DNA of 64,000 nt from Marinicella sp. (lineage in GTDB: Bacteria; Pseudomonadota; Gammaproteobacteria; Xanthomonadales; Marinicellaceae): contig OZ246001.1 of assembly GCA_965230295.1 (NCBI GenBank), positions 2,432,001 to 2,496,000 of the forward strand, written 5' to 3'. Made by a program: the position numbers and the translations under genes. Under the pieces are notes generated by a model. The model did not search any database. It was not told the DNA's origin and saw only the letters and a list, made by a program, of their open reading frames with translations. Each line of letters opens with the position of its first letter. The first letter of the stretch is position 1. Positions 1 through 64,000 of the stretch are shown in pieces.

Positions 1-474
1 GCTTAAAGGGATTTCTTTCAATACCGTGCCAGCCGCCACATCGATGACCAACAATTTTTGATTTTTCTTGGTCCCTGTATGTATCAGCAAATGCTTGTGA
101 TCTTCGGTCAGGTGGTAAAATGTGTAAAACTGATTTTGGGCCACCAACCGATTGTGTATATGTGCCATTTCGATGTTTTTGATTTGACTGATATCAGTTT
201 TATCGACAATTTGTAACAGGGCTTTTTTGTTATCGATCGTTCCATATAAGATCAGGTGTTTATTGACTGGTAATTTCAGCCGTTCCATGCTGAACTTCCA
301 GGTGGGGCTCAAAGTTACCTGTTGAATGATGGCTCCATCCTCTTGTTTGAGTTCAGTCAATTGGTTGGTGTAATCTCTTCCTTTTTTTTCATATTTGAGA
401 GAGAAAAATTGAGATGCATGTGTTTGGCTACCGCAAATGAATGCCAGTAGCATGAGGCTCATTTTTAATTTCAT
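1..474 (-). CDS. Secreted hypothetical protein, possibly a beta-propeller; 3' end runs off the window
   Basis: Not in the ORF track. Open frame from ATG at 474 to the window edge (MKLKMSLMLLAFICGSQTHASQFF...LLVIDVAAGTVLKEIPL), with an AAGGA RBS upstream, a signal peptide, and a YVTN-like VID...G.V..EI motif. Confidence 0.65.
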   Translation of the reverse strand, partial: MKLKMSLMLLAFICGSQTHASQFFSLKYEKKGRDYTNQLTELKQEDGAIIQQVTLSPTWKFSMERLKLPVNKHLILYGTIDNKKALLQIVDKTDISQIKNIEMAHIHNRLVAQNQFYTFYHLTEDHKHLLIHTGTKKNQKLLVIDVAAGTVLKEIPLS

Positions 475-774
475 GAATATTTCCTTGTTAGTTAATTTAT
501 GTTCCAGTAGATGGGTTTGTTTCCATTTGAATCCGTTGAATACAACCCGGCGGCTATTGTATCAGATCGACATCTGATAATTAAGTGTGCCAATGTGAAG
601 AAATGCCGTGTGTTTAGCCACTGCAACCTTTTAATTAAGCAAGACCATAAACGGTATTTTGAAAGACTGCTTTGACAGTGTTTTGGGTGTTACATTTAGA
701 AACAATTTGTTAATTACCTTTTAACATACTCGCTGCTATGATGCTGGCACGTATAGTTTTTTAAAGGAATAAAA

Positions 775-2166
775 ATGTCTTCATCCGTTAAACTCTTAAA
801 AATTTTACTCTTGTGGGTTGTTTGTCAACCAGCTGATGCTGTGCAAATCAGTCAAGGACGTATTGGGGAAGTGCTGATCTTTCCATACTATACGGTCAAC
901 AATGGATTAAATACCCTGTACTCAGTGGTGAACACATCAGATCAGCCGATCGCAGCAAAAATTCGTTTTTTAGAAGGCCAGAACGCTGCCGATGTGCTGA
1001 CGTTCAACATCTATTTATCAGCCCATGATGTTTGGACCGGTGCATTGGTTCCAGCACAGTCAACCATAGCGGGCCACCAAGGTGAAGACAGTGTGATGCA
1101 TTTTACCAGTGACCAGTCTTGTGCCCCCTTTTTGTTGAAGAACGGGCAAGAATTTTTGCCTTTCTTGATTGATTTAGATGGCAGTAACGATGATTTGGTG
1201 CGGGCCAGAGATGGGCACTTCGAAGTGTTGGAAATGGGTGTGGTTACTGGAGAAGCGGCCAATCACGTCACTCATGACAGTGATGGCATACCACAAGCCT
1301 GTGAAATGATCTTAGCAGCCTGGGGATTGTCGGGTGAATGGTTGTTGTCAGAGTTGGGTGACCCAGTGGGCGGCTTAACTGGATCTGCATCATTGGTCAA
1401 CGTTTCCGAGGGCCTGTCTTTCTCTTATGATCCATTGGTGTTGAGTGATTTCTGGCAACAGTCAGGCATACATACTGAACCTGGTTCAGAGCTGCCCAAT
1501 TTGAGTTCGGCAGCACCAGAATCCAGGGTCTTTCTCGATGATGGCGAGTGGGCGCTTTCTCAATGGACTCATGGTTATCAAGCGGTTTCTGCGGTGATGA
1601 TGCAGCAAACCATCATCAACGAATATGCCTTGGATTCACTGGTCAATGGCAAATCGGAATGGGTGGTGACCATGCCAACCAAACACCACCACACCAATCA
1701 AGTCCCACTCAGTCAAATACCGCCTTTTACATCACCATGGACAGGTAGAGTGGCTTGTGGTGATTTCGAGATAACAACCTTTGATCGAGAAGAGCAGCTT
1801 GAAATCCTCACCGTCGGTGGCGTTACCAGACCACCGCGTCCTCCAGCACCGCAATTTTGTTTTGCCAGTAACCTATTAGAGTTCATCTTGCCGGGCAATG
1901 ACGCTTCAATTCGTTCAGGCATCCTGGGTTCTACTAACCGCGTCATAGAAAAGACCCCATCTTCAGCCACAACTGAAAACGGTTGGGCGGTTATAGCTTT
2001 CAGTGATGCCAGAAATCAATTGGAGTCACAACAAGGGCCCAGCTATAAAGGGTTGCCAGTCACTGGTTTCGCGGTACAGCAATTTACCAACGGTGGAGCC
2101 GGGCCTGGATTATTGGCCCAATATGGCAGTTTGTTTGAACACAAAGGTACGGTTAAAACTTTTTAA
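775..2166 (+). CDS. NpdA-like surface-layer / cell-surface protein, paralog 1
   Basis: Signal peptide followed by G.GEVLIFPYYTV..LNTLYSVVNT...KIRFLEG...LTFNIYLSAHDVWTG, the N-terminal signature of the Delftia/Acidovorax NpdA S-layer family (recognised from memory). C-terminal GLPV.GF..QQFTN...YG.LF.HK. Confidence 0.7.
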   Translation: MSSSVKLLKILLLWVVCQPADAVQISQGRIGEVLIFPYYTVNNGLNTLYSVVNTSDQPIAAKIRFLEGQNAADVLTFNIYLSAHDVWTGALVPAQSTIAGHQGEDSVMHFTSDQSCAPFLLKNGQEFLPFLIDLDGSNDDLVRARDGHFEVLEMGVVTGEAANHVTHDSDGIPQACEMILAAWGLSGEWLLSELGDPVGGLTGSASLVNVSEGLSFSYDPLVLSDFWQQSGIHTEPGSELPNLSSAAPESRVFLDDGEWALSQWTHGYQAVSAVMMQQTIINEYALDSLVNGKSEWVVTMPTKHHHTNQVPLSQIPPFTSPWTGRVACGDFEITTFDREEQLEILTVGGVTRPPRPPAPQFCFASNLLEFILPGNDASIRSGILGSTNRVIEKTPSSATTENGWAVIAFSDARNQLESQQGPSYKGLPVTGFAVQQFTNGGAGPGLLAQYGSLFEHKGTVKTF

Positions 2167-2168
2167 GG

Positions 2169-3590
2169 ATGAAAATGATGAACACTAAAATGATTTGTAT
2201 GATGGGCGTTTTGTTGGGTGGCTTGGTTTCACAAGTACAGGCCGTTCAAGTGAACCAGCGAGGTCATGGAGAGGTGTTGATTTACCCCTATTACACGGTG
2301 AACAATGACCTCAACACTTTGTATTCAGTGGTCAACACCACAGCAGATACCAAAGCCATCAAGGTGCGTTTTTTAGAAGGTGACATTGGTTTGGAGGTGC
2401 TGTCATTCAACGTATACTTGAGTGCTTTTGATGTCTGGACTGGTGCTCTTTTTTCGAGCACATCTACGATAGCTGATCACGCAGGTGAGGCCACTGCAGT
2501 ACATGTCAGCACAGACACATCCTGCGCGCCTTTTTTGAATAAAGGAGGTCAGGAGTTTTTGCCCTTTGCGATTGATACGGATTCAGATCATGACAATAGG
2601 GGCATGCGCCGGGCAACAGAAGGGCACCTGGAAATCATCGAGATGGGGGTGTTGACAGCTGCAGGTGTTGCCTGGGCTGATCATGGTGTATCTGGTGTAC
2701 CTGCAAATTGTGGCCGAATTCAAGATGATTGGGATGACAACGGCATGTGGAACACCAGTACACCTGATGAGCCCAGTGGCGGCTTGATGGGAGCGGCCAC
2801 ATTGGTGAATGTGGCAGAAGGCATGGCTTTTTCCTACGATGCCATCGCCTTACAAAATTTTTGGCAAGGGCCTGGCAATCACACCGAACCCGGTTCGCCA
2901 GAGCCAGACTTGAATGCAGCTTTTCCTGAATCTCGCGTGTTGTTGGATGATGGAGAAATGGTGGTGTCAGAATGGACCCATGGATTTGAGGCCGTCTCTG
3001 CGGTGTTAACTAAATCCGGCATCATCAATGAATACGCGATTGATCAAGGCGTCGGCGGTAAAACAGAATGGCTACTCAGTTACCCAACCAAAGGCTATCA
3101 CAGTGGGTCAGATGATGTTATAGCACCATTTACACAAACGTGGGATGGCGCAAACGCTTGTGAAACTTTTGCTGTTGAATTGTGGAACCGGGAAGCTTAT
3201 CTGAAGCCGCCCTTATCTTGTGGGTCTGTGACTTGCTCCCCCACTCAAATGTTGCCAAAAATGTGCAAGTCAGCCAATGTGATTTCATTCATTGCACCTG
3301 ATGGTGATGTGATGAGTGAATCAAGGATTTTGGGTTCGGACAATTTATTAACAATTTCAACCATTGATGGCAGTAACAGTGAAAATGGCTGGGCTAAACT
3401 GACATTTCCGGAATCTGCACAAACTGATCCACTTTCAGGTGAAGCTATTAAAGGCATGCCAGTGGCAGGGATTGCCGTTATGCAGTTCACCAATGCAGGC
3501 GCTGCTGAAGGCCTGTTGGCTCAGTATGGATCTTTATTTAGACATAAATTCGTGACCGAATCTATACCAGGAGAAGACAATGATATATAA
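2169..3590 (+). CDS. NpdA-like surface-layer / cell-surface protein, paralog 2
   Basis: Same motifs as 775..2166 and collinear along its length; signal peptide ending VQA-VQV. Confidence 0.7.
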   Translation: MKMMNTKMICMMGVLLGGLVSQVQAVQVNQRGHGEVLIYPYYTVNNDLNTLYSVVNTTADTKAIKVRFLEGDIGLEVLSFNVYLSAFDVWTGALFSSTSTIADHAGEATAVHVSTDTSCAPFLNKGGQEFLPFAIDTDSDHDNRGMRRATEGHLEIIEMGVLTAAGVAWADHGVSGVPANCGRIQDDWDDNGMWNTSTPDEPSGGLMGAATLVNVAEGMAFSYDAIALQNFWQGPGNHTEPGSPEPDLNAAFPESRVLLDDGEMVVSEWTHGFEAVSAVLTKSGIINEYAIDQGVGGKTEWLLSYPTKGYHSGSDDVIAPFTQTWDGANACETFAVELWNREAYLKPPLSCGSVTCSPTQMLPKMCKSANVISFIAPDGDVMSESRILGSDNLLTISTIDGSNSENGWAKLTFPESAQTDPLSGEAIKGMPVAGIAVMQFTNAGAAEGLLAQYGSLFRHKFVTESIPGEDNDI

Positions 3591-4986
3591 ACAATTGAAG
3601 TGGGTCATTTTTTTATTGGCGGTATTCCCCAATGCATGGTCAGTACAACAGAATGACAGTGGTCGGGGAGAGGTATTGATATATCCCTATTACACCACCA
3701 ACAATGGACTTAATACCTTGTATTCAGTGGTCAATACCACGCCAGATTCGAAAGCCATTAAGGTGCGATTTTTGGAAAGTGATATTGGTCTGGATGTGCT
3801 TACTTTCAATGTATATCTAAGCGGTTATGATGTATGGACAGGCGCATTGATTCCAACCACATCTACCATTGCAAATCATGCAGGTGAACCCAGTGTAGCG
3901 CATGTGTCAGCGGATACCTCATGTGCACCATTTTTAGTTAAGGCCGGTCAGGAGTTCCTCCCTTTCCTGATCGATGCGGATTTGGATTCAGATAACCGCA
4001 GTTTAAAACGAGCAACAGAGGGGCACTTGCAAATATTAGAGATGGGTGTTTTAACCGGAGAGGCCGTTGCATGGGTTGATCATGGTGGCATTGGTGTTCC
4101 TGCCAATTGTGGCGCACTTCAAGCAGAGTGGAGTGACAATAGCGAGTGGGATTTGGGTGCATTGGATGAGCCAAGTGGCGGTTTGATTGGTGCCGGTAGT
4201 ATCATCAATGTGGCAGAAGGGATTTCATTTTCGTTTGACGCCATCACCTTACAAGATTTTTGGCAAGGTTCAGGCCAACACACCCAGCCTGGTGATCTGG
4301 TTCCGGACCTGAATGCGGCTTTTCCAGAGTCTACGGTGTTATTGGATGATGGTGACTTGGTGGTTAACAGTTGGGAACATGGTTACCAAGCCGTGTCTGC
4401 CGTACTGACCCGCTCAAAGGTATTTAACGAATATGCTTTGGACCAGGTGGTTGCAGGGAAAACTGAATGGGTGGTTAATTTTCCAACCAAAATACATCAC
4501 AGTGCTGGTCCTGAAGTTGTGCCGCCATTCGTCAGTCCTTGGGACGGTAAACATGCCTGTGAAACGATCAAGTGGGAAATTTGGGACCGTGAGGCCACCT
4601 ATCAGCACCCGCCCATTTGCATCGGCAGCCCTTGTCCTCCCAGACCACTGTTGCCTAAAATGTGTCAAGCTGTGAATGTACTGGATTTTTACTTGGCATC
4701 AGGTGAGACCATGAATCCAACTGAAGTTCTGGGTTCTTACAATCAGCTATCGGTATTTATTGATGCACAGGGTTTCACAGAAAACGGTCAGATTCAGTTA
4801 GAGTTTCCTGAGACAGCTGCGACCACACCCGAAAGTGGTCAGGCTTTACTGGGCTTACCAGTCATCGGTTTTGCAGCACAGCAATTCACCAATGCCGGGG
4901 CTGCTCAAGGCTTGTTGGCGCAGTACGGTTCTTTGTTTAAGCACAAATACAAGATTGAAGTGGCGCCTGTTGATGCAACTAAATGA
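3580..4986 (+). CDS. NpdA-like surface-layer / cell-surface protein, paralog 3
   Basis: Same motifs; most similar to paralog 2. Overlaps the upstream stop, and its 3' end overlaps the convergent uvrD by 8 nt. Confidence 0.7.
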   Translation: MIYKQLKWVIFLLAVFPNAWSVQQNDSGRGEVLIYPYYTTNNGLNTLYSVVNTTPDSKAIKVRFLESDIGLDVLTFNVYLSGYDVWTGALIPTTSTIANHAGEPSVAHVSADTSCAPFLVKAGQEFLPFLIDADLDSDNRSLKRATEGHLQILEMGVLTGEAVAWVDHGGIGVPANCGALQAEWSDNSEWDLGALDEPSGGLIGAGSIINVAEGISFSFDAITLQDFWQGSGQHTQPGDLVPDLNAAFPESTVLLDDGDLVVNSWEHGYQAVSAVLTRSKVFNEYALDQVVAGKTEWVVNFPTKIHHSAGPEVVPPFVSPWDGKHACETIKWEIWDREATYQHPPICIGSPCPPRPLLPKMCQAVNVLDFYLASGETMNPTEVLGSYNQLSVFIDAQGFTENGQIQLEFPETAATTPESGQALLGLPVIGFAAQQFTNAGAAQGLLAQYGSLFKHKYKIEVAPVDATK

Positions 4987-7165
4987 TGTCTAGTTTGGCG
5001 AATTTGACGGCCAAAACTTTGGGGCCAATGTCATTGAATTGCACCAATACTTGTAGGTAGTCACCTTTGCCGCTCATGTCAGTAATCACGCCTTCGCCAA
5101 AACTCTTGTGCCGCACTGTCTGGCCAATTTGATAAGGTGAGTCTGGTGTGTTTTGTGTTTGTGACTGATACGGGGTATGGACCCCATGATTACTGGCATA
5201 GCTGGTGGGGTGGATGTTACCGCGCATTTGTTTGATCAAATCTTTGGGAATTTCACGCAAGAATTGTGAAGGCTGACAGGCGTTGATTTTGCCTCGTATG
5301 CGCCGGGAAGTGGCATAGCTTAAAAACAATTGCTTTTCTGCTCGAGTGATGCCGACATAGGCCAATCGGCGCTCTTCCTGTAATTTATTGAAATCTTCCA
5401 TTGAGTTTTGGTGTGGGAACAAACCCTGTTCCATCCCTACAATGAACACGATGGGGAACTCCAGTCCTTTGGCAGAATGTAAAGTCATCAGTTGAACATG
5501 GGGTTCATTAACCTGGGTGGTGTCACCGGCATCCAAACTGACTTGAGCCAAGAAGGCAGCCAATGGTGTTAAACCCAATGCCAGATCTTCATCACTGATC
5601 TCAAAAGTTTCCGCTGCATTGATCAACTCATCCAAGTTTTCCAGACGCGTTTGCGCTTTTTCTGGGGGCTCTTTCAGGTAGTGGTCTTTCAGTGCTGTTC
5701 GTTCAATGATGTCTGAAAACAATTGAGCCAAGCTTTGATCGGTGTTGTTGTGTTCTAAATCATCGATTAAGTTAACGAAAGCCGCCAATGAGGTGGCCGC
5801 ACGATTGCTGAGTTTGCCGTCTTTGACCAGTTTTTGGCCAGATTCCCACAGGCTGGTTTGTTCGATTTGTGCATAATTGCGGATCAAGTTAATGGTTTTT
5901 AGTCCCATACCTCGTGTTGGGGTGTTGATCACCCGTTCAAAACCAATGTCATCATGCCGGTTGTTGATCAACCGGGCATAGGCCAACACATCTTTGATTT
6001 CTAACCGTTCGAAAAAGCGCAAACCACCATAGATTTGGTAAGGGATGCTGCGTTTCAACAAGGCTTCTTCAAGCAGTCTGGATTGGGCATTGGAGCGGTA
6101 TAAAATGGCTATTTCATCTGGGCTGGTGGTTTCGGCCAATAAGCCTTCAATGGACTCTCCGACAAAGAACGCTTCATCGAACTCAGAGTGTGAGCCGTAG
6201 ACTTTGACCAATTCGCCTTTTTCTTGGGCACTCCACAGATTTTTTCCCAGTCGTTTTTTGTTGTTGGTGATCACACCATTGGCTGCATCCAGGATGTTTT
6301 GGGTGGAACGGTAATTTTGTTCCAGCTTATACATGGCTGTGTTGGCGTACAGGTTTTGGAAGTCAAGGATGTGATCCACTTTGGCTCCTCGCCAGGCATA
6401 GATTGATTGGTCGTCATCACCCACCACCAAGACTTTATTGTCTTTACCCGCCAATAATTGAATGAAAGCCGATTGGATGGCATTGGTGTCTTGAAACTCA
6501 TCAACCAAGATGTGTGAAAATCTTTGGTGGTATTTATTCAATACAGTTTCGTCATTAAGCAACAACTCATGTGCGCGCAGCAGCATCTCTGAGAAATCCA
6601 CCAAACCTGCTCGCTGACAATGGTCGTCATAATGACCAAAAACCTTGATCAGGGTCTGGTTGTTGTAATCACCAAAATCTTCCACTTCATGGGCCCTGAG
6701 GCCGTCATTTTTCTTGTCATTGATGAAGGCTTGTACTGTTCTGGGTGGCCATTGTTTTTCATCCAATTCCAAGTCACTTAAACAGCGTCTGATCAGGCGG
6801 TATTGGTCGTCTGAATCCAGGATCTGGAAGTTTTTTGGTAAGCCAGCCGCTTCGGTGTTGATCTGGAGCAATTTCAAGGCAATGCCATGAAAGGTACCGA
6901 TCCACATGTCCCTGATTTCTCGTTTAAGCATGAAGGCAATGCGGTTGCGCATTTCAGCGGCTGCTTTGTTGGTGAAGGTGACTGCCAAAATGCTGTACGG
7001 CGATACAAATTCAGCTGAAATCAGCCAGGCGATGCGATGCACCAGGACTCGGGTTTTACCACTGCCGGCGCCGGCCAAAACCAAGGCATGTTGTGCTTCT
7101 GTGGTGACTGCCTCGGCTTGGTTTTCGTTGAGGTTTTTAAGGATGTCTTCTGTATTCAGCGTCAT
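4979..7165 (-). CDS. uvrD: DNA helicase II (UvrD)
   Basis: Walker A AGAGSGKT, DEFQD, VGDDDQSIY, LEQNYRST, MTLHSAKGLEFP, EERRLAYVGITRA and a C-terminal Tudor-like domain; 728 aa. Confidence 0.95.
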   Translation of the reverse strand: MTLNTEDILKNLNENQAEAVTTEAQHALVLAGAGSGKTRVLVHRIAWLISAEFVSPYSILAVTFTNKAAAEMRNRIAFMLKREIRDMWIGTFHGIALKLLQINTEAAGLPKNFQILDSDDQYRLIRRCLSDLELDEKQWPPRTVQAFINDKKNDGLRAHEVEDFGDYNNQTLIKVFGHYDDHCQRAGLVDFSEMLLRAHELLLNDETVLNKYHQRFSHILVDEFQDTNAIQSAFIQLLAGKDNKVLVVGDDDQSIYAWRGAKVDHILDFQNLYANTAMYKLEQNYRSTQNILDAANGVITNNKKRLGKNLWSAQEKGELVKVYGSHSEFDEAFFVGESIEGLLAETTSPDEIAILYRSNAQSRLLEEALLKRSIPYQIYGGLRFFERLEIKDVLAYARLINNRHDDIGFERVINTPTRGMGLKTINLIRNYAQIEQTSLWESGQKLVKDGKLSNRAATSLAAFVNLIDDLEHNNTDQSLAQLFSDIIERTALKDHYLKEPPEKAQTRLENLDELINAAETFEISDEDLALGLTPLAAFLAQVSLDAGDTTQVNEPHVQLMTLHSAKGLEFPIVFIVGMEQGLFPHQNSMEDFNKLQEERRLAYVGITRAEKQLFLSYATSRRIRGKINACQPSQFLREIPKDLIKQMRGNIHPTSYASNHGVHTPYQSQTQNTPDSPYQIGQTVRHKSFGEGVITDMSGKGDYLQVLVQFNDIGPKVLAVKFAKLDII

Positions 7166-8310
7166 AATAACCAGTTGAGGTTGTCGGCGAATGCCTGTGT
7201 GGTTTTTGTCATGTCATCACCCATGGATTGTAGAATGTGTTCTTCAATCATGGCAACGCCTTGTGGAGTTACGGGGTAATGTATTTCAATGTTTTGATCA
7301 AACGGGTTTGGTGCACTGATGGCAACCACCCCGGCATGCTCATCTTGATGGATGACCATCATATCAGGATGATCGTCACTGTGAACAGCTGTCTCAGACC
7401 AATATGAGCTTTTAATCCTTTGCTGTTCAAATTGGCCCAGACAGACCTTGTCTTGGCTGATCGGCCATTGGCTGGCTTTGAATGCTTTGATCTCCAGGCC
7501 ATGGGCGGTGAACGCCCCCAACGACAAGCGTTGTGCCATCAGCCAGTTGATGTAATCCTGGCTGTCATTGGTTTGAAAAAACTGACTGTATTGAGACCAT
7601 GAGAAATAAGGCGTGAACAACAAATGGTCAACCAGATAAAAGTGGTTGTTGGTTGAGGTTTGTACGGCTGTTTTTGGATCCTTGCCAACCAGAGCTGTTT
7701 CAATAACTTGCCACAAATGGCTTAAACCCATCTGTTCATAATGGTTGTGCATCATGGCCACCAGATCCAAATACGTCATGTAATTGGCGTGGTTTATGGT
7801 ATTGATACCCGTTGGGTTAAGCAGTCGATTCAAGCACTCATAAGTGGGGGGTGAAACCATGCCTTTGTGCATCAATGATGATTCGAACAGTTCAGCCAAT
7901 TGATCGTCATTGGTATACAAACAAAAAGGCAGGTGTAGCAGGTTTTGTTGGCTGGCATGCGGTTCTAAACCAGCAGGCATAGAGCCATTTTTGGCGCCAA
8001 TTGACAGTACTTGACCGGCATTCATTTCACCCTGAAAAGCCGCTGAGGCGTATTGGCTTATGTGGGTTTGAATGGGAAATTTGGGTTGTAACAACTGTTC
8101 TGTCGGGAAAGCAGCGCCACAAACCACCATGGCTGCCTGATCAGTTATTTTCAATAAAGCATGTAGATCTTTCGATACCAAGGCGGTCAATTCGCTGGCT
8201 TGGTCTTTATTCAATTTAGGAAGATTCGGTGTCTGACACTCCAAAGTCAACATGCCATCACATTGGAACAGATAATTCATTGTGATGCCATCATCCTGGA
8301 TGACCTTCAT
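7162..8310 (-). CDS. Hypothetical protein
   Basis: 382-aa ORF overlapping engB and uvrD in an operon-like arrangement; no motif recognised. Confidence 0.7.
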   Translation of the reverse strand: MKVIQDDGITMNYLFQCDGMLTLECQTPNLPKLNKDQASELTALVSKDLHALLKITDQAAMVVCGAAFPTEQLLQPKFPIQTHISQYASAAFQGEMNAGQVLSIGAKNGSMPAGLEPHASQQNLLHLPFCLYTNDDQLAELFESSLMHKGMVSPPTYECLNRLLNPTGINTINHANYMTYLDLVAMMHNHYEQMGLSHLWQVIETALVGKDPKTAVQTSTNNHFYLVDHLLFTPYFSWSQYSQFFQTNDSQDYINWLMAQRLSLGAFTAHGLEIKAFKASQWPISQDKVCLGQFEQQRIKSSYWSETAVHSDDHPDMMVIHQDEHAGVVAISAPNPFDQNIEIHYPVTPQGVAMIEEHILQSMGDDMTKTTQAFADNLNWLL

Positions 8311-8899
8311 TAAACCAAGGGGTCAAAACTTGTGACAATTCGACGGTACCTCTGTGGCGTAAAGCGGAAAATACCTGACAGGTTGTCGATTGGCTGTACT
8401 GGGTAATTGCTCGCTCTACCTTCATCAAGGTTTTTTTAATTTCATTGTTATTGAGTTTGTCAGCTTTGTTCAGTAGCACATGAGAGTGCAAACCAGATTC
8501 ATGTGCCCAGGTTAACATTTGTTCATCAAATTTTTTCATGGGATGCCTGATGTCCATGATGATAACCACACCGATTAAACTTTGTCGATTCATTAAATAG
8601 GAGTCAATTTCTTTGTCCCAATGCTTTTTCATTTTCATTGGCACTTTGGCATAACCATAGCCGGGTAAATCCACCAGCCGCATATTGGGTTTGAATTCAA
8701 AGCAATTGAATAGCTGTGTACGCCCAGGCGTTTTGGATACTTTGGCCAGGCCTTTGTGGTTGGTCAAAGCGTTGATGGTGGTTGATTTACCCGCATTGGA
8801 ACGACCGGCAAATGCAATTTCCATGCCATCATCTTCAGGTAATTGGCTGGTTTTATAGGCGCTGATCAAAAATTCACAGTGACTGAACAGGTTTGACAT
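8291..8899 (-). CDS. engB: Ribosome biogenesis GTPase YihA/EngB
   Basis: G1 GRSNAGKS, SKTPGRT, DLPGYG, NKAD. Confidence 0.95.
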   Translation of the reverse strand: MSNLFSHCEFLISAYKTSQLPEDDGMEIAFAGRSNAGKSTTINALTNHKGLAKVSKTPGRTQLFNCFEFKPNMRLVDLPGYGYAKVPMKMKKHWDKEIDSYLMNRQSLIGVVIIMDIRHPMKKFDEQMLTWAHESGLHSHVLLNKADKLNNNEIKKTLMKVERAITQYSQSTTCQVFSALRHRGTVELSQVLTPWFNEGHPG

Positions 8900-9076
8900 G
8901 GGTGTTGGTTGGATACAAAAGGGCTATTTTAAATGAGATGAAGAAATTTTGATATGGTTGGAGCCTGTGAATGTACCATCGAGATGACAAAATATTTGGC
9001 AGCAGCTATGTTATGTTGTTGAGTTAATAAGCTATAATACTGCGTTTTTGAAGAAAGCAAACCATCAGGGGTTTTT

Positions 9077-9703
9077 ATGCAAAGAAACATGATTAAATTT
9101 TTCGTGCCAGTATTGTTGCTGTTATCTGTCAATTTAATGGCTGCTGATGCCGATAAAGGCAAAGCGTTGTCAGCCACTTGTGCAGCTTGTCATGGTGGTG
9201 ATGGCAACAGCATCAATCCAATCTGGCCCAGTTTAGCAGGTCAGCATGAGGGCTTCTTGGTCAGACAAATAACAATGTTCAAAAACGGCCAACGTGAAAA
9301 CGCCATGATGGCGCCCATGGTGTCTGGACTGTCTGATCAAGACATTGCTGATTTGGCTGCTTATTTTGCCAGTCAGGAAATGACTTTAAAAGCAGCCGAC
9401 CCCGGCTCGGTTGAGTTAGGTAAGAAAATTTACCAAGCTGGTGATGCCGACAGAAACATCCCTGCCTGTATGTCATGTCATGGACCAACGGGTCAAGGCA
9501 ATCCATTGTCAGGATACCCGGTATTGGCCAATCAACATGCTGCCTATACAGTGCTACAATTAAAAGCCTATAAAGCGGGTAGGAAATCGGCCGACCAAGA
9601 TGACGTGAATGGCCAAGTTATGGCCGGCGTTGCTCAATACATGACTGATGAAGAAATTGAAGCCGTTTCAAGTTACTTACAAGGTCTTAAGGCTGCGCAA
9701 TAA
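9077..9703 (+). CDS. Di-heme cytochrome c4
   Basis: Signal peptide and two CxxCH motifs (CAACH, CMSCH); typical position divergent from engB and upstream of dsbA. Confidence 0.93.
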   Translation: MQRNMIKFFVPVLLLLSVNLMAADADKGKALSATCAACHGGDGNSINPIWPSLAGQHEGFLVRQITMFKNGQRENAMMAPMVSGLSDQDIADLAAYFASQEMTLKAADPGSVELGKKIYQAGDADRNIPACMSCHGPTGQGNPLSGYPVLANQHAAYTVLQLKAYKAGRKSADQDDVNGQVMAGVAQYMTDEEIEAVSSYLQGLKAAQ

Positions 9704-9769
9704 AGCGAAAGAAACTGAAACTAATTCCAATAAATAAAGTCAAAATGCCAAATTTTACGAGGATCTAAT

Positions 9770-10519
9770 ATGAAATCATTTACCCTGTTTATTTCTGTGA
9801 TGTTGTTTTGGGGTTGTTCTCAAGCAGAAAATCAAGAAGAAGTGAAAGCCGCTGTTAAGGCAGAAGCCAAAGAAGTTGTGGCTGAACAAGTGGCAGAAAT
9901 TAAAGAAGCTGTCAGTGATAAAATCACTGAAAAAGCCACCGCCAAATACCAACCAGGCATTCACTATCAAGTGCTCAACCCAGCTTGGGACACCAAAAGT
10001 GAAGATGCTGTGATCGTTTATGAATTCTTCAGTTACATGTGTCAACACTGCGCTACATTTGAGCCTTATATGCATAAGCTGGATTCGCAATTACCCAAAA
10101 ATGCCAGAATAGTCCGTGTTCCAGTGGTTTTTTATCCTCAATGGAAACCCTACGCACAAGCCTACTACACTTTCGAAGCCATGGGTTTGGTAGGGTCGGC
10201 TCATGAGGGCATGTTCAAGGCAATCCACCAGCACAAAAAACAGTTCAGAACGATCGATGAGATTGCTGAATGGGTGGCTAAGTCTTACGGTGTAAACAAA
10301 GACGAGTTTTTATCAACAGCCAAATCATTCATGGTTGACGGGCAAATCCGCAAAGGCATGCAAATGATGCAAGCCATGGGTGTTTCATCAACCCCTACTT
10401 TGATCACCAATGGCAAATACACACCAAATACCAAGGCACTAAAAAGCAGACAAGACCTGATTGATGTGACCGACTATCTGGTTGATGTTGAGCTTGAGGG
10501 TATGGGCTTGGCTGAATAA
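9770..10519 (+). CDS. dsbA: Thiol:disulfide interchange protein DsbA (lipoprotein-like N-terminus)
   Basis: EFFSYMCQHC active site, cis-Pro loop STPT, lipobox-like FWGC. Confidence 0.88.
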   Translation: MKSFTLFISVMLFWGCSQAENQEEVKAAVKAEAKEVVAEQVAEIKEAVSDKITEKATAKYQPGIHYQVLNPAWDTKSEDAVIVYEFFSYMCQHCATFEPYMHKLDSQLPKNARIVRVPVVFYPQWKPYAQAYYTFEAMGLVGSAHEGMFKAIHQHKKQFRTIDEIAEWVAKSYGVNKDEFLSTAKSFMVDGQIRKGMQMMQAMGVSSTPTLITNGKYTPNTKALKSRQDLIDVTDYLVDVELEGMGLAE

Positions 10520-10538
10520 ACCTTTGGCCAATTGATTT

Positions 10539-10567
10539 AAAAAAACCGACTTCTGGTCGGTTTTTTT
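10539..10567 (+). terminator. Rho-independent terminator, bidirectional-looking
   Basis: AAAAAAACCGAC-TTCTG-GTCGGTTTTTTT. Confidence 0.85.
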
Positions 10568-10647
10568 GTACCTGAAGATTATTTCTATTTCGATGAAACT
10601 TTACGCATCAAAGACCGTCTATTTATTTTTTATTACCGAGAAAAATT

Positions 10648-11301
10648 ATGAGGGTTTTGATTGCAGGGATTTTAATTTCCATGGCCGGCACTGTTCTTTA
10701 CGCACAAAGTAAACCAGAGTCTGAATTGGCTTCACAGGAGGTACCGGAACAGAAATTTCAAGCCGGTGTGCACTATGAACTGCTCAGTCCAGCATGGGAA
10801 AGTGCTGAAAAAGAGGCTGTGGTTTATGAGTTCTTCAGCTACATGTGCCCAGGTTGTAATGCTTTTGAACCTTATATGGAACAACTGCAAGGCAGAATGA
10901 ATGAGTCACAAAAGATCATCAGGGTACCTGTGGCTTTTTATCCGCAATGGGAACCACACGCCAAGGCTTTTCATGCATTAAAAATGATGGATGAGCTTGA
11001 TCGCGTTCATAAAGCTTTGTTTGCTGCGATTCATCAATACAAAAAACCGTTGCGAACTTTAGAGGATTTGGCTGCTTGGCTGTCTGACTCGTTTGGGATT
11101 GATGAGCAGAAGTTTTTAGCAACAGCCAAATCATTTGCGGTTGACAGTCAAATGCGCAGAAGCAAAAAAATGGCACAAGCCATGGGCGTTGGCAGGGTGC
11201 CAACACTGGTGGTCAACGGCCAATATAAACCCAGCTTTGATACATTAAAAACACCTGACAATATTCTGGCGGCGACTGTCAATCTGCTCGAACAAAAGTA
11301 A
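10648..11301 (+). CDS. dsbA: Second DsbA-family thiol:disulfide oxidoreductase
   Basis: EFFSYMCPGC, RVPT; clear paralog of 9770..10519. Confidence 0.85.
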   Translation: MRVLIAGILISMAGTVLYAQSKPESELASQEVPEQKFQAGVHYELLSPAWESAEKEAVVYEFFSYMCPGCNAFEPYMEQLQGRMNESQKIIRVPVAFYPQWEPHAKAFHALKMMDELDRVHKALFAAIHQYKKPLRTLEDLAAWLSDSFGIDEQKFLATAKSFAVDSQMRRSKKMAQAMGVGRVPTLVVNGQYKPSFDTLKTPDNILAATVNLLEQK

Positions 11302-11367
11302 CGGCCCTCATCATCAGTTCAGTTACAATACAGAATCAAGGGTGACTGAAAAATACGGAGATGATGA

Positions 11368-11958
11368 ATGAAAAAATTAACTGTTTGGATAGCAGGCTTG
11401 CTGTTAATAAGCAGCCAATGTCTGGCATCGGGTTTGGTGTCACCTGACAGCGTGGTCAAAGGTGATGATGTTACCGATGCCCAATATGTCGATATGGATG
11501 AATTCTGTCAAGCCAATCCCTGCCGCAAAAATGTTCACTTTTTATTAAGGACTGAACAGGGCAAGATTGATCAGAAAGCAGCTGTTTACTGGCCAGTGGT
11601 GCAGGGTGACAAGATTTCATTGTTGGCCGGAGAAAAAATATTCATAGAAGCCAAGGTGGTGAACAAGCAGTTAACAGATTACGTTGCAGTGGCCAACTCA
11701 CAACAAGCCATTTCATTTGATTTGTCACAAAATGAAGACAACTTAGGCATGATGCTGGTGGTTAAGAACCCATTTGAATTTCCGATCAAGGTCAGTATCG
11801 ATATGATCGATTTTGAGGGCAACTTACATGAAACTTCAAGCTGTCCTGTCATTGCTGGCGGGTCGGTATTTGAAATGTGGCCACACCCCATTCCAGAAAT
11901 ACTGATTTCTGATGTCAGAAGGCTGGGTGAAGATGAAGGTATGAGCTGTGTGTACTGA
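11368..11958 (+). CDS. Secreted hypothetical protein (Cys-containing)
   Basis: GGAG RBS, signal peptide, 196 aa. Confidence 0.7.
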   Translation: MKKLTVWIAGLLLISSQCLASGLVSPDSVVKGDDVTDAQYVDMDEFCQANPCRKNVHFLLRTEQGKIDQKAAVYWPVVQGDKISLLAGEKIFIEAKVVNKQLTDYVAVANSQQAISFDLSQNEDNLGMMLVVKNPFEFPIKVSIDMIDFEGNLHETSSCPVIAGGSVFEMWPHPIPEILISDVRRLGEDEGMSCVY

Positions 11959-11963
11959 TAGAA

Positions 11964-12003
11964 ACCAACCCTTGATACTGGTCAAATAACAGCAAGGGTT
12001 GGT
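11964..12003. terminator. Hairpin between convergent genes, probable bidirectional terminator
   Basis: ACCAACCCTTG ... CAAGGGTTGGT, an 11-bp inverted repeat. Confidence 0.6.
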
Positions 12004-12021
12004 GTTTTCAATGGATCGTGC

Positions 12022-13026
12022 TTAAAATGCCTTTTGCCACCCGATTGTGAAACTGTTTGTTGACTTCATTTGGGTGCCTGCCAAATCTTGTATGATCGGG
12101 CGGCTGAACTCAATTGCCAGCCGGTGACCATTGGTCCAATTGTTGGCGTTTGACACGTAATTCAAACCCAGATTTAAGGTGAGCCAATCACCGCCACTGT
12201 TATTGGCATCGGCGGTGGGTGTCATGTTGGTCATCATCATCAAGCGTGCGTCACTGCCTTTGATGCTTTGTCGGTTTTTCGCCTCGAGTCTACCGGATAG
12301 GCTCCAGGATTGTGTCATGGGCTTGGCCACCCAAAAGTTGATTTTATTTTCATGGCCCAGCCGGTAATCTTGGGAATTCTCGCCAGTTCTAATGGTGCTC
12401 AGCCATTGGGCACCCATGCTGATTTCATCACTGTATTGGTTCCATGTCAGGCCAACATTCATGTCATAAGTTCCTGAACCTAAACGCATGGGGTAGGGCA
12501 GCAGTGAGTCGGGCCCCATGGGTGTGTTGTCTCTTGGGTTGATGCTGCCTGTTGGTATGCTGATACCTATGTTGAGGTGCAGGTGATTGTTTTTCCAATT
12601 GTTCAATCCAACCAATGCACTGATGTGGCTGTCACCCACACCATCCGATTGTGTTCGGAAGCGATTGCCCATGCGATTTTGTATCAACATGTCTTGGCGG
12701 TGATAATTCAACATGGCCATTAAAGTGATTTTATCGGTGGGTGCATACATGGCACCAAGCATGTGCATTTCCATGTCCATGTTCACAGGTACCAACATAA
12801 AATCCTGTAAGGCTGATGTGGTTGTGAGGTCTTTGGTTCCCTGCCTTAAACCTAACATTGACATGTTCATGTAACGGTAGGAGAACATCCAGTCATCTTG
12901 CTGGTGGGTATGGTCACCCATGACACCTATGGGTGCATGTGAAATGGCCCAATGTGTTTGCTGTTGATCTGCCAAAGTGAGTTGCGCAACAGACAGCGCC
13001 AATCCTATAGAGAAAAGTTTTTTCAT
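12022..13026 (-). CDS. Outer-membrane beta-barrel 'transporter' family protein, Met/His-rich (possible metal uptake)
   Basis: Signal peptide, HAPIGVMGDH motif, MDMEMHMLGAMYAP, amphipathic strands and a C-terminal Phe. Confidence 0.75.
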   Translation of the reverse strand: MKKLFSIGLALSVAQLTLADQQQTHWAISHAPIGVMGDHTHQQDDWMFSYRYMNMSMLGLRQGTKDLTTTSALQDFMLVPVNMDMEMHMLGAMYAPTDKITLMAMLNYHRQDMLIQNRMGNRFRTQSDGVGDSHISALVGLNNWKNNHLHLNIGISIPTGSINPRDNTPMGPDSLLPYPMRLGSGTYDMNVGLTWNQYSDEISMGAQWLSTIRTGENSQDYRLGHENKINFWVAKPMTQSWSLSGRLEAKNRQSIKGSDARLMMMTNMTPTADANNSGGDWLTLNLGLNYVSNANNWTNGHRLAIEFSRPIIQDLAGTQMKSTNSFTIGWQKAF

Positions 13027-13089
13027 GGTTTGTCGATATCATCGGTATTGATTGGCCCGCATTGTAGGTTTTTTTATTGGTTTTGTACC

Positions 13090-13106
13090 TGTGACAAATT
13101 GTCGCA
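13090..13106. promoter_or_regulatory. RegA/PrrA-type binding box
   Basis: TGTGACAAATTGTCGCA fits the YGCGRCR-N-WWGNCGC-type RegA/PrrA/RegR consensus and lies between the barrel gene and the divergent regB-regA. Confidence 0.7.
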
Positions 13107-13199
13107 GGCGTGGTATTTGCTGAATTTATCTGTATACTTAGCACCTAAGTGCACCCTTAACAAAATTTCCACTGGATTCACAGCCTCAGACCACTTGTC

Positions 13200-14372
13200 A
13201 TGAATAACTTATTCTTCTACAGACTCGCCATCATAACCGGGCAAGTGGCGTTGATGATTGTCAATGTCTTTTGGCCTTTGTGGTCACCGGTAAATGTGAT
13301 TTTGTGGTTGGCTTGTGTGGGCTACTTCAGTACCCTCATATTTGTTCAAATAGGCCTGAAGAATCAATCTGATGAGGTGCATCAGAAATCAAGCTTTCTG
13401 TTGTTGGATCTGTTGATGTGGGGGCTGTTTTTTTATTTTTTGAATGGTGTCAGCAATCCGCTGATTTGGTGTTTGTTGATTCCATCGGTGCTCAGTGCAT
13501 TAAGTCAACAGGTTTCATTCACATGGTTGCTAACATTGTTAGCCAACGTCACCTATTTGTTGTTGTGGTGGCTGACGCCTGCTGAATCAATACATGCCGG
13601 TCATGGCGATTCAATGCAGCAACACATCACCGGCATGTGGCTGGGATTCATCGCGGTGTCTTTTTTACTGACATGGGCAACCACCACCTTGATGCAACGC
13701 CTGGATGCCAAGAATGAATCCATAATAAATTTTGAAAAGCAGCAGCAAGCCGATCAGAACATAATGAAGATGGCAACCTTAGCGACCAGTCTGGCACATG
13801 AGTTGGGTACACCATTGGCCAGCATTAAACTGTTGGTAGAAGAGCTGAAACATGGATTGAGTTCACCGCAACAAATCCAAGATCTAGAGGTTTTGGACTC
13901 ACAAGTGATGCGTTGTAAAGCGGTGTTGGCCGAATTAACAGCTGTCACTGAAAAGAGTCATTTGGATGATGCCAAATTACAACCTGTCATTGAATTCATC
14001 AATGAAATCGTCCAAGCATCGACCAGTGTGCATGGCGTTCTGAAGGTGATAGAAAACCAGGCTGGAAAAGTTTTGATCAGGGTGGATTCATTGTTGCATT
14101 TAGCCTGTCTTAATGTGTTGAATAATGCAGTGTCTGCCGGCGCTGAAAAAATCACCATCATACTGTCTGATGAAACAACACATGTCCGAATCAGTATCAC
14201 TGATGATGGCGCAGGGAAGGCCCACCGCAATGCTGACGGGCTGGGGATAGGTCTGGAGCTGACCACCAGAATCGTTAAATCTATCGGTGGCAGCCTGTCA
14301 TTTAACCGGGGTGAATCCGGAGCCCGGTGTTTACTTGATATTCCATCAGTAAAGGGTGGTGGACATGCCTAA
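13200..14372 (+). CDS. regB: RegB/PrrB-family redox sensor histidine kinase
   Basis: Multi-TM N-terminus with GVSNPL (quinone-site-like GGxxNPF), HITGMW, H-box AHELGTPL, redox Cys in QVMRCK, DDGAG and GLGIGL. Confidence 0.82.
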   Translation: MNNLFFYRLAIITGQVALMIVNVFWPLWSPVNVILWLACVGYFSTLIFVQIGLKNQSDEVHQKSSFLLLDLLMWGLFFYFLNGVSNPLIWCLLIPSVLSALSQQVSFTWLLTLLANVTYLLLWWLTPAESIHAGHGDSMQQHITGMWLGFIAVSFLLTWATTTLMQRLDAKNESIINFEKQQQADQNIMKMATLATSLAHELGTPLASIKLLVEELKHGLSSPQQIQDLEVLDSQVMRCKAVLAELTAVTEKSHLDDAKLQPVIEFINEIVQASTSVHGVLKVIENQAGKVLIRVDSLLHLACLNVLNNAVSAGAEKITIILSDETTHVRISITDDGAGKAHRNADGLGIGLELTTRIVKSIGGSLSFNRGESGARCLLDIPSVKGGGHA

Positions 14373-14895
14373 ACGACTCTTGATTGTGGATGATGATGCG
14401 ATCTTGCGTTACAGTTTGGTGCGCGCCTTTTCACGATACGGGTTTGAAATGTTTGAAGCTGGGTCCATGAGTGAAGCACAACAAAACATCAAAAAGCATG
14501 ACATTCAATGGGTGGTTTTAGACCTCAAGCTGGGTAGTGAATCAGGCTTGGCAGTGGCCCAATGGATGCTTCAGGAAAAGCAGGACATACAAATTGTCAT
14601 CATTACTGGTTATGCCTCAGTCAGCACTGCGGTTGAAGCCATCAAGATTGGTGTGAAGAACTACTTAATCAAGCCCACCAGCGTAGAGGACATCATCCAG
14701 GCTTTTGAAAGTCATGAACTCAATGCCCATCAATCGATCAAGCAACAACCGATGTCACCCAAACGTTTAGAGTGGGAACACATTCAAAAAGTACTGCTTG
14801 AATACAATGGCAATGTTTCGCAAGCTGCACGCGCATTGAATATGCACCGTCGGACCTTGCAACGAAAACTGCAAAAAAAACCGGTAAAGGATTGA
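14365..14895 (+). CDS. regA: RegA/PrrA-family response regulator
   Basis: Receiver domain plus LEWEHIQKVL...NVSQAARALNMHRRTLQRKLQK Fis-type HTH; ATG at 14365 preferred. Confidence 0.9.
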   Translation: MPKRLLIVDDDAILRYSLVRAFSRYGFEMFEAGSMSEAQQNIKKHDIQWVVLDLKLGSESGLAVAQWMLQEKQDIQIVIITGYASVSTAVEAIKIGVKNYLIKPTSVEDIIQAFESHELNAHQSIKQQPMSPKRLEWEHIQKVLLEYNGNVSQAARALNMHRRTLQRKLQKKPVKD

Positions 14896-15228
14896 ATAAA
14901 GAGCCCCGCGAATTTCACTGATAAAAGGAGCCAAATACCATGCGAAAGCGTACCTGGCTCTGAGGTGAAAAGTTGCTGATCAGTGACTGAAAGGGAATGG
15001 GGTGCCAATACAGACACAGGTGTAATACCAAACGATGTCAGGTTGGTTTCTACCACCTTGGTCGTTCCAAGGGCCGATCCAGTCTGTGTATGGATGACAT
15101 ACTTGCTCTTGACAATGTCCAGTGCCCAACGAACACCAGCCATTGAACGAACAAGTTTTTTAAGGACAGGGTGCAGGTTGTCCATTGGTGAAGGCAATGA
15201 CAACAGGCCTCAAACGATGAAAAATAAA

Positions 15229-17289
15229 CTAACCCAAATTGCGTTGAATGGAATTGATGTGTTGCAGACTGGATAAGCGACTCATGACCTCGCTTAAATG
15301 GTCGAAATCTTTGATTTGAATTGAGATGTTGATGTTGACCAAGCCCGCTTCTAAATCAGGTTCGGCGTTGAGGGCCATGATATCGACTTTTAAATGGGCC
15401 AGTAACGCACTGATGTCTTTGATCACGTGCTTGCGGTTATTGGCGATTATCAACAAAGCAGTGACCGTATCTTCACTGACATCATCACCCCACTTGACAT
15501 TAACCAGGCGATTTGGTTGTTCAGAAATCATATGTAGGTAATTGTCACAACTGGCCTGGTGAACGCTGATGCCCCGGGTTCGGGTAATGAATCCGCCAAT
15601 GACATCACCATGTACCGGGTTGCAACAACTGGCCAGTGTGGTTTTCAGAGAATCAACGCCTTCCACAATCAAACCGCCTGAGTATTGAGTTGATTTGGCT
15701 TTCTTGGGTACTGCTTTTTGCGCGAATTTTTTGACCGGATGCAGTTGTAAATCGGCCCGTCTGAGCACCTGATTAACCGTGATGTCACCGGTGGCAATCA
15801 TCGCATAGAGTTTGTCTGTGTGCTGTAAGTTGAATGACTCCAATAGTTTTTGCATGTCGGCATTTTGTAAAGCAAACTTGTTCAGCTCTGCTTCCAGCAA
15901 TTCTTTACCTATCTGTAAGTTTTTATCAAAATCGTTTTCACGGAACCAATGTCTGACTTTGGCTCTGGCCCTGGCACTTTGCAAATAACCTGATTGCTCA
16001 TGTAGCCAGTCTCTGGATGGTTTGGCCAGTTTGGCTGTCAATACTTCGATTTGATCGCCGGTATTCAAAGCCCGGGTCAGCGGAACGATAGAACCATTCA
16101 CTTTGGCGCCGCGACAACGGTGACCTACCTCTGTGTGCACTTGATAGGCGAAATCCACTGGGGTTGAGCCAAAGGGTAAATCGATCACATCACCGGTGGG
16201 AGTGAATACATAAATGCGTTCTTCTTGTGTATCGGACTGAAAAGCATCCAGTAAGTCATCTGCAGCCGCATGTTCGGTCAGTAGCTGGCGCATCCAATTC
16301 ACTTTGTTGTCATAGCTTTGGTCTTGTTTTGAGCCGTCTTTATAACGCCAATGCGCGGCCACACCCAATTCAGCATGTTCATGCATTTCATGCGTTCTAA
16401 TTTGGACTTCCAGGGTTTTGCCATCAACCACCACAACGGTATGTAAGGATTGATAATTGTTGCCTTTAGGTTGGGCGATGTAGTCGTCAAACTCTTTGGG
16501 TATATGTGACCAGGTGCCATGTACGATGCCCAAAGTGGCATAACAATCTGCCACCGTATCCACCAATACGCGAATGGCACGGATGTCAAACAAACCTTCA
16601 AACTCCAGGTTTTTCTTCTGCATTTTCTTGAATATGCTGTAGATGTGTTTGGGGCGGCCAGCAATGTCTGCCACGATGTTGTTGTTTTTCAGTTCTTCAG
16701 TCAGTTTGATTGAACAGGCTTGGATAAACTGCTCACGGTCATTGCGCTTTTCTGCCAATTTCTTGGCAATTTTTTTGTATTTTTCTCCTTGTAAGAACCG
16801 GAACGACAAATCTTCAAGTTCCCATTTGATTTGCCACACGCCCAGTCGGTTAGCTAAAGCTGCATGATATGTCATCGTTGAAGTGGCCAACTGTTTCTGT
16901 AATTCTTCGCCATAGTCAACAGCAGCACGCATCAACACCAATTGCTCTGCCAATAATATCAACACCAATCTGACGTCGTTGATCATGGCAAACAACAACC
17001 GCCTCAGCCCTTCTGCATTATTGGATTTGGGTTTTAACAACCAATCTGCTTGATGAATCTTGATCAGGTCTTGCAGGGTTGACAGTTGTTTTTCAGTTGA
17101 TTCATCCTGAAATTGTTCCAGTTGTTTTTGCCCAGTTCTGATGGCATGGAACCAGGTGAACACCTGAATGATCTCTTCATCGGCTTGGAGGGCTTTAAGG
17201 ACTTCTGTGGTTTTTGTCAGGTGCGCATAAGAACAGTGGTCATCATCTAACCACAATGAATCGTTTGATTGTTGCACTGGTTCATTCAT
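15229..17289 (-). CDS. relA: (p)ppGpp synthetase RelA
   Basis: LANRLGVWQIKWELEDL, GRPKHIYSIFKKM, EFDDYI, EVQIRT, AAHWRYK, TGS, CC and ACT domains; degenerate HD domain as expected for RelA. Confidence 0.93.
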   Translation of the reverse strand: MNEPVQQSNDSLWLDDDHCSYAHLTKTTEVLKALQADEEIIQVFTWFHAIRTGQKQLEQFQDESTEKQLSTLQDLIKIHQADWLLKPKSNNAEGLRRLLFAMINDVRLVLILLAEQLVLMRAAVDYGEELQKQLATSTMTYHAALANRLGVWQIKWELEDLSFRFLQGEKYKKIAKKLAEKRNDREQFIQACSIKLTEELKNNNIVADIAGRPKHIYSIFKKMQKKNLEFEGLFDIRAIRVLVDTVADCYATLGIVHGTWSHIPKEFDDYIAQPKGNNYQSLHTVVVVDGKTLEVQIRTHEMHEHAELGVAAHWRYKDGSKQDQSYDNKVNWMRQLLTEHAAADDLLDAFQSDTQEERIYVFTPTGDVIDLPFGSTPVDFAYQVHTEVGHRCRGAKVNGSIVPLTRALNTGDQIEVLTAKLAKPSRDWLHEQSGYLQSARARAKVRHWFRENDFDKNLQIGKELLEAELNKFALQNADMQKLLESFNLQHTDKLYAMIATGDITVNQVLRRADLQLHPVKKFAQKAVPKKAKSTQYSGGLIVEGVDSLKTTLASCCNPVHGDVIGGFITRTRGISVHQASCDNYLHMISEQPNRLVNVKWGDDVSEDTVTALLIIANNRKHVIKDISALLAHLKVDIMALNAEPDLEAGLVNINISIQIKDFDHLSEVMSRLSSLQHINSIQRNLG

Positions 17290-17314
17290 TGTATTGGTGA
17301 CCTGATATAAAAAT

Positions 17315-17664
17315 GTTGAGTTGGTCTATAAGCCGGGTTCTGTTCGTTTTCACGTGGCAATCATTCATCTGGGTCTGACATTGCTGCCAGCCTCAAGCAA
17401 TCTACCCGGAAACAGTGCGGGCACACACCTATAGTTTCCCTATTTGATCTTGCTCCAGGTGGGGTTTACCATGCCGCCTTTGTTACCAAAGTCGCGGTGC
17501 GCTCTTACCGCACCATTTCACCCTTACCTTAAAATATTAAGGCGGTATATTTTCTGCTGCACTGGCCGTAGGCTTGCGCCTCCCGGACGTTATCCGGCAC
17601 CTTGCCCTGTGGAGCCCGGACTTTCCTCGGTGTGATATCACAACGCGATTGCCCGACCAACTCA
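17315..17664 (-). ncRNA. rnpB: RNase P RNA (type A)
   Basis: Minus strand reads GAGTTGGTCGGGCAATCGC...GAGGAAAGTCCGGGCTCC...GGTAAACCCCACCTGGAGCAAG...AGAACCCGGCTTATAGACCAACTC. Confidence 0.97.
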
Positions 17665-17688
17665 GTTGGGTATTATTGGGTCAAATGC

Positions 17689-17713
17689 GTTTAATTACAA
17701 CTTGTAATTAAAC
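17689..17713. promoter_or_regulatory. Perfect 12-bp palindrome between the divergent rnpB and S8 peptidase genes
   Basis: GTTTAATTACAA-C-TTGTAATTAAAC. Confidence 0.5.
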
Positions 17714-17745
17714 ATTAAATGAGCGGTGATTTCAGTTAGAATGTT

Positions 17746-20025
17746 ATGACTTTAAAACGGTCTTACCACACCGCCATGAAATACCATGTCCACTTCCCAC
17801 TCTTTGTTTGGTTTCTGTTGGCCAGTTTTCAACTACAGGGAGCTGAGGAACAATGGGTGAAAATCAATCACCCCAGTCTTGCCACCCAGGCAGCTTTATC
17901 TGACCAAGGTATACACTATGAAAATTTCATTTGGATCAACAAAGCTACACTCAGTGCAACCAATCTAGCCATCGAATCACAGGTGATCAATCAACCCTTC
18001 AGTTACAGGATAGATGACCAATGGCTGGATTTAAGCTTTACCAGACTGCCTCCCACACCTTGGTATTTGGGGGCACAGACCGTCGGAGAAGATTTTTATT
18101 TGGTACAGTTTGCCGGGCCTATCAAGTCAAGCTGGCTACGAAATGTCAAGGCACACCAAGTCAAGCTGATCAGTCCTTTGGCACCATTCTCATGGATTGT
18201 GTGGGGCAATCCTGGCCAATTGGAACATCTGGAACGTGAGAAGCAAGTCAGAAAGGTATATCCTTTTTTTCCTGCCTTTCGTGTTCAACGCGAAAACAGG
18301 TCATTACCTGATCAGGCCATACCGACCATGGCTCTGGTTTACCAGGGAATTCAGGCACAAATCATGATTCAACTACAAAAACTGGGTGTAGTGATTGAAC
18401 AGGTGAACCCCATCAACGACCAATTATCTGCCATCACTTTCACCGTCAAAGGTAATCAATACTTGAAATTGGCTCAAACCCCAGGGATATTAACTGTACA
18501 ACAAATTCATCAGGATGGAGGCGCTCGAGGAGAAATGAGTCAGCAGTCCATTGTAGGGAATTATGATGACAGCAACCAGGTTCAAACTGGATATGCCACT
18601 TGGCTTAGTGACACAGGATTGGATGGTTCTGGTGTCACAGTTGCAGTGGTAGATGGCGGTATTTATCAAAATCACCCTGATCTCAGTAATGTCATTCAAT
18701 GTGTGGGTGATGGTGACAGTTGTGCTGACAGCAATGATTCGCATGGCACCCATGTGGCAGGGGCCATCGGGGGTACTGGTGTGGCCAATTCACTGAATGC
18801 GGCAGGTTTTAACCGCGGTTTGGGTGTGGCCCCTGGTGTGCAAATCGTTGAACAGCTGTATGGTCCTTTGTTAGGCGGTGGCCCTGGTGGCATGGTTGCA
18901 GGAGGGATGCTGTCTATATATAAAGATTCAGCCACCAGTGGTGCTTTATTGAGTAACAATTCCTGGGGGCCAACTGGTACGCCACAAGGTTATGACATCC
19001 CCACCATGGAAGTGGATATGATCAGTCGGGATGCCAATCCTGATGAGCCAGGTAATCAACCTGTTTTGGCTGTTTGGTCCATCATGAATGGCAATGGTGA
19101 TCGCAATTCCGGATCATGTGCGCCTTCTTCATTGGGTTCACCTGATGAAGCCAAGAACTTGTTCGCGGTGGGTTCGACCAAATTACAAAATTCCAATGCA
19201 ACCCAGATCTCGGCAATCTTTGATGTGTCATCCAACAGTGCCCATGGCCCTGCTTGTGATGGGCGCCTGGTCCCGCATATTGTGGCCCCGGGTTGCCGCA
19301 CTGAGGCACCTGATAGCAGCACTGGATATGGTATGAAATGCGGAACATCTATGGCATCGCCTGTGATGTCAGGGTCGATTGCCTTGTTCTGGGAAAAATA
19401 CCGCTCCCGATATACAGTTGATCCAAGTCCTGCTTTAATCAAGGCTGTGTTCACCGCAGTGGCAGATAATTTAAATGGCCAGGATAATGCCGATGGTAAC
19501 CCCATTGGGCATGCACCAGATCGACAACAAGGTTGGGGTCGGGTAAACCTGGATGTGGTCATCAATTCATTTGCTGAATTTTGGTTCCATGACCAAGTCA
19601 CTGTATTCACCGATTCAGGACAGAACTGGCAACAAAGCGTTGCCCCCATCAATCCTGAACTACCCATCAGGGTGATGTTGGTTTGGACTGATGCACCTGG
19701 TGCTGGTTTAGGTGGCACCAACCCTGCATGGGTCAATGATCTGGATTTAACAGTTACCACAAATGTGGACTATTTGGGCAATCAATTTGGTTCAGACAGC
19801 TATTCAACCACCGGAGGATTGGCAGATGACAAGAACAATATGGAAGCGGTCTTTCTAACCGCTGATCAACACATGGGGCAGAAAATCGGCATTGAAGTGA
19901 TGGCCAGTAACATTGCTGCCGATGCATTGAACCCTTTCAATCCCGATGCACCACAACAGGATTTTGCTTTGGTCTGTTTTAACTGTTTTGATAACGACCT
20001 CATCTTTATGGATGGGTACGATTAA
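17746..20025 (+). CDS. Secreted subtilisin-like (S8) serine peptidase
   Basis: Catalytic VAVVDGG, HGTHVAG and GTSMASP; P-domain-like LVWTD.PG...VNDLDL; C-terminal DLIFMDGYD. True start may be the second Met. Confidence 0.9.
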   Translation: MTLKRSYHTAMKYHVHFPLFVWFLLASFQLQGAEEQWVKINHPSLATQAALSDQGIHYENFIWINKATLSATNLAIESQVINQPFSYRIDDQWLDLSFTRLPPTPWYLGAQTVGEDFYLVQFAGPIKSSWLRNVKAHQVKLISPLAPFSWIVWGNPGQLEHLEREKQVRKVYPFFPAFRVQRENRSLPDQAIPTMALVYQGIQAQIMIQLQKLGVVIEQVNPINDQLSAITFTVKGNQYLKLAQTPGILTVQQIHQDGGARGEMSQQSIVGNYDDSNQVQTGYATWLSDTGLDGSGVTVAVVDGGIYQNHPDLSNVIQCVGDGDSCADSNDSHGTHVAGAIGGTGVANSLNAAGFNRGLGVAPGVQIVEQLYGPLLGGGPGGMVAGGMLSIYKDSATSGALLSNNSWGPTGTPQGYDIPTMEVDMISRDANPDEPGNQPVLAVWSIMNGNGDRNSGSCAPSSLGSPDEAKNLFAVGSTKLQNSNATQISAIFDVSSNSAHGPACDGRLVPHIVAPGCRTEAPDSSTGYGMKCGTSMASPVMSGSIALFWEKYRSRYTVDPSPALIKAVFTAVADNLNGQDNADGNPIGHAPDRQQGWGRVNLDVVINSFAEFWFHDQVTVFTDSGQNWQQSVAPINPELPIRVMLVWTDAPGAGLGGTNPAWVNDLDLTVTTNVDYLGNQFGSDSYSTTGGLADDKNNMEAVFLTADQHMGQKIGIEVMASNIAADALNPFNPDAPQQDFALVCFNCFDNDLIFMDGYD

Positions 20026-20056
20026 TGGTCACCATTGGCCTTTGAACTGGGTTTGA

Positions 20057-20941
20057 ATGAAAGTCCCGAAATTGGAAATACATAGGGTTGATAACCCGGT
20101 TGAATACCAGGCTTTGATGGCCAATAAAAAATCAGAGTTACTTGATTTGATGGCAGAAGAGGAATCTTTAACCCTTTTATTGAACGAGCAACACGGAGCC
20201 GTGTATACGGAAGCCATGTGCTGGCCGTTAAAGAAGACCTCCAGGTTCCTCATTGATTGGCAATACAGTGTGCCTGGAAAAGTTAACTGGCGGGAGCGGC
20301 TGGTATGTCAAAATACACGATTAAACAACCGCATCAGAGGCGCCATTCACGTGTTTGAGCAGCATTGTTTACCCGATCACCTGGATCAAATCTATCTGAC
20401 AGAACAACACACAGTGTTGTTTAAGTGGTTCAGAAAAAATTACCCCAATGCCTGTGGCAGTGAATATCTGGACGGTGCCAATGGTTTTAGCCGCCTCAAA
20501 TTCAAAATCAGGTTATTTCCCACCAAACTGGTCCATCAAGATTTAACCAGTTTGTCTTACCCGGAAGATGCTTTTGATTTTGCCTTGTCGTTTGACTGCT
20601 TTGAGCACATCCCGGAATATCAGCAGGCACTGTCCGAGTTGGCTCGAGTGATCAAGCCGAAAGGTCGGTTGTTGTTTTCAGTGCCTTTTGATCCGTCTGC
20701 AGCCAATACCTTGATCCGCGCCACAATGAATGCTGACCAGACGATCACCCACCACACCGAACCTGAGTACCACGGAAATCCGGTATCTAAACAAGGGAGC
20801 CTTAGTTACTATACGTTTGGTTGGGAATTATTGGATCAACTAAAAGATGTCGGCTTTTCAGACGCTTATGGGTTGGTTTACTGGTCCAGTTCTTATGCCT
20901 ATCTTGGAGGGCCGCAGTTGTTGTTGTGTGCGGAGAAATAA
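20057..20941 (+). CDS. Class I SAM-dependent methyltransferase (Methyltransf_11-like)
   Basis: QDLTSLSYPEDAFD...DCFEHIP...LARVIKPKGRLLFSVPF; EPEYHGNP. Confidence 0.75.
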   Translation: MKVPKLEIHRVDNPVEYQALMANKKSELLDLMAEEESLTLLLNEQHGAVYTEAMCWPLKKTSRFLIDWQYSVPGKVNWRERLVCQNTRLNNRIRGAIHVFEQHCLPDHLDQIYLTEQHTVLFKWFRKNYPNACGSEYLDGANGFSRLKFKIRLFPTKLVHQDLTSLSYPEDAFDFALSFDCFEHIPEYQQALSELARVIKPKGRLLFSVPFDPSAANTLIRATMNADQTITHHTEPEYHGNPVSKQGSLSYYTFGWELLDQLKDVGFSDAYGLVYWSSSYAYLGGPQLLLCAEK

Positions 20942-21240
20942 GCCGCAACACAACAACTGTAACGCCCTCAATCAACCTTGTTTTTTACATATTTTTCTAG
21001 CCAAACGTGTCATTGGGTTGCTCATTTCCTTCACCAATAATTGCGAATGAAGCATCATCTAAAATGGCATGACCTTGCGTAATCCAATCAATCATTGAGC
21101 CATGAAAATAAGGGGTATATAGTCATGCAAATGAATGACAATTAAAGTGAATTCAGAATTATTCAGGACTTTTCAGAACTGGAGTGGAGAAGGCTCATTA
21201 TGATGAATGCCACTGTATTTTGAATCGAGGAGTCCGCCCA

Positions 21241-22491
21241 ATGAAAGCCAAGTATTTATTGTTACTGATGATGGTTAAACCTTTATCAGCTGCAGAGTTG
21301 ACCATACCCAACACATTCAGCCCCAACACACCGGCCAGGTCCAGTGAAGTGAATGATAACTTCAGCGCCATTGAAGCATCAGTTGATGACAACGACAGCC
21401 GTATAGACACACTGGAAGGCTTGGTGGCAACCATGCAGTCTCAGATTGCAGCTTTACAAGCTCAAAATACCCAGCAACAAGCCACCATCAACGCCCTCCA
21501 AAACAACTCAGTCCTGGCTTTAGATGGGTTATTGACGCTGGGAACATATGATGGGTATGACACAGCCATTTTTGATGGGGTTAATGTGCAAGTCCTCAAT
21601 GGAGCAGATGTGAGTCCTAATGACACAGTGATCAATGGTTTGGGAAATTTAATCATTGGTTATAACTGGGACAATGTGGTGCTACCTGGCGCTTTTTGTT
21701 CCAATGGCCAATATGACGACCAAACAGACTGCCAAAACAATGGCCATATCTGGGGCGCTCACCAGCATTCCGGTTCGCATAATCTGGTCATGGGGACCGG
21801 CAACTCCTACGTTTCAGGTGGTGCCATTGTGGCTGGGAAATTCAATATTTCAAACAGCAGTTATGGCAGTGTTTTGGGTGGCTCTACCAATCGAGTCAGG
21901 GATGTTGATTCAGTGATTGTGGGTGGGTCGCAAAATTTAATCTCCGAAGATGATGCGGTGATTCTGGGAGGTAAGGACAACACAGTTGATGGCAACCACG
22001 GCACCATCGTAGGGGGTGAAGACAATGTGGTCAGTGGCAGTTATGCCAGTATCACCAGCGGTTATCAAAATCAGGCAACGGCCAGTCGGTCCAGCGTCAC
22101 TGGTGGCCGGCAAAACCAAGCCATACAAGCCTACAGCAGCGTCCATGGTGGTTTTGCTAATACGGCAAGTGGCAATTACACTGCAGTTTCAGGTGGCAGA
22201 GACAATGTTGCCTTTGGCCAATACGCGGTGGTCAGTGGTGGTTGGGAGAATACGGCCCAAGGTGAGTACAGCGCCATTCTGGGTGGTGAAAACAACACGA
22301 CCAATGGCAGACAGTCGGTGATTACAGGCGGTTTCATTAACATTACAGGCGTGTCTGCTACCTGGTCTTCGGTCACTGGTGGCAGGTCTAACCAAACCAT
22401 TGGGACCGAATCAACCGTCAGTGGCGGGTTCAATCGCGATGCCTTTGGTAGTGCCGATTGGGTGGCAGGATCTTTGTTCGAAGATGACTGA
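21241..22491 (+). CDS. Secreted fibre/adhesin-like protein with a coiled coil and 14-residue Gly-rich repeats
   Basis: GAGGAG RBS, signal peptide, TIPNTF...ARSSEVNDNF start, heptad segment, then more than 10 tandem S-V/I-x-G-G-x-x-N-x-A-x-G-x-x repeats. Confidence 0.8.
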   Translation: MKAKYLLLLMMVKPLSAAELTIPNTFSPNTPARSSEVNDNFSAIEASVDDNDSRIDTLEGLVATMQSQIAALQAQNTQQQATINALQNNSVLALDGLLTLGTYDGYDTAIFDGVNVQVLNGADVSPNDTVINGLGNLIIGYNWDNVVLPGAFCSNGQYDDQTDCQNNGHIWGAHQHSGSHNLVMGTGNSYVSGGAIVAGKFNISNSSYGSVLGGSTNRVRDVDSVIVGGSQNLISEDDAVILGGKDNTVDGNHGTIVGGEDNVVSGSYASITSGYQNQATASRSSVTGGRQNQAIQAYSSVHGGFANTASGNYTAVSGGRDNVAFGQYAVVSGGWENTAQGEYSAILGGENNTTNGRQSVITGGFINITGVSATWSSVTGGRSNQTIGTESTVSGGFNRDAFGSADWVAGSLFEDD

Positions 22492-22504
22492 TTCGGAGCT
22501 GATC

Positions 22505-22921
22505 ATGAACTTAAAGACTAAAATAATCATGGGTATGTGCTTGATGGTTTCCGTGGGTACCTCAATGGCCAATGACTTGATTTTTAAAACCGGGTTTGAA
22601 AACCAATACGCAATCGGTGGTCAGGTGAATGGTTTAACATCTTCACCTTTGGTGTTGGAATTGATCAGTGTTTCAGGGCCTGATGAGGTCACGATAACAA
22701 CAGATGGCACCTTCTACTTTGAGCTTTTGGTCAGTGCAGGCCATGCATGGCGGGTGGAATTGAAATCGTTGCCCAGCCAACCCGGGCAACAAAGCTGCCA
22801 ATTAAGTAACAATTCCGGTAGCGCTTTGCCTGTGGGCGGGGTGAATGATGTCAATATCAATTGCCAAAACCAGGCTTGGGACTGGGATGTGATGGATTGG
22901 GATCAGGGTGGTTGGAACTAG
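22505..22921 (+). CDS. Small secreted protein with an N-terminal DLIFxxGFE tag, one Ig-like repeat and a Trp-rich tail
   Basis: GGAG RBS, signal peptide ending SMA-NDLIFKTGFE, DGTFYF...QP..Q.C...N.SG repeat, tail WDWDVMDWDQGGWN. Confidence 0.75.
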   Translation: MNLKTKIIMGMCLMVSVGTSMANDLIFKTGFENQYAIGGQVNGLTSSPLVLELISVSGPDEVTITTDGTFYFELLVSAGHAWRVELKSLPSQPGQQSCQLSNNSGSALPVGGVNDVNINCQNQAWDWDVMDWDQGGWN

Positions 22922-22992
22922 ATTGTTTATTCACATATTAATTCATTAATTCAAAAAAAAGTGTTTAAATTATTGAAATATATGCTATATTT

Positions 22993-23014
22993 ATATTGAA
23001 TATTTATTCAATAT
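22993..23014. promoter_or_regulatory. Perfect palindromic operator candidate upstream of the yjjJ-like toxin
   Basis: ATATTGAATA-TT-TATTCAATAT, just downstream of an extended -10-like TGCTATATT. Confidence 0.55.
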
Positions 23015-23028
23015 TGGTTGCAGAAAAG

Positions 23029-24357
23029 ATGAATTCACTTGAAAGAGTAATAAAAGTCTTACAATCAGGTTTTATTACGCAAAAAGAAATCAAATCAATT
23101 ACAAAGCTTTCACAAGCGACAATTTCTAGGTGTCTTAGGAAGTTAGGTAATAACTTATTGTTGTTGCCTAATTCAAGTCCAAAGAAATATGCTTTGCCTG
23201 ATGTTGTATTCGACACAGACGTTCCTTTTGGTCTTGTCGAAATGGATGAACATGGTAAAGAATCATTCCTTGGATATGTACATGCAATTAATGGAGGCAA
23301 GTTCTTTGTTAGACTGAATAGTACTGCTTCTAGATTGTACTTAGGAACAAAAAAAAATGGACTATTTGATGCTTTACCATATTTTTTGGATGATCTGAGG
23401 CCTCAGGGGTTTTTAGGCAATCAAATCGCAGAACAGCTTTCCAAAATATCTCAAGATTACCCCAAAAGACTTAGTTCTTGGTCCGCAAAGAATATCTTTC
23501 AATATTTAGTAGAATATGGAGATGATCTTCCTGGTAATCTAATATTTGGAGATGGAGTTTTTAAATCAATAAAACAACCAATTTCTCCAGTTAGCACAAA
23601 TAGTTACAATTTTATGTGCAATCAAATAAATGAAGGGATTATTGACCCTGGATCTTCAGCGGGTGGAGAACAACAGAAATTTACCGTATTCAATGAAGAA
23701 CTTAATTCTCATGTGTTGGTTAAATTTACTTCAAATGAAAACGATTCAGTTACTAGAAGATGGAAAGATATACTAATCACTGAATTTCATGCACTGCAAA
23801 CATTGATTGAAAAAAATATTCCAGCTGCAGAAGTTAGAATGATCGATAAAGATAACAGGTATTATTTAGAGACAAAACGATTTGACCGATTAGGCAACTT
23901 TGGGAGGTGTTCTATGTTTTCATTACAATCGATAGATATGGAATTCACTGGAATTGGGGATAACTGGAATGAAATATCGACAGAACTTTATAAGCTTGGA
24001 TTGATTTCTCCGAATGATGATTACTATATTTACTTTTTATGGTACTTTAGTAAGTTGATTGGTAATACAGATACCCATTTAGGCAATATTAGTTTCGGTA
24101 TAAAGGGAGATTCTTTTAGCTTGCTGCCAATTTACGATATGTGCTCGATGGCAATGGCTCCAAAACTAAATCAGCTAAAACCAATATCTTTCAATATACC
24201 TAGCATTAATGAATTTAATTTGAATGTGAATTATAAAGATTTAATTGCTGATGCAGCAATCTCATTTTGGAAAAGAGTCATTGATGATGATCGAATTTCT
24301 AGTGAATTTAAAAATTACTTAAAATATACAAATCCTATTAAGAAAATCAAGTCTTAA
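23029..24357 (+). CDS. yjjJ: HipA-family Ser/Thr kinase toxin of YjjJ (HipH) type with N-terminal HTH
   Basis: LSQATISRCL HTH, LPYFLDDLRPQGFLG, GSSAGGEQQKF, RFDR, IGNTDTHLGN, LLPIYDM; visibly more AT-rich than its neighbours. Confidence 0.88.
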   Translation: MNSLERVIKVLQSGFITQKEIKSITKLSQATISRCLRKLGNNLLLLPNSSPKKYALPDVVFDTDVPFGLVEMDEHGKESFLGYVHAINGGKFFVRLNSTASRLYLGTKKNGLFDALPYFLDDLRPQGFLGNQIAEQLSKISQDYPKRLSSWSAKNIFQYLVEYGDDLPGNLIFGDGVFKSIKQPISPVSTNSYNFMCNQINEGIIDPGSSAGGEQQKFTVFNEELNSHVLVKFTSNENDSVTRRWKDILITEFHALQTLIEKNIPAAEVRMIDKDNRYYLETKRFDRLGNFGRCSMFSLQSIDMEFTGIGDNWNEISTELYKLGLISPNDDYYIYFLWYFSKLIGNTDTHLGNISFGIKGDSFSLLPIYDMCSMAMAPKLNQLKPISFNIPSINEFNLNVNYKDLIADAAISFWKRVIDDDRISSEFKNYLKYTNPIKKIKS

Positions 24358-24444
24358 ATTAATTGTCATTTTAAGTTCCCTCATGTTTATATTTTATACA
24401 GGTCAAGTATAATGCAGGGTTTTGCATTATCCTTGAATCAACCC

Positions 24445-25380
24445 ATGGAAAATAACAACAACGAATTCCTCACTTTTCAGGACTTGATACTCAAATTACA
24501 AGAGTTCTGGGCAGCGCATGGATGTGTGATCATTCAGCCATTGGATTTAGAGGTGGGTGCAGGTACTTTCCACCCGGCCACTTTTTTGCGTTCAATCGGA
24601 CCTGAGCCTTGGAACAGCGCTTATGTGCAGCCTTGTCGTCGGCCCACTGATGGTCGTTATGGCGAGAACCCCAATCGATTACAGCATTATTATCAGTTTC
24701 AAGTGGTGCTGAAACCGTCACCCAAAGACATTCAGGAATTGTATTTGAAGTCGTTGGCGGCCATTGGTGTCGATACATTGGAGCATGACATTCGGTTTTT
24801 AGAGGACAACTGGGAATCACCCACTTTGGGTGCCTGGGGCCTGGGCTGGGAAGTGTGGCTTAATGGCATGGAAGTGACCCAATTCACCTATTTCCAACAG
24901 GTCGGCGGCCTGGAATGCAAGCCAGTGATGGGAGAGATTACCTATGGGTTAGAGCGATTGGCCATGTACCTGCAAAACAAAGACGGCATCTTTGATCTGA
25001 TCTGGGCAGAAACACCGAACGGCACAGTGACTTATGGTGATGTCTATCATCAAAATGAAGTGGAACAATCTGCCTATAACTTTGAACAGGCTGATGTGCC
25101 TGAATTGTTCAATGCATTCAATGAAGCAGAAAGCGCGTGTTTGAACTTAATTGAAAAAGAGTTGCCTTTACCAGCTTATGAAAAAGCTTTGAAAGCTTCA
25201 CACCTGTTTAATTTACTGGATGCACGCAAAGCCATCAGTGTTACCGAGCGTCAGCAATTCATCTTAAAGGTTCGTAACATGTCTAAACAAGTGGCACAAA
25301 TGTATTACCAGTCTCGTGAAGCATTGGGTTTTCCAGGTTTAAAGAATCAAGCTAAAGAAATTCAGCAGGAGGCGAAATAA
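24445..25380 (+). CDS. glyQ: Glycine--tRNA ligase alpha subunit
   Basis: [44 protein letters not shown]. Confidence 0.97.
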
Positions 25381-25382
25381 TC

Positions 25383-27485
25383 ATGGCTGATATTTTATTC
25401 GAACTGGGTTGTGAAGAACTGCCACCAAAAGCTTTGTATGGCTTGTCAGAATCACTGTTCAATGGTGTGGTCAAACAGTTAAAAACGGCTGGTTTCAGCT
25501 GGGATGAGAACCAATCACGGTGGTTTGCTTCACCCAGGCGCCTGGCCTTTCAATTGAGCAACATATCTGAACAACTGGCTGATCAGAGTATAGAGAAAAG
25601 AGGGCCGGCTGTGGCCGCAGCCTTTGATGACGCAGGTCATGCCAAACCAGCTGCCATGGGTTTCGCCCGTTCGGTGGGTGTTGAAGTATCCGATTTGACC
25701 AGGTTACAGACAGACAAAGGTGAATACCTGGCTTACACCGTTACCGAAAAAGGTTTGCAAATTGATCAAGTTTTGCCTGAATACATCAGTCAATCGATCA
25801 AACAATTGCCGATTCCAAAACCCATGCGGTGGGGGAGCAATGATTACAGTTTCATTCGCCCGGTCCATTGGATGGTCTTGTTAAAAGATGGCGATGTGAT
25901 TCCAATGGAATTGTTTGGTTTACAAACCAGCAACCAAAGTTTGGGGCACCGTTTTCATCACAATGAATATGTATCCATCCCACACGTCAATGATTACGTG
26001 CAAGTGTTACAAGACGCACACATCATGGTAGACCAAGATCAGCGGGAAAAGTTGATAGCCGAACAAGTCAAAGCCGCCGCTGCTTCCGTGGGCGGTGTGG
26101 CCAAAATCGGTGCCAACTTGCTGTCAGAAGTGGCCAGTATTGTTGAGAAGCCATCGGCGGTGCTGGGTCAATTCAGTGAAGACTTCTTGGCAGTACCCAA
26201 AGAAGCCTTGATTTCTTCAATGGAAAAACACCAAAAATATTTCCCGGTTGAAGACACCAATGGTCAACTCATGCCCTATTTCGTGGCTTTGGCCAACATC
26301 GATTCGACCAACCCAGCAGCTGTGAAAAAGGGCTTTGAAAAAGTCATCACACCGCGTTTGGCAGACGCCAGATTCTTCTGGGAGAAAGACCAAGCCAGAC
26401 CTTTGACCGATAACATCCCATTGTTGGAAAAAATGGTGTTTGAAAAGTCGTTGGGTTCCTATAAAGATAAATCAGATCGAGTTGCTACACTACTGCGGTG
26501 GATTGCGCCTAAACTAAAGTTCGACAATACAGAAAGTAATGAAGCTGCGACCTTGATGAAATGTGACTTGATGTCAGATATGGTCGATGAATTTCCTGAT
26601 TTACAGGGACTGATGGGAGGGTATTATGCAAAAGCTCAGAGTGATAACGGTACTCATCCTGTCAGCGACGATGTTTGGAAAGCGATTCGTGACCAATATC
26701 TTCCTAAATTTGTGGGTGATCAATTACCAGAAACAACTTTGGGGCAGGCATTGTCGATTGCCGATAAAATAGACACTTTATGTGGTATTTTCGCCGTGGG
26801 TAAAAAACCGAGTGGGTCTAAGGATCCTTTTGCTTTAAGAAGAGCTGCATTGGGTGTGATTAATATTCTGATAGATAAAGAATTAAATATCGATTATGAA
26901 GAATTGCTTTTTGAGGCAATTAAAATTGTTTCAGCACAAGTGACTGTTACGGATGAAACTAAAGAAGAAACTTTGATGTTTTTTAATGAAAGGTTAAGAA
27001 ATCAATTCGTAAACAATGGTTATTCACATGATGCCATTAGTGCAGCCAACCATGTCGGTACAACTACATTAACTAACCTTAAAGATCGATTGGATGCAAC
27101 AGAAGCATTCAAGCAGCAACCTTATGCTAAATCGTTGATTGAAGCAAATAAGCGATCAGTTAATATTATCGCAAAAGCCAATTTGGAAAAAAATCCTGCT
27201 GATCTAGCCCTCAATGTTGAGAAATTTGAATCTGAATTTGAGCAAAGACTACATGATGAAATAGCAAAAATTCAATCTGAATTCCAGACTTTGGTGAATG
27301 ATAAGGAGTATGGAAAAGGATATGAGTTGCTGTCATCTTTGGCAGAACCGTTGGATCAATATTTTGAACATGTGATGGTAAATGTGGAAGATGAAGAAAT
27401 TCGCCTGAACAGATTGGTTCAATTGGCACATTTCAGCAAATTAACCAGTTCAATTGCAGACCTGTCACAGTTAGTTAAAAGTTGA
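25383..27485 (+). CDS. glyS: Glycine--tRNA ligase beta subunit
   Basis: ELGCEELPP, PMRWG...FIRPVHW, RLADARFF, GSKDPFALRRAALG. Confidence 0.96.
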   Translation: MADILFELGCEELPPKALYGLSESLFNGVVKQLKTAGFSWDENQSRWFASPRRLAFQLSNISEQLADQSIEKRGPAVAAAFDDAGHAKPAAMGFARSVGVEVSDLTRLQTDKGEYLAYTVTEKGLQIDQVLPEYISQSIKQLPIPKPMRWGSNDYSFIRPVHWMVLLKDGDVIPMELFGLQTSNQSLGHRFHHNEYVSIPHVNDYVQVLQDAHIMVDQDQREKLIAEQVKAAAASVGGVAKIGANLLSEVASIVEKPSAVLGQFSEDFLAVPKEALISSMEKHQKYFPVEDTNGQLMPYFVALANIDSTNPAAVKKGFEKVITPRLADARFFWEKDQARPLTDNIPLLEKMVFEKSLGSYKDKSDRVATLLRWIAPKLKFDNTESNEAATLMKCDLMSDMVDEFPDLQGLMGGYYAKAQSDNGTHPVSDDVWKAIRDQYLPKFVGDQLPETTLGQALSIADKIDTLCGIFAVGKKPSGSKDPFALRRAALGVINILIDKELNIDYEELLFEAIKIVSAQVTVTDETKEETLMFFNERLRNQFVNNGYSHDAISAANHVGTTTLTNLKDRLDATEAFKQQPYAKSLIEANKRSVNIIAKANLEKNPADLALNVEKFESEFEQRLHDEIAKIQSEFQTLVNDKEYGKGYELLSSLAEPLDQYFEHVMVNVEDEEIRLNRLVQLAHFSKLTSSIADLSQLVKS

Positions 27486-27490
27486 TTAAG

Positions 27491-27515
27491 TGGAGAGGTG
27501 ACCTGCATCTCTCCA
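27491..27515 (+). terminator. Hairpin after glyS
   Basis: TGGAGAGGTG-ACCTG-CATCTCTCCA; weak U-tract. Confidence 0.45.
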
Positions 27516-27645
27516 ATCATTTAAATAACAGATTAGGCTGTAAAAATCAGCCATAAATCCCCAAGAACATGCCTCCATTAGCTGGAATTGATCATGGTGT
27601 TATGTCATGATATGCCATCTATAATAATTATATAAAATAAAAGAG

Positions 27646-28596
27646 GTGAATATGGTGTTAAAGGTAGTCAATCAATCCAGAATGATTTGTCTGTTGGTGG
27701 TGTTTTTCAGTACAAATTCTGCGGCAAGGGGACAAGCAAACTGTGAGTATTTGCGAGACACTACCACACTGGGTGTAGAGCCTGATTATTGTATAGACAA
27801 CCCCTCCGAGTCAATCAAGTCACAGGCAACAGATTCAGTCCCTGATGTCGTTAAAAATGGAGTATCCGTACCTACCTCTTTTGGCTATGAATACAGAAGC
27901 ACAGATACCTTATTCACCCACCCTGTGAATGATTTTTCAACCCAAACAACCATAGGATCAATTCCTGATTCACTTCGAGCCATGGCTTTTAATGAATCAG
28001 CAAGTACTTTATATGCACTTGAAAATAATGCCAAAGAGTTAGTCATAGTTGACCAAATAAGTGGTGGCCTTACCACTGTTGGGTCATTGACCAATCTAGA
28101 TCCAGATGATGATTTAACCGGTATCGACATCGCTCCCGATGGGACCTGTTATGTAACAAGCAGTGATGAAATGACCAACACTTTGTATACTTGTGATTTA
28201 GCCACCGGAACACTAACAGTGGTGGGCTCCCAAACCATCACGCCATTTTTGGTTGGCATAGCCGCAGATTGTGAAGGTAATTTATACGGACATGACATCG
28301 CTGCTGACAGTATTTACAGCATTGACACTTCTGATGGGTCTGCCAGCCTCATTGGTGCTACAGGCATCAATGCCAATTTCACCCAAGATTTGACGTTTGA
28401 CCGCTATTCAGGCAACTTAATCGGGTACATTTATATTGAGCAAAGTATGAATGTATACGCGCAAATCGATGTTTGTACTGGCAACGCCACGCCAATCAAT
28501 ACAGATGATCCTTTGGGTGCTTATATTGGTGCTTCCAAAACAGACTGTGCATTGACTGAATTGATTTTCAATGATGGTTTTGACTCTGGTTGTTAA
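27646..28596 (+). CDS. Secreted beta-propeller-like protein with a C-terminal ELIFNDGFD tag
   Basis: GAGG RBS, signal peptide, repeated LY...D..TG..T.VG units, C-terminus ELIFNDGFDSGC. Confidence 0.75.
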   Translation: MNMVLKVVNQSRMICLLVVFFSTNSAARGQANCEYLRDTTTLGVEPDYCIDNPSESIKSQATDSVPDVVKNGVSVPTSFGYEYRSTDTLFTHPVNDFSTQTTIGSIPDSLRAMAFNESASTLYALENNAKELVIVDQISGGLTTVGSLTNLDPDDDLTGIDIAPDGTCYVTSSDEMTNTLYTCDLATGTLTVVGSQTITPFLVGIAADCEGNLYGHDIAADSIYSIDTSDGSASLIGATGINANFTQDLTFDRYSGNLIGYIYIEQSMNVYAQIDVCTGNATPINTDDPLGAYIGASKTDCALTELIFNDGFDSGC

Positions 28597-28837
28597 GGCT
28601 TCTTTAACATGAGAAAAAAACCGACACAAAGGCGTCGTTTTGGGGTCACAAATTATTAAAGTCAATTGGGTTTGGCTTGTGTGTTGGTCAACTTGAATTC
28701 AAATAGGTGTCGTGCGATTGGTATTTTGGTTGTGAACAAATACGATATTAACTGTCGTATTTTCAGAGCAATACAAAGCATGATAATGATTCTCAGTGAG
28801 ATTGATTCTTGATGAGTTATACGCATACAATGTGTTC

Positions 28838-31009
28838 ATGAGTTTTTTCAATGAATTAAAGCGTCGGAATGTGTTCCGTGTCACTGCAGCTTATGTGGTG
28901 ATTGGTTGGCTGTTATTACAAGTCGGCGATGTGGTATTTGAAGCCTTGGAAGTGGATGCCAGTGCCAATCGCATGCTGATGGCCTTTGTGTTGTTGGGAT
29001 TAATTCCAACCATTTTGTTTGCCTGGGCGTTTGAAATGACGCCAGAAGGTATCAAACGCGATAAAGATGTGGACCGGGATGAACAGAATGATCACCGAAC
29101 AGCAAAGAAATTAGACTATGTCACCATGGGTGTGTTGGTGGTGGTCGGTGGTATGAGTTTGTGGCAACACTGGAGTGATGAGCCAGCTGTCACTGAGGAG
29201 CCTGTAACAACCGCACAAAACACGGAATTGCCCGAATTGGTTATTGATGACAAATCTGTGGCAGTGTTGCCATTCACCAATGTGGCCAACACTGCAGACA
29301 ATGAACCATTCACTGTTGGAATCCATGATGATCTGATCACATCCTTGTCGAAAATTTCGGCTTTGAAAGTGATTTCCAGAACGTCGGTATTGAATTACCA
29401 GTCGGTAGACATGCCATTAGGAGAAATCGCAACCAAGTTGGGTGTTGCGCATGTGGTCGAAGGAGGCGTGCAGCGTGTAGGTAATCAAGTCAGGCTCAAT
29501 GTAAAGTTGGTTGACGCCATTACTGAAGAACCTCTGTGGGCAGAAACATTCAATCGGGAATTGACTGCAAGCAATATTTTTAACATCCAAACAGAGGTGT
29601 CTCAAGAGATTGCAAACGCCCTAAAAGCGCAACTGACTGATGCTGAAAAGCAGTCTCTGGAAAAACAACAGACAGATGATTTGGATGCCTACAATGCATA
29701 TCTGGCCGGCCGTCAGCGTTTACTGACCAGAAACACCCAGTCTTTGTATCAGGCACTGAGCCTATTCAACAAGGCCACTGAGTTGGATCCCAATTATGCC
29801 TTGGCCTATGTGGGCCAAGCCGACACCTGGAGTTTGTTGAATGAATACAGTGATGTGACCGAAGCAGAAATGATGGAAAACGGCCAACCGTTGTTAGAGA
29901 AAGCTTTACAACTGGACCCGAATTCAGCGGAAGCTCACACCAGTCAAGCCAATTATTATGCAGAAAAAGATGATCTGGAAGCCGCTAAAAATGCCTTTGA
30001 ACATGCCTTAAAGTTGAATCCGAATTATGCCACCACTTACCATTGGTATGGTAATTTGCTGGACAGAATGGGTGACAGAACCCAAGCCTTGGCCATGTAT
30101 CGGAAAGCCGCTGAATTGGACCCCATTTCACCCGTGATTCAATCTAACATTGGTTCGATATTGTCAGAGTCAGGCCGCCATCAAGAAGCGTTGGAGCAAT
30201 TTGATCGCATCATAGAGTTGGTTCCTGATTACCCTGGATCTGCCAGTGGTAAAGCTGGTGTATATTCCAACATGGGTGAATTGGATGAAGCCATCAAGTG
30301 GCAACAGATTGCCATCAAAAAAGACCCTGGTAATGTCTCAAGAAAAGCAGAATTGGCAGCCATGTATGTGGACCTGGGGTTGGTTGATTTGGCTGACAAA
30401 ACCATCCAGGAAATTAAACTCCAATCTCCAGGGTTTGAAAGACTGATTTATGTGCAAGCCTCATTAGAAATGTATCAAGGTCAGTATCAACAAGCTGCCG
30501 ATCGATTTTCAATGGCGTTTCAAAAAGACCCCACCAATTTCAGTTATCTTGGTAACCAAATATTTTACCAAATGCTGGTCGGTGAGCATCAAGCAGCCAT
30601 TGCAGGTTACTTGAAACTCTACCCAGGAAAAGAGGGCAAAGAGTTTGATCTGCGCATGGATAATTTTGACAGTACCATCAACTTGATTTGGTTGTGGCAA
30701 GTAACCGACGAACAGGACAAAGCATTAACTCTGTTGAATGATCTGGAGCAAATGTTGGCAGAATTCCCGGAACAAAACACCGATTTCAGACGTGCCATGA
30801 TTGCCGCGTTGAAGGGTGAATACGATGAATCCGCCCAATTGTTTTTCTCAGAATACAAAAGAGGTGCCAGCCGCGGCTTTTGGCGGGGAGATCATTTACC
30901 CATGCTCAAAGAAGTTTTGGCTTCAAAAGTCAGTCAAGATTTTGTTAACTTGTATGATTTCGAATTGAAACAACAAAGAAACCGGGTGTTGGCATTCAGT
31001 GACATATGA
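28838..31009 (+). CDS. Membrane-anchored TolB-like/TPR repeat protein
   Basis: MSFFNELKRRNVFRV N-terminus, three TM segments, KSVAVLPF.N...LKVISRTS domain, many TPRs. Confidence 0.85.
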   Translation: MSFFNELKRRNVFRVTAAYVVIGWLLLQVGDVVFEALEVDASANRMLMAFVLLGLIPTILFAWAFEMTPEGIKRDKDVDRDEQNDHRTAKKLDYVTMGVLVVVGGMSLWQHWSDEPAVTEEPVTTAQNTELPELVIDDKSVAVLPFTNVANTADNEPFTVGIHDDLITSLSKISALKVISRTSVLNYQSVDMPLGEIATKLGVAHVVEGGVQRVGNQVRLNVKLVDAITEEPLWAETFNRELTASNIFNIQTEVSQEIANALKAQLTDAEKQSLEKQQTDDLDAYNAYLAGRQRLLTRNTQSLYQALSLFNKATELDPNYALAYVGQADTWSLLNEYSDVTEAEMMENGQPLLEKALQLDPNSAEAHTSQANYYAEKDDLEAAKNAFEHALKLNPNYATTYHWYGNLLDRMGDRTQALAMYRKAAELDPISPVIQSNIGSILSESGRHQEALEQFDRIIELVPDYPGSASGKAGVYSNMGELDEAIKWQQIAIKKDPGNVSRKAELAAMYVDLGLVDLADKTIQEIKLQSPGFERLIYVQASLEMYQGQYQQAADRFSMAFQKDPTNFSYLGNQIFYQMLVGEHQAAIAGYLKLYPGKEGKEFDLRMDNFDSTINLIWLWQVTDEQDKALTLLNDLEQMLAEFPEQNTDFRRAMIAALKGEYDESAQLFFSEYKRGASRGFWRGDHLPMLKEVLASKVSQDFVNLYDFELKQQRNRVLAFSDI

Positions 31010-31020
31010 CTTGATTGGCT

Positions 31021-32016
31021 TTAACAGAAGGAATTCAATGCTTTCAAATGAATTTCTTTGATACTTTCAGGCAAGAAACTGGCTTTGAATGAATTCTCTA
31101 TTAAAGTAAAGATCTCATCTTCTGATAAGCCCACAGCATCAGCCAATTGGTTGTAATTGTCGTTCACATACCCCCCAAAATAGGCGGGATCATCTGAATT
31201 GATGGTGGCCATCAATCCTTTTTTTAGCATTTTTTTGATCGGATGATGTTGCAGGTCATCAACCACTTTCAGTTTTAAGTTAGATAACGGGCAAACGGTC
31301 AATGCCAAGCCTTTGTGGGCAATTTGGGCGGTTAAGATGTCATCTTCCAGGCAGCGATTGCCATGGTCAATCCGATCAACTTTCAACAACTCGATGGCCT
31401 GTCTGACATAGTCAGCCGGACCTTCTTCTCCGGCATGTGCCACGACTTTAAAACCGTCATTTTTGGCTTGTTCAAACACCCTCTGGTACTTTTCAGGCGG
31501 GTGGCCCAATTCTGATGAGTCCAAACCAATGCCCAGTATTTTGTCACGATGAGCGTATATTTTTGGATACAGATCCAAGGCATCCTGTTCTGGTAAATGA
31601 CGCAAGAAACAAGCGATGATGTGGAAGCTGATGCCTAATTTATTCTGTCCATCATCAAAGGCGCGAAACAGGCCATTGATGACGGTGTCAAATTCAATGC
31701 CGCGATCCGTATGTGATTGTGGGTCAAAAAATATTTCAGTGTGAACCACATGATCTTGTTTGGCTTTTTCCAGATATGCCCAGGCCAAATCATAAAAATC
31801 TTGTTCGGTTTGTAGCACCGCACAACCCTGGTAATAAATATCCAGGAATTCTTGCAAGTTATTAAAATCGTACAAAGATTTAAGCGCTTCGATAGATTCA
31901 TAGGGTAAATCGATACCATTGCGTTCAGCGAGCTTGAACATCAACTCTGGTTCTAAACTGCCTTCAATGTGCATGTGCAGTTCAGCTTTGGGTAGCATTT
32001 GGATCAATTCATTCAT
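31021..32016 (-). CDS. add: Adenosine/adenine deaminase
   Basis: LPKAELHMHIEGSLEPE, VAHAGEEGP, RIDHG, TVCPLSN, NSDDPAYFGG. Confidence 0.93.
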   Translation of the reverse strand: MNELIQMLPKAELHMHIEGSLEPELMFKLAERNGIDLPYESIEALKSLYDFNNLQEFLDIYYQGCAVLQTEQDFYDLAWAYLEKAKQDHVVHTEIFFDPQSHTDRGIEFDTVINGLFRAFDDGQNKLGISFHIIACFLRHLPEQDALDLYPKIYAHRDKILGIGLDSSELGHPPEKYQRVFEQAKNDGFKVVAHAGEEGPADYVRQAIELLKVDRIDHGNRCLEDDILTAQIAHKGLALTVCPLSNLKLKVVDDLQHHPIKKMLKKGLMATINSDDPAYFGGYVNDNYNQLADAVGLSEDEIFTLIENSFKASFLPESIKEIHLKALNSFC

Positions 32017-32018
32017 GG

Positions 32019-32417
32019 TCAGGCCATCATCGCTGCGATGTATCTACCGATGTTCAGACCTGCCAGAGTCAGGATGACCAGCCAGGTAATGGCGGTGCCA
32101 TAAAAGCGGCCAAAGGTGGCCCCCTTGCCATTGACCAAACCACCCGGATGAATCAGTCTACCAATCACCAAAGCAATCCCAATACCATGGAGTAGCATTT
32201 GGTTGCCGCCATTTAACTCATAGGCCGCAAATAGGATTAAGGCTATGGGGATGTATTCCACGGCGTTTTGCTGTGCCCTGATGTGTCTTATTCCAACAAC
32301 ATCTCCACCATCGCCAATGTCAACCCGGGATTTTCGACGAAAAACCACCACCTTATAGCACAGCCATATGATGATGAGGGCCAAAATTGAAGCATACAGA
32401 CTGGTAATAGATAACAT
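32019..32417 (-). CDS. MAPEG family membrane protein
   Basis: GDGG...IRAQQNAVEYIP, GRLIHP.G; several TM helices. Confidence 0.85.
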   Translation of the reverse strand: MLSITSLYASILALIIIWLCYKVVVFRRKSRVDIGDGGDVVGIRHIRAQQNAVEYIPIALILFAAYELNGGNQMLLHGIGIALVIGRLIHPGGLVNGKGATFGRFYGTAITWLVILTLAGLNIGRYIAAMMA

Positions 32418-33263
32418 TTAAATCTCCTCTTTGAGTTCTTTGACGGGGTTTATGACCGAATAACGGCCACCTTCTTGTTGTATGTGAGCGGTTGAAAGTT
32501 CAGGGTCATGGGTGAAGAACAAGCGCAGGTTCTCGTCCACAACGTTGTTTAAAAACTCGGTTTTTTCATCAATCAATTGTTCAGGAAAACGGTCATAACC
32601 CATTGAGATAGGTACATGTACCCAAGCCGAACCTGGGATCAGATCTGAGGCGAAAACCAAATCAGCAATTTGAGCATGCATCAATCCTGGGGTGTGGCCA
32701 TGGGTGTAACTGAACAACACATCAGGACCCAGTAATTCATGGTATGTTCCACTGACCAAGTGTAAGCGGTTAGAGTCTTTCAACAAGTCATGCAGTCTCG
32801 GAATGAATGAGGCTTTGTCTCTGGGGTGTGGCTTGATGGCACGTTCCCAATGGTCTGAGCCTACTAAGTATTCGGCATTGGCAAACACCAGTTGTGCATC
32901 TTGTTCTGCGTTCCATGCAGTCAACATGCCACCAGCGTGATCAAAATGTAAATGGCTTAATACCACCACATCGATGTCTTCAGGTGTGAATCCAATGGCA
33001 GCTAAAGAAGTTAACAAGACATGGTGGTCTTCATAGATGCCGAAGCGCTCTTTTAGTTTGGGTTCGAAGAAGTTACCAATACCCGTTTCAAACAGTACAT
33101 TTTTACCATTCAATCCTTCAACGAGCAAAGCCCGACAGGCCAATTCCATGCGGTTGAGTTCATCCACTTCAACCCATCGAGACCACAATGCTTTGGGTGC
33201 ATTGCCAAACATCGCACCCGCATCCAGTTTTTGTCGATTGCCTTCAATTGAATGTAACTTCAT
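32418..33263 (-). CDS. Metallo-beta-lactamase-fold hydrolase
   Basis: LDAGAMFG, SHLHFDHAGG, GHTPG, MGYDRFP. Confidence 0.9.
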   Translation of the reverse strand: MKLHSIEGNRQKLDAGAMFGNAPKALWSRWVEVDELNRMELACRALLVEGLNGKNVLFETGIGNFFEPKLKERFGIYEDHHVLLTSLAAIGFTPEDIDVVVLSHLHFDHAGGMLTAWNAEQDAQLVFANAEYLVGSDHWERAIKPHPRDKASFIPRLHDLLKDSNRLHLVSGTYHELLGPDVLFSYTHGHTPGLMHAQIADLVFASDLIPGSAWVHVPISMGYDRFPEQLIDEKTEFLNNVVDENLRLFFTHDPELSTAHIQQEGGRYSVINPVKELKEEI

Positions 33264-33267
33264 GGGT

Positions 33268-36215
<2,948 letters not shown>

Positions 36216-36299
36216 GGGTTTGATTTATATTTAATGCCAATGGCTTGACTTTGATAGAATATGCGCCATATTTTAGCGGAATTCATCAACTTTTTAGCC

Positions 36300-37547
36300 A
36301 TGATTAAGTTTTTTAAAAGAAAAAACAACAAAAAGCAAAAAGATCAGCTTGAGAACCAGGGAGACAACCCAGGTGAAACGCTGTCCAATCAACAACCTGA
36401 AACTGCCGTTGAAAACCCGCAAGGTACTGATGCACAGCCAGCTCCTGTTGATCATCAAACCGGTCGCGATCAGTTGGCTGAGGATACCAATGTACCCATT
36501 TCTGAACGGGTGACAGAAGAGCTCGAACCTTTTATTGCTGAAGCACCTGTCGAAACCGAAACAGTCAATCAGGAGGTTGTTGAAACAGCCCAGGAGCCAG
36601 CCATTGTGGTCCCTCCTGAATTATTGGCTCAAGGTGTTGAACCCCATCAACTGACACAACAGTTGGCCAAAACCAATGAGAACTTTGGGCAAAAAATGAA
36701 GCATTTGTTCTCTTTAAAGAAAAAGATTGATGAAGACCTGTTTGAAGAATTGGAAACCACTTTACTGATGGCCGATGTGGGAGCTGCAGCTACCATGGAT
36801 GTGTTGGAAAAGGTCAGAAAATCATTGAAACGCAGGAATCTGTCAGATACGGATGCGGTTTTTACTGCACTGCAAGAACAGTTGACAGCGTTGGCCAGCG
36901 TGGTTGAACAACCCCTGGTGATTGATGACAGTAAGCAGCCATTCGTGATCCTCGTGGTTGGTGTGAACGGTGTGGGTAAGACCACCACCATTGCTAAACT
37001 GGCCCGCAAGTATAAAGGCATGGGTAAAAAAGTGATGCTCGCTGCTGGAGACACGTTCAGAGCCGCAGCGGTGGAACAACTGAAAACCTGGGGTGAACGT
37101 GAAGACATTCCGGTGATGGCGCAGAAGACAGGAGCGGACTCAGCTTCAGTGATTTATGATGCCATGAATTCGGCGAAAGCGAAAAACATTGATGTGCTGA
37201 TAGCTGATACTGCCGGTCGATTGCACACCCAGGCAAACTTGATGCAAGAACTGGAAAAAATTGCTCGTGTGATGCGCAAGAACGATGAATCGGCCCCTCA
37301 TGAGACATTGATTGTGATTGATGGTGGTACCGGTCAAAATGCCATCTCACAAGTTCGAGAATTCAACAAAGCCAATTCACTGACTGGTGTGGTGATCACC
37401 AAACTAGATGGTACCCCTAAAGGCGGTGTGTTGTTTAATTTGGCAGCAGAGTTTGGTATCCCGGTCAGGTACATTGGTGTGGGTGAAAAATCATCTGATC
37501 TGAAACCCTATCAAGCCGCTGAGTTTGTCAAAGCCATCATCGACTGA
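36300..37547 (+). CDS. ftsY: SRP receptor FtsY
   Basis: Acidic N-terminus, GVNGVGKTTT, DTFRAAA, DTAGR, TKLDG. Confidence 0.96.
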   Translation: MIKFFKRKNNKKQKDQLENQGDNPGETLSNQQPETAVENPQGTDAQPAPVDHQTGRDQLAEDTNVPISERVTEELEPFIAEAPVETETVNQEVVETAQEPAIVVPPELLAQGVEPHQLTQQLAKTNENFGQKMKHLFSLKKKIDEDLFEELETTLLMADVGAAATMDVLEKVRKSLKRRNLSDTDAVFTALQEQLTALASVVEQPLVIDDSKQPFVILVVGVNGVGKTTTIAKLARKYKGMGKKVMLAAGDTFRAAAVEQLKTWGEREDIPVMAQKTGADSASVIYDAMNSAKAKNIDVLIADTAGRLHTQANLMQELEKIARVMRKNDESAPHETLIVIDGGTGQNAISQVREFNKANSLTGVVITKLDGTPKGGVLFNLAAEFGIPVRYIGVGEKSSDLKPYQAAEFVKAIID

Positions 37548-37552
37548 ACACT

Positions 37553-38563
37553 TTGAAATTCAGTCAAAAAATCGTTCATTGGTATCACTTGCATGGGCGT
37601 AAAGATTTGCCCTGGCAACTTGAGCAAAGTACTTCACGGAAGCCCTATCACGTGTGGCTGTCAGAAATCATGTTGCAACAGACCCAAGTGGTGAAAGTCA
37701 TTGAGTATTTTGATCGTTTCATTGCGTCCTTTCCAACTTTAACAACACTTGCACAAGCAGAAGAGCATCAGGTGATGGCATTGTGGTCCGGATTGGGGTA
37801 TTACAACCGCGCCAGAAATTTACACCGGTCAGCGAAAATTTGTCTTTCAGAATATGGTGGTCAGTTACCGCATAACTTGGATGAACTGGTGTCATTACCA
37901 GGCATCGGGCGGTCTACAGCTGCAGCCATCATGTCCCTGGCTTATGGGCAACCTGAACCGATCATGGATGGCAATGTAAAAAGGGTGTTTGCCAGACATT
38001 TTTTAGTAGCAGGTGAACCCAACAAAAGCAGCACCTTGAAACAACTTTGGTCCCTGGCAGAAATGTATCGTGAAAAAACTGAGCCAGCCGCCTACACCCA
38101 AGGGTTGATGGATCTGGGTGCGATCCTGTGTACCAAACACAACCCAAAGTGTATCGATTGCCCAATCAACAACAGTTGTGAAGCCCGCAAACAAGATGTC
38201 ATCGCGGATTACCCAGAGAAAAAGAAAAAAGTTCAACAAAAGGAAGTGGACCTGTATTGTTTGCTGGTAGCCGATGGACGTCAAGTGGGTTTGAGTTTGC
38301 GGGATGAAAACAGCATCTGGCCAAGTTTATGGTTTCTACCCACATTTACATCAGAACAAAAGCTGTTGGCCAGCCATCGTCAAGCTGATAGGCAATTCAG
38401 CTTGACCCACAAACTGACACATCGTATATTGCACCTTCATGTGTATTTGGCAAGACAGTCACAGCACATCGAATTCATGGATATGGTTGATCGAAAATTG
38501 TTGGCTGAACGACCGCATCCCAAAGCTTTGATTCACATATTAAATCAACATGACAACCATTAA
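37553..38563 (+). CDS. mutY: A/G-specific adenine glycosylase
   Basis: WLSEIMLQQTQV, GLGYYNRARNL, LPGIGRSTA, CTKHNPKCIDCPINNSC. Confidence 0.94.
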   Translation: MKFSQKIVHWYHLHGRKDLPWQLEQSTSRKPYHVWLSEIMLQQTQVVKVIEYFDRFIASFPTLTTLAQAEEHQVMALWSGLGYYNRARNLHRSAKICLSEYGGQLPHNLDELVSLPGIGRSTAAAIMSLAYGQPEPIMDGNVKRVFARHFLVAGEPNKSSTLKQLWSLAEMYREKTEPAAYTQGLMDLGAILCTKHNPKCIDCPINNSCEARKQDVIADYPEKKKKVQQKEVDLYCLLVADGRQVGLSLRDENSIWPSLWFLPTFTSEQKLLASHRQADRQFSLTHKLTHRILHLHVYLARQSQHIEFMDMVDRKLLAERPHPKALIHILNQHDNH

Positions 38564-38828
38564 CTGCATCAAGTACGGCACTGATCAAGAGCCCATCCCA
38601 TACACCCCTTACCCTGGAGAGTTGGGTGAACGTATTCTACAAAATGTCAGTCTTAAATTCTGGCAAGATTGGCTGGCTCAACAAACCATGATCATCAATG
38701 AGAATCATTTTTCACCCATTGATCCAGATCACCGCAAAATCATTGAACAGAAGATGGTTGAATTTTTATTTGAGGGTAAGGACGTTAAACCTGAGGGTTA
38801 TGCCCCTGATGCCGGTGATGAAGCATAA
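38550..38828 (+). CDS. yggX: Fe(II)-trafficking / oxidative damage protection protein
   Basis: PYPGELGERI...WQDWLAQQTMIINE; follows mutY. Confidence 0.92.
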   Translation: MTTINCIKYGTDQEPIPYTPYPGELGERILQNVSLKFWQDWLAQQTMIINENHFSPIDPDHRKIIEQKMVEFLFEGKDVKPEGYAPDAGDEA

Positions 38829-38854
38829 AAATAAACAAACTTTGCATTTAAAGT

Positions 38855-38883
38855 TTGACAGTTCAGAAAGGCATTATTATAAT
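38855..38883 (+). promoter_or_regulatory. Consensus sigma70 promoter of tRNA-Phe
   Basis: TTGACA-N17-TATAAT followed by a GC-rich discriminator. Confidence 0.88.
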
Positions 38884-38921
38884 TCGCGTTCGTTTTGAGA
38901 TGTCCTATCTCAAGGTGGTGT

Positions 38922-38997
38922 GCCCGGTTAGCTCAGTCGGTAGAGCAGGGGATTGAAAATCCCCGTGTCCGTGGTTCGATTCCGCGACCGGGCACCA
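38922..38997 (+). tRNA. tRNA-Phe(GAA)
   Basis: GCCCGGT acceptor, D arm, GGGGA-TTGAAAA-TCCCC anticodon arm, GGTTCGATTCC, encoded CCA; 76 nt. Confidence 0.98.
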
Positions 38998-39067
38998 TTT
39001 TCCTCATTCTGTGATTCTCAACATTAAACCTGTTTTTGCCTGTTTTTCCAATCTGGTCAAGTGGTGG

Positions 39068-40906
39068 TCAATTACCTTCAAAATCATCTGCGAAAATCAA
39101 GTCAGGTAATGGCGGAGGACCAATGATGTTGACTGAATAACTGTTGTCATCATTATCAATGAGGGTGGCCTGTGATGAAGTGGGTGCCTGGTCGATTTCA
39201 ATCACATAGACAAATAGCGTGCCCCATGGCTGAAAGTCATCTACCGTTGGCGGTGTCCAACTGAGTGTGTCATTGGCGGAAGAAAAAGACCAGTCGTTAT
39301 TGCTGTCGTAATCAGGGTCATTGAAATCAGTTGCTGACGGAACCTCAAGAGCAGGCAAAGAAAATGACTTGGTACCGGTGCTGAAGTCATAGTTCATCAC
39401 GCCGTATGTATAGCGAAACTTGCCACCACCCAGATCTTCGGCTTTGCTGATCACACGCATTTGCCCGAGGTCGTTATCGATCAACTCACTGGACTCCATT
39501 GAGCCCAATGAATTTGGATCAACCCAGACATCACTGACAGGTCCACTTTGGTAACCATCTGTATAGTTGAATGTCCATGATGTACCTGCACCTGTGGGAA
39601 TGACTTTTTGGTAACCCATCGAATTGAAAATGTTGATGTCATCACGGATGACATACCACGCTTCCAGGAAATATTCGGCACCGGGTGTGGTAAAGTCAGC
39701 GTTATCAACATACAACCGCCGTTCCATGGTGTTAAAGGGTATGTTGGTTAATTGTTGGGTACATGGACCTGGTGCAATGCCATTTGGCGCATAGATTGAA
39801 CCACATTGCTCCCAAGTTCCTTGATTGGCATCAACTTCTTCCCGAATACCAATCGCAGAAGGGCTGTTGTTGTTACCCACGCCATAAGTATCTGTACACA
39901 CCCCAGAATTAACAGGCGAGTTATCGGCCCATAAGATACTGCCTCCAGAGCATGTACAGCCCACGTTAACTGTAAAAAAAGCATGTTTGATGCCTGATGC
40001 GCCGAGTTGTTCTAAGCGCCCATCAACCAACCGATACATGTTCCAAATCAAGAAAGGATGTTGGTCGGCATCATAGGGGGCCGGGTATGTACCAACGGCT
40101 GATGTGGTGAATTTTTCGTACCAAGGCACGTCAGCTGTTCCCACATTGGATAAGGTGGCAGATGGGGCCATAGCGATCATGTTGCCGATCGAATTAACTT
40201 GTTGGACTTCTTCCAAGTTTATCAAAGCAACATCGGTCAGGTAGTTTACCCCGTCATGCCATTGGGCATTGGCTGCACTGCATGTGCCAGCCAACAATTC
40301 TTTGGCGTTCACTTCGGGTGGCAATTGCAGACTGCTGGTCAAATAGGCCACCCCAAAATTGAATCCAGCCAATTCAGGTCTGCCCAATGAATTGGCTGCA
40401 CTTCGGCTTAACTTGATGTCCATGTTTTTGAGGGTTAAATTGCCTTTGTCCAAGTTTACTTTAGAGTGGATATGAGTGAGGTTGAATACAACTTGTCCAC
40501 TTTGACTGACCAATTCCAAAGTCAGGTTGTTGGTACGAGTAGGTCTGATGGAAAAGTTTTTTAAGTCAATGGTCTTACCTGATGCGGTCAGCTGTAATTG
40601 ACTGGTGGTCGATAGTTCACCATTGGCATAACCATCAAATGCACCTTTGGGCGCCCAAATATATAGGTTTGACTGGTCCCTGATGTTAATCAAATGTTGA
40701 CCGTTAGAAACGGCTTTCTCTGTAGAATTAACTTCAAAGTTGAAATCACGAAAATTATCGGTATTGAACTCAAGTATAAGCTGACCACCCCATATTTCCC
40801 ACAAATCATCTGTACCCATGGAATTGCCCGAGTGAGGCGGAAGGTTGCTTCCCCAACTGAGGGAAGAAAACAGTAAGAAGAGCGTACATGGCATTAAATT
40901 TTTCAT
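39068..40906 (-). CDS. Large secreted hypothetical protein with a C-terminal DLIFADDFE tag
   Basis: GAGG RBS, signal peptide, Cys-containing core (QHPFLIWNMYR, GIKHAFFTVNVGC), Pro linker then DLIFADDFEGN. Confidence 0.8.
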   Translation of the reverse strand: MKNLMPCTLFLLFSSLSWGSNLPPHSGNSMGTDDLWEIWGGQLILEFNTDNFRDFNFEVNSTEKAVSNGQHLINIRDQSNLYIWAPKGAFDGYANGELSTTSQLQLTASGKTIDLKNFSIRPTRTNNLTLELVSQSGQVVFNLTHIHSKVNLDKGNLTLKNMDIKLSRSAANSLGRPELAGFNFGVAYLTSSLQLPPEVNAKELLAGTCSAANAQWHDGVNYLTDVALINLEEVQQVNSIGNMIAMAPSATLSNVGTADVPWYEKFTTSAVGTYPAPYDADQHPFLIWNMYRLVDGRLEQLGASGIKHAFFTVNVGCTCSGGSILWADNSPVNSGVCTDTYGVGNNNSPSAIGIREEVDANQGTWEQCGSIYAPNGIAPGPCTQQLTNIPFNTMERRLYVDNADFTTPGAEYFLEAWYVIRDDINIFNSMGYQKVIPTGAGTSWTFNYTDGYQSGPVSDVWVDPNSLGSMESSELIDNDLGQMRVISKAEDLGGGKFRYTYGVMNYDFSTGTKSFSLPALEVPSATDFNDPDYDSNNDWSFSSANDTLSWTPPTVDDFQPWGTLFVYVIEIDQAPTSSQATLIDNDDNSYSVNIIGPPPLPDLIFADDFEGN

Positions 40907-41342
40907 TAGCTACCTCAAGCAATTTAATCAAATTTATTTATTTAATTATTTACCTGGGCTGTCCTAGAAGATCTTGAATGTACATATACAATGGTAAATA
41001 TGGATTCTGTGCATTGCACAGAAGCTGATCTCCTATAAATTATACTATAAGAATATTTTATTTTGGATTGAAATACGCCTGAATGTGAACTGGTTAAAAA
41101 TTTAGATTTGCCAGGAGTGAGAATTGGCCTTTGTGACGAAGTATGTGGATGATATGTGCGTCAGGTCGCAGTTTTGAGTGTGGTTTTCAGCTAAGGTATT
41201 CAGCCTGAAAAAACAGGACGTGGTTTTTCATTGACACAGATTACTGTGGAAAATTTCCAATAGAGTAAACAGTCATCTGCTGGAACAACTAGATGGAATG
41301 TTATTAATACTGAGTCTGGACTTGCAAACAGGTCTGAATACA

Positions 41343-43514
41343 ATGAAGGGTGTGTCTTTAAGTAAAAAAACTGAACAGGAGCGATTGCGATTGCTCTATG
41401 CTCCCATGCTGGCCAATCAGATCATTGGTTCATTGGTGGTCACGGTTATTTTACTGATCCTTTTCTCTCAACACGTTTCCATTTGGATGTTGCTGGCATG
41501 GGGTGTGTTGGCCTTGGCTTCATTGTCATACCATGGCTATTTATACCTGGGTTTTCATCAGATAGCCGGTAATCAAAATTTTTCAACCAAACAATGGGAA
41601 CATAAATTCTTATTGGGCATTGGGTTAACGGCCAGTGTGTGGGGTTCAGCTTGCCTGTTGTTGTATGTAAAAGATTCGATTGCCCATCAAAATTATTTGG
41701 CTTTGATTATCTCTGGTATCAGTTTGGTGGCGATGAAGTTGCTTTCACCCAGTCACAAAGCCATGGCGATCTTTACGGTGCTTACCATCTTCCCGCTGAT
41801 TGTATATGCAGTTGTGGCAGGTAGTTTAATTGCCATTCCAATGATCACTTATGTATTCATTCAGATGTTTATATCATACAGTCACGGGGTGAAATTCCAA
41901 CACGACTATTACACTTCTCAGTCTTTAGAATTTGCATCAAAACAAAGAGAGCTGAAATTACGCAAAAGTGATGAACGTTACCGAACATGGTTCAAAAATA
42001 CCACCGATCCTTTGCTGTTGCTTTCAACCGATAAAGTATTAAAAGTCAATCAAGCTGCCGTTAAACTATTGGGTTACGATACGGCGACCCAACTGTTGAA
42101 AGTCAAACCTGAGAAACTGTTGAATTTACCTGTTGAAGGTGGCCGGTTAAATCAAATGCAACTCAAACAAGCCAAGCAGTCCTTGCGCGAAAATGGTTCC
42201 TGTCACTATGACAGTGAATTTTTCCAACCAGATGGATCAGAACACCACGCAGAAATCAGCCTCACCGCCATCCCATTTAAAAAAGGCAATGCTTATTTTT
42301 GTTCAATTCGAGACCTGTCAGCTCATCAAGCTGAAATGGATCAGTTGAACCAGGCCAAAATCAAGGCTGAGGCCGCAAGCCATGCCAAATCTACTTTTTA
42401 TTCTCACATCAGCCAAGCCGTTTTCACACCATTGAATGGCGTTTTGGGTCACAGTAACCTGATGTTACAACATAAAAACCTCAATCCAGACCAATTAATG
42501 CGCGGTCGGGTCATCAAACGCAGTGCTGAATCCTTATTGGGCGTATTTAATGATGTGCTGGATGTGACCAAAATGGATGCGGGTACTTTGGAACTGACTG
42601 AACGGGCATTTGACCTGAAAGCGTTGCTCGATTCATTTGTGGCCACAGCTACTGAGCGAGCAGAAGCCAAAGGTTTGGCGTTAAAGCACCACATTGACCC
42701 AGCCATGCATCCTTATTACAAAGGTGATGCCAATCGCATCACACAAATCTTGGAACAGTTGTTTTCTAATGCATTGAAGCACACCCAACAGGGAGAAATA
42801 AAGCTGTTGGCGAAAATGGTGAAAAAAAATAAAGCCGGTGCCATGTTGCGATTTGATGTGATCGATACGGGGCCAGGTGTTAGCCAGACCCAACAAAAGC
42901 ATTTGTTCGACCGTTTCAGTCAAGCCGACGGGACAGCACAGGGTCAAGTGGGCATTACCGGTCTTGGGCTGAGTTTGTCACAAGGCTTGGCACAACTGAT
43001 GGGTGGTGAAGTCGGGTATACCCAGCACAAAGGGCATGGGGCTCATTTTTGGCTGAAAGTCAGGTTATTCAAGTCTGGGGCTGTTATACCGAAACCCAAA
43101 GTTGCTGACCTTCAACAAAAAGGCATCAAAGCCTTCGATGCCAGGGTTTTGGTTGTGGACGATAACCGCACCAGCTTATTGGTGGCCAAAGGCACCTTAG
43201 AAGTTTTTGGTTTATCCATTGACTTGGTAAATTCAGGTCAAGAAGCCATCTACATGCTGCGCAAGCATGATTATGATTTGGTGTTCATGGATTGTTTGAT
43301 GCCAAAATTGGACGGGTACCAAACCACCCAAAAGATCAGGGCATTGTCCAGCAAAGTAAAGAATCCAAACATTCCTATCATTGCCATGACCTCCAACGAC
43401 CAGGAAGGAGACCGTGAAATATGTTTAGAAGCAGGTATGAATGACTACATCACCAAGCCGATTGACATTCGTGTCATACAACAAATGCTGCAGTTTTGGC
43501 TGTTGAGACAATAG
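41343..43514 (+). CDS. Hybrid sensor kinase (TM-PAS-HisKA-HATPase-REC) with a degenerate H-box
   Basis: H-box region reads FYSHISQAVFTPLNGVLG; N box QLFSNALK, DTGPG, GLGLSLS; receiver DLVFMDCLMP. Confidence 0.88.
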   Translation: MKGVSLSKKTEQERLRLLYAPMLANQIIGSLVVTVILLILFSQHVSIWMLLAWGVLALASLSYHGYLYLGFHQIAGNQNFSTKQWEHKFLLGIGLTASVWGSACLLLYVKDSIAHQNYLALIISGISLVAMKLLSPSHKAMAIFTVLTIFPLIVYAVVAGSLIAIPMITYVFIQMFISYSHGVKFQHDYYTSQSLEFASKQRELKLRKSDERYRTWFKNTTDPLLLLSTDKVLKVNQAAVKLLGYDTATQLLKVKPEKLLNLPVEGGRLNQMQLKQAKQSLRENGSCHYDSEFFQPDGSEHHAEISLTAIPFKKGNAYFCSIRDLSAHQAEMDQLNQAKIKAEAASHAKSTFYSHISQAVFTPLNGVLGHSNLMLQHKNLNPDQLMRGRVIKRSAESLLGVFNDVLDVTKMDAGTLELTERAFDLKALLDSFVATATERAEAKGLALKHHIDPAMHPYYKGDANRITQILEQLFSNALKHTQQGEIKLLAKMVKKNKAGAMLRFDVIDTGPGVSQTQQKHLFDRFSQADGTAQGQVGITGLGLSLSQGLAQLMGGEVGYTQHKGHGAHFWLKVRLFKSGAVIPKPKVADLQQKGIKAFDARVLVVDDNRTSLLVAKGTLEVFGLSIDLVNSGQEAIYMLRKHDYDLVFMDCLMPKLDGYQTTQKIRALSSKVKNPNIPIIAMTSNDQEGDREICLEAGMNDYITKPIDIRVIQQMLQFWLLRQ

Positions 43515-43538
43515 GGCTCCCAATAATCTGTATAATTG

Positions 43539-43889
43539 TTCACGGGGTTCAAAAGCAGTGTTCACCCTGATGAAACAAAGGACATGATAAAGTGTCATGG
43601 TAGAACTGTCGAACAGTTCGACCAGTGTAGGTAATGAGAGCGTGGTGGTTTACCTTATAGGTTATTAACCATACTTGAATACCGCAGTGCTTGCACTTGG
43701 TTAGGCATGCTATTAAGTAATTGCAGTTTTGCAGAGCAAAGAAGCTATTCCGTAATGGCCGATCAGTCGAGAAGTCTCGCTGAGTCAGAGAGTGCAAGTC
43801 CGTAGTAATAAGCGATGTCCGCCGTGGCCGCTTTCACTTTTGTAGAAAACAAAAGTGAATGAAGTCCCAAGGACATTCCTTACTTGTGA
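43539..43889 (+). ncRNA. Putative large structured ncRNA, copy B (modular, family unidentified)
   Basis: TATAAT at 43531-36; long-range pairs GGACAT/ATGTCC and TTGCACT/AGTGCAA; several hairpins; end-to-end homology with 55709-56387 (-), including compensatory changes. Folded by eye. Confidence 0.7.
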
Positions 43890-43911
43890 TCATATTTTAT
43901 GGGAGGACACA

Positions 43912-45456
43912 GTGAGCAAACCCGTCATTGCCAGCAACCAACCAATCAAGGTTGAGTTGACCCAAGGCCAGGAATATCATTTTTGTGCTTGTGGGCGCTC
44001 TGCCAATCAACCATTTTGTGACGGTTCTCATGTGGGAACTGACTTCAAACCCAAAGGATTCGTAGCTGAAGAAAACAATGAAGCCTATTTATGCCAGTGT
44101 AAACATACACAAAATGCCCCTTTCTGTGATGGCAGCCACAAGCAATTCCCGGTTGACATGATTGGGAAAGAAGGGCCAGGTGTCAGCACCAATCAGTCAG
44201 AAGCACCAGTGGCCAAAGCAACACAAGAAGAACCCACGGTAGAATTCATCCATCAGCTGGCCAGAGAAGGGCTGTCAAAGTTGGGGCACCATGGACCGAT
44301 GACTTCCATGGGTGTGCCTCGCAACGAGCTGCCCCACTGGGATGACCTGCAAGTGATGGTGGCTCAAATGGCGACCAAACCACTGATGGAAGATGTGGAG
44401 GTTGATACTCAGTTGGTGATAGGGCCAGAAGCCAAAAAGCCATTGGTGTTAAAAATACCCTTGTTTGTATCAGACATGAGTTTTGGTGCATTGTCTGAGG
44501 AGGCGAAAATAGCTCTGGCCAAAGGAGCTGAGTTGGCCGGTACTGGAATTTGTTCAGGAGAAGGCGGTATGCTACCTGAAGAGCAAGACGCCAACAGCCG
44601 TTATTTTTATGAACTTGCCAGTGCAGAGTTTGGTTATAAAGAGTCTTTGATTCAGAGGGTACAAGCCTTTCATTTCAAAGGAGGTCAAGGTGCAAAAACA
44701 GGTACAGGTGGACATTTACCAGGCAACAAAAATACCGGAAAAATCTCTCAAGTCAGGGGTATACCAGAAGGCACAGCAGCGATTTCTCCACCCACTTTTA
44801 AGCATTTGTCTTCTGTGAAGGATTTTAGAAATTTCGCTGAGAGGGTCAGGGAGCTGAGTGGCGGTATTCCCATCGGTTTCAAATTAAGTGCCAACCACAT
44901 CGAGCAGGACATCCAGTTTGCTTTGGATGCTTCTGCAGACTACATCATTTTGGATGGGCGAGGAGGTGGCACCGGGGCTGCCCCTGCCATGTTTCGTGAT
45001 CACATCAGTGTGCCGACCATTCCAGCTTTGGCCAGGGCCCGCACCTGTTTAGATCAGGCCGGTGCCAGTGGGCGAGTCACTTTGATCATTACGGGTGGAT
45101 TGCGGGTGCCAATGGATTTTGTCAAAGCCATGGCCTTGGGTGCAGATGGTGTGGCCATTTCAAACAGTGCGATGCAATCCATTGGTTGTGTGGCTGCCAG
45201 GATGTGCAACACCAACAACTGCCCGGCAGGTATAGCCACGCAAAAAGCCGATCTCAGACAACGGTTGAATGTTGATCAATCATCGATACAGCTGAGAAAT
45301 TTCTTTAACGCATCGGTCGAACTGATGGCAGTCATGGCCAGAGCTTGTGGCCACCAATCGTTCAATCAATTCAATATCAATGATTTGGCCACGTGGCATC
45401 GGGACATGGCGATGTTGTCAGGTGTCAAATATTCCGGTGTGAGGGACTTGCCATGA
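43912..45456 (+). CDS. CDGSH Fe-S domain / FMN-binding glutamate synthase-like protein
   Basis: GGAGG RBS before GTG 43912; two CxC...PFCDGSH motifs; MSFGALS, GEGG, GQGAK.G.GGHLP, C.AARMCNTNNCPAGIATQ. Confidence 0.9.
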   Translation: MSKPVIASNQPIKVELTQGQEYHFCACGRSANQPFCDGSHVGTDFKPKGFVAEENNEAYLCQCKHTQNAPFCDGSHKQFPVDMIGKEGPGVSTNQSEAPVAKATQEEPTVEFIHQLAREGLSKLGHHGPMTSMGVPRNELPHWDDLQVMVAQMATKPLMEDVEVDTQLVIGPEAKKPLVLKIPLFVSDMSFGALSEEAKIALAKGAELAGTGICSGEGGMLPEEQDANSRYFYELASAEFGYKESLIQRVQAFHFKGGQGAKTGTGGHLPGNKNTGKISQVRGIPEGTAAISPPTFKHLSSVKDFRNFAERVRELSGGIPIGFKLSANHIEQDIQFALDASADYIILDGRGGGTGAAPAMFRDHISVPTIPALARARTCLDQAGASGRVTLIITGGLRVPMDFVKAMALGADGVAISNSAMQSIGCVAARMCNTNNCPAGIATQKADLRQRLNVDQSSIQLRNFFNASVELMAVMARACGHQSFNQFNINDLATWHRDMAMLSGVKYSGVRDLP

Positions 45457-45505
45457 ACACAGATTTTTGGTTGCAACCATTGGTATTGAATGGCGAACAA
45501 TAAAT

Positions 45506-46321
45506 ATGACCCATACTCAAAAAAAATCCACAACCAATGTGGTCATCGTCGGCGTCCCTTCTGATGAAAATTCCAGTTTTTTGCGTGGCTGTGCCGACGC
45601 ACCGGATATCATCCGTGCTGCGGTGCACAGTGAATCTGCCAACATGTGGAGTGAACAAGGTTTTGAACTCAAGTTTGATGAGAATTGTACCGATCTTGGA
45701 GATTTGTCCTTCTCAGAAGGTCCAGAAGGGTTTGATCAAATCACTGCTGCCATTGACCAACAGCTATCAGCTGGTCACAAAGTGTTGTCATTAGGTGGTG
45801 ATCATGCGGTGACATTCCCGATCATCCGGGCTTTTGCCAACCATTTTTCTCAGCTCACACTGTTGCACTTTGATGCGCATGGTGATTTGTATCACAACTT
45901 CCAAGATAACCCCCTGTCCCATGCTTCGCCTTTTGCCCGTATCATGGAAAGCGATTTGGTTGGTCGATTGATTCAAGTGGGTATCCGCACATTGAATCAA
46001 CACCAAAGAGACCAGGTTGAGCGATTTGGAGTGGAGGTTTACGGCGTCAACCAAGTGTCAGAAGTGATGGCTTTAGACTTAACTGGACCGGTGTATATAT
46101 CCCTGGATCTGGATGCTTTGGACCCGGCCTTTGCTCCTGGCGTCTCTCACCATGAGCCTGGTGGCCTATCAACCCGTGACATCATCAATGTGATTCACAG
46201 TATTCAAGCCAATGTCGTCGGTGCTGATATTGTGGAATACAACCCCACACGTGACATCAATGGCATGACATCAATGGTGGCAGCCAAATTATTGCGTGAG
46301 TTAATGGGTGTAATGGTTTAA
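45506..46321 (+). CDS. Agmatinase/arginase-family ureohydrolase
   Basis: LGGDHAVT, FDAHGD, SHASPF, SLDLDALDPAFAPG, DIVEYNP. Confidence 0.88.
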   Translation: MTHTQKKSTTNVVIVGVPSDENSSFLRGCADAPDIIRAAVHSESANMWSEQGFELKFDENCTDLGDLSFSEGPEGFDQITAAIDQQLSAGHKVLSLGGDHAVTFPIIRAFANHFSQLTLLHFDAHGDLYHNFQDNPLSHASPFARIMESDLVGRLIQVGIRTLNQHQRDQVERFGVEVYGVNQVSEVMALDLTGPVYISLDLDALDPAFAPGVSHHEPGGLSTRDIINVIHSIQANVVGADIVEYNPTRDINGMTSMVAAKLLRELMGVMV

Positions 46322-46356
46322 TATTTTAAACAACAAACGGACAAAGAAACAATCAA

Positions 46357-47556
46357 GTGAAAATCATCGAACAAATGAAGGACAAGGTCCACAGGCACCA
46401 AGAAAGACACAGTGAATCGGGTTATCGACTGGTACTCTCCGACAGCATAGCATTCGTCAATGCCAGTGATTGGGATTCGGTGGCAGCATTCAATTCAGTA
46501 TTCCTCAGTCGAAAATACCTGGCGGCCATCGAGACGTGTTCGCCAGTCAATACCGAACAGCGCTATGCCATGGCCTATGATCAAGACAACCAACCTGTAG
46601 TCATAGTGGCTTGTCAGGTGGCAGAGATAGGCGGGGAAAACCTCACCCAGGAATCTGGCGGCATCGCAGATAAAATCAAAAAGAAATACCAGGAAAGGGT
46701 GTTGGTTTGTGGTAACTTGGTTTCCAGTGGGTTGCACGGAGTGGGTTTTGCTGATGGATTTGATCAGCAATCTGCATGGCGCATCATTGCTGAAGTGTTG
46801 TACAAAATCAGGCGAACTGAGAAATTGGCCGGTAAAATTGACTTTGTGATGATCAAAGACATCAAAAGGCCTCTGCTTGAGCCGTCTGAAGTCATGGAAC
46901 GGTATTCATACCGCCGCATCCAAACTGATCCGGATATGGTGTTGGAATTGGACACTGCTGTTAAATCTTTTGATGACTACCTGGCCATGTTAACCACCAA
47001 ATATCGGGGCCGCATCAAAAAGATCATCAAGACCATTGATCAGGCTGGACTCAGTTGTGAACAATTACCCCTGGATGTAGAGACTGATGCTCGTATTCAC
47101 GATCTCTATTTACAAGTGGAAGCCAAATCTGCCACCCGTCTTGCCACCTTGCCCAAAGGGTATTTCCTGGCCTTACAAAACAATCTGGGCCAGGATTTTT
47201 GCTGTTTTGGAATAAAAGATGAGCAACAAATAGCCGGCTTTGTTTCTGTCATAAAAGATGGTGATGTGGCTGTCGCTTATTATGTTGGTCTGGATTACAG
47301 CATCAATAAAAAGCTGCCCATCTATTTCAGACTGCTGCAATTGGTCATCAATGTGGCGATTGATTGGGGCTGTGGAAAAGTGTCGTTTGGACGCACTGCT
47401 TTAGAACCCAAAGCCAATCTGGGGGCGGAACCAGTGGAAGAGTTTGTGTGGGCCCGGCACCGAGTCCCAGTGGTGAATTTTATGGTCAGAAAGCTGTTCA
47501 GAAACGTACCGTTTGATGTGGCACCGGAAAGGTCCGTTAAGAAAAAACAACCATGA
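46357..47556 (+). CDS. FemAB-like tandem GNAT-family protein
   Basis: SFDDYL..L..KYR, YYVGLDY, FGRTALEPKANLGA. Confidence 0.75.
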   Translation: MKIIEQMKDKVHRHQERHSESGYRLVLSDSIAFVNASDWDSVAAFNSVFLSRKYLAAIETCSPVNTEQRYAMAYDQDNQPVVIVACQVAEIGGENLTQESGGIADKIKKKYQERVLVCGNLVSSGLHGVGFADGFDQQSAWRIIAEVLYKIRRTEKLAGKIDFVMIKDIKRPLLEPSEVMERYSYRRIQTDPDMVLELDTAVKSFDDYLAMLTTKYRGRIKKIIKTIDQAGLSCEQLPLDVETDARIHDLYLQVEAKSATRLATLPKGYFLALQNNLGQDFCCFGIKDEQQIAGFVSVIKDGDVAVAYYVGLDYSINKKLPIYFRLLQLVINVAIDWGCGKVSFGRTALEPKANLGAEPVEEFVWARHRVPVVNFMVRKLFRNVPFDVAPERSVKKKQP

Positions 47557-47834
47557 ATACAGCCATTAAGCACAATCCAGATCGCAACCGTTTTGAAGTC
47601 ATTATCGAAGGCCATACTGCTTATATGAGTTATGTACTCAGTTGCGACGTTATTAATTTCAACCACACCATCGTCCCTGATGTTCTTGGTGGTCAAGGTT
47701 TAGGAACTGAGTTGGTGAAATATGGTCTGGCCCATGCCAGAGTTAAGCATTTACAGGTGATACCATCATGCCCTTTTGTGGCAGCTGTTATCAACAAAAA
47801 TCCTGTCTATCAGGATTTGCTTTATATTGATTAA
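47553..47834 (+). CDS. YjdJ-like small GNAT acetyltransferase
   Basis: HTIVPDVLGGQGLG, VIPSCPFV. Confidence 0.88.
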   Translation: MNTAIKHNPDRNRFEVIIEGHTAYMSYVLSCDVINFNHTIVPDVLGGQGLGTELVKYGLAHARVKHLQVIPSCPFVAAVINKNPVYQDLLYID

Positions 47835-47994
47835 TCATTCCTTCAAGGTTTTTTATTTCGTCAAACTGCATGATTTGCCTGGCCGAGGCGTGTCGGTCGA
47901 ACGGTCCGAGAATTCCCCATGGCTAACTGACCAATGAATAGAGCTTATTCAGGCTGATTATCTTTGTTAAAATACTTCTCTTTATAAAAAAATA

Positions 47995-48537
47995 ATGCCA
48001 ATGAAAATAGCCAATTCTGAGCGGCTGCAATATGCCATGATGACTGAAGATGATGCCGAGTTGTTGTTTGAGTTAGATCAGGATACCGAAGTCATGCGTT
48101 ATATCAATGGTGGCAAAATGACCACCAGACAAGAGATTCAAGATGTGTACTTGCCTCGGTTGACCAAATATACCAATGCGGACAAAGGGTGGGGTATGTG
48201 GAAGCTGACAACAACCAGCAACAATGAGTTTATCGGTTGGGTACTGGTCAGACCCATGAATTTTTTTAGTGGGCAACCGAAATGGGATGATTGGGAACTG
48301 GGCTGGCGTCTGATGCGCAAAGCCTGGGGCTTTGGTTATGCCACTGAGGCAGCCAAGCATATAATGCAGGCTCTGAAAGAGACTCAAGACATGTCCTATT
48401 TTTCTGCCATAGCCATGCCTGGCAATGAAGCATCCATCAACATCATGAAGAAATTAGGCATGACTTACCAGAAAACTGACATTTATGAAGATCCACTTGG
48501 AATTGATGAAGTGGTGTATTACACCATCTGTCTTTGA
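47995..48537 (+). CDS. RimJ/RimL-family GNAT acetyltransferase
   Basis: ELGWRL...WGFGYATEAA, N.ASI.IMKKLGM. Confidence 0.88.
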   Translation: MPMKIANSERLQYAMMTEDDAELLFELDQDTEVMRYINGGKMTTRQEIQDVYLPRLTKYTNADKGWGMWKLTTTSNNEFIGWVLVRPMNFFSGQPKWDDWELGWRLMRKAWGFGYATEAAKHIMQALKETQDMSYFSAIAMPGNEASINIMKKLGMTYQKTDIYEDPLGIDEVVYYTICL

Positions 48538-48544
48538 GCCTCTT

Positions 48545-50002
48545 TCAAGCAGCCACAGGAAGTTGAAATGAAAACTGGGTGCCCTTTTCGAGTTTGCTGA
48601 TAACCTTGATTTTGGCTTGGTGCAAATCAAGGATTTTTTTCACAATCGCCAGGCCAAGCCCTGAAGAGCTTTTACTGTGTTGGGAAGAGTTTTCCGCTCG
48701 GTATAAACGGTCGAAGATGAACGGCAGTTCCTGTTTGCTGATTCCCCTGCCTGTGTCGCGTATGATGATTTTGAATTGTCCGCTTTGTTGAACCAGTTTC
48801 AACAACACCTTACCATCAGCAGGCGTGTGTTTGATGGCATTGCCAATCAAGTTTTCCAGCACCCTTTGCATCAGTCCGATGTCGGCTTTGACGTCGGTGT
48901 TGCCATCTATCAGATCAACTTTAAGGTCCACATTCCTCTTTTGGGCCATCATTTTAAATTCCATGCTGACGTCCTGCATCAGTTCTGACATGGAAAAGGC
49001 TTCAATGCTGGGTTTAACCGCCAAAGAGTCTAACTTTGACAGTTCAAACAAGTCGTTGACCAAATCATTCAAGCGAACACAATGCTTACTGGCGGTGGCC
49101 AAATAATCTGTTTTTTCTGATTCTTGTAATGTTGTTTTTTTGATCAATAAAGTGTCCAGGTATCCTTGTATGGACGCCAATGGCGTACGTAAATCGTGAG
49201 ATACATTGGTGATCAAGTCACGGCGGTTTTGATCGGCGGCTTGAATTTGTTTCATTTGTTGGTTGATTTGTTGTCCCATCTGGTTGAATGCTGCTTCTAA
49301 CACCTTGATCTCATCACCGGTTTTTGTCCCACTGGCCTTTTGGCCAGTGATTTGTTGTTGGAAGTCCCTGACTTTGTTGGTCAATGAAGTCAGTGGTTTG
49401 GTCAATTGTTTGACCACCAAAACACCAATGACTAAACTTAAAATAAGCACCGCAGCGATACTGGCCAAGGCAATTTTTAAAACAAAATTTTTGCTGATGT
49501 CTTTGGCCAGGGCTTCGTAGGTTTGGCCACCCAATATGGCATAGACATAGCCTTCATCCTGTCCATTGTATGTGACTTTTGCTGCTGAAAAAGCTTTCTT
49601 GGTGTCGGGACTGCGCGGATCCAGGTTAACCAATGGGCGATGAGAATCAGGCTGTAAAAAAGTTTCGATTTGAGTCAAAGGTATTTGGCTCTGATAAGGG
49701 GTATCGTGGGGTAAATTGTGACTCAACACACGACCTTCTGTGTCTAACAGATATACCTCTACAGTTGGGTTGATCACCATGGCACGTTCTGCCAATCTGT
49801 TGATGGCGGCTTCGTTATGCTGTCCATTTTGGATTAACTGTTCTTCAGCTGCCACATACATGGCGATGGATCCATTCAACCTTTGGGTCATTTCCAAGTT
49901 ATATTGTACAGAGGCATAGCGGGTGATGAAGGCCAGTACAACGCCCATGACAATAAACAAAGTCATCAGCGTCAGGGATAATTTTTTATTCAATGATCTC
50001 AT
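48545..50002 (-). CDS. HAMP-domain sensor histidine kinase
   Basis: Two TM segments, HAMP, NVSHDLRTPL, NLIGNAIK, DTGRG, GLGLAIV. Confidence 0.92.
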   Translation of the reverse strand: MRSLNKKLSLTLMTLFIVMGVVLAFITRYASVQYNLEMTQRLNGSIAMYVAAEEQLIQNGQHNEAAINRLAERAMVINPTVEVYLLDTEGRVLSHNLPHDTPYQSQIPLTQIETFLQPDSHRPLVNLDPRSPDTKKAFSAAKVTYNGQDEGYVYAILGGQTYEALAKDISKNFVLKIALASIAAVLILSLVIGVLVVKQLTKPLTSLTNKVRDFQQQITGQKASGTKTGDEIKVLEAAFNQMGQQINQQMKQIQAADQNRRDLITNVSHDLRTPLASIQGYLDTLLIKKTTLQESEKTDYLATASKHCVRLNDLVNDLFELSKLDSLAVKPSIEAFSMSELMQDVSMEFKMMAQKRNVDLKVDLIDGNTDVKADIGLMQRVLENLIGNAIKHTPADGKVLLKLVQQSGQFKIIIRDTGRGISKQELPFIFDRLYRAENSSQHSKSSSGLGLAIVKKILDLHQAKIKVISKLEKGTQFSFQLPVAA

Positions 50003-50004
50003 GG

Positions 50005-50724
50005 TTACATATGTGCTGAACTGTCAGGGGCTATGAATTTGTAGCCGACCCCCCAAATGGTTTTGATGAATTTCGGGTTGTGACAATCAGGTTCTATTTT
50101 GGTGCGCAGTCGATTCATGTGAGAATTGACGGTATGCTCGTAACCGTCATGACCATAACCCCAAACCTGATCCAACAATTGTGATCGATTGAACACTTTG
50201 TCTGGGTGACTGGCAAAGAAATGTAACAAATCAAATTCTTTGGCGGTTAAATTGATTTCTTCACCGTCCACTTTGACGGTTCTTTGTTCACTGCGTATTT
50301 CTAGTCCTGAAAAATTAAGAGCGGAGGTTGGTTCATTGATGAAGCCTTGACTGGCATCAAATCGCCGCATCAAAGCTTTGACCCTAGCGGTTAATTCCAT
50401 CACGCTGAAGGGTTTGGTCAAGTAATCATCAGCACCCATCTCCAAACCCAAGACACGATCCAATTCCGTGGATTTAGCCGTGAGCATAAGAATGGGAACA
50501 TAGTTGGCCTGACTGCGGATTCGACGGCAGATTTCAAGTCCATCCATCTTGGGTAATTTAAGATCCAGAACAATCGCACTCCAGGAACGATTCAATGCCA
50601 TGTTCAAACCTTGTTCACCATCATGAATCAGTTCAACATGATCGCACAATTCTGCCAAATGAATCTTCAGCAATTGGGCAATGTCAAATTCGTCTTCAAT
50701 CACTAAAATTTGTTTTTTTGACAT
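50005..50724 (-). CDS. OmpR-family response regulator
   Basis: Receiver (LDLKLP, GADDYLTKPF) plus winged helix (TVNSHMNRLRTKIE, TIWGVGY); ATG 50724 preferred. Confidence 0.93.
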   Translation of the reverse strand: MSKKQILVIEDEFDIAQLLKIHLAELCDHVELIHDGEQGLNMALNRSWSAIVLDLKLPKMDGLEICRRIRSQANYVPILMLTAKSTELDRVLGLEMGADDYLTKPFSVMELTARVKALMRRFDASQGFINEPTSALNFSGLEIRSEQRTVKVDGEEINLTAKEFDLLHFFASHPDKVFNRSQLLDQVWGYGHDGYEHTVNSHMNRLRTKIEPDCHNPKFIKTIWGVGYKFIAPDSSAHM

Positions 50725-50824
50725 GTCGGAGGCCTCCCCAGAAACTTCAGTTTTGTTATTTTGATTGAATATATGAAAGGTAAATGACATCAGAACTTAC
50801 AATTTTTTGTGATTTTTGGTATTA

Positions 50825-50867
50825 ACAGGTTACAGCCGGGGGATACATAAGAAAGGCTGTAACCTGT
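50825..50867. terminator. 13-bp inverted repeat between the spondin gene and the response regulator
   Basis: ACAGGTTACAGCC-N17-GGCTGTAACCTGT. Confidence 0.5.
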
Positions 50868-50888
50868 CAGTGGGTTAATGGTCAGTGC

Positions 50889-52748
50889 TTACAATTGACA
50901 CGCACCTGCAAAATCGACCGGACCTGAGGTTAAGCGGGTCAGTGATTCTGTTCCTGAGCCATAGGCTGGTAACAATGAGTCATATGACAAAGTGGCATCT
51001 GTACAAGAGTTGAATTTAATTCGCACTTGGCCCCAATTAATTTGGGTGACATCGTCGGCATTGAAATCTTCACCAAAGATGGCACCTTCGGTTTGAAACA
51101 CTTCAACAATGGCTGTGTCATCGACCACAGGGCCTGCACCAGTTAACCAGATCTGTTGTCCTGAGCCATCGGCAGCATAGTGGTACCAAGAGATCACTGC
51201 TCGAGCACCCCCACTGCCATCTTGGGTGATTTCGATCACGAAGCCATGACCATCTCTGGTGGGGTTATACCAGGCACCGCTGTGTCCGCCATCAACTGCT
51301 CTTGAGAGCCTGATTTCTGCCACAGGACTACCAGGGATGCTGAAATCAGCGGCGGTTTCGTCAAAACTAATCCCTGGTCCGTTGGTTCCACCTAAAAACA
51401 CCTGTGGAGAGCCGTCCGGGTTGCCTTGTGAACCATTAAACCCGGGATGTAGTGCGATCAGGTCTGTCGTTGCTTCACCAGTGTCTGGTGCAGATTGGTT
51501 GAAAAATGCGGCATCAGATTCGGTATTCGCTTCGGTGCCTGCATCCCAAACATTGTTGCCATAAACTTTAACCCTGACTGGACCAGCAAATGAACCACTG
51601 TCATCAAAAATCGGGTAAGCCACAGGATTGTCATTGCCTATGAATGCATCATTGGAGGGCAGTAACATGGCTGCATATGACAAATATCGGTTGCTACCAG
51701 CATCCAGATAAACCATTTCAGTGGTGCTAAAACCAGGGTCAAACAACGGTGCGCCTGCAAACCCTTCAGGGTTCAGTACCACTTGATCCACACCAGCACC
51801 ACTGGTTTCAAAATCTTCGGTCAGTGCGCCAAAGTCACCGTCTTCTGCCATGCGTTCAATGCCTGTTGATGCGGTTTCACCGACATTGAAACTATCGAAA
51901 CTGCCGTCATGAAATCCCAACCATACAGGAGTTAAATAAACACCTCCGGCTGGAGCTTGATTTTTGACAGTCACTCGAACAGGAGTCTTGTTGTTTTGGA
52001 TGGTGACCCGCATGATGGGGACAATCCCCTGGGTAAAATCACCCTTGACAGCATCAATGGTGGTTCCCGGAGGTACAGTAGCACCCAAGATATTCACAGG
52101 TGTGGCAGCTGGATTACCAGCAGAGCCATTGAAACCCGGGTGTAATTCGATCACATCAGTGGTGGCTTCACCTGTATCAGGCGCCGTTTGATTCAAAAAA
52201 GCCGCATCAGTTTCGGTGTTGGCTTCAGTGCCGGCATCCAAAACTTCAGAGCCATAAACCACAAAAGAAATCGGACCGATGAACTCGCCTGAGTCATCAA
52301 ACAGCTGGTGTGCCGTTGGGTTACCATTGGCAATAAAGGCATCATTGGAAGGCAGGATCATGGCGCCGTAACTGAAATACTGATTGGTGCTTGGGTCTAA
52401 GTCAAACACTTCGTAACTGGCCATACCAGGATCAAATACAGGTGCACCTGCAAAACCTTCAGGGTTCAAAATCACCGCATCTTGACCACCGGCACTGGCA
52501 AAGTCGCTGATCAATGCAGCAAAGTCACCGTCTTCGGCAAACCGTTCGACGCCTTCTGATGCAGCTGCGCCTCGGTCATACAAATCAAAACTGCCATCAT
52601 GAAACCCCACCCATAGCGGGGTAAAATAAACCCCACCGGTGGGGCTCAGGTTTTCGACTTTGACTTTGACCTCAAAAGCCGAGGCCTGGGTGGCCAATAA
52701 AAATCCCGCTGGGATCAACAGCGAGCGTAAATGTTGTTTAATCTTCAT
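50889..52748 (-). CDS. Secreted protein with two tandem Spondin_N domains and a C-terminal beta domain
   Basis: GAGGAG RBS; duplicated TP.W.GFHDGSFD...AEDGDF...LPSNDAFI...DAGTEANTE; C-terminal SGAWYNPTRDGHGFVIE domain. Confidence 0.87.
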   Translation of the reverse strand: MKIKQHLRSLLIPAGFLLATQASAFEVKVKVENLSPTGGVYFTPLWVGFHDGSFDLYDRGAAASEGVERFAEDGDFAALISDFASAGGQDAVILNPEGFAGAPVFDPGMASYEVFDLDPSTNQYFSYGAMILPSNDAFIANGNPTAHQLFDDSGEFIGPISFVVYGSEVLDAGTEANTETDAAFLNQTAPDTGEATTDVIELHPGFNGSAGNPAATPVNILGATVPPGTTIDAVKGDFTQGIVPIMRVTIQNNKTPVRVTVKNQAPAGGVYLTPVWLGFHDGSFDSFNVGETASTGIERMAEDGDFGALTEDFETSGAGVDQVVLNPEGFAGAPLFDPGFSTTEMVYLDAGSNRYLSYAAMLLPSNDAFIGNDNPVAYPIFDDSGSFAGPVRVKVYGNNVWDAGTEANTESDAAFFNQSAPDTGEATTDLIALHPGFNGSQGNPDGSPQVFLGGTNGPGISFDETAADFSIPGSPVAEIRLSRAVDGGHSGAWYNPTRDGHGFVIEITQDGSGGARAVISWYHYAADGSGQQIWLTGAGPVVDDTAIVEVFQTEGAIFGEDFNADDVTQINWGQVRIKFNSCTDATLSYDSLLPAYGSGTESLTRLTSGPVDFAGACQL

Positions 52749-52798
52749 GGTTTACTCCTCATGTGTGTTTCAAATGAGCAGCCATTATGAATTTCAAT

Positions 52799-52827
52799 TC
52801 TCACAGAAATCTCACGGCTTCATGACA
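52799..52827 (-). promoter_or_regulatory. 11-bp-period direct repeats upstream of the spondin gene (OmpR-type boxes)
   Basis: TCTCACA-GAAA-TCTCACG-GCTT-CATGACA on the + strand. Confidence 0.45.
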
Positions 52828-52881
52828 AATTCCTAAAATGAGCCTTCTGTTTGTTTTGATAGACTACCTCGATTTGAATGG

Positions 52882-54006
52882 ATGAATTACAATGATGTGA
52901 TCATCTTTAGTGACATCAGCATGAATATTCATGATCAAAAACAACTGGAGCCTATAACAAAAGCACAAGCATCTGAGCAGGCACATACTTTGCCGGCGGC
53001 GGTCTACCAAGGTGGTTTTTACTCCGTTTTGGATAAAACCTGGGTGTTGCATCCTTCGTGGCAATTGGCAGCCCATGCAAGTCAATTGGCCAATGTTGGG
53101 GAATATGTGGTTCATGAGATTGCTGATCAGCCCGTTATTGTGGTCAATACAGGTCAAGGTATCAAAGCCTTTCACAACGTTTGTCGACATCGGGCTGGAC
53201 CATTGGCATTTGAAAATGGTTGTGGCAAAACATTGATGTGTAAATACCATGGTTGGAACTATCATTTGGATGGCCGGTTAAAAAGCGCCCCGGAAATGCA
53301 CACCACCCCAGGGTTTGACGTTTCACAATACCAGCTGCCAGAAATCAAAACGGCGATCTGGCAAGGACTGGTTTTTGTGGCTTTGAATGACCAGGTGCCA
53401 GCATTGGCAGATGTGGTCAGTGGTATTGAAGACACCATTGCGCCCATTGATATCAGCACCATGCGGTTTTATCGGCGGGATGAATTCACCTTGGGATGTA
53501 ATTGGAAAGTGTATGTGGAAAATTATTTGGAAGGGTACCATTTGCCTCATGTACATCCTGGATTAAATAAATTATTGGATTACAAAAGTTACCAAACTGA
53601 AACCAGTCAATGGCACTCATACCAATACAGTCCCTTGGATCAAAGTGAAGGCTTTTATGGTGAAGGACAGGCGCATTACTTCTTCCTGTACCCAAACACC
53701 ATGTTAAATGTGCTGCCTAATCGATTGCAAACCAATCAAGTCTTGCCAATGTCGAACAACCAATGCAAGGTGGTCTTTGACTATTACTACCCGGATCAAC
53801 CTGGCATTGAACACTTGATTGAACAAGATCAATCATTCAGTGATGAAGTGCAAGATGAAGACATCATGATTTGTGAAGCGGTCCAAAAAGGGTTGAATTC
53901 AGGTAGTTACCAAACAGGCAGGTTGTGTATGAAGCGTGAAACAGGTCTTTATCACTTCCAAGAGCTGATCAGAAAGGCTTACAGACAAGCCATCAAATCA
54001 ACATGA
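52882..54006 (+). CDS. Rieske non-heme iron oxygenase alpha subunit (choline monooxygenase-like)
   Basis: NVCRHR...CKYHGW, NWKVYVENYLEGYHLPHVHP, EDIMICEAVQKG; start may be 52921. Confidence 0.9.
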   Translation: MNYNDVIIFSDISMNIHDQKQLEPITKAQASEQAHTLPAAVYQGGFYSVLDKTWVLHPSWQLAAHASQLANVGEYVVHEIADQPVIVVNTGQGIKAFHNVCRHRAGPLAFENGCGKTLMCKYHGWNYHLDGRLKSAPEMHTTPGFDVSQYQLPEIKTAIWQGLVFVALNDQVPALADVVSGIEDTIAPIDISTMRFYRRDEFTLGCNWKVYVENYLEGYHLPHVHPGLNKLLDYKSYQTETSQWHSYQYSPLDQSEGFYGEGQAHYFFLYPNTMLNVLPNRLQTNQVLPMSNNQCKVVFDYYYPDQPGIEHLIEQDQSFSDEVQDEDIMICEAVQKGLNSGSYQTGRLCMKRETGLYHFQELIRKAYRQAIKST

Positions 54007-54497
54007 AAACCATTCAATTAATCAGGCACGCCAAGTCCAGTTGGGAATACTCGCATTTAAGCGACCGGAAGAGGCCTTTGAGTAACAGAGGAATGAAAGA
54101 CTACAGAATCATGGCAGAGGCGTTACAACATGCAGGGGTGGCATTCAATCACATATATTGTAGTGTTGCTCAACGAGCGCAACTCACCATACAGGGTTTG
54201 GCTGAGTGTTGGCAAGGTCGTTCTTTTGAATGGCAAGTGACTGATTCGATGTATGCGTTTTCAAGTTCACAAATTTGGCAGTTTACCAAGGGACTTGATG
54301 ATGACATAGATCAGGTTTGTTTGGTTGGTCACAACCCGGCCATGACTGATTTCATCAACCAAGCCTGTGCGGCTGAGCTTGAAAACTTCCCGACCTGTGC
54401 TTATGCCAAAATTGGGTTCCCTACAAATCTTTGGAGCGAGATTGATCAACAACAAGGTGAATTGATCGATTTATTGCGACCTAAAATGTTTAAATGA
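54003..54497 (+). CDS. SixA-like histidine phosphatase
   Basis: LIRHAKSSW, R.L..RG, LVGHNP. Confidence 0.87.
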   Translation: MKTIQLIRHAKSSWEYSHLSDRKRPLSNRGMKDYRIMAEALQHAGVAFNHIYCSVAQRAQLTIQGLAECWQGRSFEWQVTDSMYAFSSSQIWQFTKGLDDDIDQVCLVGHNPAMTDFINQACAAELENFPTCAYAKIGFPTNLWSEIDQQQGELIDLLRPKMFK

Positions 54498-54670
54498 GGA
54501 ATCATCGGGTAAGCTTGGTCACACCCTCATCATCGATATCATTGTTGATTTCATTTTGATGCCATTGTCACATGGCTCGGGAAAATATCATGCCAGTCGT
54601 GTGAAGCTGATCTCAATTACCGTGCCGGGGTTGTGCTAATATCAATGGTTTATATGATGAGGAAGGGCTC

Positions 54671-54892
54671 ATGTTGCGAATTATTATGTTGATTTTGGTG
54701 TCGTTCACCTTGTTCTCTTGTTCGTCTGATGATGGCAAAAACAATCAGCAAGCTGCGGTTGATAAAAAGAATAACAAAGAGCATATGCTCAGTGATCAGG
54801 AAAAACTGTTGGAAAAAGCCAGAAAAGCCGAGGAAGAAATAAAAAAAGCTGATGAGAAAAGGCGCAAAGCATTGGAAGACCAGGGCGGTTGA
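54671..54892 (+). CDS. Small lipoprotein
   Basis: Lipobox LFSC followed by a charged helical body. Confidence 0.75.
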   Translation: MLRIIMLILVSFTLFSCSSDDGKNNQQAAVDKKNNKEHMLSDQEKLLEKARKAEEEIKKADEKRRKALEDQGG

Positions 54893-55075
54893 CTGATTCG
54901 GATCAGTCATTCATTTTAGGTTCATATTACTGGGTTATTATTGATTGGTTCAATAAGGCGCTTTTACTGAATGTTGAGGGTCATTGAGTGAAGCCAATAA
55001 CAATAAGTGGCATGACTGCCAGTTGTGTAGAGTGACTAGACGACACATCAGTGGTGCCAAACTGTGGAGAATGTC

Positions 55076-55714
55076 ATGAATAAATTTATTGTACTCATTG
55101 TTTTACTCTGTTTTCTTTCAGTCGGATCTGCAAAAAAATTGGGTTTAAAATTCGATATCCATGGAAACTTGGTTGGGCCGGATGATTATTTGGTTCACAA
55201 AGCTTTGATCGATGATGAAGAAGGTTATAAAAATGATGCCATGTGGCGCTTCAAGGAAGCAGCAGAGTATGGCAATAAACATGGGCAATATTATGCTGGC
55301 TTGTTGTATTTACAAAAAGATGATTACATCAATGGCTATGCCTGGTTGAAATTAGCCGGTGATCAATTCATGAACAATGCCAATTTGTTACCTGGTGTTA
55401 CCCAGGAACTCAAGAAACGGCAGCAACTGGCCCAAGCTGATGAGGCACTGAATGACTTAAAGCAAGAAATCAATTTTGAATCCACCATTGCCAAAAGAAT
55501 TAACTGGTTTAAAAGGATCAAGTTTGGTGGCTCAAACATCGGTGGTCACATCCCTCTCTTTTGGGAAACCCGATTGTATGATGGATTTTCTTTCAATGGA
55601 CCCAGAATCAGGGGTTGGCAACTGCGGAAAGAAATCAATACTTTTTTGTTTGAATACCGCTACCAAAAAGGTGATGTCAGGTTGAAAGAAATAAAATTGG
55701 CAGAGAACATGTAA
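55076..55714 (+). CDS. Secreted Sel1-like repeat protein
   Basis: GGAG RBS, signal peptide, FKEAAEYGNKHGQYYAGLLY...GYAWLKLA. Confidence 0.75.
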   Translation: MNKFIVLIVLLCFLSVGSAKKLGLKFDIHGNLVGPDDYLVHKALIDDEEGYKNDAMWRFKEAAEYGNKHGQYYAGLLYLQKDDYINGYAWLKLAGDQFMNNANLLPGVTQELKKRQQLAQADEALNDLKQEINFESTIAKRINWFKRIKFGGSNIGGHIPLFWETRLYDGFSFNGPRIRGWQLRKEINTFLFEYRYQKGDVRLKEIKLAENM

Positions 55715-55860
55715 ATAAAAGGAATGTTCTTGGGGCTTCATTCTGGGAAATGGTCTGACAGGTCTTCATATTTGCTGCGCAAATAAACCGGCCTTTACAG
55801 ACTATTGTCTGAGCAGTTGCTTCGCACTGCATGTCTGTTCCTGACAAAAGTGAAAGCGAC

Positions 55861-55958
55861 TACTTACATGGATGTAAGTATGCAGCGATAGCAGGCAGGA
55901 ATTGTTCCCAACAATTCTCTGCATTCACCCCGTCCTGGGGATCGATGCGGTAGCTGCC
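55861..55958 (+). repeat. GGA-hairpin insert 1 inside copy C
   Basis: TACTTACA-TGGA-TGTAAGTA followed by TGCAGCGATAGC; absent from copy B. Confidence 0.6.
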
Positions 55959-56131
55959 GAGGCGAACATGACTTGCTACCTCGCACGCACTGCGGCATTC
56001 AAATCGGGCTTCTTTATCTTCGATAAAACCGCCCAACTTTCATTGCCTGTGCTATAACGCCATTCACATAAGGCTTCTTGACTGCGTCAAATCGCCATAT
56101 GCTCATTGGCTATTCTCTTCGCCTCTGATTG

Positions 56132-56237
56132 GCTTACATGGAAGTAAGTCCTCTGAGGAGGCAGGATGCCGGTATCAGAGGTGACTACATGGATGTAGGT
56201 CTGCCGCGATAGCGGCCGCAACATCAAAAGCTCACGG
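56132..56237 (+). repeat. GGA-hairpin insert 2 inside copy C
   Basis: GCTTAC-ATGGAA-GTAAGT, GGCA-GGA-TGCC, GACTACA-TGGA-TGTAGGTC then TGCCGCGATAGC; replaces a short hairpin loop of copy B. Confidence 0.6.
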
Positions 56238-56426
56238 CTAATCAATCATTACATCAAGGCTTCTTTGCTTTGCAAAATCGCCATGATTGCATGATTTGCC
56301 TAACCGGCTCGGCGGGTCAAGCTGCTCAGCAGCTTTCCAATGTCCTTGGGCATTCAACCGCCTGAAAAACCCTTGAGTCGTGACATCAGGAAGGCTAAAC
56401 TGATTGTTTTTTTTGGAAGCAATAAC

Positions 56427-56927
56427 ATGGCCACCATTAATTTCAAAGGCAACCCCATTCAAACCAATGGCAATTTCCCACAAGTAGGTACCCAAGCACC
56501 AGATTTACAACTGGTTTTGGCTGACTTGAGTGAAGCCACTTTGTCAGATTACGCTGGCAAGCAAATCATTCTCAATGTCTTTCCCAGTATTGATACAGCA
56601 GTGTGTGCCTTGCAGTTGAAAACATTCAGTCAGAAAGCAGCACAACGTGATGATGTGGTTTTGTTGTTTGCCTCTATGGATTTACCTTTTGCGTTGAATC
56701 GATTTTGTGCGGCAGAAGGTGTTGATAATGCTGTGACAGGTTCCGATTTCAGACACCAAAGTTTGGCACAAAATTATGGAGTCAAAATGACAGATGGGCC
56801 TTTGGCCGGATTGTATGCCCGAGCCACATTGGTGATGGATGCATCACACCAGGTGGTTTACAGTGAATTGGTCGAAGATGTGGTTAATGAACCCAATTAT
56901 GATGCAGCCATGGCGGCTTTGGGTTAA
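56427..56927 (+). CDS. tpx: Thiol peroxidase Tpx
   Basis: FPSIDTAVC, SMDLPFALNRFC.AEG, EPNYDAA; candidate promoter TTGAGT-N17-TAAACT at 56373-56401. Confidence 0.93.
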   Translation: MATINFKGNPIQTNGNFPQVGTQAPDLQLVLADLSEATLSDYAGKQIILNVFPSIDTAVCALQLKTFSQKAAQRDDVVLLFASMDLPFALNRFCAAEGVDNAVTGSDFRHQSLAQNYGVKMTDGPLAGLYARATLVMDASHQVVYSELVEDVVNEPNYDAAMAALG

Positions 56928-56942
56928 CTCATCCTGAAAGCA

Positions 56943-57536
56943 TCATATGAACCACTTGTCAGGCAAGTCAGGTGGTTGGTAATCAGCTAAATAGTCAACG
57001 GCATCTTCTGGGGTGCCGCTGATGTGGTACAACTGGCGGTATTCCGATTTGGCAAAATTTTCGCTGTAAATGTGCTCAAACATTTCAAACAATTTATCGT
57101 AATAGCCATCCGTGTTGAGAAACACAATCGGTTTTTCGTGGTAACCCAATTGTTTTAAGGTCATCACTTCCAACATTTCTTCCAGGGTGCCGAATCCACC
57201 TGCTAATCCGATAAAGGCATCGGCCAGATCAATCATCTTTGCTTTTCGCGTGTGCATGTCTGGTGTGATGATGAGTTCATCATCGATGGTATTGACCACC
57301 CCGTCGATACGCAAGGCTTCTGGGACCACGCCAACAGTTTTGCCTTGGTGGTTCTTGATTGACTTGGCCACTTGACCCATCAGGCCCACCATGCCACCAC
57401 CATAAACCAATTCCAAATTCTGGCTGGCCATGATAGCGCCGAGGTTCTCGGCGTGATCAAAATAAATCTTTTTGATGTGATCTGATGAGGAACAGTAGAC
57501 GGCGACTTTATGTATGTTTTTTGATAAATTGTTCAT
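56943..57536 (-). CDS. LOG-family (TIGR00730) nucleotide phosphoribohydrolase
   Basis: VYCSSS, LVYGGG.VGLMG, MHTRK, AGGFGTLEE. Confidence 0.9.
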   Translation of the reverse strand: MNNLSKNIHKVAVYCSSSDHIKKIYFDHAENLGAIMASQNLELVYGGGMVGLMGQVAKSIKNHQGKTVGVVPEALRIDGVVNTIDDELIITPDMHTRKAKMIDLADAFIGLAGGFGTLEEMLEVMTLKQLGYHEKPIVFLNTDGYYDKLFEMFEHIYSENFAKSEYRQLYHISGTPEDAVDYLADYQPPDLPDKWFI

Positions 57537-57553
57537 GTGTTTCGGGTTGTTTA

Positions 57554-58321
57554 TCAATCGGCTGTGGGATTGATGCGAAAGGTTTTGACGGTCACTGGCC
57601 ACCGCACTGATTTGGTTTCATCTTCACCCCACGCTTCACCCAGCTTCTCTAAAATCTGAATTCTGGGATCCTGGCCATGTTCTTCCATGTAACGTTGGGT
57701 GGCCGACCAGGTGCCTAAATAACCGACTAAATGTTTCAAAGTCCATTGTTTATTCATTTCACATTTAGGCGCTTTGATTGTTTCGAACGGGAATTCTATG
57801 CAGCCATAAGCCTGTTCAATGTGGCGTCGTTCCGGTGGCCAGAATTTGCCAATGATCTCATCATAATAATGTTGAATGACCGCATCAACTGCAGTTGAAA
57901 TGTGGTGGAGTTCATAACACCAAACTGCCAACACAGCATTGGGTTTGGCCACCCTTTTTACTTCTTGGAAGAAGGCCTTGAAATCAAACCAATGAAGCGC
58001 TTGTGCCACAGTGATCAAATCCACACTGTGGTCTTTCAAAGGACTTTGGTGGGCCAAAGCCACTTCATACTCTACCCGCGGATATATCATGGCCCGATAA
58101 ATTTGCGATTCACTGGCATCGGTGCCAATGACATAGGAAAAGTGATTGGTCAAGGCAACGGCTGCTTGGCCATTGCCTGTTGCACAATCCCAGGCCAGTG
58201 CTTGGTCTTCACACAATGAACTCAACCAGGCATATAATTCAGGAGGGTATTCAGGTCGATATACACTGTAATCCTCAGCTTGATTAGAAAAATGGTCTTT
58301 GAATAAAGCTTCGCTTGTCAT
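57554..58321 (-). CDS. Class I SAM-dependent methyltransferase
   Basis: YRPEYP, WDCATGNGQAA, DLITVAQALHWF. Confidence 0.9.
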   Translation of the reverse strand: MTSEALFKDHFSNQAEDYSVYRPEYPPELYAWLSSLCEDQALAWDCATGNGQAAVALTNHFSYVIGTDASESQIYRAMIYPRVEYEVALAHQSPLKDHSVDLITVAQALHWFDFKAFFQEVKRVAKPNAVLAVWCYELHHISTAVDAVIQHYYDEIIGKFWPPERRHIEQAYGCIEFPFETIKAPKCEMNKQWTLKHLVGYLGTWSATQRYMEEHGQDPRIQILEKLGEAWGEDETKSVRWPVTVKTFRINPTAD

Positions 58322-58330
58322 GGGTGGGTG

Positions 58331-60262
58331 TTACCTCTGTTGTGGTGGCTTTTTTAGCTTCCGGTATAAGAATCGATTGGGGTGAATTATCTTACACAAA
58401 TCAGCTTCAAGAGGCAAAGGTTCTGCCAAGATCATCGCAGTTAAATACTGGGCCAGTAGTGGGGCAGAAGTAAACCCCCTGGAACCCAAACCATTCAAAA
58501 TATATAAGTTGGGTGTGGGTTGGGCAGGGGGGTAAGATTGCCAATGCCTGCCATGGTGTAAATCATGGTAGTCATCCATAAACTGGTGTTGCTCAATAAG
58601 GGGACCACAAATGGGTAAGTGGTCTGGTGTGGTTGCCCTGATGGCCGCATGTCCTTTGGGTTCAGTGGCATTTTTCAGTGTCGAATAAATGTCATGACCT
58701 TGCCACAGTTTTAGGTTTCTTGCCCAATGATCAGGGTGTAGTTCTGCGGGTCTTAGGACTTGCTCCTCTGGTACATGATCAAAGGTGGCACCGCACAACC
58801 ACAATTCCGCATTGGCTTGTGGAATCACATACCCGTTATCAAGCAAGATGTGGTCTAAACTGGCCTCCGCAGGCGGCTTTACCGTGGTGGTTTGGCCGTG
58901 CTTGGCAGTCAACGATGAATCAACAGGGTGTAGCAACTGTTGTGCTTGTATGCCATTGGCCACTATCAGCAAGTCGCATTCATGAAATGGGCTGTCAACT
59001 TCATCAAGCAGTTGCCATTTTTGATCATCAGATTGTTTGATTTTTGCTGTCTTTTGTGAAATCCAATGGTCAACATCAGCCAACAAGCGTTGTGCCACAT
59101 TGCGGGTGTCGATGTAACCTGCTTTGGGGTAAAAAACATGGTGTTCACAGATCTTGACCAAATCTGCGGGCAAATTGGCGGCTGCCAGGCCGTTGCGCCA
59201 ACTCAGTTGTTTGGTTGATCTGAGTTCTTGTTGGACACCGATGCCATGCAATTCATCAGGTTGATAAAATGCCAGGGCTGTTTCGAATGCCCGCACATAT
59301 AATAAAGATTCAGGTGAGTCTTTGGCAGTCAGCAACGGCATCATCATGGCCATGCTGTTACCTGATGCCATTTGCATGGGCTCAGGGTGTTGGTCAATCA
59401 CAGTGGTTTCAAACCCGGCTTGTTTGAAGCTGTGGGCCAGGCACATGCCCGCAATACCTCCGCCTAAAATAGTGACTTTCTGATGGTGTCTCTGCGCAGC
59501 TGTTAAAGGCCACCAGGCATGTTTGTCCTGATCGGGTTGATGTGTTTTTTCACAGGTGGCGGTGATCATTTCTCTCTTTTTACCGTAACCGGGTTGTTTG
59601 TTGACTTTGAACCCCTGCGCAGTGAGGCTTTTTTGCACAGAAGAAGCTGCAGTGAATGTGGCCAGTGTGGTACCAGAGTTTGACAGCCGCTTAACTTCAG
59701 CGAAGAGACTGGGCTGCCACATTTCGGGATTTTTACTGGGAGCAAAGCCATCTAAAAACCAAGCATCCACATGTCCCTGGAGCTGAGACAATGATTCTGT
59801 TGCATCACCCAAAACCAACATCAATGTAATGCCTTGGCCCAAATTCAGGGTTTGGATTCCCAGACGGTGATTGCCCCAGACATTTAAAAGTTCTTCACTG
59901 TAGGGTTTGAGTTCTGGAAAGTGACTGTGTGCCTGTCGCATACTGCTGTGGTTGAGCGGATACTTTTCAAGGCTGATGTAATTAAGCTTGTTAGGCCTCC
60001 GTTGGCATTGATCCCATGCCTGTGACACGGCGAGAAAATTTAAGCCAGTACCGAACCCCGTTTCTGCTATACAAAAAGAGTCTGTTGTAGTGGCATTTTC
60101 CCAGCGTTTTATCAGTCGGTTTTGCTCAATAAACACATGTTTTGTCTCTGCTAAACCACCAGAATCATTGAAAAACACATCATTAAATTGACTCGAATAA
60201 GGCTGTTCATTCTTAATCAAGGCTTCATGAGGATTCAGGTAAGTCAATTGCAACATGGTCAT
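58331..60262 (-). CDS. mnmC: Bifunctional tRNA mnm5s2U34 methyltransferase / FAD-dependent oxidoreductase
   Basis: ETGFGTGLNF, DAWFLDGFAPSKNPEMW, GGGIAG, ASGN, GLGSRG. Confidence 0.93.
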   Translation of the reverse strand: MTMLQLTYLNPHEALIKNEQPYSSQFNDVFFNDSGGLAETKHVFIEQNRLIKRWENATTTDSFCIAETGFGTGLNFLAVSQAWDQCQRRPNKLNYISLEKYPLNHSSMRQAHSHFPELKPYSEELLNVWGNHRLGIQTLNLGQGITLMLVLGDATESLSQLQGHVDAWFLDGFAPSKNPEMWQPSLFAEVKRLSNSGTTLATFTAASSVQKSLTAQGFKVNKQPGYGKKREMITATCEKTHQPDQDKHAWWPLTAAQRHHQKVTILGGGIAGMCLAHSFKQAGFETTVIDQHPEPMQMASGNSMAMMMPLLTAKDSPESLLYVRAFETALAFYQPDELHGIGVQQELRSTKQLSWRNGLAAANLPADLVKICEHHVFYPKAGYIDTRNVAQRLLADVDHWISQKTAKIKQSDDQKWQLLDEVDSPFHECDLLIVANGIQAQQLLHPVDSSLTAKHGQTTTVKPPAEASLDHILLDNGYVIPQANAELWLCGATFDHVPEEQVLRPAELHPDHWARNLKLWQGHDIYSTLKNATEPKGHAAIRATTPDHLPICGPLIEQHQFMDDYHDLHHGRHWQSYPPAQPTPNLYILNGLGSRGFTSAPLLAQYLTAMILAEPLPLEADLCKIIHPNRFLYRKLKKPPQQR

Positions 60263-60346
60263 GTGCACATTATAGTGGAATATCCTGTGTGCATCATTTT
60301 GGACCGCAACTTGAAAATGGCTGCCCCACTTGATCCATGTGTCAGG

Positions 60347-60562
60347 TCATTCTTTTTTCAATACATTTTGCATCATGCCCTGGTTACACTCAGTACAAAT
60401 GTAATCTTTGGCTTTGAACGGGGCGTTGTTGCTTTGATAGTTATTAACTTTGATGTAAATGGTGTTGATGCGACAAGAACTACAGGTCAACCTGACAATT
60501 TGGTTCAATGACAATGGTTCAGCCGGGCCCATAAAAAAGTTGTTCGTAAAAGTTAAAACCAT
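60347..60562 (-). CDS. Possible small zinc-ribbon protein
   Basis: 71 aa filling an intergenic gap, with two CxxC motifs (CSSC, CTEC); start uncertain. Confidence 0.4.
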   Translation of the reverse strand: MVLTFTNNFFMGPAEPLSLNQIVRLTCSSCRINTIYIKVNNYQSNNAPFKAKDYICTECNQGMMQNVLKKE

Positions 60563-60673
60563 AAAAATTATCAGCGATAAAGCCTCGGCATGGAAAGACT
60601 TTTGGACAGAAATTCATATTTTAAGATTGTTAGGGCGCTAAATTGCTTTGCCATCAGTTAAAATAGCCTGCAC

Positions 60674-63007
60674 ATGACAAAAATTGATCCTAAAATCTCA
60701 ATTCCGGACTACCGCATCATCAGAAAGATAGGTGAAGGGGGTATGAGTGTTGTGTACTTGGCCTATCAAGAATCATTGAAACGTGAAGTGGCCTTGAAAG
60801 TCATGCGTCCCATCATTTCTGACGAAGAAAATGTGGTCAGACGTTTTGAACAAGAAGCAGAAATCATTGCCAAGTTGTATCACCCCAATATCGTTAATAT
60901 CTATGAAGTGGGTCATGTAGATGATGAGGTTTTGTTTTATTCCATGCCATTTTTGCAACATGGAGATTTAACCACTTTTGCCTATCACAATGATGAAGAA
61001 TTGAAGCAAATGATCGCTGGTATTTGTGATGGTTTGTCTTATGCACACACACAAGGCGTTGTCCATCGAGACATCAAACCTGAAAACATCCTGTTTGACC
61101 AATTTGGCAATGTGCAGATTGCTGATTTTGGCATTGCATTGAGTACTGGCAGGCGTCGTTTTACCAAGGACAGTCGCATAGTGGGCAGTGTTTATTACAT
61201 GAGTCCGGAGCAAGCTCAGTCAAAACATGTGGATGCGCGCTCTGATATATATGGTCTCGGTGCCATTTTGTATGAAGTGTTGACTGGTGAGCCTGTTTAT
61301 GATGAAGACAGTGATTTGTCTCTTATGATGGCTCATGTTTCTGATCCAATTCCAGAGTTGCCAGCTGAAATGGCCCAATGGCAAGGTGTGATCAACCGTT
61401 GTTTGGCTAAATCACCCAATCAACGGTATCAAAACATGCAAGAATTGAAAAATGCAGTTTTGGCTGTTAATGCAGGAACACAGCCATTTTGGACTTTGAC
61501 CCGGATGGGATTTTTAGCCACTGCCATACTGGCTGTCATCAGCATCGGACTGGTATGGAAAGTGACCAACGATCAATCCCCTCCCATGCTTGCCAATGAT
61601 CAACAGACCACATCTGTAAAGGGCGAATCAGCAAGCAATGGAACTGCTACGCAATTGGATCAGGAGCGTGGTGCTGACAGCGACAATCAAGCACTGACGG
61701 ATGCTACTGTTTCGGATCAATCAATTGATTCAGAGTTGGCAGGAATCACAGCTGAAGTTGATGAGGTACCAGTGGTTAATTTACTGAGTACAGATCAAGA
61801 ACAAGAATTGTTACAAAAAGCACGCCGCAACATCCAAAGAAAACAATTGACCACCCCCAAAGACAACAATGCACTGGATCAAATATTGTTGCTGCTGACC
61901 AACATCCCTGATCACAATGAAGCTTTGGGCTTACTCTCGGATGTGATGGCAGGTTACTATGATTTGGTTTACCAGGCGGTGTTAAAAAATGATTTCAGTC
62001 AGGCCAAGACTTTTGCTGATTCTGTGTCAGAAGTGCGGCATCGTACCATACTGGTCAATGAAAATTTGTTGGCACAATTAGAACAAAACACTGAATTAGA
62101 ACGCTCATTGATGCTAGGCACAGTGGTCGAAAAGTTCAACACTGCCAAAAGTAAATTGGATCATGTACAAACCAATCAGTTGATCGCTTTGGTTGATCAA
62201 GTGGTGCCAGGTCAAGAGTTGGTAGATGAATTGATGGACTCGGTAAAAACCATGTTGCGACCTGGTCAGGTTTTGCGCGATAAAGAAGGCGTTAAAACTG
62301 TGGTCATCACGCCTCAGTATAGAAGTCGCAAAGGCCTGTTAAGCTATGGCCTGGCTGTGACCATGAGTGAAATTACTTGGGCAGAATATGATCGATTTGT
62401 CAGCGCCACCAGCCATCCATTGAAACGGTGTAAAAGCCAAATCAGTTCTAACATGATATTCAGCCAGCGCAATTACACCAAACCGGGGTTCAAGACCTTT
62501 GATGACATGCCGGTGGTTTGTGTCAGTTGGCCAGATGCCAACCAATATGCCCAATGGTTGAGTCAACAAACAGGACATACTTATCGATTACCTACGGCTC
62601 GAGAATGGCAACATTTGAAAAAGCTCAGTCAGCGAACAGTGGTATGTGGTGAGGCCAATTTAGCGGGGCAGGAACTGCAGGCCAAACTGAATGAAAAAGC
62701 CCAGGAAAAGCCCTTGCATGGCTGTCATGACGGGAGTTTATACGTGGCCAGAATCAATCAATACAAAAAAGACAGCCTGGGCTTGATTGGCATTCAGGGT
62801 AACGTCAGCGAATGGTTATCCGGATGTGAAAAATTGGGTAAATTCAAAGCCATTTTTAACAAAGATGACCAATGTGATAGCAACCCGGTAATAGGCCGGT
62901 CCTGGTTGTCAGGAACTGACGATACAGGTGATGTTCATGCCATCGATTTTGATGAAGCCTGGACTCATGTGGGATTTCGGTTGATCCGGGATCTGAGAAA
63001 GGAATAA
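60674..63007 (+). CDS. Hanks-type Ser/Thr kinase with a TM segment and a C-terminal FGE-sulfatase-like domain
   Basis: IGEGGMSVVY, VALK, HRDIKPEN, DFG, YMSPEQ; then PVVCVSW.DA..YA.WLS...YRLPT..EW, GNVSEW, VGFRLIR. Confidence 0.9.
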   Translation: MTKIDPKISIPDYRIIRKIGEGGMSVVYLAYQESLKREVALKVMRPIISDEENVVRRFEQEAEIIAKLYHPNIVNIYEVGHVDDEVLFYSMPFLQHGDLTTFAYHNDEELKQMIAGICDGLSYAHTQGVVHRDIKPENILFDQFGNVQIADFGIALSTGRRRFTKDSRIVGSVYYMSPEQAQSKHVDARSDIYGLGAILYEVLTGEPVYDEDSDLSLMMAHVSDPIPELPAEMAQWQGVINRCLAKSPNQRYQNMQELKNAVLAVNAGTQPFWTLTRMGFLATAILAVISIGLVWKVTNDQSPPMLANDQQTTSVKGESASNGTATQLDQERGADSDNQALTDATVSDQSIDSELAGITAEVDEVPVVNLLSTDQEQELLQKARRNIQRKQLTTPKDNNALDQILLLLTNIPDHNEALGLLSDVMAGYYDLVYQAVLKNDFSQAKTFADSVSEVRHRTILVNENLLAQLEQNTELERSLMLGTVVEKFNTAKSKLDHVQTNQLIALVDQVVPGQELVDELMDSVKTMLRPGQVLRDKEGVKTVVITPQYRSRKGLLSYGLAVTMSEITWAEYDRFVSATSHPLKRCKSQISSNMIFSQRNYTKPGFKTFDDMPVVCVSWPDANQYAQWLSQQTGHTYRLPTAREWQHLKKLSQRTVVCGEANLAGQELQAKLNEKAQEKPLHGCHDGSLYVARINQYKKDSLGLIGIQGNVSEWLSGCEKLGKFKAIFNKDDQCDSNPVIGRSWLSGTDDTGDVHAIDFDEAWTHVGFRLIRDLRKE

Positions 63008-63018
63008 AAAATACCATT

Positions 63019-63672
63019 ATGAATGAAACAGAATATGAAGCTGATGATACAGCTGCTAAAGAAGCCTTCTTTACGTCCAAAGAAGCTCGTGTGATTGCTT
63101 GTTTGATGGAAAAACAACTGACCACACCCAACAATTACCCATTGAGCATGAACTCATTGTTGTTGGCTTGTAATCAAAAAACCAATCGCGTTCCAGTGAT
63201 GAACCTCACTGAAGGAGAGGTTGGTCATACGGTGAGTCAACTGGAAAACAGGAACCTGGTTGGTGTTGATTATGGAGGTCGGGCCAATCATGTCACGCAT
63301 CGGGTCATGACAGAGTTCAACATCGACCGCAAACAACAGGCCATCTTGGCCGTATTGATGGTTCGTGAGCCAATCACCCTGAATGACATCAAAACCAAAA
63401 CTGGCAGAATGGAAGATTTTTCTGGTGTGGAAGATGTGTTGTCGGTGGTCGATTCATTGATGGATCGGGACGAACCTTTGGTGATTCGTATCCCCAAAGG
63501 CCCTGGTAGTCGCGAAGATCGGTACACCCACCTGCTGTGTGGTGATGTGGATGTGACAACTGTTGTTCAACAAGTGAAGAAGCCAACCAGTACCCAGGCT
63601 TCAAGGATTGATGAACTTGAGTCTCGGGTGGAGAAATTAGAAGCACAAATTCAAGCCTTGTTGAATCGATAG
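63019..63672 (+). CDS. YceH (DUF480) family protein
   Basis: EARVIACLMEKQLTTPNNYPLSMNSL..ACNQKTNR.PVM, REDRYTHLLCG. Confidence 0.9.
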   Translation: MNETEYEADDTAAKEAFFTSKEARVIACLMEKQLTTPNNYPLSMNSLLLACNQKTNRVPVMNLTEGEVGHTVSQLENRNLVGVDYGGRANHVTHRVMTEFNIDRKQQAILAVLMVREPITLNDIKTKTGRMEDFSGVEDVLSVVDSLMDRDEPLVIRIPKGPGSREDRYTHLLCGDVDVTTVVQQVKKPTSTQASRIDELESRVEKLEAQIQALLNR

Positions 63673-63702
63673 GTTGCAACATGACAAGCAAAGTAAGTGT
63701 AG

Positions 63703-64000
63703 ATGGCTGCAATCGATACCAAGCATAAATCACCCAAGTATGGCGTCATTACCATGCTGGTTGCTGCCTTGGTGATCAGTACTTCCAGTGTGTGGGTTAA
63801 ATTGGCAGACATGGGCGCCACTGTGATAGGTTTTTATCGCATGTTCATTGGTGGTTTGTTGTTGGTCTTCATTTGCCTGTGGCAAAGTAAGCCTTTGTGG
63901 CGCAACCTGAATTACTCCAAATGGTTGTTTTTGGGTGCCCTGTTTTTTGCCGCCGATTTGTGGTTTTGGCATCGCTCCATCGATTTTGTTGGGCCAGGCC
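63703..64000 (+). CDS. DMT/EamA-family transporter; 3' end runs off the window
   Basis: Not in the ORF track. Open frame MAAIDTKHKSPKYGVITMLVAALVISTSSVWVKLAD...GFYRMFIGG...GALFFAADLWFWHRSI..VGPG. Confidence 0.85.
   Translation, partial: MAAIDTKHKSPKYGVITMLVAALVISTSSVWVKLADMGATVIGFYRMFIGGLLLVFICLWQSKPLWRNLNYSKWLFLGALFFAADLWFWHRSIDFVGPG

What the first reader, a model, noticed from the sequence alone, without database searches (positions are those of the whole stretch)
43539..56387. Two dispersed copies of an unannotated large structured RNA-like element (43539-43889 + and 55709-56387 -)
Seen in sequence: two intergenic gaps 12 kb apart are homologous in opposite orientation, end to end. Shared blocks are CGCTTTCACTTTTGT (43829-43843 = reverse complement of 55844-55858, 15/15), GAATGAAGYCCCAAGRACATTCCTT (43857-43881 vs 55719-55743, 23/25), a 5' TCACG...TTCA..TGAA..AAGGACAT, a GG..A..CTG-loop-CAG.T.GACC hairpin, GGTTAGGCA, GCAAAGAAGC, TTGAATRCCGCAGTGC and ATGTYCGCC. 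A long-range helix closes the core in both: GGACAT/ATGTCC in B (43580-85 with 43815-20) and GGACAT/ATGTTC in C, a wobble-compatible change. A TAnnnT hexamer lies just upstream of each 5' end (TATAAT 43531-36; TAGCCT on the minus strand near 56392-97). Copy C points into the 3' end of a convergent gene, so it is not a 5' leader. Inference: a trans-acting large ncRNA family, or an RNA-structured non-autonomous mobile element. It does not resemble tmRNA, RNase P, 6S, SRP, a group II intron or any riboswitch I recognise.
Basis: partly seen in the sequence, partly recalled or inferred. Interest (0 to 1): 0.9.

Follow-up and report, generated by a model that had tools for sequence, protein, structure and literature searches.

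The report
High-copy structured intergenic repeat family
The two regions are copies of a gene-less repeat, present about a hundred times in this genome, that folds into a conserved seven-helix single-strand structure and looks like a selfish mobile element of an undescribed type rather than a pair of RNA genes.

Summary
The true units are 43599-43881 (+, 283 nt) and 56338-55719 (-, 620 nt). About 50-60 nt at each claimed 5' end is flank. Both belong to one dispersed family: 99 loci by blastn and at least 105 covariance-model matches in this 4.0-Mb genome. The family has sharp 5' and 3' ends, no terminal inverted repeats, no target duplication and no ORF. A 149-nt core forms seven helices, and longer copies add hairpin modules in fixed loops or junctions. 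Across 31 diverse copies, 93.5% of cells pair (32-45% in slid controls) and 32 of 43 pairs show double changes. G.U outnumbers A.C 77 to 11, so one strand is the folded one. That strand lies on the lagging strand in 71 of 99 loci. All 16 copies inspected are intergenic, in either orientation relative to neighbouring genes. The unit carries no promoter. Nothing matches in Rfam 15. The family is confined to one genus and a few neighbours, with 0 to over 70 copies per genome. TnpB, reverse transcriptase and IS110 transposase were not found, and the single Y1 transposase does not track the element. Best reading: a non-autonomous mobile element acting as a folded single strand. Whether that strand is DNA or RNA, and which enzyme moves it, remain open.

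The parts
43599..43881 (+). Copy B, whole unit (283 nt). It has the b-type core plus two inserted modules.
   Evidence: The 5' end was fixed by comparison with b-type 151-nt copies. The R1 match covers 43747-43881 at 93.8 bits (G000 2475747-2475881). RNA fold z-score is -4.6.
43599..43623 (+). Copy B, helix H1 (5' terminal hairpin GGTAGAACTGT-CGA-ACAGTTCGACC).
   Evidence: All 9 pairs of H1 show double changes across the family.
43624..43689 (+). Copy B, module inserted between H1 and H2 (approximate limits). It holds TTGAATACCGCAGTGC.
   Evidence: Absent from the 151-nt b-type copies. Folds as its own arm.
43703..43780 (+). Copy B, module inserted at the tip of helix H4 (approximate limits). 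It holds a GGC..TTT-hairpin-AAGAAGC unit.
   Evidence: Comparison with the 151-nt copies and the fold.
43815..43876 (+). Copy B, 3' domain. H5 = 43815-43820 with 43871-43876. It encloses H6 and hairpin H7 (43832-43843 with 43849-43860).
43539..43598 (+).
   Evidence: blastn depth is 1 over this stretch. The b-type copies start at GGAG...
55719..56338 (-). Copy C, whole unit (620 nt). It is one of about 10 near-full-length copies that are 92-95% identical.
   Evidence: RNA fold z-score is -6.6. A contig of run X1 joins 55718 to 56339 without the element (table 5c).
56302..56338 (-). Copy C, 5' core: H1 hairpin (56338-56315) and the 5' strands of H2/H3 up to GGTT.
   Evidence: Matches the 149-nt form (C.fa positions 63-99).
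56131..56301 (-). Copy C, insertion 1 at the tip of H4 (approximate limits). It consists of several hairpin modules.
   Evidence: Absent from the 149-nt form.
56115..56130 (-). Copy C, 3' strands of H4 and H3 (AATCAGAGGCGAAGAG).
55985..56114 (-). Copy C, insertion 2 in the H3/H2 junction (approximate limits). It holds two GGCGrTTT-hairpin-AAGAAGCC modules and TTGAATGCCGCAGTGC.
55961..55984 (-). Copy C, conserved single-stranded linker GAGGTAGCAAGTC and the H5 5' strand ATGTTC (55969-55964).
55864..55960 (-). Copy C, insertion 3 between the H5 5' strand and H6 (approximate limits).
55836..55863 (-). Copy C, H6 5' strand and H7 5' arm (GTAGTCGCTTTCACTTTTGTCAGGAAC).
   Evidence: (I21).
55744..55835 (-). 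Copy C, insertion 4, which replaces the tip and 3' arm of H7 (approximate limits).
55719..55743 (-). Copy C, 3' terminal block GAATGAAGCCCCAAGAACATTCCTT, including the H5 3' strand GAACAT (55729-55724).
56339..56387 (-). Flank of C (the region upstream of tpx), not part of the unit.

Best explanation
Both regions are copies of a lineage-restricted, ORF-less, non-autonomous selfish repeat. Its functional form is one folded single strand, the strand written 5'-GGAAAG...ACATTCCTT-3'. A 149-nt core forms a 5' hairpin (H1), a branched middle domain (H2-H4, with tandem G.A pairs under a small loop) and a 3' domain (a long-range helix H5 enclosing H6 and hairpin H7). Longer copies, such as B (283 nt) and C (620 nt), are the same core with extra hairpin modules in up to four fixed loops or junctions.

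Shown here: the family and its exact ends; the absence of terminal inverted repeats, target duplication, ORF and promoter; the covarying strand-specific fold; the orientation bias with replication; orientation independent of neighbouring genes; and presence/absence differences between genomes and between strains.

Inferred: the element moves as folded single-stranded DNA at the replication fork. It would be cut and joined by an enzyme encoded elsewhere in the genome and not yet identified, much as REP/REPIN and IS200/IS605-type elements are. The surviving copies are enriched where the folded strand is the leading-strand template, perhaps because copies in the other orientation are excised or are unstable.
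For: Family and ends:
- 99 chained blastn loci. 105 R1 matches at E<=1e-3 among the 150 candidates scored.
- Flanks become unrelated exactly at GGAAAG and after CCTT in 12 long and 13 short copies.

Structure:
- RNAalifold on 15 copies gives 43 pairs, 11 of them with compensatory change.
- On 31 diverse copies from several genera, 93.5% of 1259 cells pair against 32-45% when partners are slid by 1-3 columns.
- 32 of 43 pairs have double changes. 225 cells with double changes compare with 59.9 in shuffles, and 0 of 500 shuffles reach that value.

One strand is folded:
- In the 32 pairs whose pair types are all listed, G.U/U.G fills 77 cells and A.C/C.A fills 11.
- RNA-model MFE of the top against the bottom strand is -51.4/-50.4, -61.4/-54.1 and -59.9/-51.4.

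Link to replication:
- The GC-skew minimum is at 1.71 Mb and the maximum at 3.82 Mb. dnaA lies at 1,721,237.
- By hand tally, 71 of 99 loci have the folded strand on the lagging strand (29 of 42 in one replichore, 42 of 57 in the other). Only 1813 of 3013 crude genes are co-directional with replication.

Not a gene of its own:
- All 16 of 16 inspected copies are intergenic: 8 between co-directional genes (3 sense, 5 antisense), 4 between convergent genes and 4 between divergent genes.
- Promoter- and terminator-like sites are at chance level.

Mobile behaviour:
- Copy number ranges from 0 (G003) to 72 (G019) matches among species of one genus. 22 of 23 other species of the genus carry the element.
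- It also occurs in one genome of another family (G033, 16 matches). It was not found in 137 other genomes of the order or in 150 other genera of the class.
- The orthologous tpx-upstream spacers of G006 and G022 are about 110-125 nt and lack the element.
- One contig of run X1 skips exactly 55719-56338.

Hint towards DNA:
- By my reading, the H4 tip is a 3-nt loop closed by C-G in 25 of 31 copies, and 12 of those are G-N-A loops. That such loops are unusually stable in DNA is recalled, not tested.

A published survey uses the same criteria (many copies, inconsistent orientation) to call motifs 'mobile/repeat sequence candidates' (PMC11109978, passages seen).
Against: - No mobilising enzyme was found. 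The own genome has one Y1 transposase-like gene. Its flanks bear no likeness to the element. Relatives of it are present in the element-free G003, and no Y1_Tnp at all was found in G019 and G021, which carry 72 and 66 matches.
- No copy longer than about 700 nt, and so no ORF-carrying master copy, exists in this genome.
[quoted passage not shown] Here the folded strand lies mostly on the other strand, so the bias needs an extra assumption of survivorship.
- A seven-helix, two-domain fold with tandem G.A pairs, an invariant U.G pair and loop expansions is more typical of RNAs than of known single-stranded DNA sites.
- RNA energy parameters return the consensus fold as MFE for the G033 copy, and DNA parameters do not.
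- No transcript data could be obtained, so RNA is not excluded.
- The only empty allele seen is from a metagenome, differs by two further letters, and could also be a deletion between the 12-nt direct repeats CCCAAGRACATT.
Confidence: 0.5

Rival explanations
1. The folded strand is an RNA. On this reading the family is a multi-copy structured non-coding RNA carried by, or itself forming, a mobile element. HEARO RNAs were in the same position before they were tied to IscB. The RNA would be made by read-through or from weak outside promoters, and it would act with a protein that has not been found, for instance as a guide, scaffold or mobility intermediate.
For: - Strong covariation over 43 pairs in a branched two-domain fold.
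- G.U is tolerated far more often than A.C, 77 cells against 11.
- The fold has tandem G.A pairs and an invariant U.G pair (31 of 31 copies at columns 54:80).
- Expansions sit in loops, as in large RNAs.
- With RNA parameters, the MFE of the G033 copy equals the consensus fold, and top strands are 1-8.5 kcal/mol more stable than bottom strands.
Against: - The unit holds no promoter or terminator, and its flanks are unrelated.
- Orientation relative to neighbouring genes is mixed, 3 sense and 5 antisense of 8.
- In 71 of 99 loci, transcription of the folded strand would run head-on to replication.
- No reverse transcriptase (PF00078), TnpB zinc-ribbon (PF07282) or IS110 transposase (PF01548) was found in the genome.
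- Tip loops are mostly 3 nt rather than GNRA or UNCG tetraloops.
Confidence: 0.3
2. The family is a host-recruited architectural repeat of the REP/BIME kind. Mosaic intergenic hairpin units would now serve the cell, for example as binding sites for nucleoid or replication proteins, as mRNA-end protection, or as re-priming sites on the leading-strand template. They would no longer move.
For: - All 16 of 16 inspected copies are intergenic, and several lie within 5-46 nt of a stop codon.
- The build is a mosaic of shared modules.
- Orientation is biased with replication.
- The family is kept in 22 of 23 other species of the genus.
Against: - One species with a 98%-complete genome has no copy (G003), and others have 1-5, so no essential role is likely.
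- Copies within one genome are 92-98% alike while flanking genes differ by 20-25% between species. That speaks for recent spread.
- Orthologous sites differ in occupancy.
Confidence: 0.12
3. The two copies are ordinary 5' leaders or riboswitch-like cis-regulators of their downstream genes.
For: Copy B ends 31 nt before the start codon of the CDGSH/glutamate-synthase-like gene at 43912.
Against: Copy C is antisense to both of its neighbours. About a hundred copies sit next to unrelated genes in every arrangement. No Rfam match was found.
Confidence: 0.02

Closest known systems
REP / BIME / REPIN elements moved by RAYT (TnpA-REP) Y1 enzymes
   Same: Both are high-copy, intergenic and ORF-less, built from hairpins, mosaic in make-up and without target duplication. 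Both are thought to act as single-stranded DNA with an enzyme encoded elsewhere (abstract of PMC6006769).
   Different: REP units are single short palindromes, often in doublets, and they flank their RAYT gene. Here the unit is a 149-nt, seven-helix, non-palindromic fold. The only Y1 gene is not flanked by the element and does not track it across genomes.
IS200/IS605 family and its non-autonomous derivatives (palindrome-associated elements)
   Same: Both lack terminal inverted repeats and target duplication, carry subterminal hairpins at both ends and are oriented with replication. The constant 4 nt at one end could be a retained target.
   Different: The two end hairpins are unlike each other. 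No TnpA was found in two high-copy genomes. No TnpB zinc-ribbon was found. The folded strand lies mostly on the strand opposite to the one expected. The whole interior, not only the ends, is under selection for structure.
'Mobile/repeat sequence candidates' of structured-motif surveys (PMC11109978; passages seen)
   Same: Many copies per genome, covariation, and inconsistent orientation relative to genes.
   Different: The example described in the passages I saw is a single long stem, sometimes near a transposase gene. This element is a branched two-domain fold with no transposase nearby. I did not see that paper's motif list or its supplements.
HEARO / omega RNAs of IscB and TnpB elements
   Same: A multi-copy, strongly structured nucleic acid that travels with a mobile element. 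It was recognised by covariation long before its partner protein was known (recalled).
   Different: No Rfam match. No TnpB-type zinc-ribbon in the genome. No adjacent ORF in any copy of this genome. IscB itself was not searched for.
Integron attC sites
   Same: Single-strand-specific folded recombination sites in which structure is conserved more than sequence. Their orientation relative to replication matters (recalled).
   Different: attC sites are single imperfect hairpins that sit in cassette arrays next to an integrase gene. These units are dispersed round the whole chromosome.

Membership tests
Any Rfam 15 family (4227 models, including GOLLD, ROOL, HEARO, OLE, IMES, group I/II introns and ribozymes) | Covariance-model score at or above the family's gathering score | tested here: not met
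   In the whole window only RNase P and one tRNA pass. At E<=10, the two regions give 2 and 3 matches, all far below gathering score, with best E 1.5.
MITE | Terminal inverted repeats | tested here: not met
   The ends are GGAAAGCTG... and ...ACATTCCTT. Only GGAA/TTCC is complementary.
MITE | Target-site duplication | tested here: not met
   The flanks of 25 copies show no consistent direct repeat. A TTA match occurs in 2-3 of 13 short copies, as expected by chance (read by eye).
REP/REPIN with RAYT | The RAYT gene is flanked by the repeat and co-occurs with it | tested here: not met
   There is one Y1_Tnp gene. Its 5.5-kb surroundings show no likeness to B or C beyond 10-21 nt chance hits. 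It is present in the element-free G003 and not found in G019 or G021.
IS200/IS605-derived non-autonomous element | Subterminal hairpins, with no inverted repeats and no duplication | tested here: met
   H1 starts at nt 1-4 and H7 ends about 20 nt from the 3' end. The ends are as described above.
IS200/IS605-derived non-autonomous element | A Y1 transposase (TnpA) available in the genome | tested here: not met
   No PF01797 match at E<=0.01 in G019 (94% complete) or G021 (99% complete), which have 72 and 66 matches to the element.
IS200/IS605-derived non-autonomous element | The active strand lies on the lagging-strand template, with a conserved target 5' of the left end | tested here: inconclusive
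   A bias exists (71 of 99 loci), but it places the folded strand on the leading-strand template. The constant CCTT could be a retained target if the other strand is the active one. The single empty allele keeps CC..TT.
Stand-alone small-RNA gene family | Own promoter and terminator within the conserved unit | tested here: not met
   Upstream flanks are unrelated. Promoter- and terminator-like sites are at chance level.
Stand-alone small-RNA gene family | A discrete transcript | not testable with these tools
   No RNA run was listed for this organism.
Group II intron or other retroelement | A reverse transcriptase in the genome and intron RNA domains | tested here: not met
   PF00078 gives no match in the own genome. 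No Rfam intron match.
TnpB omega-RNA element | Association with a TnpB gene | tested here: not met
   PF07282 gives no match in the own genome. Other TnpB or IscB domains were not searched.
IS110/IS1111 (bridge-RNA elements) | A DEDD transposase in the genome | tested here: not met
   PF01548 gives no match in the own genome, and the control genomes rang.
IS91 / rolling-circle elements | A Y2 transposase in the genome | tested here: inconclusive
   PF04986 gives no match, but the same search rang in none of the 14 control genomes, so it says little.

The most novel reading that the evidence does not exclude
A new class of mobile structured nucleic acid. A 149-nt, seven-helix unit would multiply to about a hundred copies per genome without any recognisable transposase, reverse transcriptase or RNA-guided nuclease in that genome. 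It would then depend on an unknown enzyme, either a new single-stranded-DNA cut-and-join system or a host replication or repair protein that the element has captured. Its whole fold, not just its ends, would be what that enzyme reads. If the folded strand proves to be an RNA, it would be a new orphan RNA class of the HEARO type, awaiting its protein.
Probability: 0.3. Interest if true: 0.8.

Novelty: new variant of a known kind. Interest (0 to 1): 0.55.

Why it matters
Structured selfish repeats with no visible enzyme have led to new biology before: REPs led to RAYTs, and HEARO led to the IscB guide RNAs. This family gives a clean case. It has sharp ends, a well-supported fold, modular growth in loops and large differences in copy number between sister species, including one species without it. 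Together these make a search for the responsible enzyme by gene-presence profiling directly feasible. For genome annotation, the practical lesson is that these roughly 100 intergenic stretches per genome are repeats, not candidate regulatory RNAs of the neighbouring genes.

Tried and rejected
- RNA evidence: no RNA holder listed, so expression could not be tested.
- Read laying had only metagenome contigs. Coverage holes and depths there are not used. Only the one contig that bridges 55718 to 56339 is used.
- Y1/RAYT as mobiliser: rejected.
- TnpB zinc-ribbon, reverse transcriptase and IS110 transposase: none in the own genome.
- IS91: the search is uninformative because no control genome rang.
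- Carriage on plasmids or phages: no blastn match of copy C in PLSDB or INPHARED. No exact pattern match in IMG/VR.
- Target duplication of 2-4 nt: looked for by eye in 25 copies, none consistent.
- A 15-codon ORF with a GAGG box in the core (m and b types): rejected as coding. Its ATG is part of H5, which covaries, and the ORF is absent from the G033 and G024 copies.
- Hammerhead-like look of U-GA-G...C-GA-A at H4: the CUGA part of that core is missing, and Rfam gives no match.
- A 4-bp pseudoknot UUGG/CCAA: both sides are invariant in most copies, and CCAA is absent from the G024 copies. It is not supported.
- The idea that the 5' flank of C is the remnant of an older copy: weakened, because parts of that flank are conserved next to tpx in relatives without the element.
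- Thermodynamic folding as DNA or RNA does not separate the two.
- Naming the organism: the search for related loci leaves the own genome out, and the best protein matches are 83% to marine gammaproteobacteria. The protein atlas gave only 'Pseudomonadota'. I therefore could not search the literature by organism name.
- Literature: two generic full-text searches turned up no description of this family, which is weak evidence. Supplements were not consulted.
- The Python machine was lost. The orientation tally, the gene-context tally, the loop census and the binomial estimate (z about 4.3) were therefore done by hand.

Full report
WHAT IS THERE. The repeat scan recovers the 20-nt inverted match 43824-43843 / 55844-55863. 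Rfam 15 finds only RNase P RNA and one tRNA in the window at gathering thresholds. With permissive thresholds it finds nothing meaningful in either gap; the best E-value is 1.5.

NOT TWO COPIES BUT A FAMILY. A search of the window's own 4,008,074-bp, single-contig genome with copy B gave 88 matches. blastn with copy C gave 208 segments, which I chained into 99 loci. About ten loci are near full-length (about 620-640 nt, 92-95% identical to C). Most of the others are shorter forms that keep both ends. Aligning 12 long copies and 13 short copies with their flanks fixes the unit. Similarity starts at GGAAAGCTG and stops after ACATTCCTT, and the flanks are unrelated. Copy C is therefore 56338..55719 on the minus strand (620 nt). 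Copy B starts at 43599 and ends at 43881 (283 nt).

In C, parts of that flank (CAATCAGTTTA, ACTCAAG) are conserved next to tpx in three relatives that lack the element. There are no terminal inverted repeats beyond GGAA/TTCC and no consistent target duplication. No copy in this genome is long enough to hold a gene, since the largest chained locus holding a single copy is 701 nt.

THE CORE AND ITS FOLD. The shortest common form is 149-151 nt and occurs in two subfamilies: m-type, to which C belongs, and b-type, to which B belongs. RNAalifold on 15 copies predicts 43 pairs in seven helices:
- H1 is a 5' terminal hairpin.
- H2-H3-H4 form a nested middle domain whose tip has tandem G.A pairs under a small loop.
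- H5 is a long-range helix (ATGTYC with GRACAT). It encloses H6 and the hairpin H7 (CACTTTTGT..ACAAAAGTG).

A covariance model built from these copies (R1) matches 105 places in the own genome among the 150 candidates that were scored. I then aligned 31 diverse copies from the own genome, other species of the genus, a second genus of the family (G024), another family (G033) and G031, with these results:
- 93.5% of 1259 cells form standard pairs, against 32-45% when the 3' partners are slid by 1-3 columns.
- 32 of 43 pairs have changes on both sides.
- 225 cells carry such changes, against 59.9 in shuffles, and 0 of 500 shuffles reach that value.

This alignment was fitted to the model, which favours the structure, but the margin is very large. 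An independent RNAalifold run on the same rows keeps 32 pairs, 26 of them with compensatory changes. In B, 43815-43820 pairs with 43871-43876, not with 43580-43585.

ONE STRAND IS THE FOLDED ONE. In the 32 pairs for which one search lists every pair type, G.U or U.G fills 77 cells and A.C or C.A fills 11. Leaving out the invariant U.G at columns 54:80, the figures are 46 and 11. On the complementary strand these numbers would swap. Selection therefore acts on the strand written GGAAAG...CCTT, whether as RNA or as single-stranded DNA. Folding energies agree weakly: top strands are 1-8.5 kcal/mol better with RNA parameters and 0.2-2.4 kcal/mol better with DNA parameters.

MODULAR GROWTH. Comparing long with short forms shows extra sequence at fixed places: the tip of H4, the H3/H2 junction, between the H5 5' strand and H6, and the tip of H7. 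In B there is also extra sequence between H1 and H2. The inserts are built from a recurring unit, GGCGrTTT - short hairpin - AAGAAGCC. They are shared between m-type and b-type scaffolds. This explains why TTGAATRCCGCAGTGC sits at different places in B and C. Whole elements fold far better than shuffles, with z = -6.6 for C and -4.6 for B. Variants that lack H1 occur as head-to-tail arrays: 4.3 units of 122 nt at G000 1313006-1313530 and 150-nt units in G015. Their H5 carries further compensatory variants (ATGGCT/AGACCAT and ATACTC/GGGTAT; read by eye).

WHERE COPIES SIT.
- I inspected 16 copies: B, C and 14 others taken from the loci the searches returned. All are intergenic.
- Eight lie between co-directional genes (3 sense, 5 antisense), four between convergent genes and four between divergent genes.
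- B lies sense between a hybrid histidine kinase gene and a CDGSH/glutamate-synthase-like gene that starts at 43912.
- C lies antisense between a Sel1-like ORF (55064-55714) and tpx. By my reading and the Pfam match, the likely tpx start is near 56427.
- The repeated unit holds no promoter or terminator above chance.

These facts argue against a family of stand-alone RNA genes and against a cis-acting mRNA element.

ORIENTATION FOLLOWS REPLICATION. Cumulative GC skew has its minimum at 1.71 Mb and its maximum at 3.82 Mb, and dnaA lies at 1,721,237. I merged the 105 R1 matches into 99 loci by hand. The folded strand is the '+' strand in 29 of 42 loci of the replichore where '+' is the lagging strand. 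It is the '-' strand in 42 of 57 loci of the other replichore. That makes 71 of 99 (z about 4.3 against 50:50, my arithmetic). The blastn list gives 74 of 99, which is not independent of the first tally. Genes are only 60% co-directional with replication (1813 of 3013 crude ORF calls), and the elements are not consistently antisense to genes. Gene orientation therefore cannot produce this bias. A link to replication points to a DNA-level process.

DISTRIBUTION.
- R1 finds the family in 22 of 23 other species of the genus, with 1 to 72 matches. It finds none in G003, whose genome is 98% complete.
- It also finds the family in the one genome of a second genus of the family that was in that sample (13 matches), in G033 of another family (16 matches), and weakly in G031 (1 match).
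- In a wider sample of the order, 14 of 151 genomes match, all from those same groups.
- A second model built from the 31 diverse copies (R2) finds the family in none of 150 other genera of the class.
- Metagenome contigs hold it too. Of 68 stretches that match the pattern, R1 confirmed 32 matches at E<=1e-5, one of them twice in a single stretch.
- The element has no match in plasmid, phage or IMG/VR collections.
- At the tpx locus, G006 and G022 have spacers of about 110-125 nt without the element. One contig of metagenome run X1 (depth 4) joins 55718 to 56339 with two other letters between, so it lacks exactly the 620 nt.

Copies are 92-98% alike within the genome, whereas the neighbouring genes are only 73-79% identical between species. 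The family has therefore spread recently and independently in different species.

WHAT MOVES IT IS UNKNOWN. The own genome has one Y1 (IS200-like/RAYT-like) gene. Its surroundings bear no likeness to the element. Close relatives of that gene occur in the element-free G003. No Y1_Tnp was found in G019 or G021, which have 72 and 66 matches. TnpB zinc-ribbon, reverse transcriptase and IS110 transposase were not found. The IS91 search was uninformative.

DNA OR RNA. Three points favour single-stranded DNA:
- the replication bias;
- the lack of any link to transcription;
- the H4 tip, which is a 3-nt loop closed by C-G in 25 of 31 copies, 12 of them G-N-A (my reading). That such loops are very stable in DNA is recalled, not tested.

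Three points favour RNA:
- the elaborate branched fold, with an invariant U.G pair and tandem G.A pairs;
- the loop expansions;
- the better recovery of the consensus fold with RNA parameters.

The direction of the bias is also a difficulty for a simple IS200/IS605-like model. [quoted passage not shown] A survivorship effect could explain this: copies whose reactive strand is exposed on the lagging-strand template would be lost more often. Chromosomal integron attC sites are said to be oriented in this way (recalled). That explanation is inference only.

VERDICT. The 'two copies of a large RNA' are two size variants of a lineage-restricted repeat family with roughly 100 copies and a well-supported, strand-specific seven-helix core. 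I put 0.5 on a non-autonomous element that moves as folded single-stranded DNA with an unidentified enzyme encoded elsewhere. I put 0.3 on an RNA-level element of the HEARO kind, 0.12 on a host-recruited REP/BIME-like repeat, and very little on a cis-regulator. The family fits the published working category 'mobile/repeat sequence candidate' (PMC11109978, passages seen). It differs from REP, MITE and IS200/IS605 derivatives in defining features, so I file it as a new variant of a known kind. I could not name the organism, so my literature check is weak.

Noticed in passing
window 17313-17664 (-): A complete bacterial class A RNase P RNA (347 bits, model positions 1-367).
   Followed up: no
window 38922-38994 (+): A tRNA gene (Rfam, 66.6 bits). 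The anticodon loop reads ..UUGAAAA.., which suggests tRNA-Phe(GAA). This was not checked with ARAGORN.
   Followed up: no
window 841-4308: Three to four direct repeats of 300 nt or more, spaced about 1400 nt apart and 63-73% identical (families D1 and D2). This looks like a tandemly repeated gene or a gene with repeated domains.
   Followed up: no
G000:C1:1313006-1313530 (L137 307-830): A head-to-tail array of 4.3 units of a 122-nt variant of the element that lacks the 5' hairpin H1. It lies just upstream of a gene. Similar arrays occur in G015 (L161, 150-nt units) and G008.
   Followed up: partly
window 43859-43915 (+): The 3' block of copy B opens an 18-codon reading frame (ATG AAG TCC CAA ...). 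Its stop codon TGA overlaps the GTG start of the CDGSH/glutamate-synthase-like gene (GTGA). In copy C the same ATG opens a 69-codon frame that runs into the flank (55741-55532). This is probably chance, but an insertion could in this way supply an upstream ORF.
   Followed up: no
core of m- and b-type copies, e.g. L022 73-135: A GAGG box followed 9 nt later by a 15-codon ORF for a hydrophobic peptide (MFAVVVFTFVWNKSE in the m-type). It is kept in the m and b types but absent from the G033 and G024 copies, and its ATG lies in the covarying helix H5.
   Followed up: yes
G000:C1:1669261-1669821 (L016 1300-1863): A single IS200-like/RAYT-like Y1 gene (187 aa, HVHLL motif). Small repeats of its own lie upstream: two 45-nt matches elsewhere in the genome. 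It is unrelated to the element studied here.
   Followed up: partly
L034 (G000:C1:1210810-1211110), 3' of the element: The b-type copy at 1210868-1211018 starts 5 nt after a stop codon and is followed directly by a terminator-like hairpin with a T-run (AAAAAAAGCACC..GGTGCTTTTTTT). The element therefore sits between a gene and its terminator.
   Followed up: no
window 55064-55714 (+): This 216-aa ORF has no Pfam match at E<=0.001. Its nearest protein-atlas clusters are Sel1-repeat proteins, with a score of 0.92.
   Followed up: no
G023 (several contigs): About six matches cover only model positions 87-140, the H6-H7 part. This suggests that the 3' domain also circulates on its own as a unit of roughly 54 nt.
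   Followed up: no

What the first reader, a model, noticed from the sequence alone, without database searches (positions are those of the whole stretch)
55753..56296. A repeated, covarying RNA module (AUGA/GAA loop, 9-bp helix, RRUU/AGAA loop, hairpin); six instances including variants
Seen in sequence, read in RNA sense. M3 (55987-56052 -): GGCA ATGA AAGTTGGGC GGTT TTATC gaa GATAA AGAA GCCCGATTT GAA TGCC. M2 (56054-56114 -): GCCA ATGA GCATATGGC GATT TGAC gca GTCA AGAA GCCTTATGT GAA TGGC. MB1 (43625-43690 +): GGTA ATGA GAGCGTGGT GGTT TACC ttata GGTT ATTA ACCATACTT GAA TACC. The helix sequences differ widely, yet the central helix stays 9 bp with at most one mismatch and the loops are largely kept (MB1 has ATTA in place of AGAA). 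A second variant (M1 56244-56296 -, MB2 43709-43759 +) keeps the RRUU/AGAA loop with a TTGC/GCAA tip, and M4 (55753-55802 -) has GGTT/TGAA. The G-U pairs fix the strand. Inference: each module is a docking unit with two asymmetric loops at fixed spacing, serving as a protein-binding site or an RNA-RNA tertiary contact, which would make the RNA a multivalent scaffold or sponge. The 4x4 loop resembles hairpin-ribozyme loop A (NGUC/AGAA), but the essential G is missing in two modules.
Basis: partly seen in the sequence, partly recalled or inferred. Interest (0 to 1): 0.85.

Follow-up and report, generated by a model that had tools for sequence, protein, structure and literature searches.

The report
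Structured modular repeat of Marinicella genomes
The flagged hairpin modules are real and keep their base pairing, but they belong to a short, many-copy, probably mobile non-coding element found almost only in the genus Marinicella, whose way of spreading is unknown.

Summary
M3, M2 and MB1 are full copies of a 67-nt hairpin with three conserved internal loops (A/GUN, AUGA/GAA, GRUU/AGAA). M1 is a clear variant. MB2 and M4 share only the inner loop theme. Pairing covaries: 90-91% of cells are paired against 25-45% in slid controls.

The stretch is not one scaffold RNA gene. Window 55719-56338 (-) is one 620-nt copy of a dispersed element with fixed 5' and 3' ends. The genome holds at least 80 copies, about 0.9% of its bases. 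A ~149-nt core carries optional hairpin modules at four sites. The core fold also covaries across species.

The module model hits 124 places in this genome and 22 of 23 other Marinicella genomes. It hits 0 of 150 sampled genomes of other families of the class.

I found no terminal inverted repeats, no target duplication and no preferred orientation to genes. No reverse transcriptase, TnpB, IS110 or multi-copy protein gene is present. One public run holds an allele lacking exactly these 620 nt.

Best reading: a new non-autonomous structured repeat whose single-strand fold is under selection. RNA versus ssDNA, and the mobilising factor, stay open.

The parts
55719..56338 (-). Full 620-nt copy of the dispersed element (A subfamily), the unit the finding lies in
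   Evidence: BLAST of a wider stretch against the genome: similarity to other copies starts at 56338 and stops at 55719. Flanks of 11 copies are unrelated. A contig of run X1 joins 55718 to 56339.
56319..56335 (-). P1, the 5' hairpin of the element (7-bp stem, 3-nt loop), followed by GACC
   Evidence: Alignments A2 and A5. The helix is 91.2% paired and 3 of 7 pairs covary between subfamilies.
56236..56301 (-). M1, a divergent module that keeps GAUU/AGAA but not AUGA/GAA
   Evidence: Model R1, 31.0 bits, E 1.9e-8.
56054..56116 (-). M2, canonical module (type a); its outer helix is shortened where it abuts M3
   Evidence: Model R1, 66.1 bits; alignment A3.
55987..56053 (-). M3, canonical module (type b)
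   Evidence: Model R1, 83.7 bits; alignment A3.
55753..55802 (-). M4, a helix-GGUU-7-bp hairpin-UGAA-helix inside the insertion that replaces the tip of the core's P5 hairpin
   Evidence: Read from sequence. Not recognised by R1 (2.2 bits, E 7.5). The insertion relative to the core is seen.
55719..55745 (-). Conserved 3' terminal motif (CAGAAUGAAGCCCCAAGAACAUUCCUU); GAACAU pairs with an upstream AUGUUC in the core fold (P4)
   Evidence: 83 such ends in the genome. The P4 helix covaries UA to CG within the genome and further across species.
56339..56355 (-). Solo copy of the 3'-end motif (GAAUGCCCAAGGACAUU) directly 5' of the element; with the next bases it forms the 'empty' allele
   Evidence: Sequence. 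The X1 contig reads 55718-GG-56339, so on the minus strand ...ACATT-CC-TTATT.
43599..43881 (+). Second element in the window (B subfamily, 283 nt), ending 30 nt before a likely GTG start at 43912
   Evidence: Sequence. BLAST to other B copies. Core model R2 hits window 43741-43881 with 103.9 bits (G000:C1:2475741-2475881).
43624..43690 (+). MB1, canonical module (type d, AUUA in place of AGAA)
   Evidence: Model R1, 66.7 bits.
43709..43759 (+). MB2, a loose relative; only the inner AGUU-hairpin-AGAA part fits the model
   Evidence: Model R1 local match 43719-43749, 11 bits, E 0.011.

Best explanation
The finding lies inside one copy of a non-coding, many-copy, modular element that is almost confined to the genus Marinicella. 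Genome records that share the 3' motif carry that genus name.

Its basic unit is a ~149-nt core with fixed ends (5' GGA[A/G]A..., 3' ...CAUUCCUU). As a single strand the core folds into three parts. The first is a 5' hairpin (P1). The second is an arm in which a helix encloses GGUU, a hairpin with tandem G-A mismatches, and AGA (P2-P3). The third is a 3' domain closed by a long-range helix (AUGUYC with GRACAU) around a conserved hairpin.

Longer copies, such as this 620-nt one, are the core plus self-contained hairpin modules added at four fixed places. It looks like an enlarged duplicate of the core's own P2-P3 arm.

Shown: the copy number, the fixed ends, the discrete size classes, the covariation of module and core within and between species, the strand, an allele without the element, and the lack of any known mobilising gene.

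Inferred: the element is, or recently was, mobile and non-autonomous. Its folded single strand is what is selected, because an unidentified factor recognises the fold when the element is copied or moved. I put RNA at about 0.55, ssDNA at about 0.3, and about 0.15 on neither or something else. Extra modules would be extra recognition arms that fold on their own, which would explain why they can be gained or lost without harming the core.
For: Dispersed copies: the 621-nt query gives 75 matches in the genome, 10 of them over nearly its whole length at 86-95% identity. Boundaries are 56338 and 55719.

Shared ends and size classes: there are 83 3' ends and 43 A-type 5' ends. Size classes are 146 (8 copies), 233 (5), 630 (5) and others. 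The alignment shows the core plus insertions at four sites. About 70 of 80 elements keep an intact 5' end.

Genome load: 80 elements carrying the 3' motif total 25,223 nt, and 51 further related intervals total 9,599 nt.

Module: seed and cross-species covariation; 124 hits at E<=0.01 in this genome. It hits 22 of 23 other Marinicella genomes with 1-81 copies each, 0 of 13 genomes of other genera of the family, and 2 of 24 genomes of other families of the order. It hits 0 of 150 class-wide genomes.

Core: 95.4% of cells paired, 14 of 39 pairs covary, slid controls 33-44%. It is found in 21 of 23 other Marinicella genomes and in 16 copies in one outgroup genome. Across 18 full-length hits from other genomes 646 of 694 cells pair, and the long-range helix changes on both sides.

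Presence/absence: a contig of run X1 skips exactly 55719-56338, at depth 4 against about 9.7 for the flanks. The same run shows a second strain at depth 3.5 of 11.5. In four other species the same two genes are 125-146 nt apart with no element.

No known partner: no TnpB, RT or IS110 in this genome. No protein family has three or more copies except a spurious ORF inside the element. Across the genus, RT is in 4 of 24 genomes, Y1 in 16 of 24 and TnpB in 0 of 24 over the cut-off. G021, with 81 modules, lacks all three.

Strand: G-U 54 against A-C 13.
Against: No transcript data: no listed run is on record as RNA, so neither RNA nor ssDNA is shown.

Mobility is inferred from copy identity and from one presence/absence allele between two strains. 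That allele could equally be a deletion between the two direct copies of CCCAAGRACATT that flank the element.

No transposase, target motif, terminal repeat or duplication was found, so no mechanism of movement is shown.

The modules are optional: core-only copies are themselves multi-copy. The claim that they serve propagation is therefore inference.

The same loop vocabulary builds a syntenic unit next to polA in 12 of 18 Marinicella polA loci. That fits a host RNA function at least as well as a selfish one.

The alignments from model hits lean towards the model's structure.
Confidence: 0.72

Rival explanations
1. Host RNA motif. The three-loop hairpin and the GGUU/AGAA arm are binding sites for a Marinicella RNA-binding protein, or docking sites between RNAs. 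They act in transcripts, and the dispersed copies spread such sites into untranslated regions or form a family of small RNAs. This is the closest surviving form of the first reader's idea.
For: Unpaired letters stay conserved while the helices covary, and G-U pairs are tolerated on one strand.

A ~110-nt unit built from the same parts ends 0-5 nt from the polA stop codon in 12 of 18 Marinicella polA loci. Its helices change on both sides between species (for example UGC/GCA to UGU/ACA and UCC/GGA), and it occurs in 1-3 tandem copies.
Against: Orientation to genes is even and no upstream sequence is conserved. The only promoter-like site in sense inside the element scores 9 of 12, and the region holds 2 such sites against 1.3 +/- 1.1 in shuffles. 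With 80-130 copies per genome and copy numbers from 0 to 81 among species, this does not look like a fixed regulon. G003 (98% complete) has neither module nor core.
Confidence: 0.2
2. Single-stranded-DNA transposon ends. The hairpins are recognised as folded ssDNA by a tyrosine HUH enzyme, as in IS200/IS605 derivatives or REP sequences moved by a RAYT.
For: There are no terminal inverted repeats and no target duplication, and there are hairpins near both ends. By my count from the table (origin near 1.72 Mb, terminus near 3.86 Mb), 56 of 80 elements have their sense strand on the lagging-strand sequence. One Y1 transposase gene is present.
Against: That Y1 gene is flanked by a different short palindrome (GGAGCG-5 nt-TTCA-5 nt-CGTT type; 49 pattern hits, roughly 30 of them true by eye in the 40 listed). 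Only 4 of 159 element-related intervals (both strands, overlaps included) lie within 100 nt of one. Y1 was not found in G019 and G021 (62 and 81 modules) and is present in G003 (0 modules). TnpB is absent. The two end hairpins are unlike each other, and no conserved bases precede the 5' end. The favoured strand is the leading-strand template, not the lagging-strand template used by IS608 (the latter is recalled, not from a call).
Confidence: 0.12
3. RNA-copied retroelement (SINE-like). A folded transcript is reverse-transcribed and inserted.
For: The fold is complex and RNA-like, with a long-range closing helix, and many copies share a conserved 3' end.
Against: RT is in 4 of 24 genomes of the genus and in none of the three with the most copies (G000, G019, G021). 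About 70 of 80 copies keep the full 5' end, so 5' truncation is rare. There is no A-rich tail and no target duplication.
Confidence: 0.05
4. Self-cleaving ribozyme of the hairpin type, or another known ribozyme or RNA family.
Against: No ribozyme family or other relevant Rfam family matches at E up to 10 on either window copy or at gathering score over the whole window. The opposite strand is GGUU or GAUU. No loop-B-like partner lies on an adjacent helix. The module is a single unbranched hairpin.
Confidence: 0.02

Closest known systems
BOX elements of Streptococcus pneumoniae (boxA-boxB(n)-boxC composite repeats)
   Same: BOX elements are non-coding, many-copy and limited to one species group. 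They have fixed end modules and a variable number of internal modules that fold independently, and range from 67 to 637 bp (PMC3049150: abstract and passages read). Here the elements range from 149 to about 635 nt, with fixed ends and optional internal hairpins.
   Different: BOX elements have terminal inverted repeats, cause target duplications and resemble the ends of ISSpn2 (same paper). Here none of these was found, and the genome holds no multi-copy protein gene. The modules here sit at four different sites, come in at least six sequence types and keep three asymmetric loops through covariation. Sequence likeness to BOX was not tested.
REP sequences / REPINs moved by a single-copy RAYT (Y1 transposase)
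   Same: Short structured intergenic repeats depending on a host-encoded single-copy enzyme rather than on an insertion sequence (PMC3116915: search listing only; the rest is recalled). This genome has such a system.
   Different: The RAYT here has its own, different palindrome. The structured element is not linked to it, and it is abundant in genomes where no Y1 gene was found. The element is 149-635 nt with a multi-helix fold, not a 20-40-nt palindrome.
IS200/IS605-derived non-autonomous elements and their guide RNAs (omega RNA; HEARO RNA)
   Same: No inverted repeats and no duplication, structured ends, and many ORF-less structured copies in a genome. These are recalled features; the abstracts of 10.1101/2023.03.14.532601 and PMC10690162 were seen only in the listing.
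   Different: No TnpA/TnpB partner, no Rfam match including HEARO, and no conserved target bases next to the 5' end.
Tandem sheared G-A motifs / kink-turn (RNA 3D motifs)
   Same: AUGA opposite GAA can form G-A and A-G pairs next to a U-A pair. The core's P3 hairpin holds UGAG/CGAA or CGAA/UGAG. This is a reading of the letters, not a test.
   Different: A canonical kink-turn has a 3-nt bulge on one strand, and on the other strand the G-A directly abuts the helix (recalled definition). Here one strand has 1-2 extra bases and the other has 1.
Hairpin ribozyme loop A
   Same: AGAA on one strand of a 4x4 loop.
   Different: See the rival explanation: no model match, no GUC, no second domain.

Membership tests
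Classical MITE | Terminal inverted repeats | tested here: not met
   The ends are GGAAAG... and ...CATTCCTT. Only GGAA/TTCC (4-6 nt) is inverted-complementary.
Classical MITE | Target-site duplication | tested here: not met
   The flanks of 11 copies show no direct repeat.
Classical MITE | Partner insertion sequence with the same ends in the host | tested here: not met
   All-against-all comparison of 3066 ORF products: no family has three or more copies at 80% identity or more, except an ORF inside the element itself.
BOX-type composite repeat | Fixed end modules with a variable set of internal modules | tested here: met
   Size classes and the alignment of 18 representatives.
BOX-type composite repeat | Sequence homology to boxA/boxB/boxC | not tested
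REP/RAYT | The repeat flanks the RAYT gene and co-occurs with it | tested here: not met
   A different palindrome flanks the Y1 gene. Only 4 of 159 element-related intervals lie near such a palindrome. Y1 was not found in G019 or G021.
IS200/IS605 derivative | TnpA (Y1) and/or TnpB encoded in the genome with matching ends | tested here: not met
   TnpB: 0 hits in this genome and 0 of 24 over the cut-off in the genus. The single Y1 gene is unlinked.
IS200/IS605 derivative | Conserved short target next to the left end | tested here: not met
   The bases before GGAAAG vary.
IS110 family / bridge RNA | DEDD transposase present | tested here: not met
   PF01548: no hit in this genome; the control genomes rang. 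Not tested in the rest of the genus.
IS91 family | Y2 transposase present | tested here: inconclusive
   PF04986 gave no hit, but the control rang in none of 14 genomes.
SINE-like retroelement | Reverse transcriptase available; 5'-truncated copies | tested here: not met
   RT is in 4 of 24 genomes and not in G000, G019 or G021. About 70 of 80 copies have the full 5' end.
Hairpin ribozyme (RF00173) and other Rfam families | Match to the family's covariance model | tested here: not met
   No relevant match at gathering score or at E up to 10.
Kink-turn | 3-nt bulge followed by tandem sheared G-A, with the G-A of the other strand abutting the helix (recalled definition) | tested here: not met
   The loop is AUGA opposite GAA between two Watson-Crick helices in 13 of 13 seeds.
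Structured RNA under selection (general) | Covariation above controls in independent lineages | tested here: met
   Module. Core. Orthologous polA-side units read by eye.

The most novel reading that the evidence does not exclude
The 149-nt core and its three-loop hairpin arms may be a new class of structured mobile element. It would spread without any known transposase or reverse transcriptase. Its folded transcript (or single strand) would recruit an undiscovered, single-copy Marinicella protein, and the GGUU/AGAA and AUGA/GAA loops would be that protein's recognition code. This would resemble the way multi-copy HEARO RNAs looked before their nuclease partner was understood. The polA-side tandem unit would be the host-kept form of the same RNA-protein pair.
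Probability: 0.22. Interest if true: 0.85.

Novelty: new variant of a known kind. Interest (0 to 1): 0.62.

Why it matters
Small dispersed repeats are common in bacteria. Most are simple palindromes tied to a known transposase. This family is different in several ways. It makes up nearly 1% of a genome that has no insertion sequences. It has exact ends but no inverted repeats or duplications. It keeps an elaborate multi-helix fold and three asymmetric loops through compensatory change across at least 22 species. That pattern points to a recognition partner nobody has named.

If the partner is found, it could be a new way of moving DNA or a new RNA-binding protein with a defined, portable binding module.

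In practical terms, these elements break draft assemblies; many contigs of G021 end in the module. They also create false ORFs and false start codons, as with the 43855 start in this window.

Tried and rejected
**Cyanobacterial origin.** My first impression was a cyanobacterium. I rejected it: the HIP1 octamer occurs 25 times against about 58 expected, and related records are named Marinicella.

**Rfam.** Nothing relevant at gathering score or at E up to 10. The polA-side region also gave nothing.

**Expression.** No RNA holder was listed. The four runs laid were contigs of unknown kind with flat depth, so nothing can be said about transcripts.

**Viral contigs.** The 3' motif gave 0 hits. A loop-spacing pattern gave 3 hits, none of which fits model R1 at E up to 1; I take them as chance.

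**Empty site in other species.** The tpx spacers are too diverged to align at the insertion point.

**Shared flanks among best hits of different genomes.** Only 3 pairs of 51 loci share flanks. One of them led to polA.

**Tyrosine recombinases.** There are 8 hits in the genome and none is linked to the element; not informative.

**Promoter and terminator scan.** Counts are near the shuffle expectation.

**Literature.** Searches for Marinicella with repeat, Rfam, RNA motif, ncRNA or transposable terms and for structured non-autonomous repeats found no description of this family. Supplements were closed and were not seen. Most subscription journals are outside the library.

**Not attempted.** A model of the polA-side unit, a gene-presence profile against copy number, and a metagenome scan.
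Full report
**What is at the coordinates.** Rfam finds only RNase P RNA and one tRNA elsewhere in the window. It finds nothing relevant in either region, even at E up to 10.

**It is a dispersed repeat.** A 621-nt query covering the finding gives 75 matches in the window's own 4.0-Mb genome. Ten of them run over nearly the whole length at 86-95% identity. With wider flanks, similarity begins at window 56338 and ends at 55719. Eleven copies share the start GGAAAGCTGCTGAGCAGCTTGACC and the end ...GAATGAAGCCCCAAGAACATTCCTT. Their flanks are unrelated, with no direct repeat and no real inverted terminal repeat.

The genome has 83 such 3' ends and 43 A-type 5' ends. The distances between them fall into discrete classes: 146 (8 copies), 160, 210, 212, 233 (5), 297, 353, 417, 482, 533, 565, 576, 617 and 630 (5).

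Aligning one copy per class shows a ~149-nt core. The longer forms are the core plus blocks inserted at four fixed places. The second window copy (43599-43881, +) belongs to a diverged B subfamily.

Merged BLAST intervals give 80 elements with the 3' motif (25,223 nt) and 51 further related intervals (9,599 nt). Together that is about 0.9% of the genome. Records elsewhere that carry the 3' motif are named Marinicella or are unnamed relatives.

**The module.** A pattern search with pairing filters found 58 instances in six sequence types. When the 4x4 loop letters were left free, 58 of 60 hits still carried GRTT and A[GT][AT]A.

There is an outer 4-bp helix and a third conserved loop (A opposite G-U/C-N). 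The unit reads:

- A-G[NNN]-A-[GNNA]-AUGA-[9 bp]-GRUU-[4-5 bp and loop]-AGAA-[9 bp]-GAA-[UNNC]-GUN-[NNN]C

On this seed, 90.2% of cells pair and 17 of 22 pairs change on both sides. Slid controls give 25.6-45.4%, and no shuffle of 500 reaches the observed values. The outer helix was not part of any filter and still covaries.

The covariance model R1 finds:

- 124 places in this genome at E<=0.01
- 22 of 23 other genomes of the genus, with 1-81 copies each
- 0 of 13 genomes of other genera of the family
- 2 of 24 genomes of other families of the order
- 0 of 150 genomes sampled one per family across the class

Forty hits from 24 other genomes are 91.0% paired and 18 of 22 pairs covary, against 27.4-42.7% when slid. 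This alignment is fitted to the model.

In the window the model scores M3 83.7, M2 66.1, MB1 66.7 and M1 31.0 bits. MB2 matches only in part (11 bits) and M4 not at all (2.2 bits).

**The core.** RNAalifold on 15 core copies of three subfamilies predicts the following:

- a 5' hairpin
- a helix enclosing GGUU, a hairpin and AGA
- a 3' domain closed by AUGUYC pairing with GRACAU

With a hand-set structure, 95.4% of cells pair and 14 of 39 pairs covary, against 33-44% when slid.

Model R2 finds the core in 21 of 23 other Marinicella genomes. It gives two weak hits in the sister genus and 16 copies in one outgroup genome. In 18 full-length hits from other genomes, 646 of 694 cells pair. The long-range helix appears as GUGUUC/GAACAC, AUGAUC/GAUCAU, AUGCUG/CAGCAU and CCGUUC/GAACGG.

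The core's P2-P3 arm has the same plan as the module's inner part, so the module looks like an enlarged duplicate of that arm. That is inference.

**Signs of mobility.** Run X1 has flat depth near 9.7 across both flanking genes, so I read it as DNA. It holds a contig that joins 55718 to 56339 with two other letters between, at depth 4. The same run carries variant letters at depth 3.5 of 11.5 in the neighbouring gene, so it holds two related strains, one of which lacks the element.

On the element's strand the empty allele reads ...GAATGCCCAAGGACATT-CC-TTATT..., which is a solo copy of the 3' motif. Because the filled allele has that motif on both sides, insertion next to a pre-existing motif and deletion between the two copies cannot be told apart.

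In four other species the same two genes are neighbours, with 125-146 nt between them and no element.

About 70 of 80 elements keep the exact 5' end. Truncation from the 5' side is therefore rare.

**What could move it.** This genome has no TnpB, RVT_1 or IS110 transposase hit, and the controls rang. The IS91 test was uninformative.

An all-against-all comparison of 3066 ORF products found no family with three or more copies, apart from an ORF that lies inside the element. The genome therefore has no ordinary insertion sequences.

One Y1 transposase gene exists. It is flanked by its own short palindrome, which gives 49 pattern hits, roughly 30 of them true by eye. Only 4 of 159 element-related intervals lie within 100 nt of such a palindrome.

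Across 24 genomes of the genus:

- RT is in 4.
- Y1 is in 16.
- TnpB is in none over the cut-off.

G021 (99% complete, 81 modules) has none of the three. G003 (0 modules, 0 cores) has three Y1 hits.

**Context.**

- Of 80 elements, 20 lie between tandem genes in the genes' direction and 19 against it. A further 22 lie between divergent genes and 19 between convergent genes. This argues against a role that depends on co-transcription with a given neighbour.
- GC skew puts the origin near 1.72 Mb and the terminus near 3.86 Mb. By my count from that table, 56 of 80 elements have the sense strand on the lagging-strand sequence. This is a moderate bias and I cannot explain it.
- Ends that face a gene's stop codon lie within 10 nt of it in 17 of 77 cases. 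Ends that face a gene start do so in 5 of 83 cases. Selection against hitting promoters would be enough to explain this.

**The same vocabulary elsewhere.**

- Model R1 and a minimal GGUU-hairpin-AGAA pattern also hit other repeat types. One carries the module between different flanking hairpins.
- There are also tandem arrays of ~110-nt units at about 761.7-762.1, 1890.3-1890.6 and 2499.65-2500.0 kb.
- Flank comparison led to polA. On the strand convergent to polA, an 'X-Y' unit ends 0-5 nt from the polA stop codon in 12 of 18 Marinicella polA loci. It is absent from the four outgroup loci printed.
- Between species, the X-Y helices change on both sides. The Y tip carries insertions of 12 to 84 nt.
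- Rfam has no match there.
- This syntenic unit is the best hint that the vocabulary works as RNA. It keeps the host-function rival alive.

**Comparison with known kinds.** The nearest described thing is the pneumococcal BOX element. It is composite, modular, 67-637 bp, folded, limited to one species group and judged parasitic (PMC3049150: abstract and passages). BOX, however, has inverted repeats, duplications and an IS with like ends. The general review of small mobile sequences (PMC2229807: abstract only) lists no type like this one. REP/RAYT, IS200/IS605 derivatives, retro-copied elements, hairpin ribozyme and kink-turn each fail at least one defining feature that I tested (see the membership table).

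**Verdict.** This is a new family, and an unusual variant, of bacterial structured dispersed repeats. The folded strand (RNA or ssDNA) and the mobilising or binding factor are not known.

Noticed in passing
G000:C1:1810700-1810990 (-), outside the window; loci L158-L175: A ~110-nt 'X-Y' structured unit lies convergent to polA. It occurs in 1-3 tandem copies, and its last base lies 0-5 nt from the polA stop codon in 12 of 18 Marinicella polA loci. Its helices covary between species. There is no Rfam match. It is a candidate conserved ncRNA built from the same GGUU/AGAA and tandem G-A parts.
   Followed up: partly
G000:C1 about 761.7-762.13 kb (+), 1890.3-1890.6 kb (+), 2499.65-2500.0 kb (-), 2177.5 kb (-): Tandem arrays of two or three ~110-nt units of the same X-Y kind. 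Two arrays end at the stop codon of a convergent gene.
   Followed up: no
G000:C1:1669221-1669880: A single Y1 (RAYT-like) transposase gene is flanked by its own palindrome of the GGAGCG-5 nt-TTCA-5 nt-CGTT type. The pattern gives 49 hits, roughly 30 of them true by eye. It is a separate REP system, not linked to the structured element.
   Followed up: partly
whole genome G000: No protein family has three or more near-identical copies, so there are no ordinary insertion sequences, although about 0.9% of the genome is this non-coding repeat.
   Followed up: yes
whole genome G000: 56 of 80 elements have their sense strand on the lagging-strand sequence (origin near 1.72 Mb, terminus near 3.86 Mb). 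This is my count from the table. The bias is unexplained.
   Followed up: partly
window 55714-55719 and other copies: Element ends often sit within 10 nt of a neighbouring stop codon: 17 of 77 ends facing a stop, against 5 of 83 facing a start. Here the 3' end is 5 nt from the stop of the convergent gene at 55064-55714.
   Followed up: partly
window 43855-43912: The longest ORF of the glutamate-synthase-like gene starts at 43855, inside the B-type element. A GTG at 43912 preceded by GGGAGG is the likelier start.
   Followed up: no
window 55860-56036, 56087-56245 (-) and genome-wide: Spurious ORFs of 52-130 aa lie inside the element. One such ORF family is the only 'multi-copy protein' of the genome, with 8 copies.
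   Followed up: yes
G000:C1:3334366-3334786 (+): One copy carries about four tandem repeats of a ~28-nt piece just before its 3' motif.
   Followed up: no
L090 (G030) and L094, L149, L179 (G033): Two genomes of other families of the order carry relatives. G030 has 5 module hits inside a GC-rich repeat of its own. G033 has 3 weak module hits and 16 core hits, one of them downstream of polA. This could reflect horizontal spread or an older origin.
   Followed up: no
run X1 on window 55459-55570: Run X1 holds two related strains: 5 differences in 112 nt at depth 3.5 against 8.
   Followed up: no
window 17313-17664 (-) and 38922-38994 (+): RNase P RNA class A (347 bits) and one tRNA, both ordinary.
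   Followed up: no
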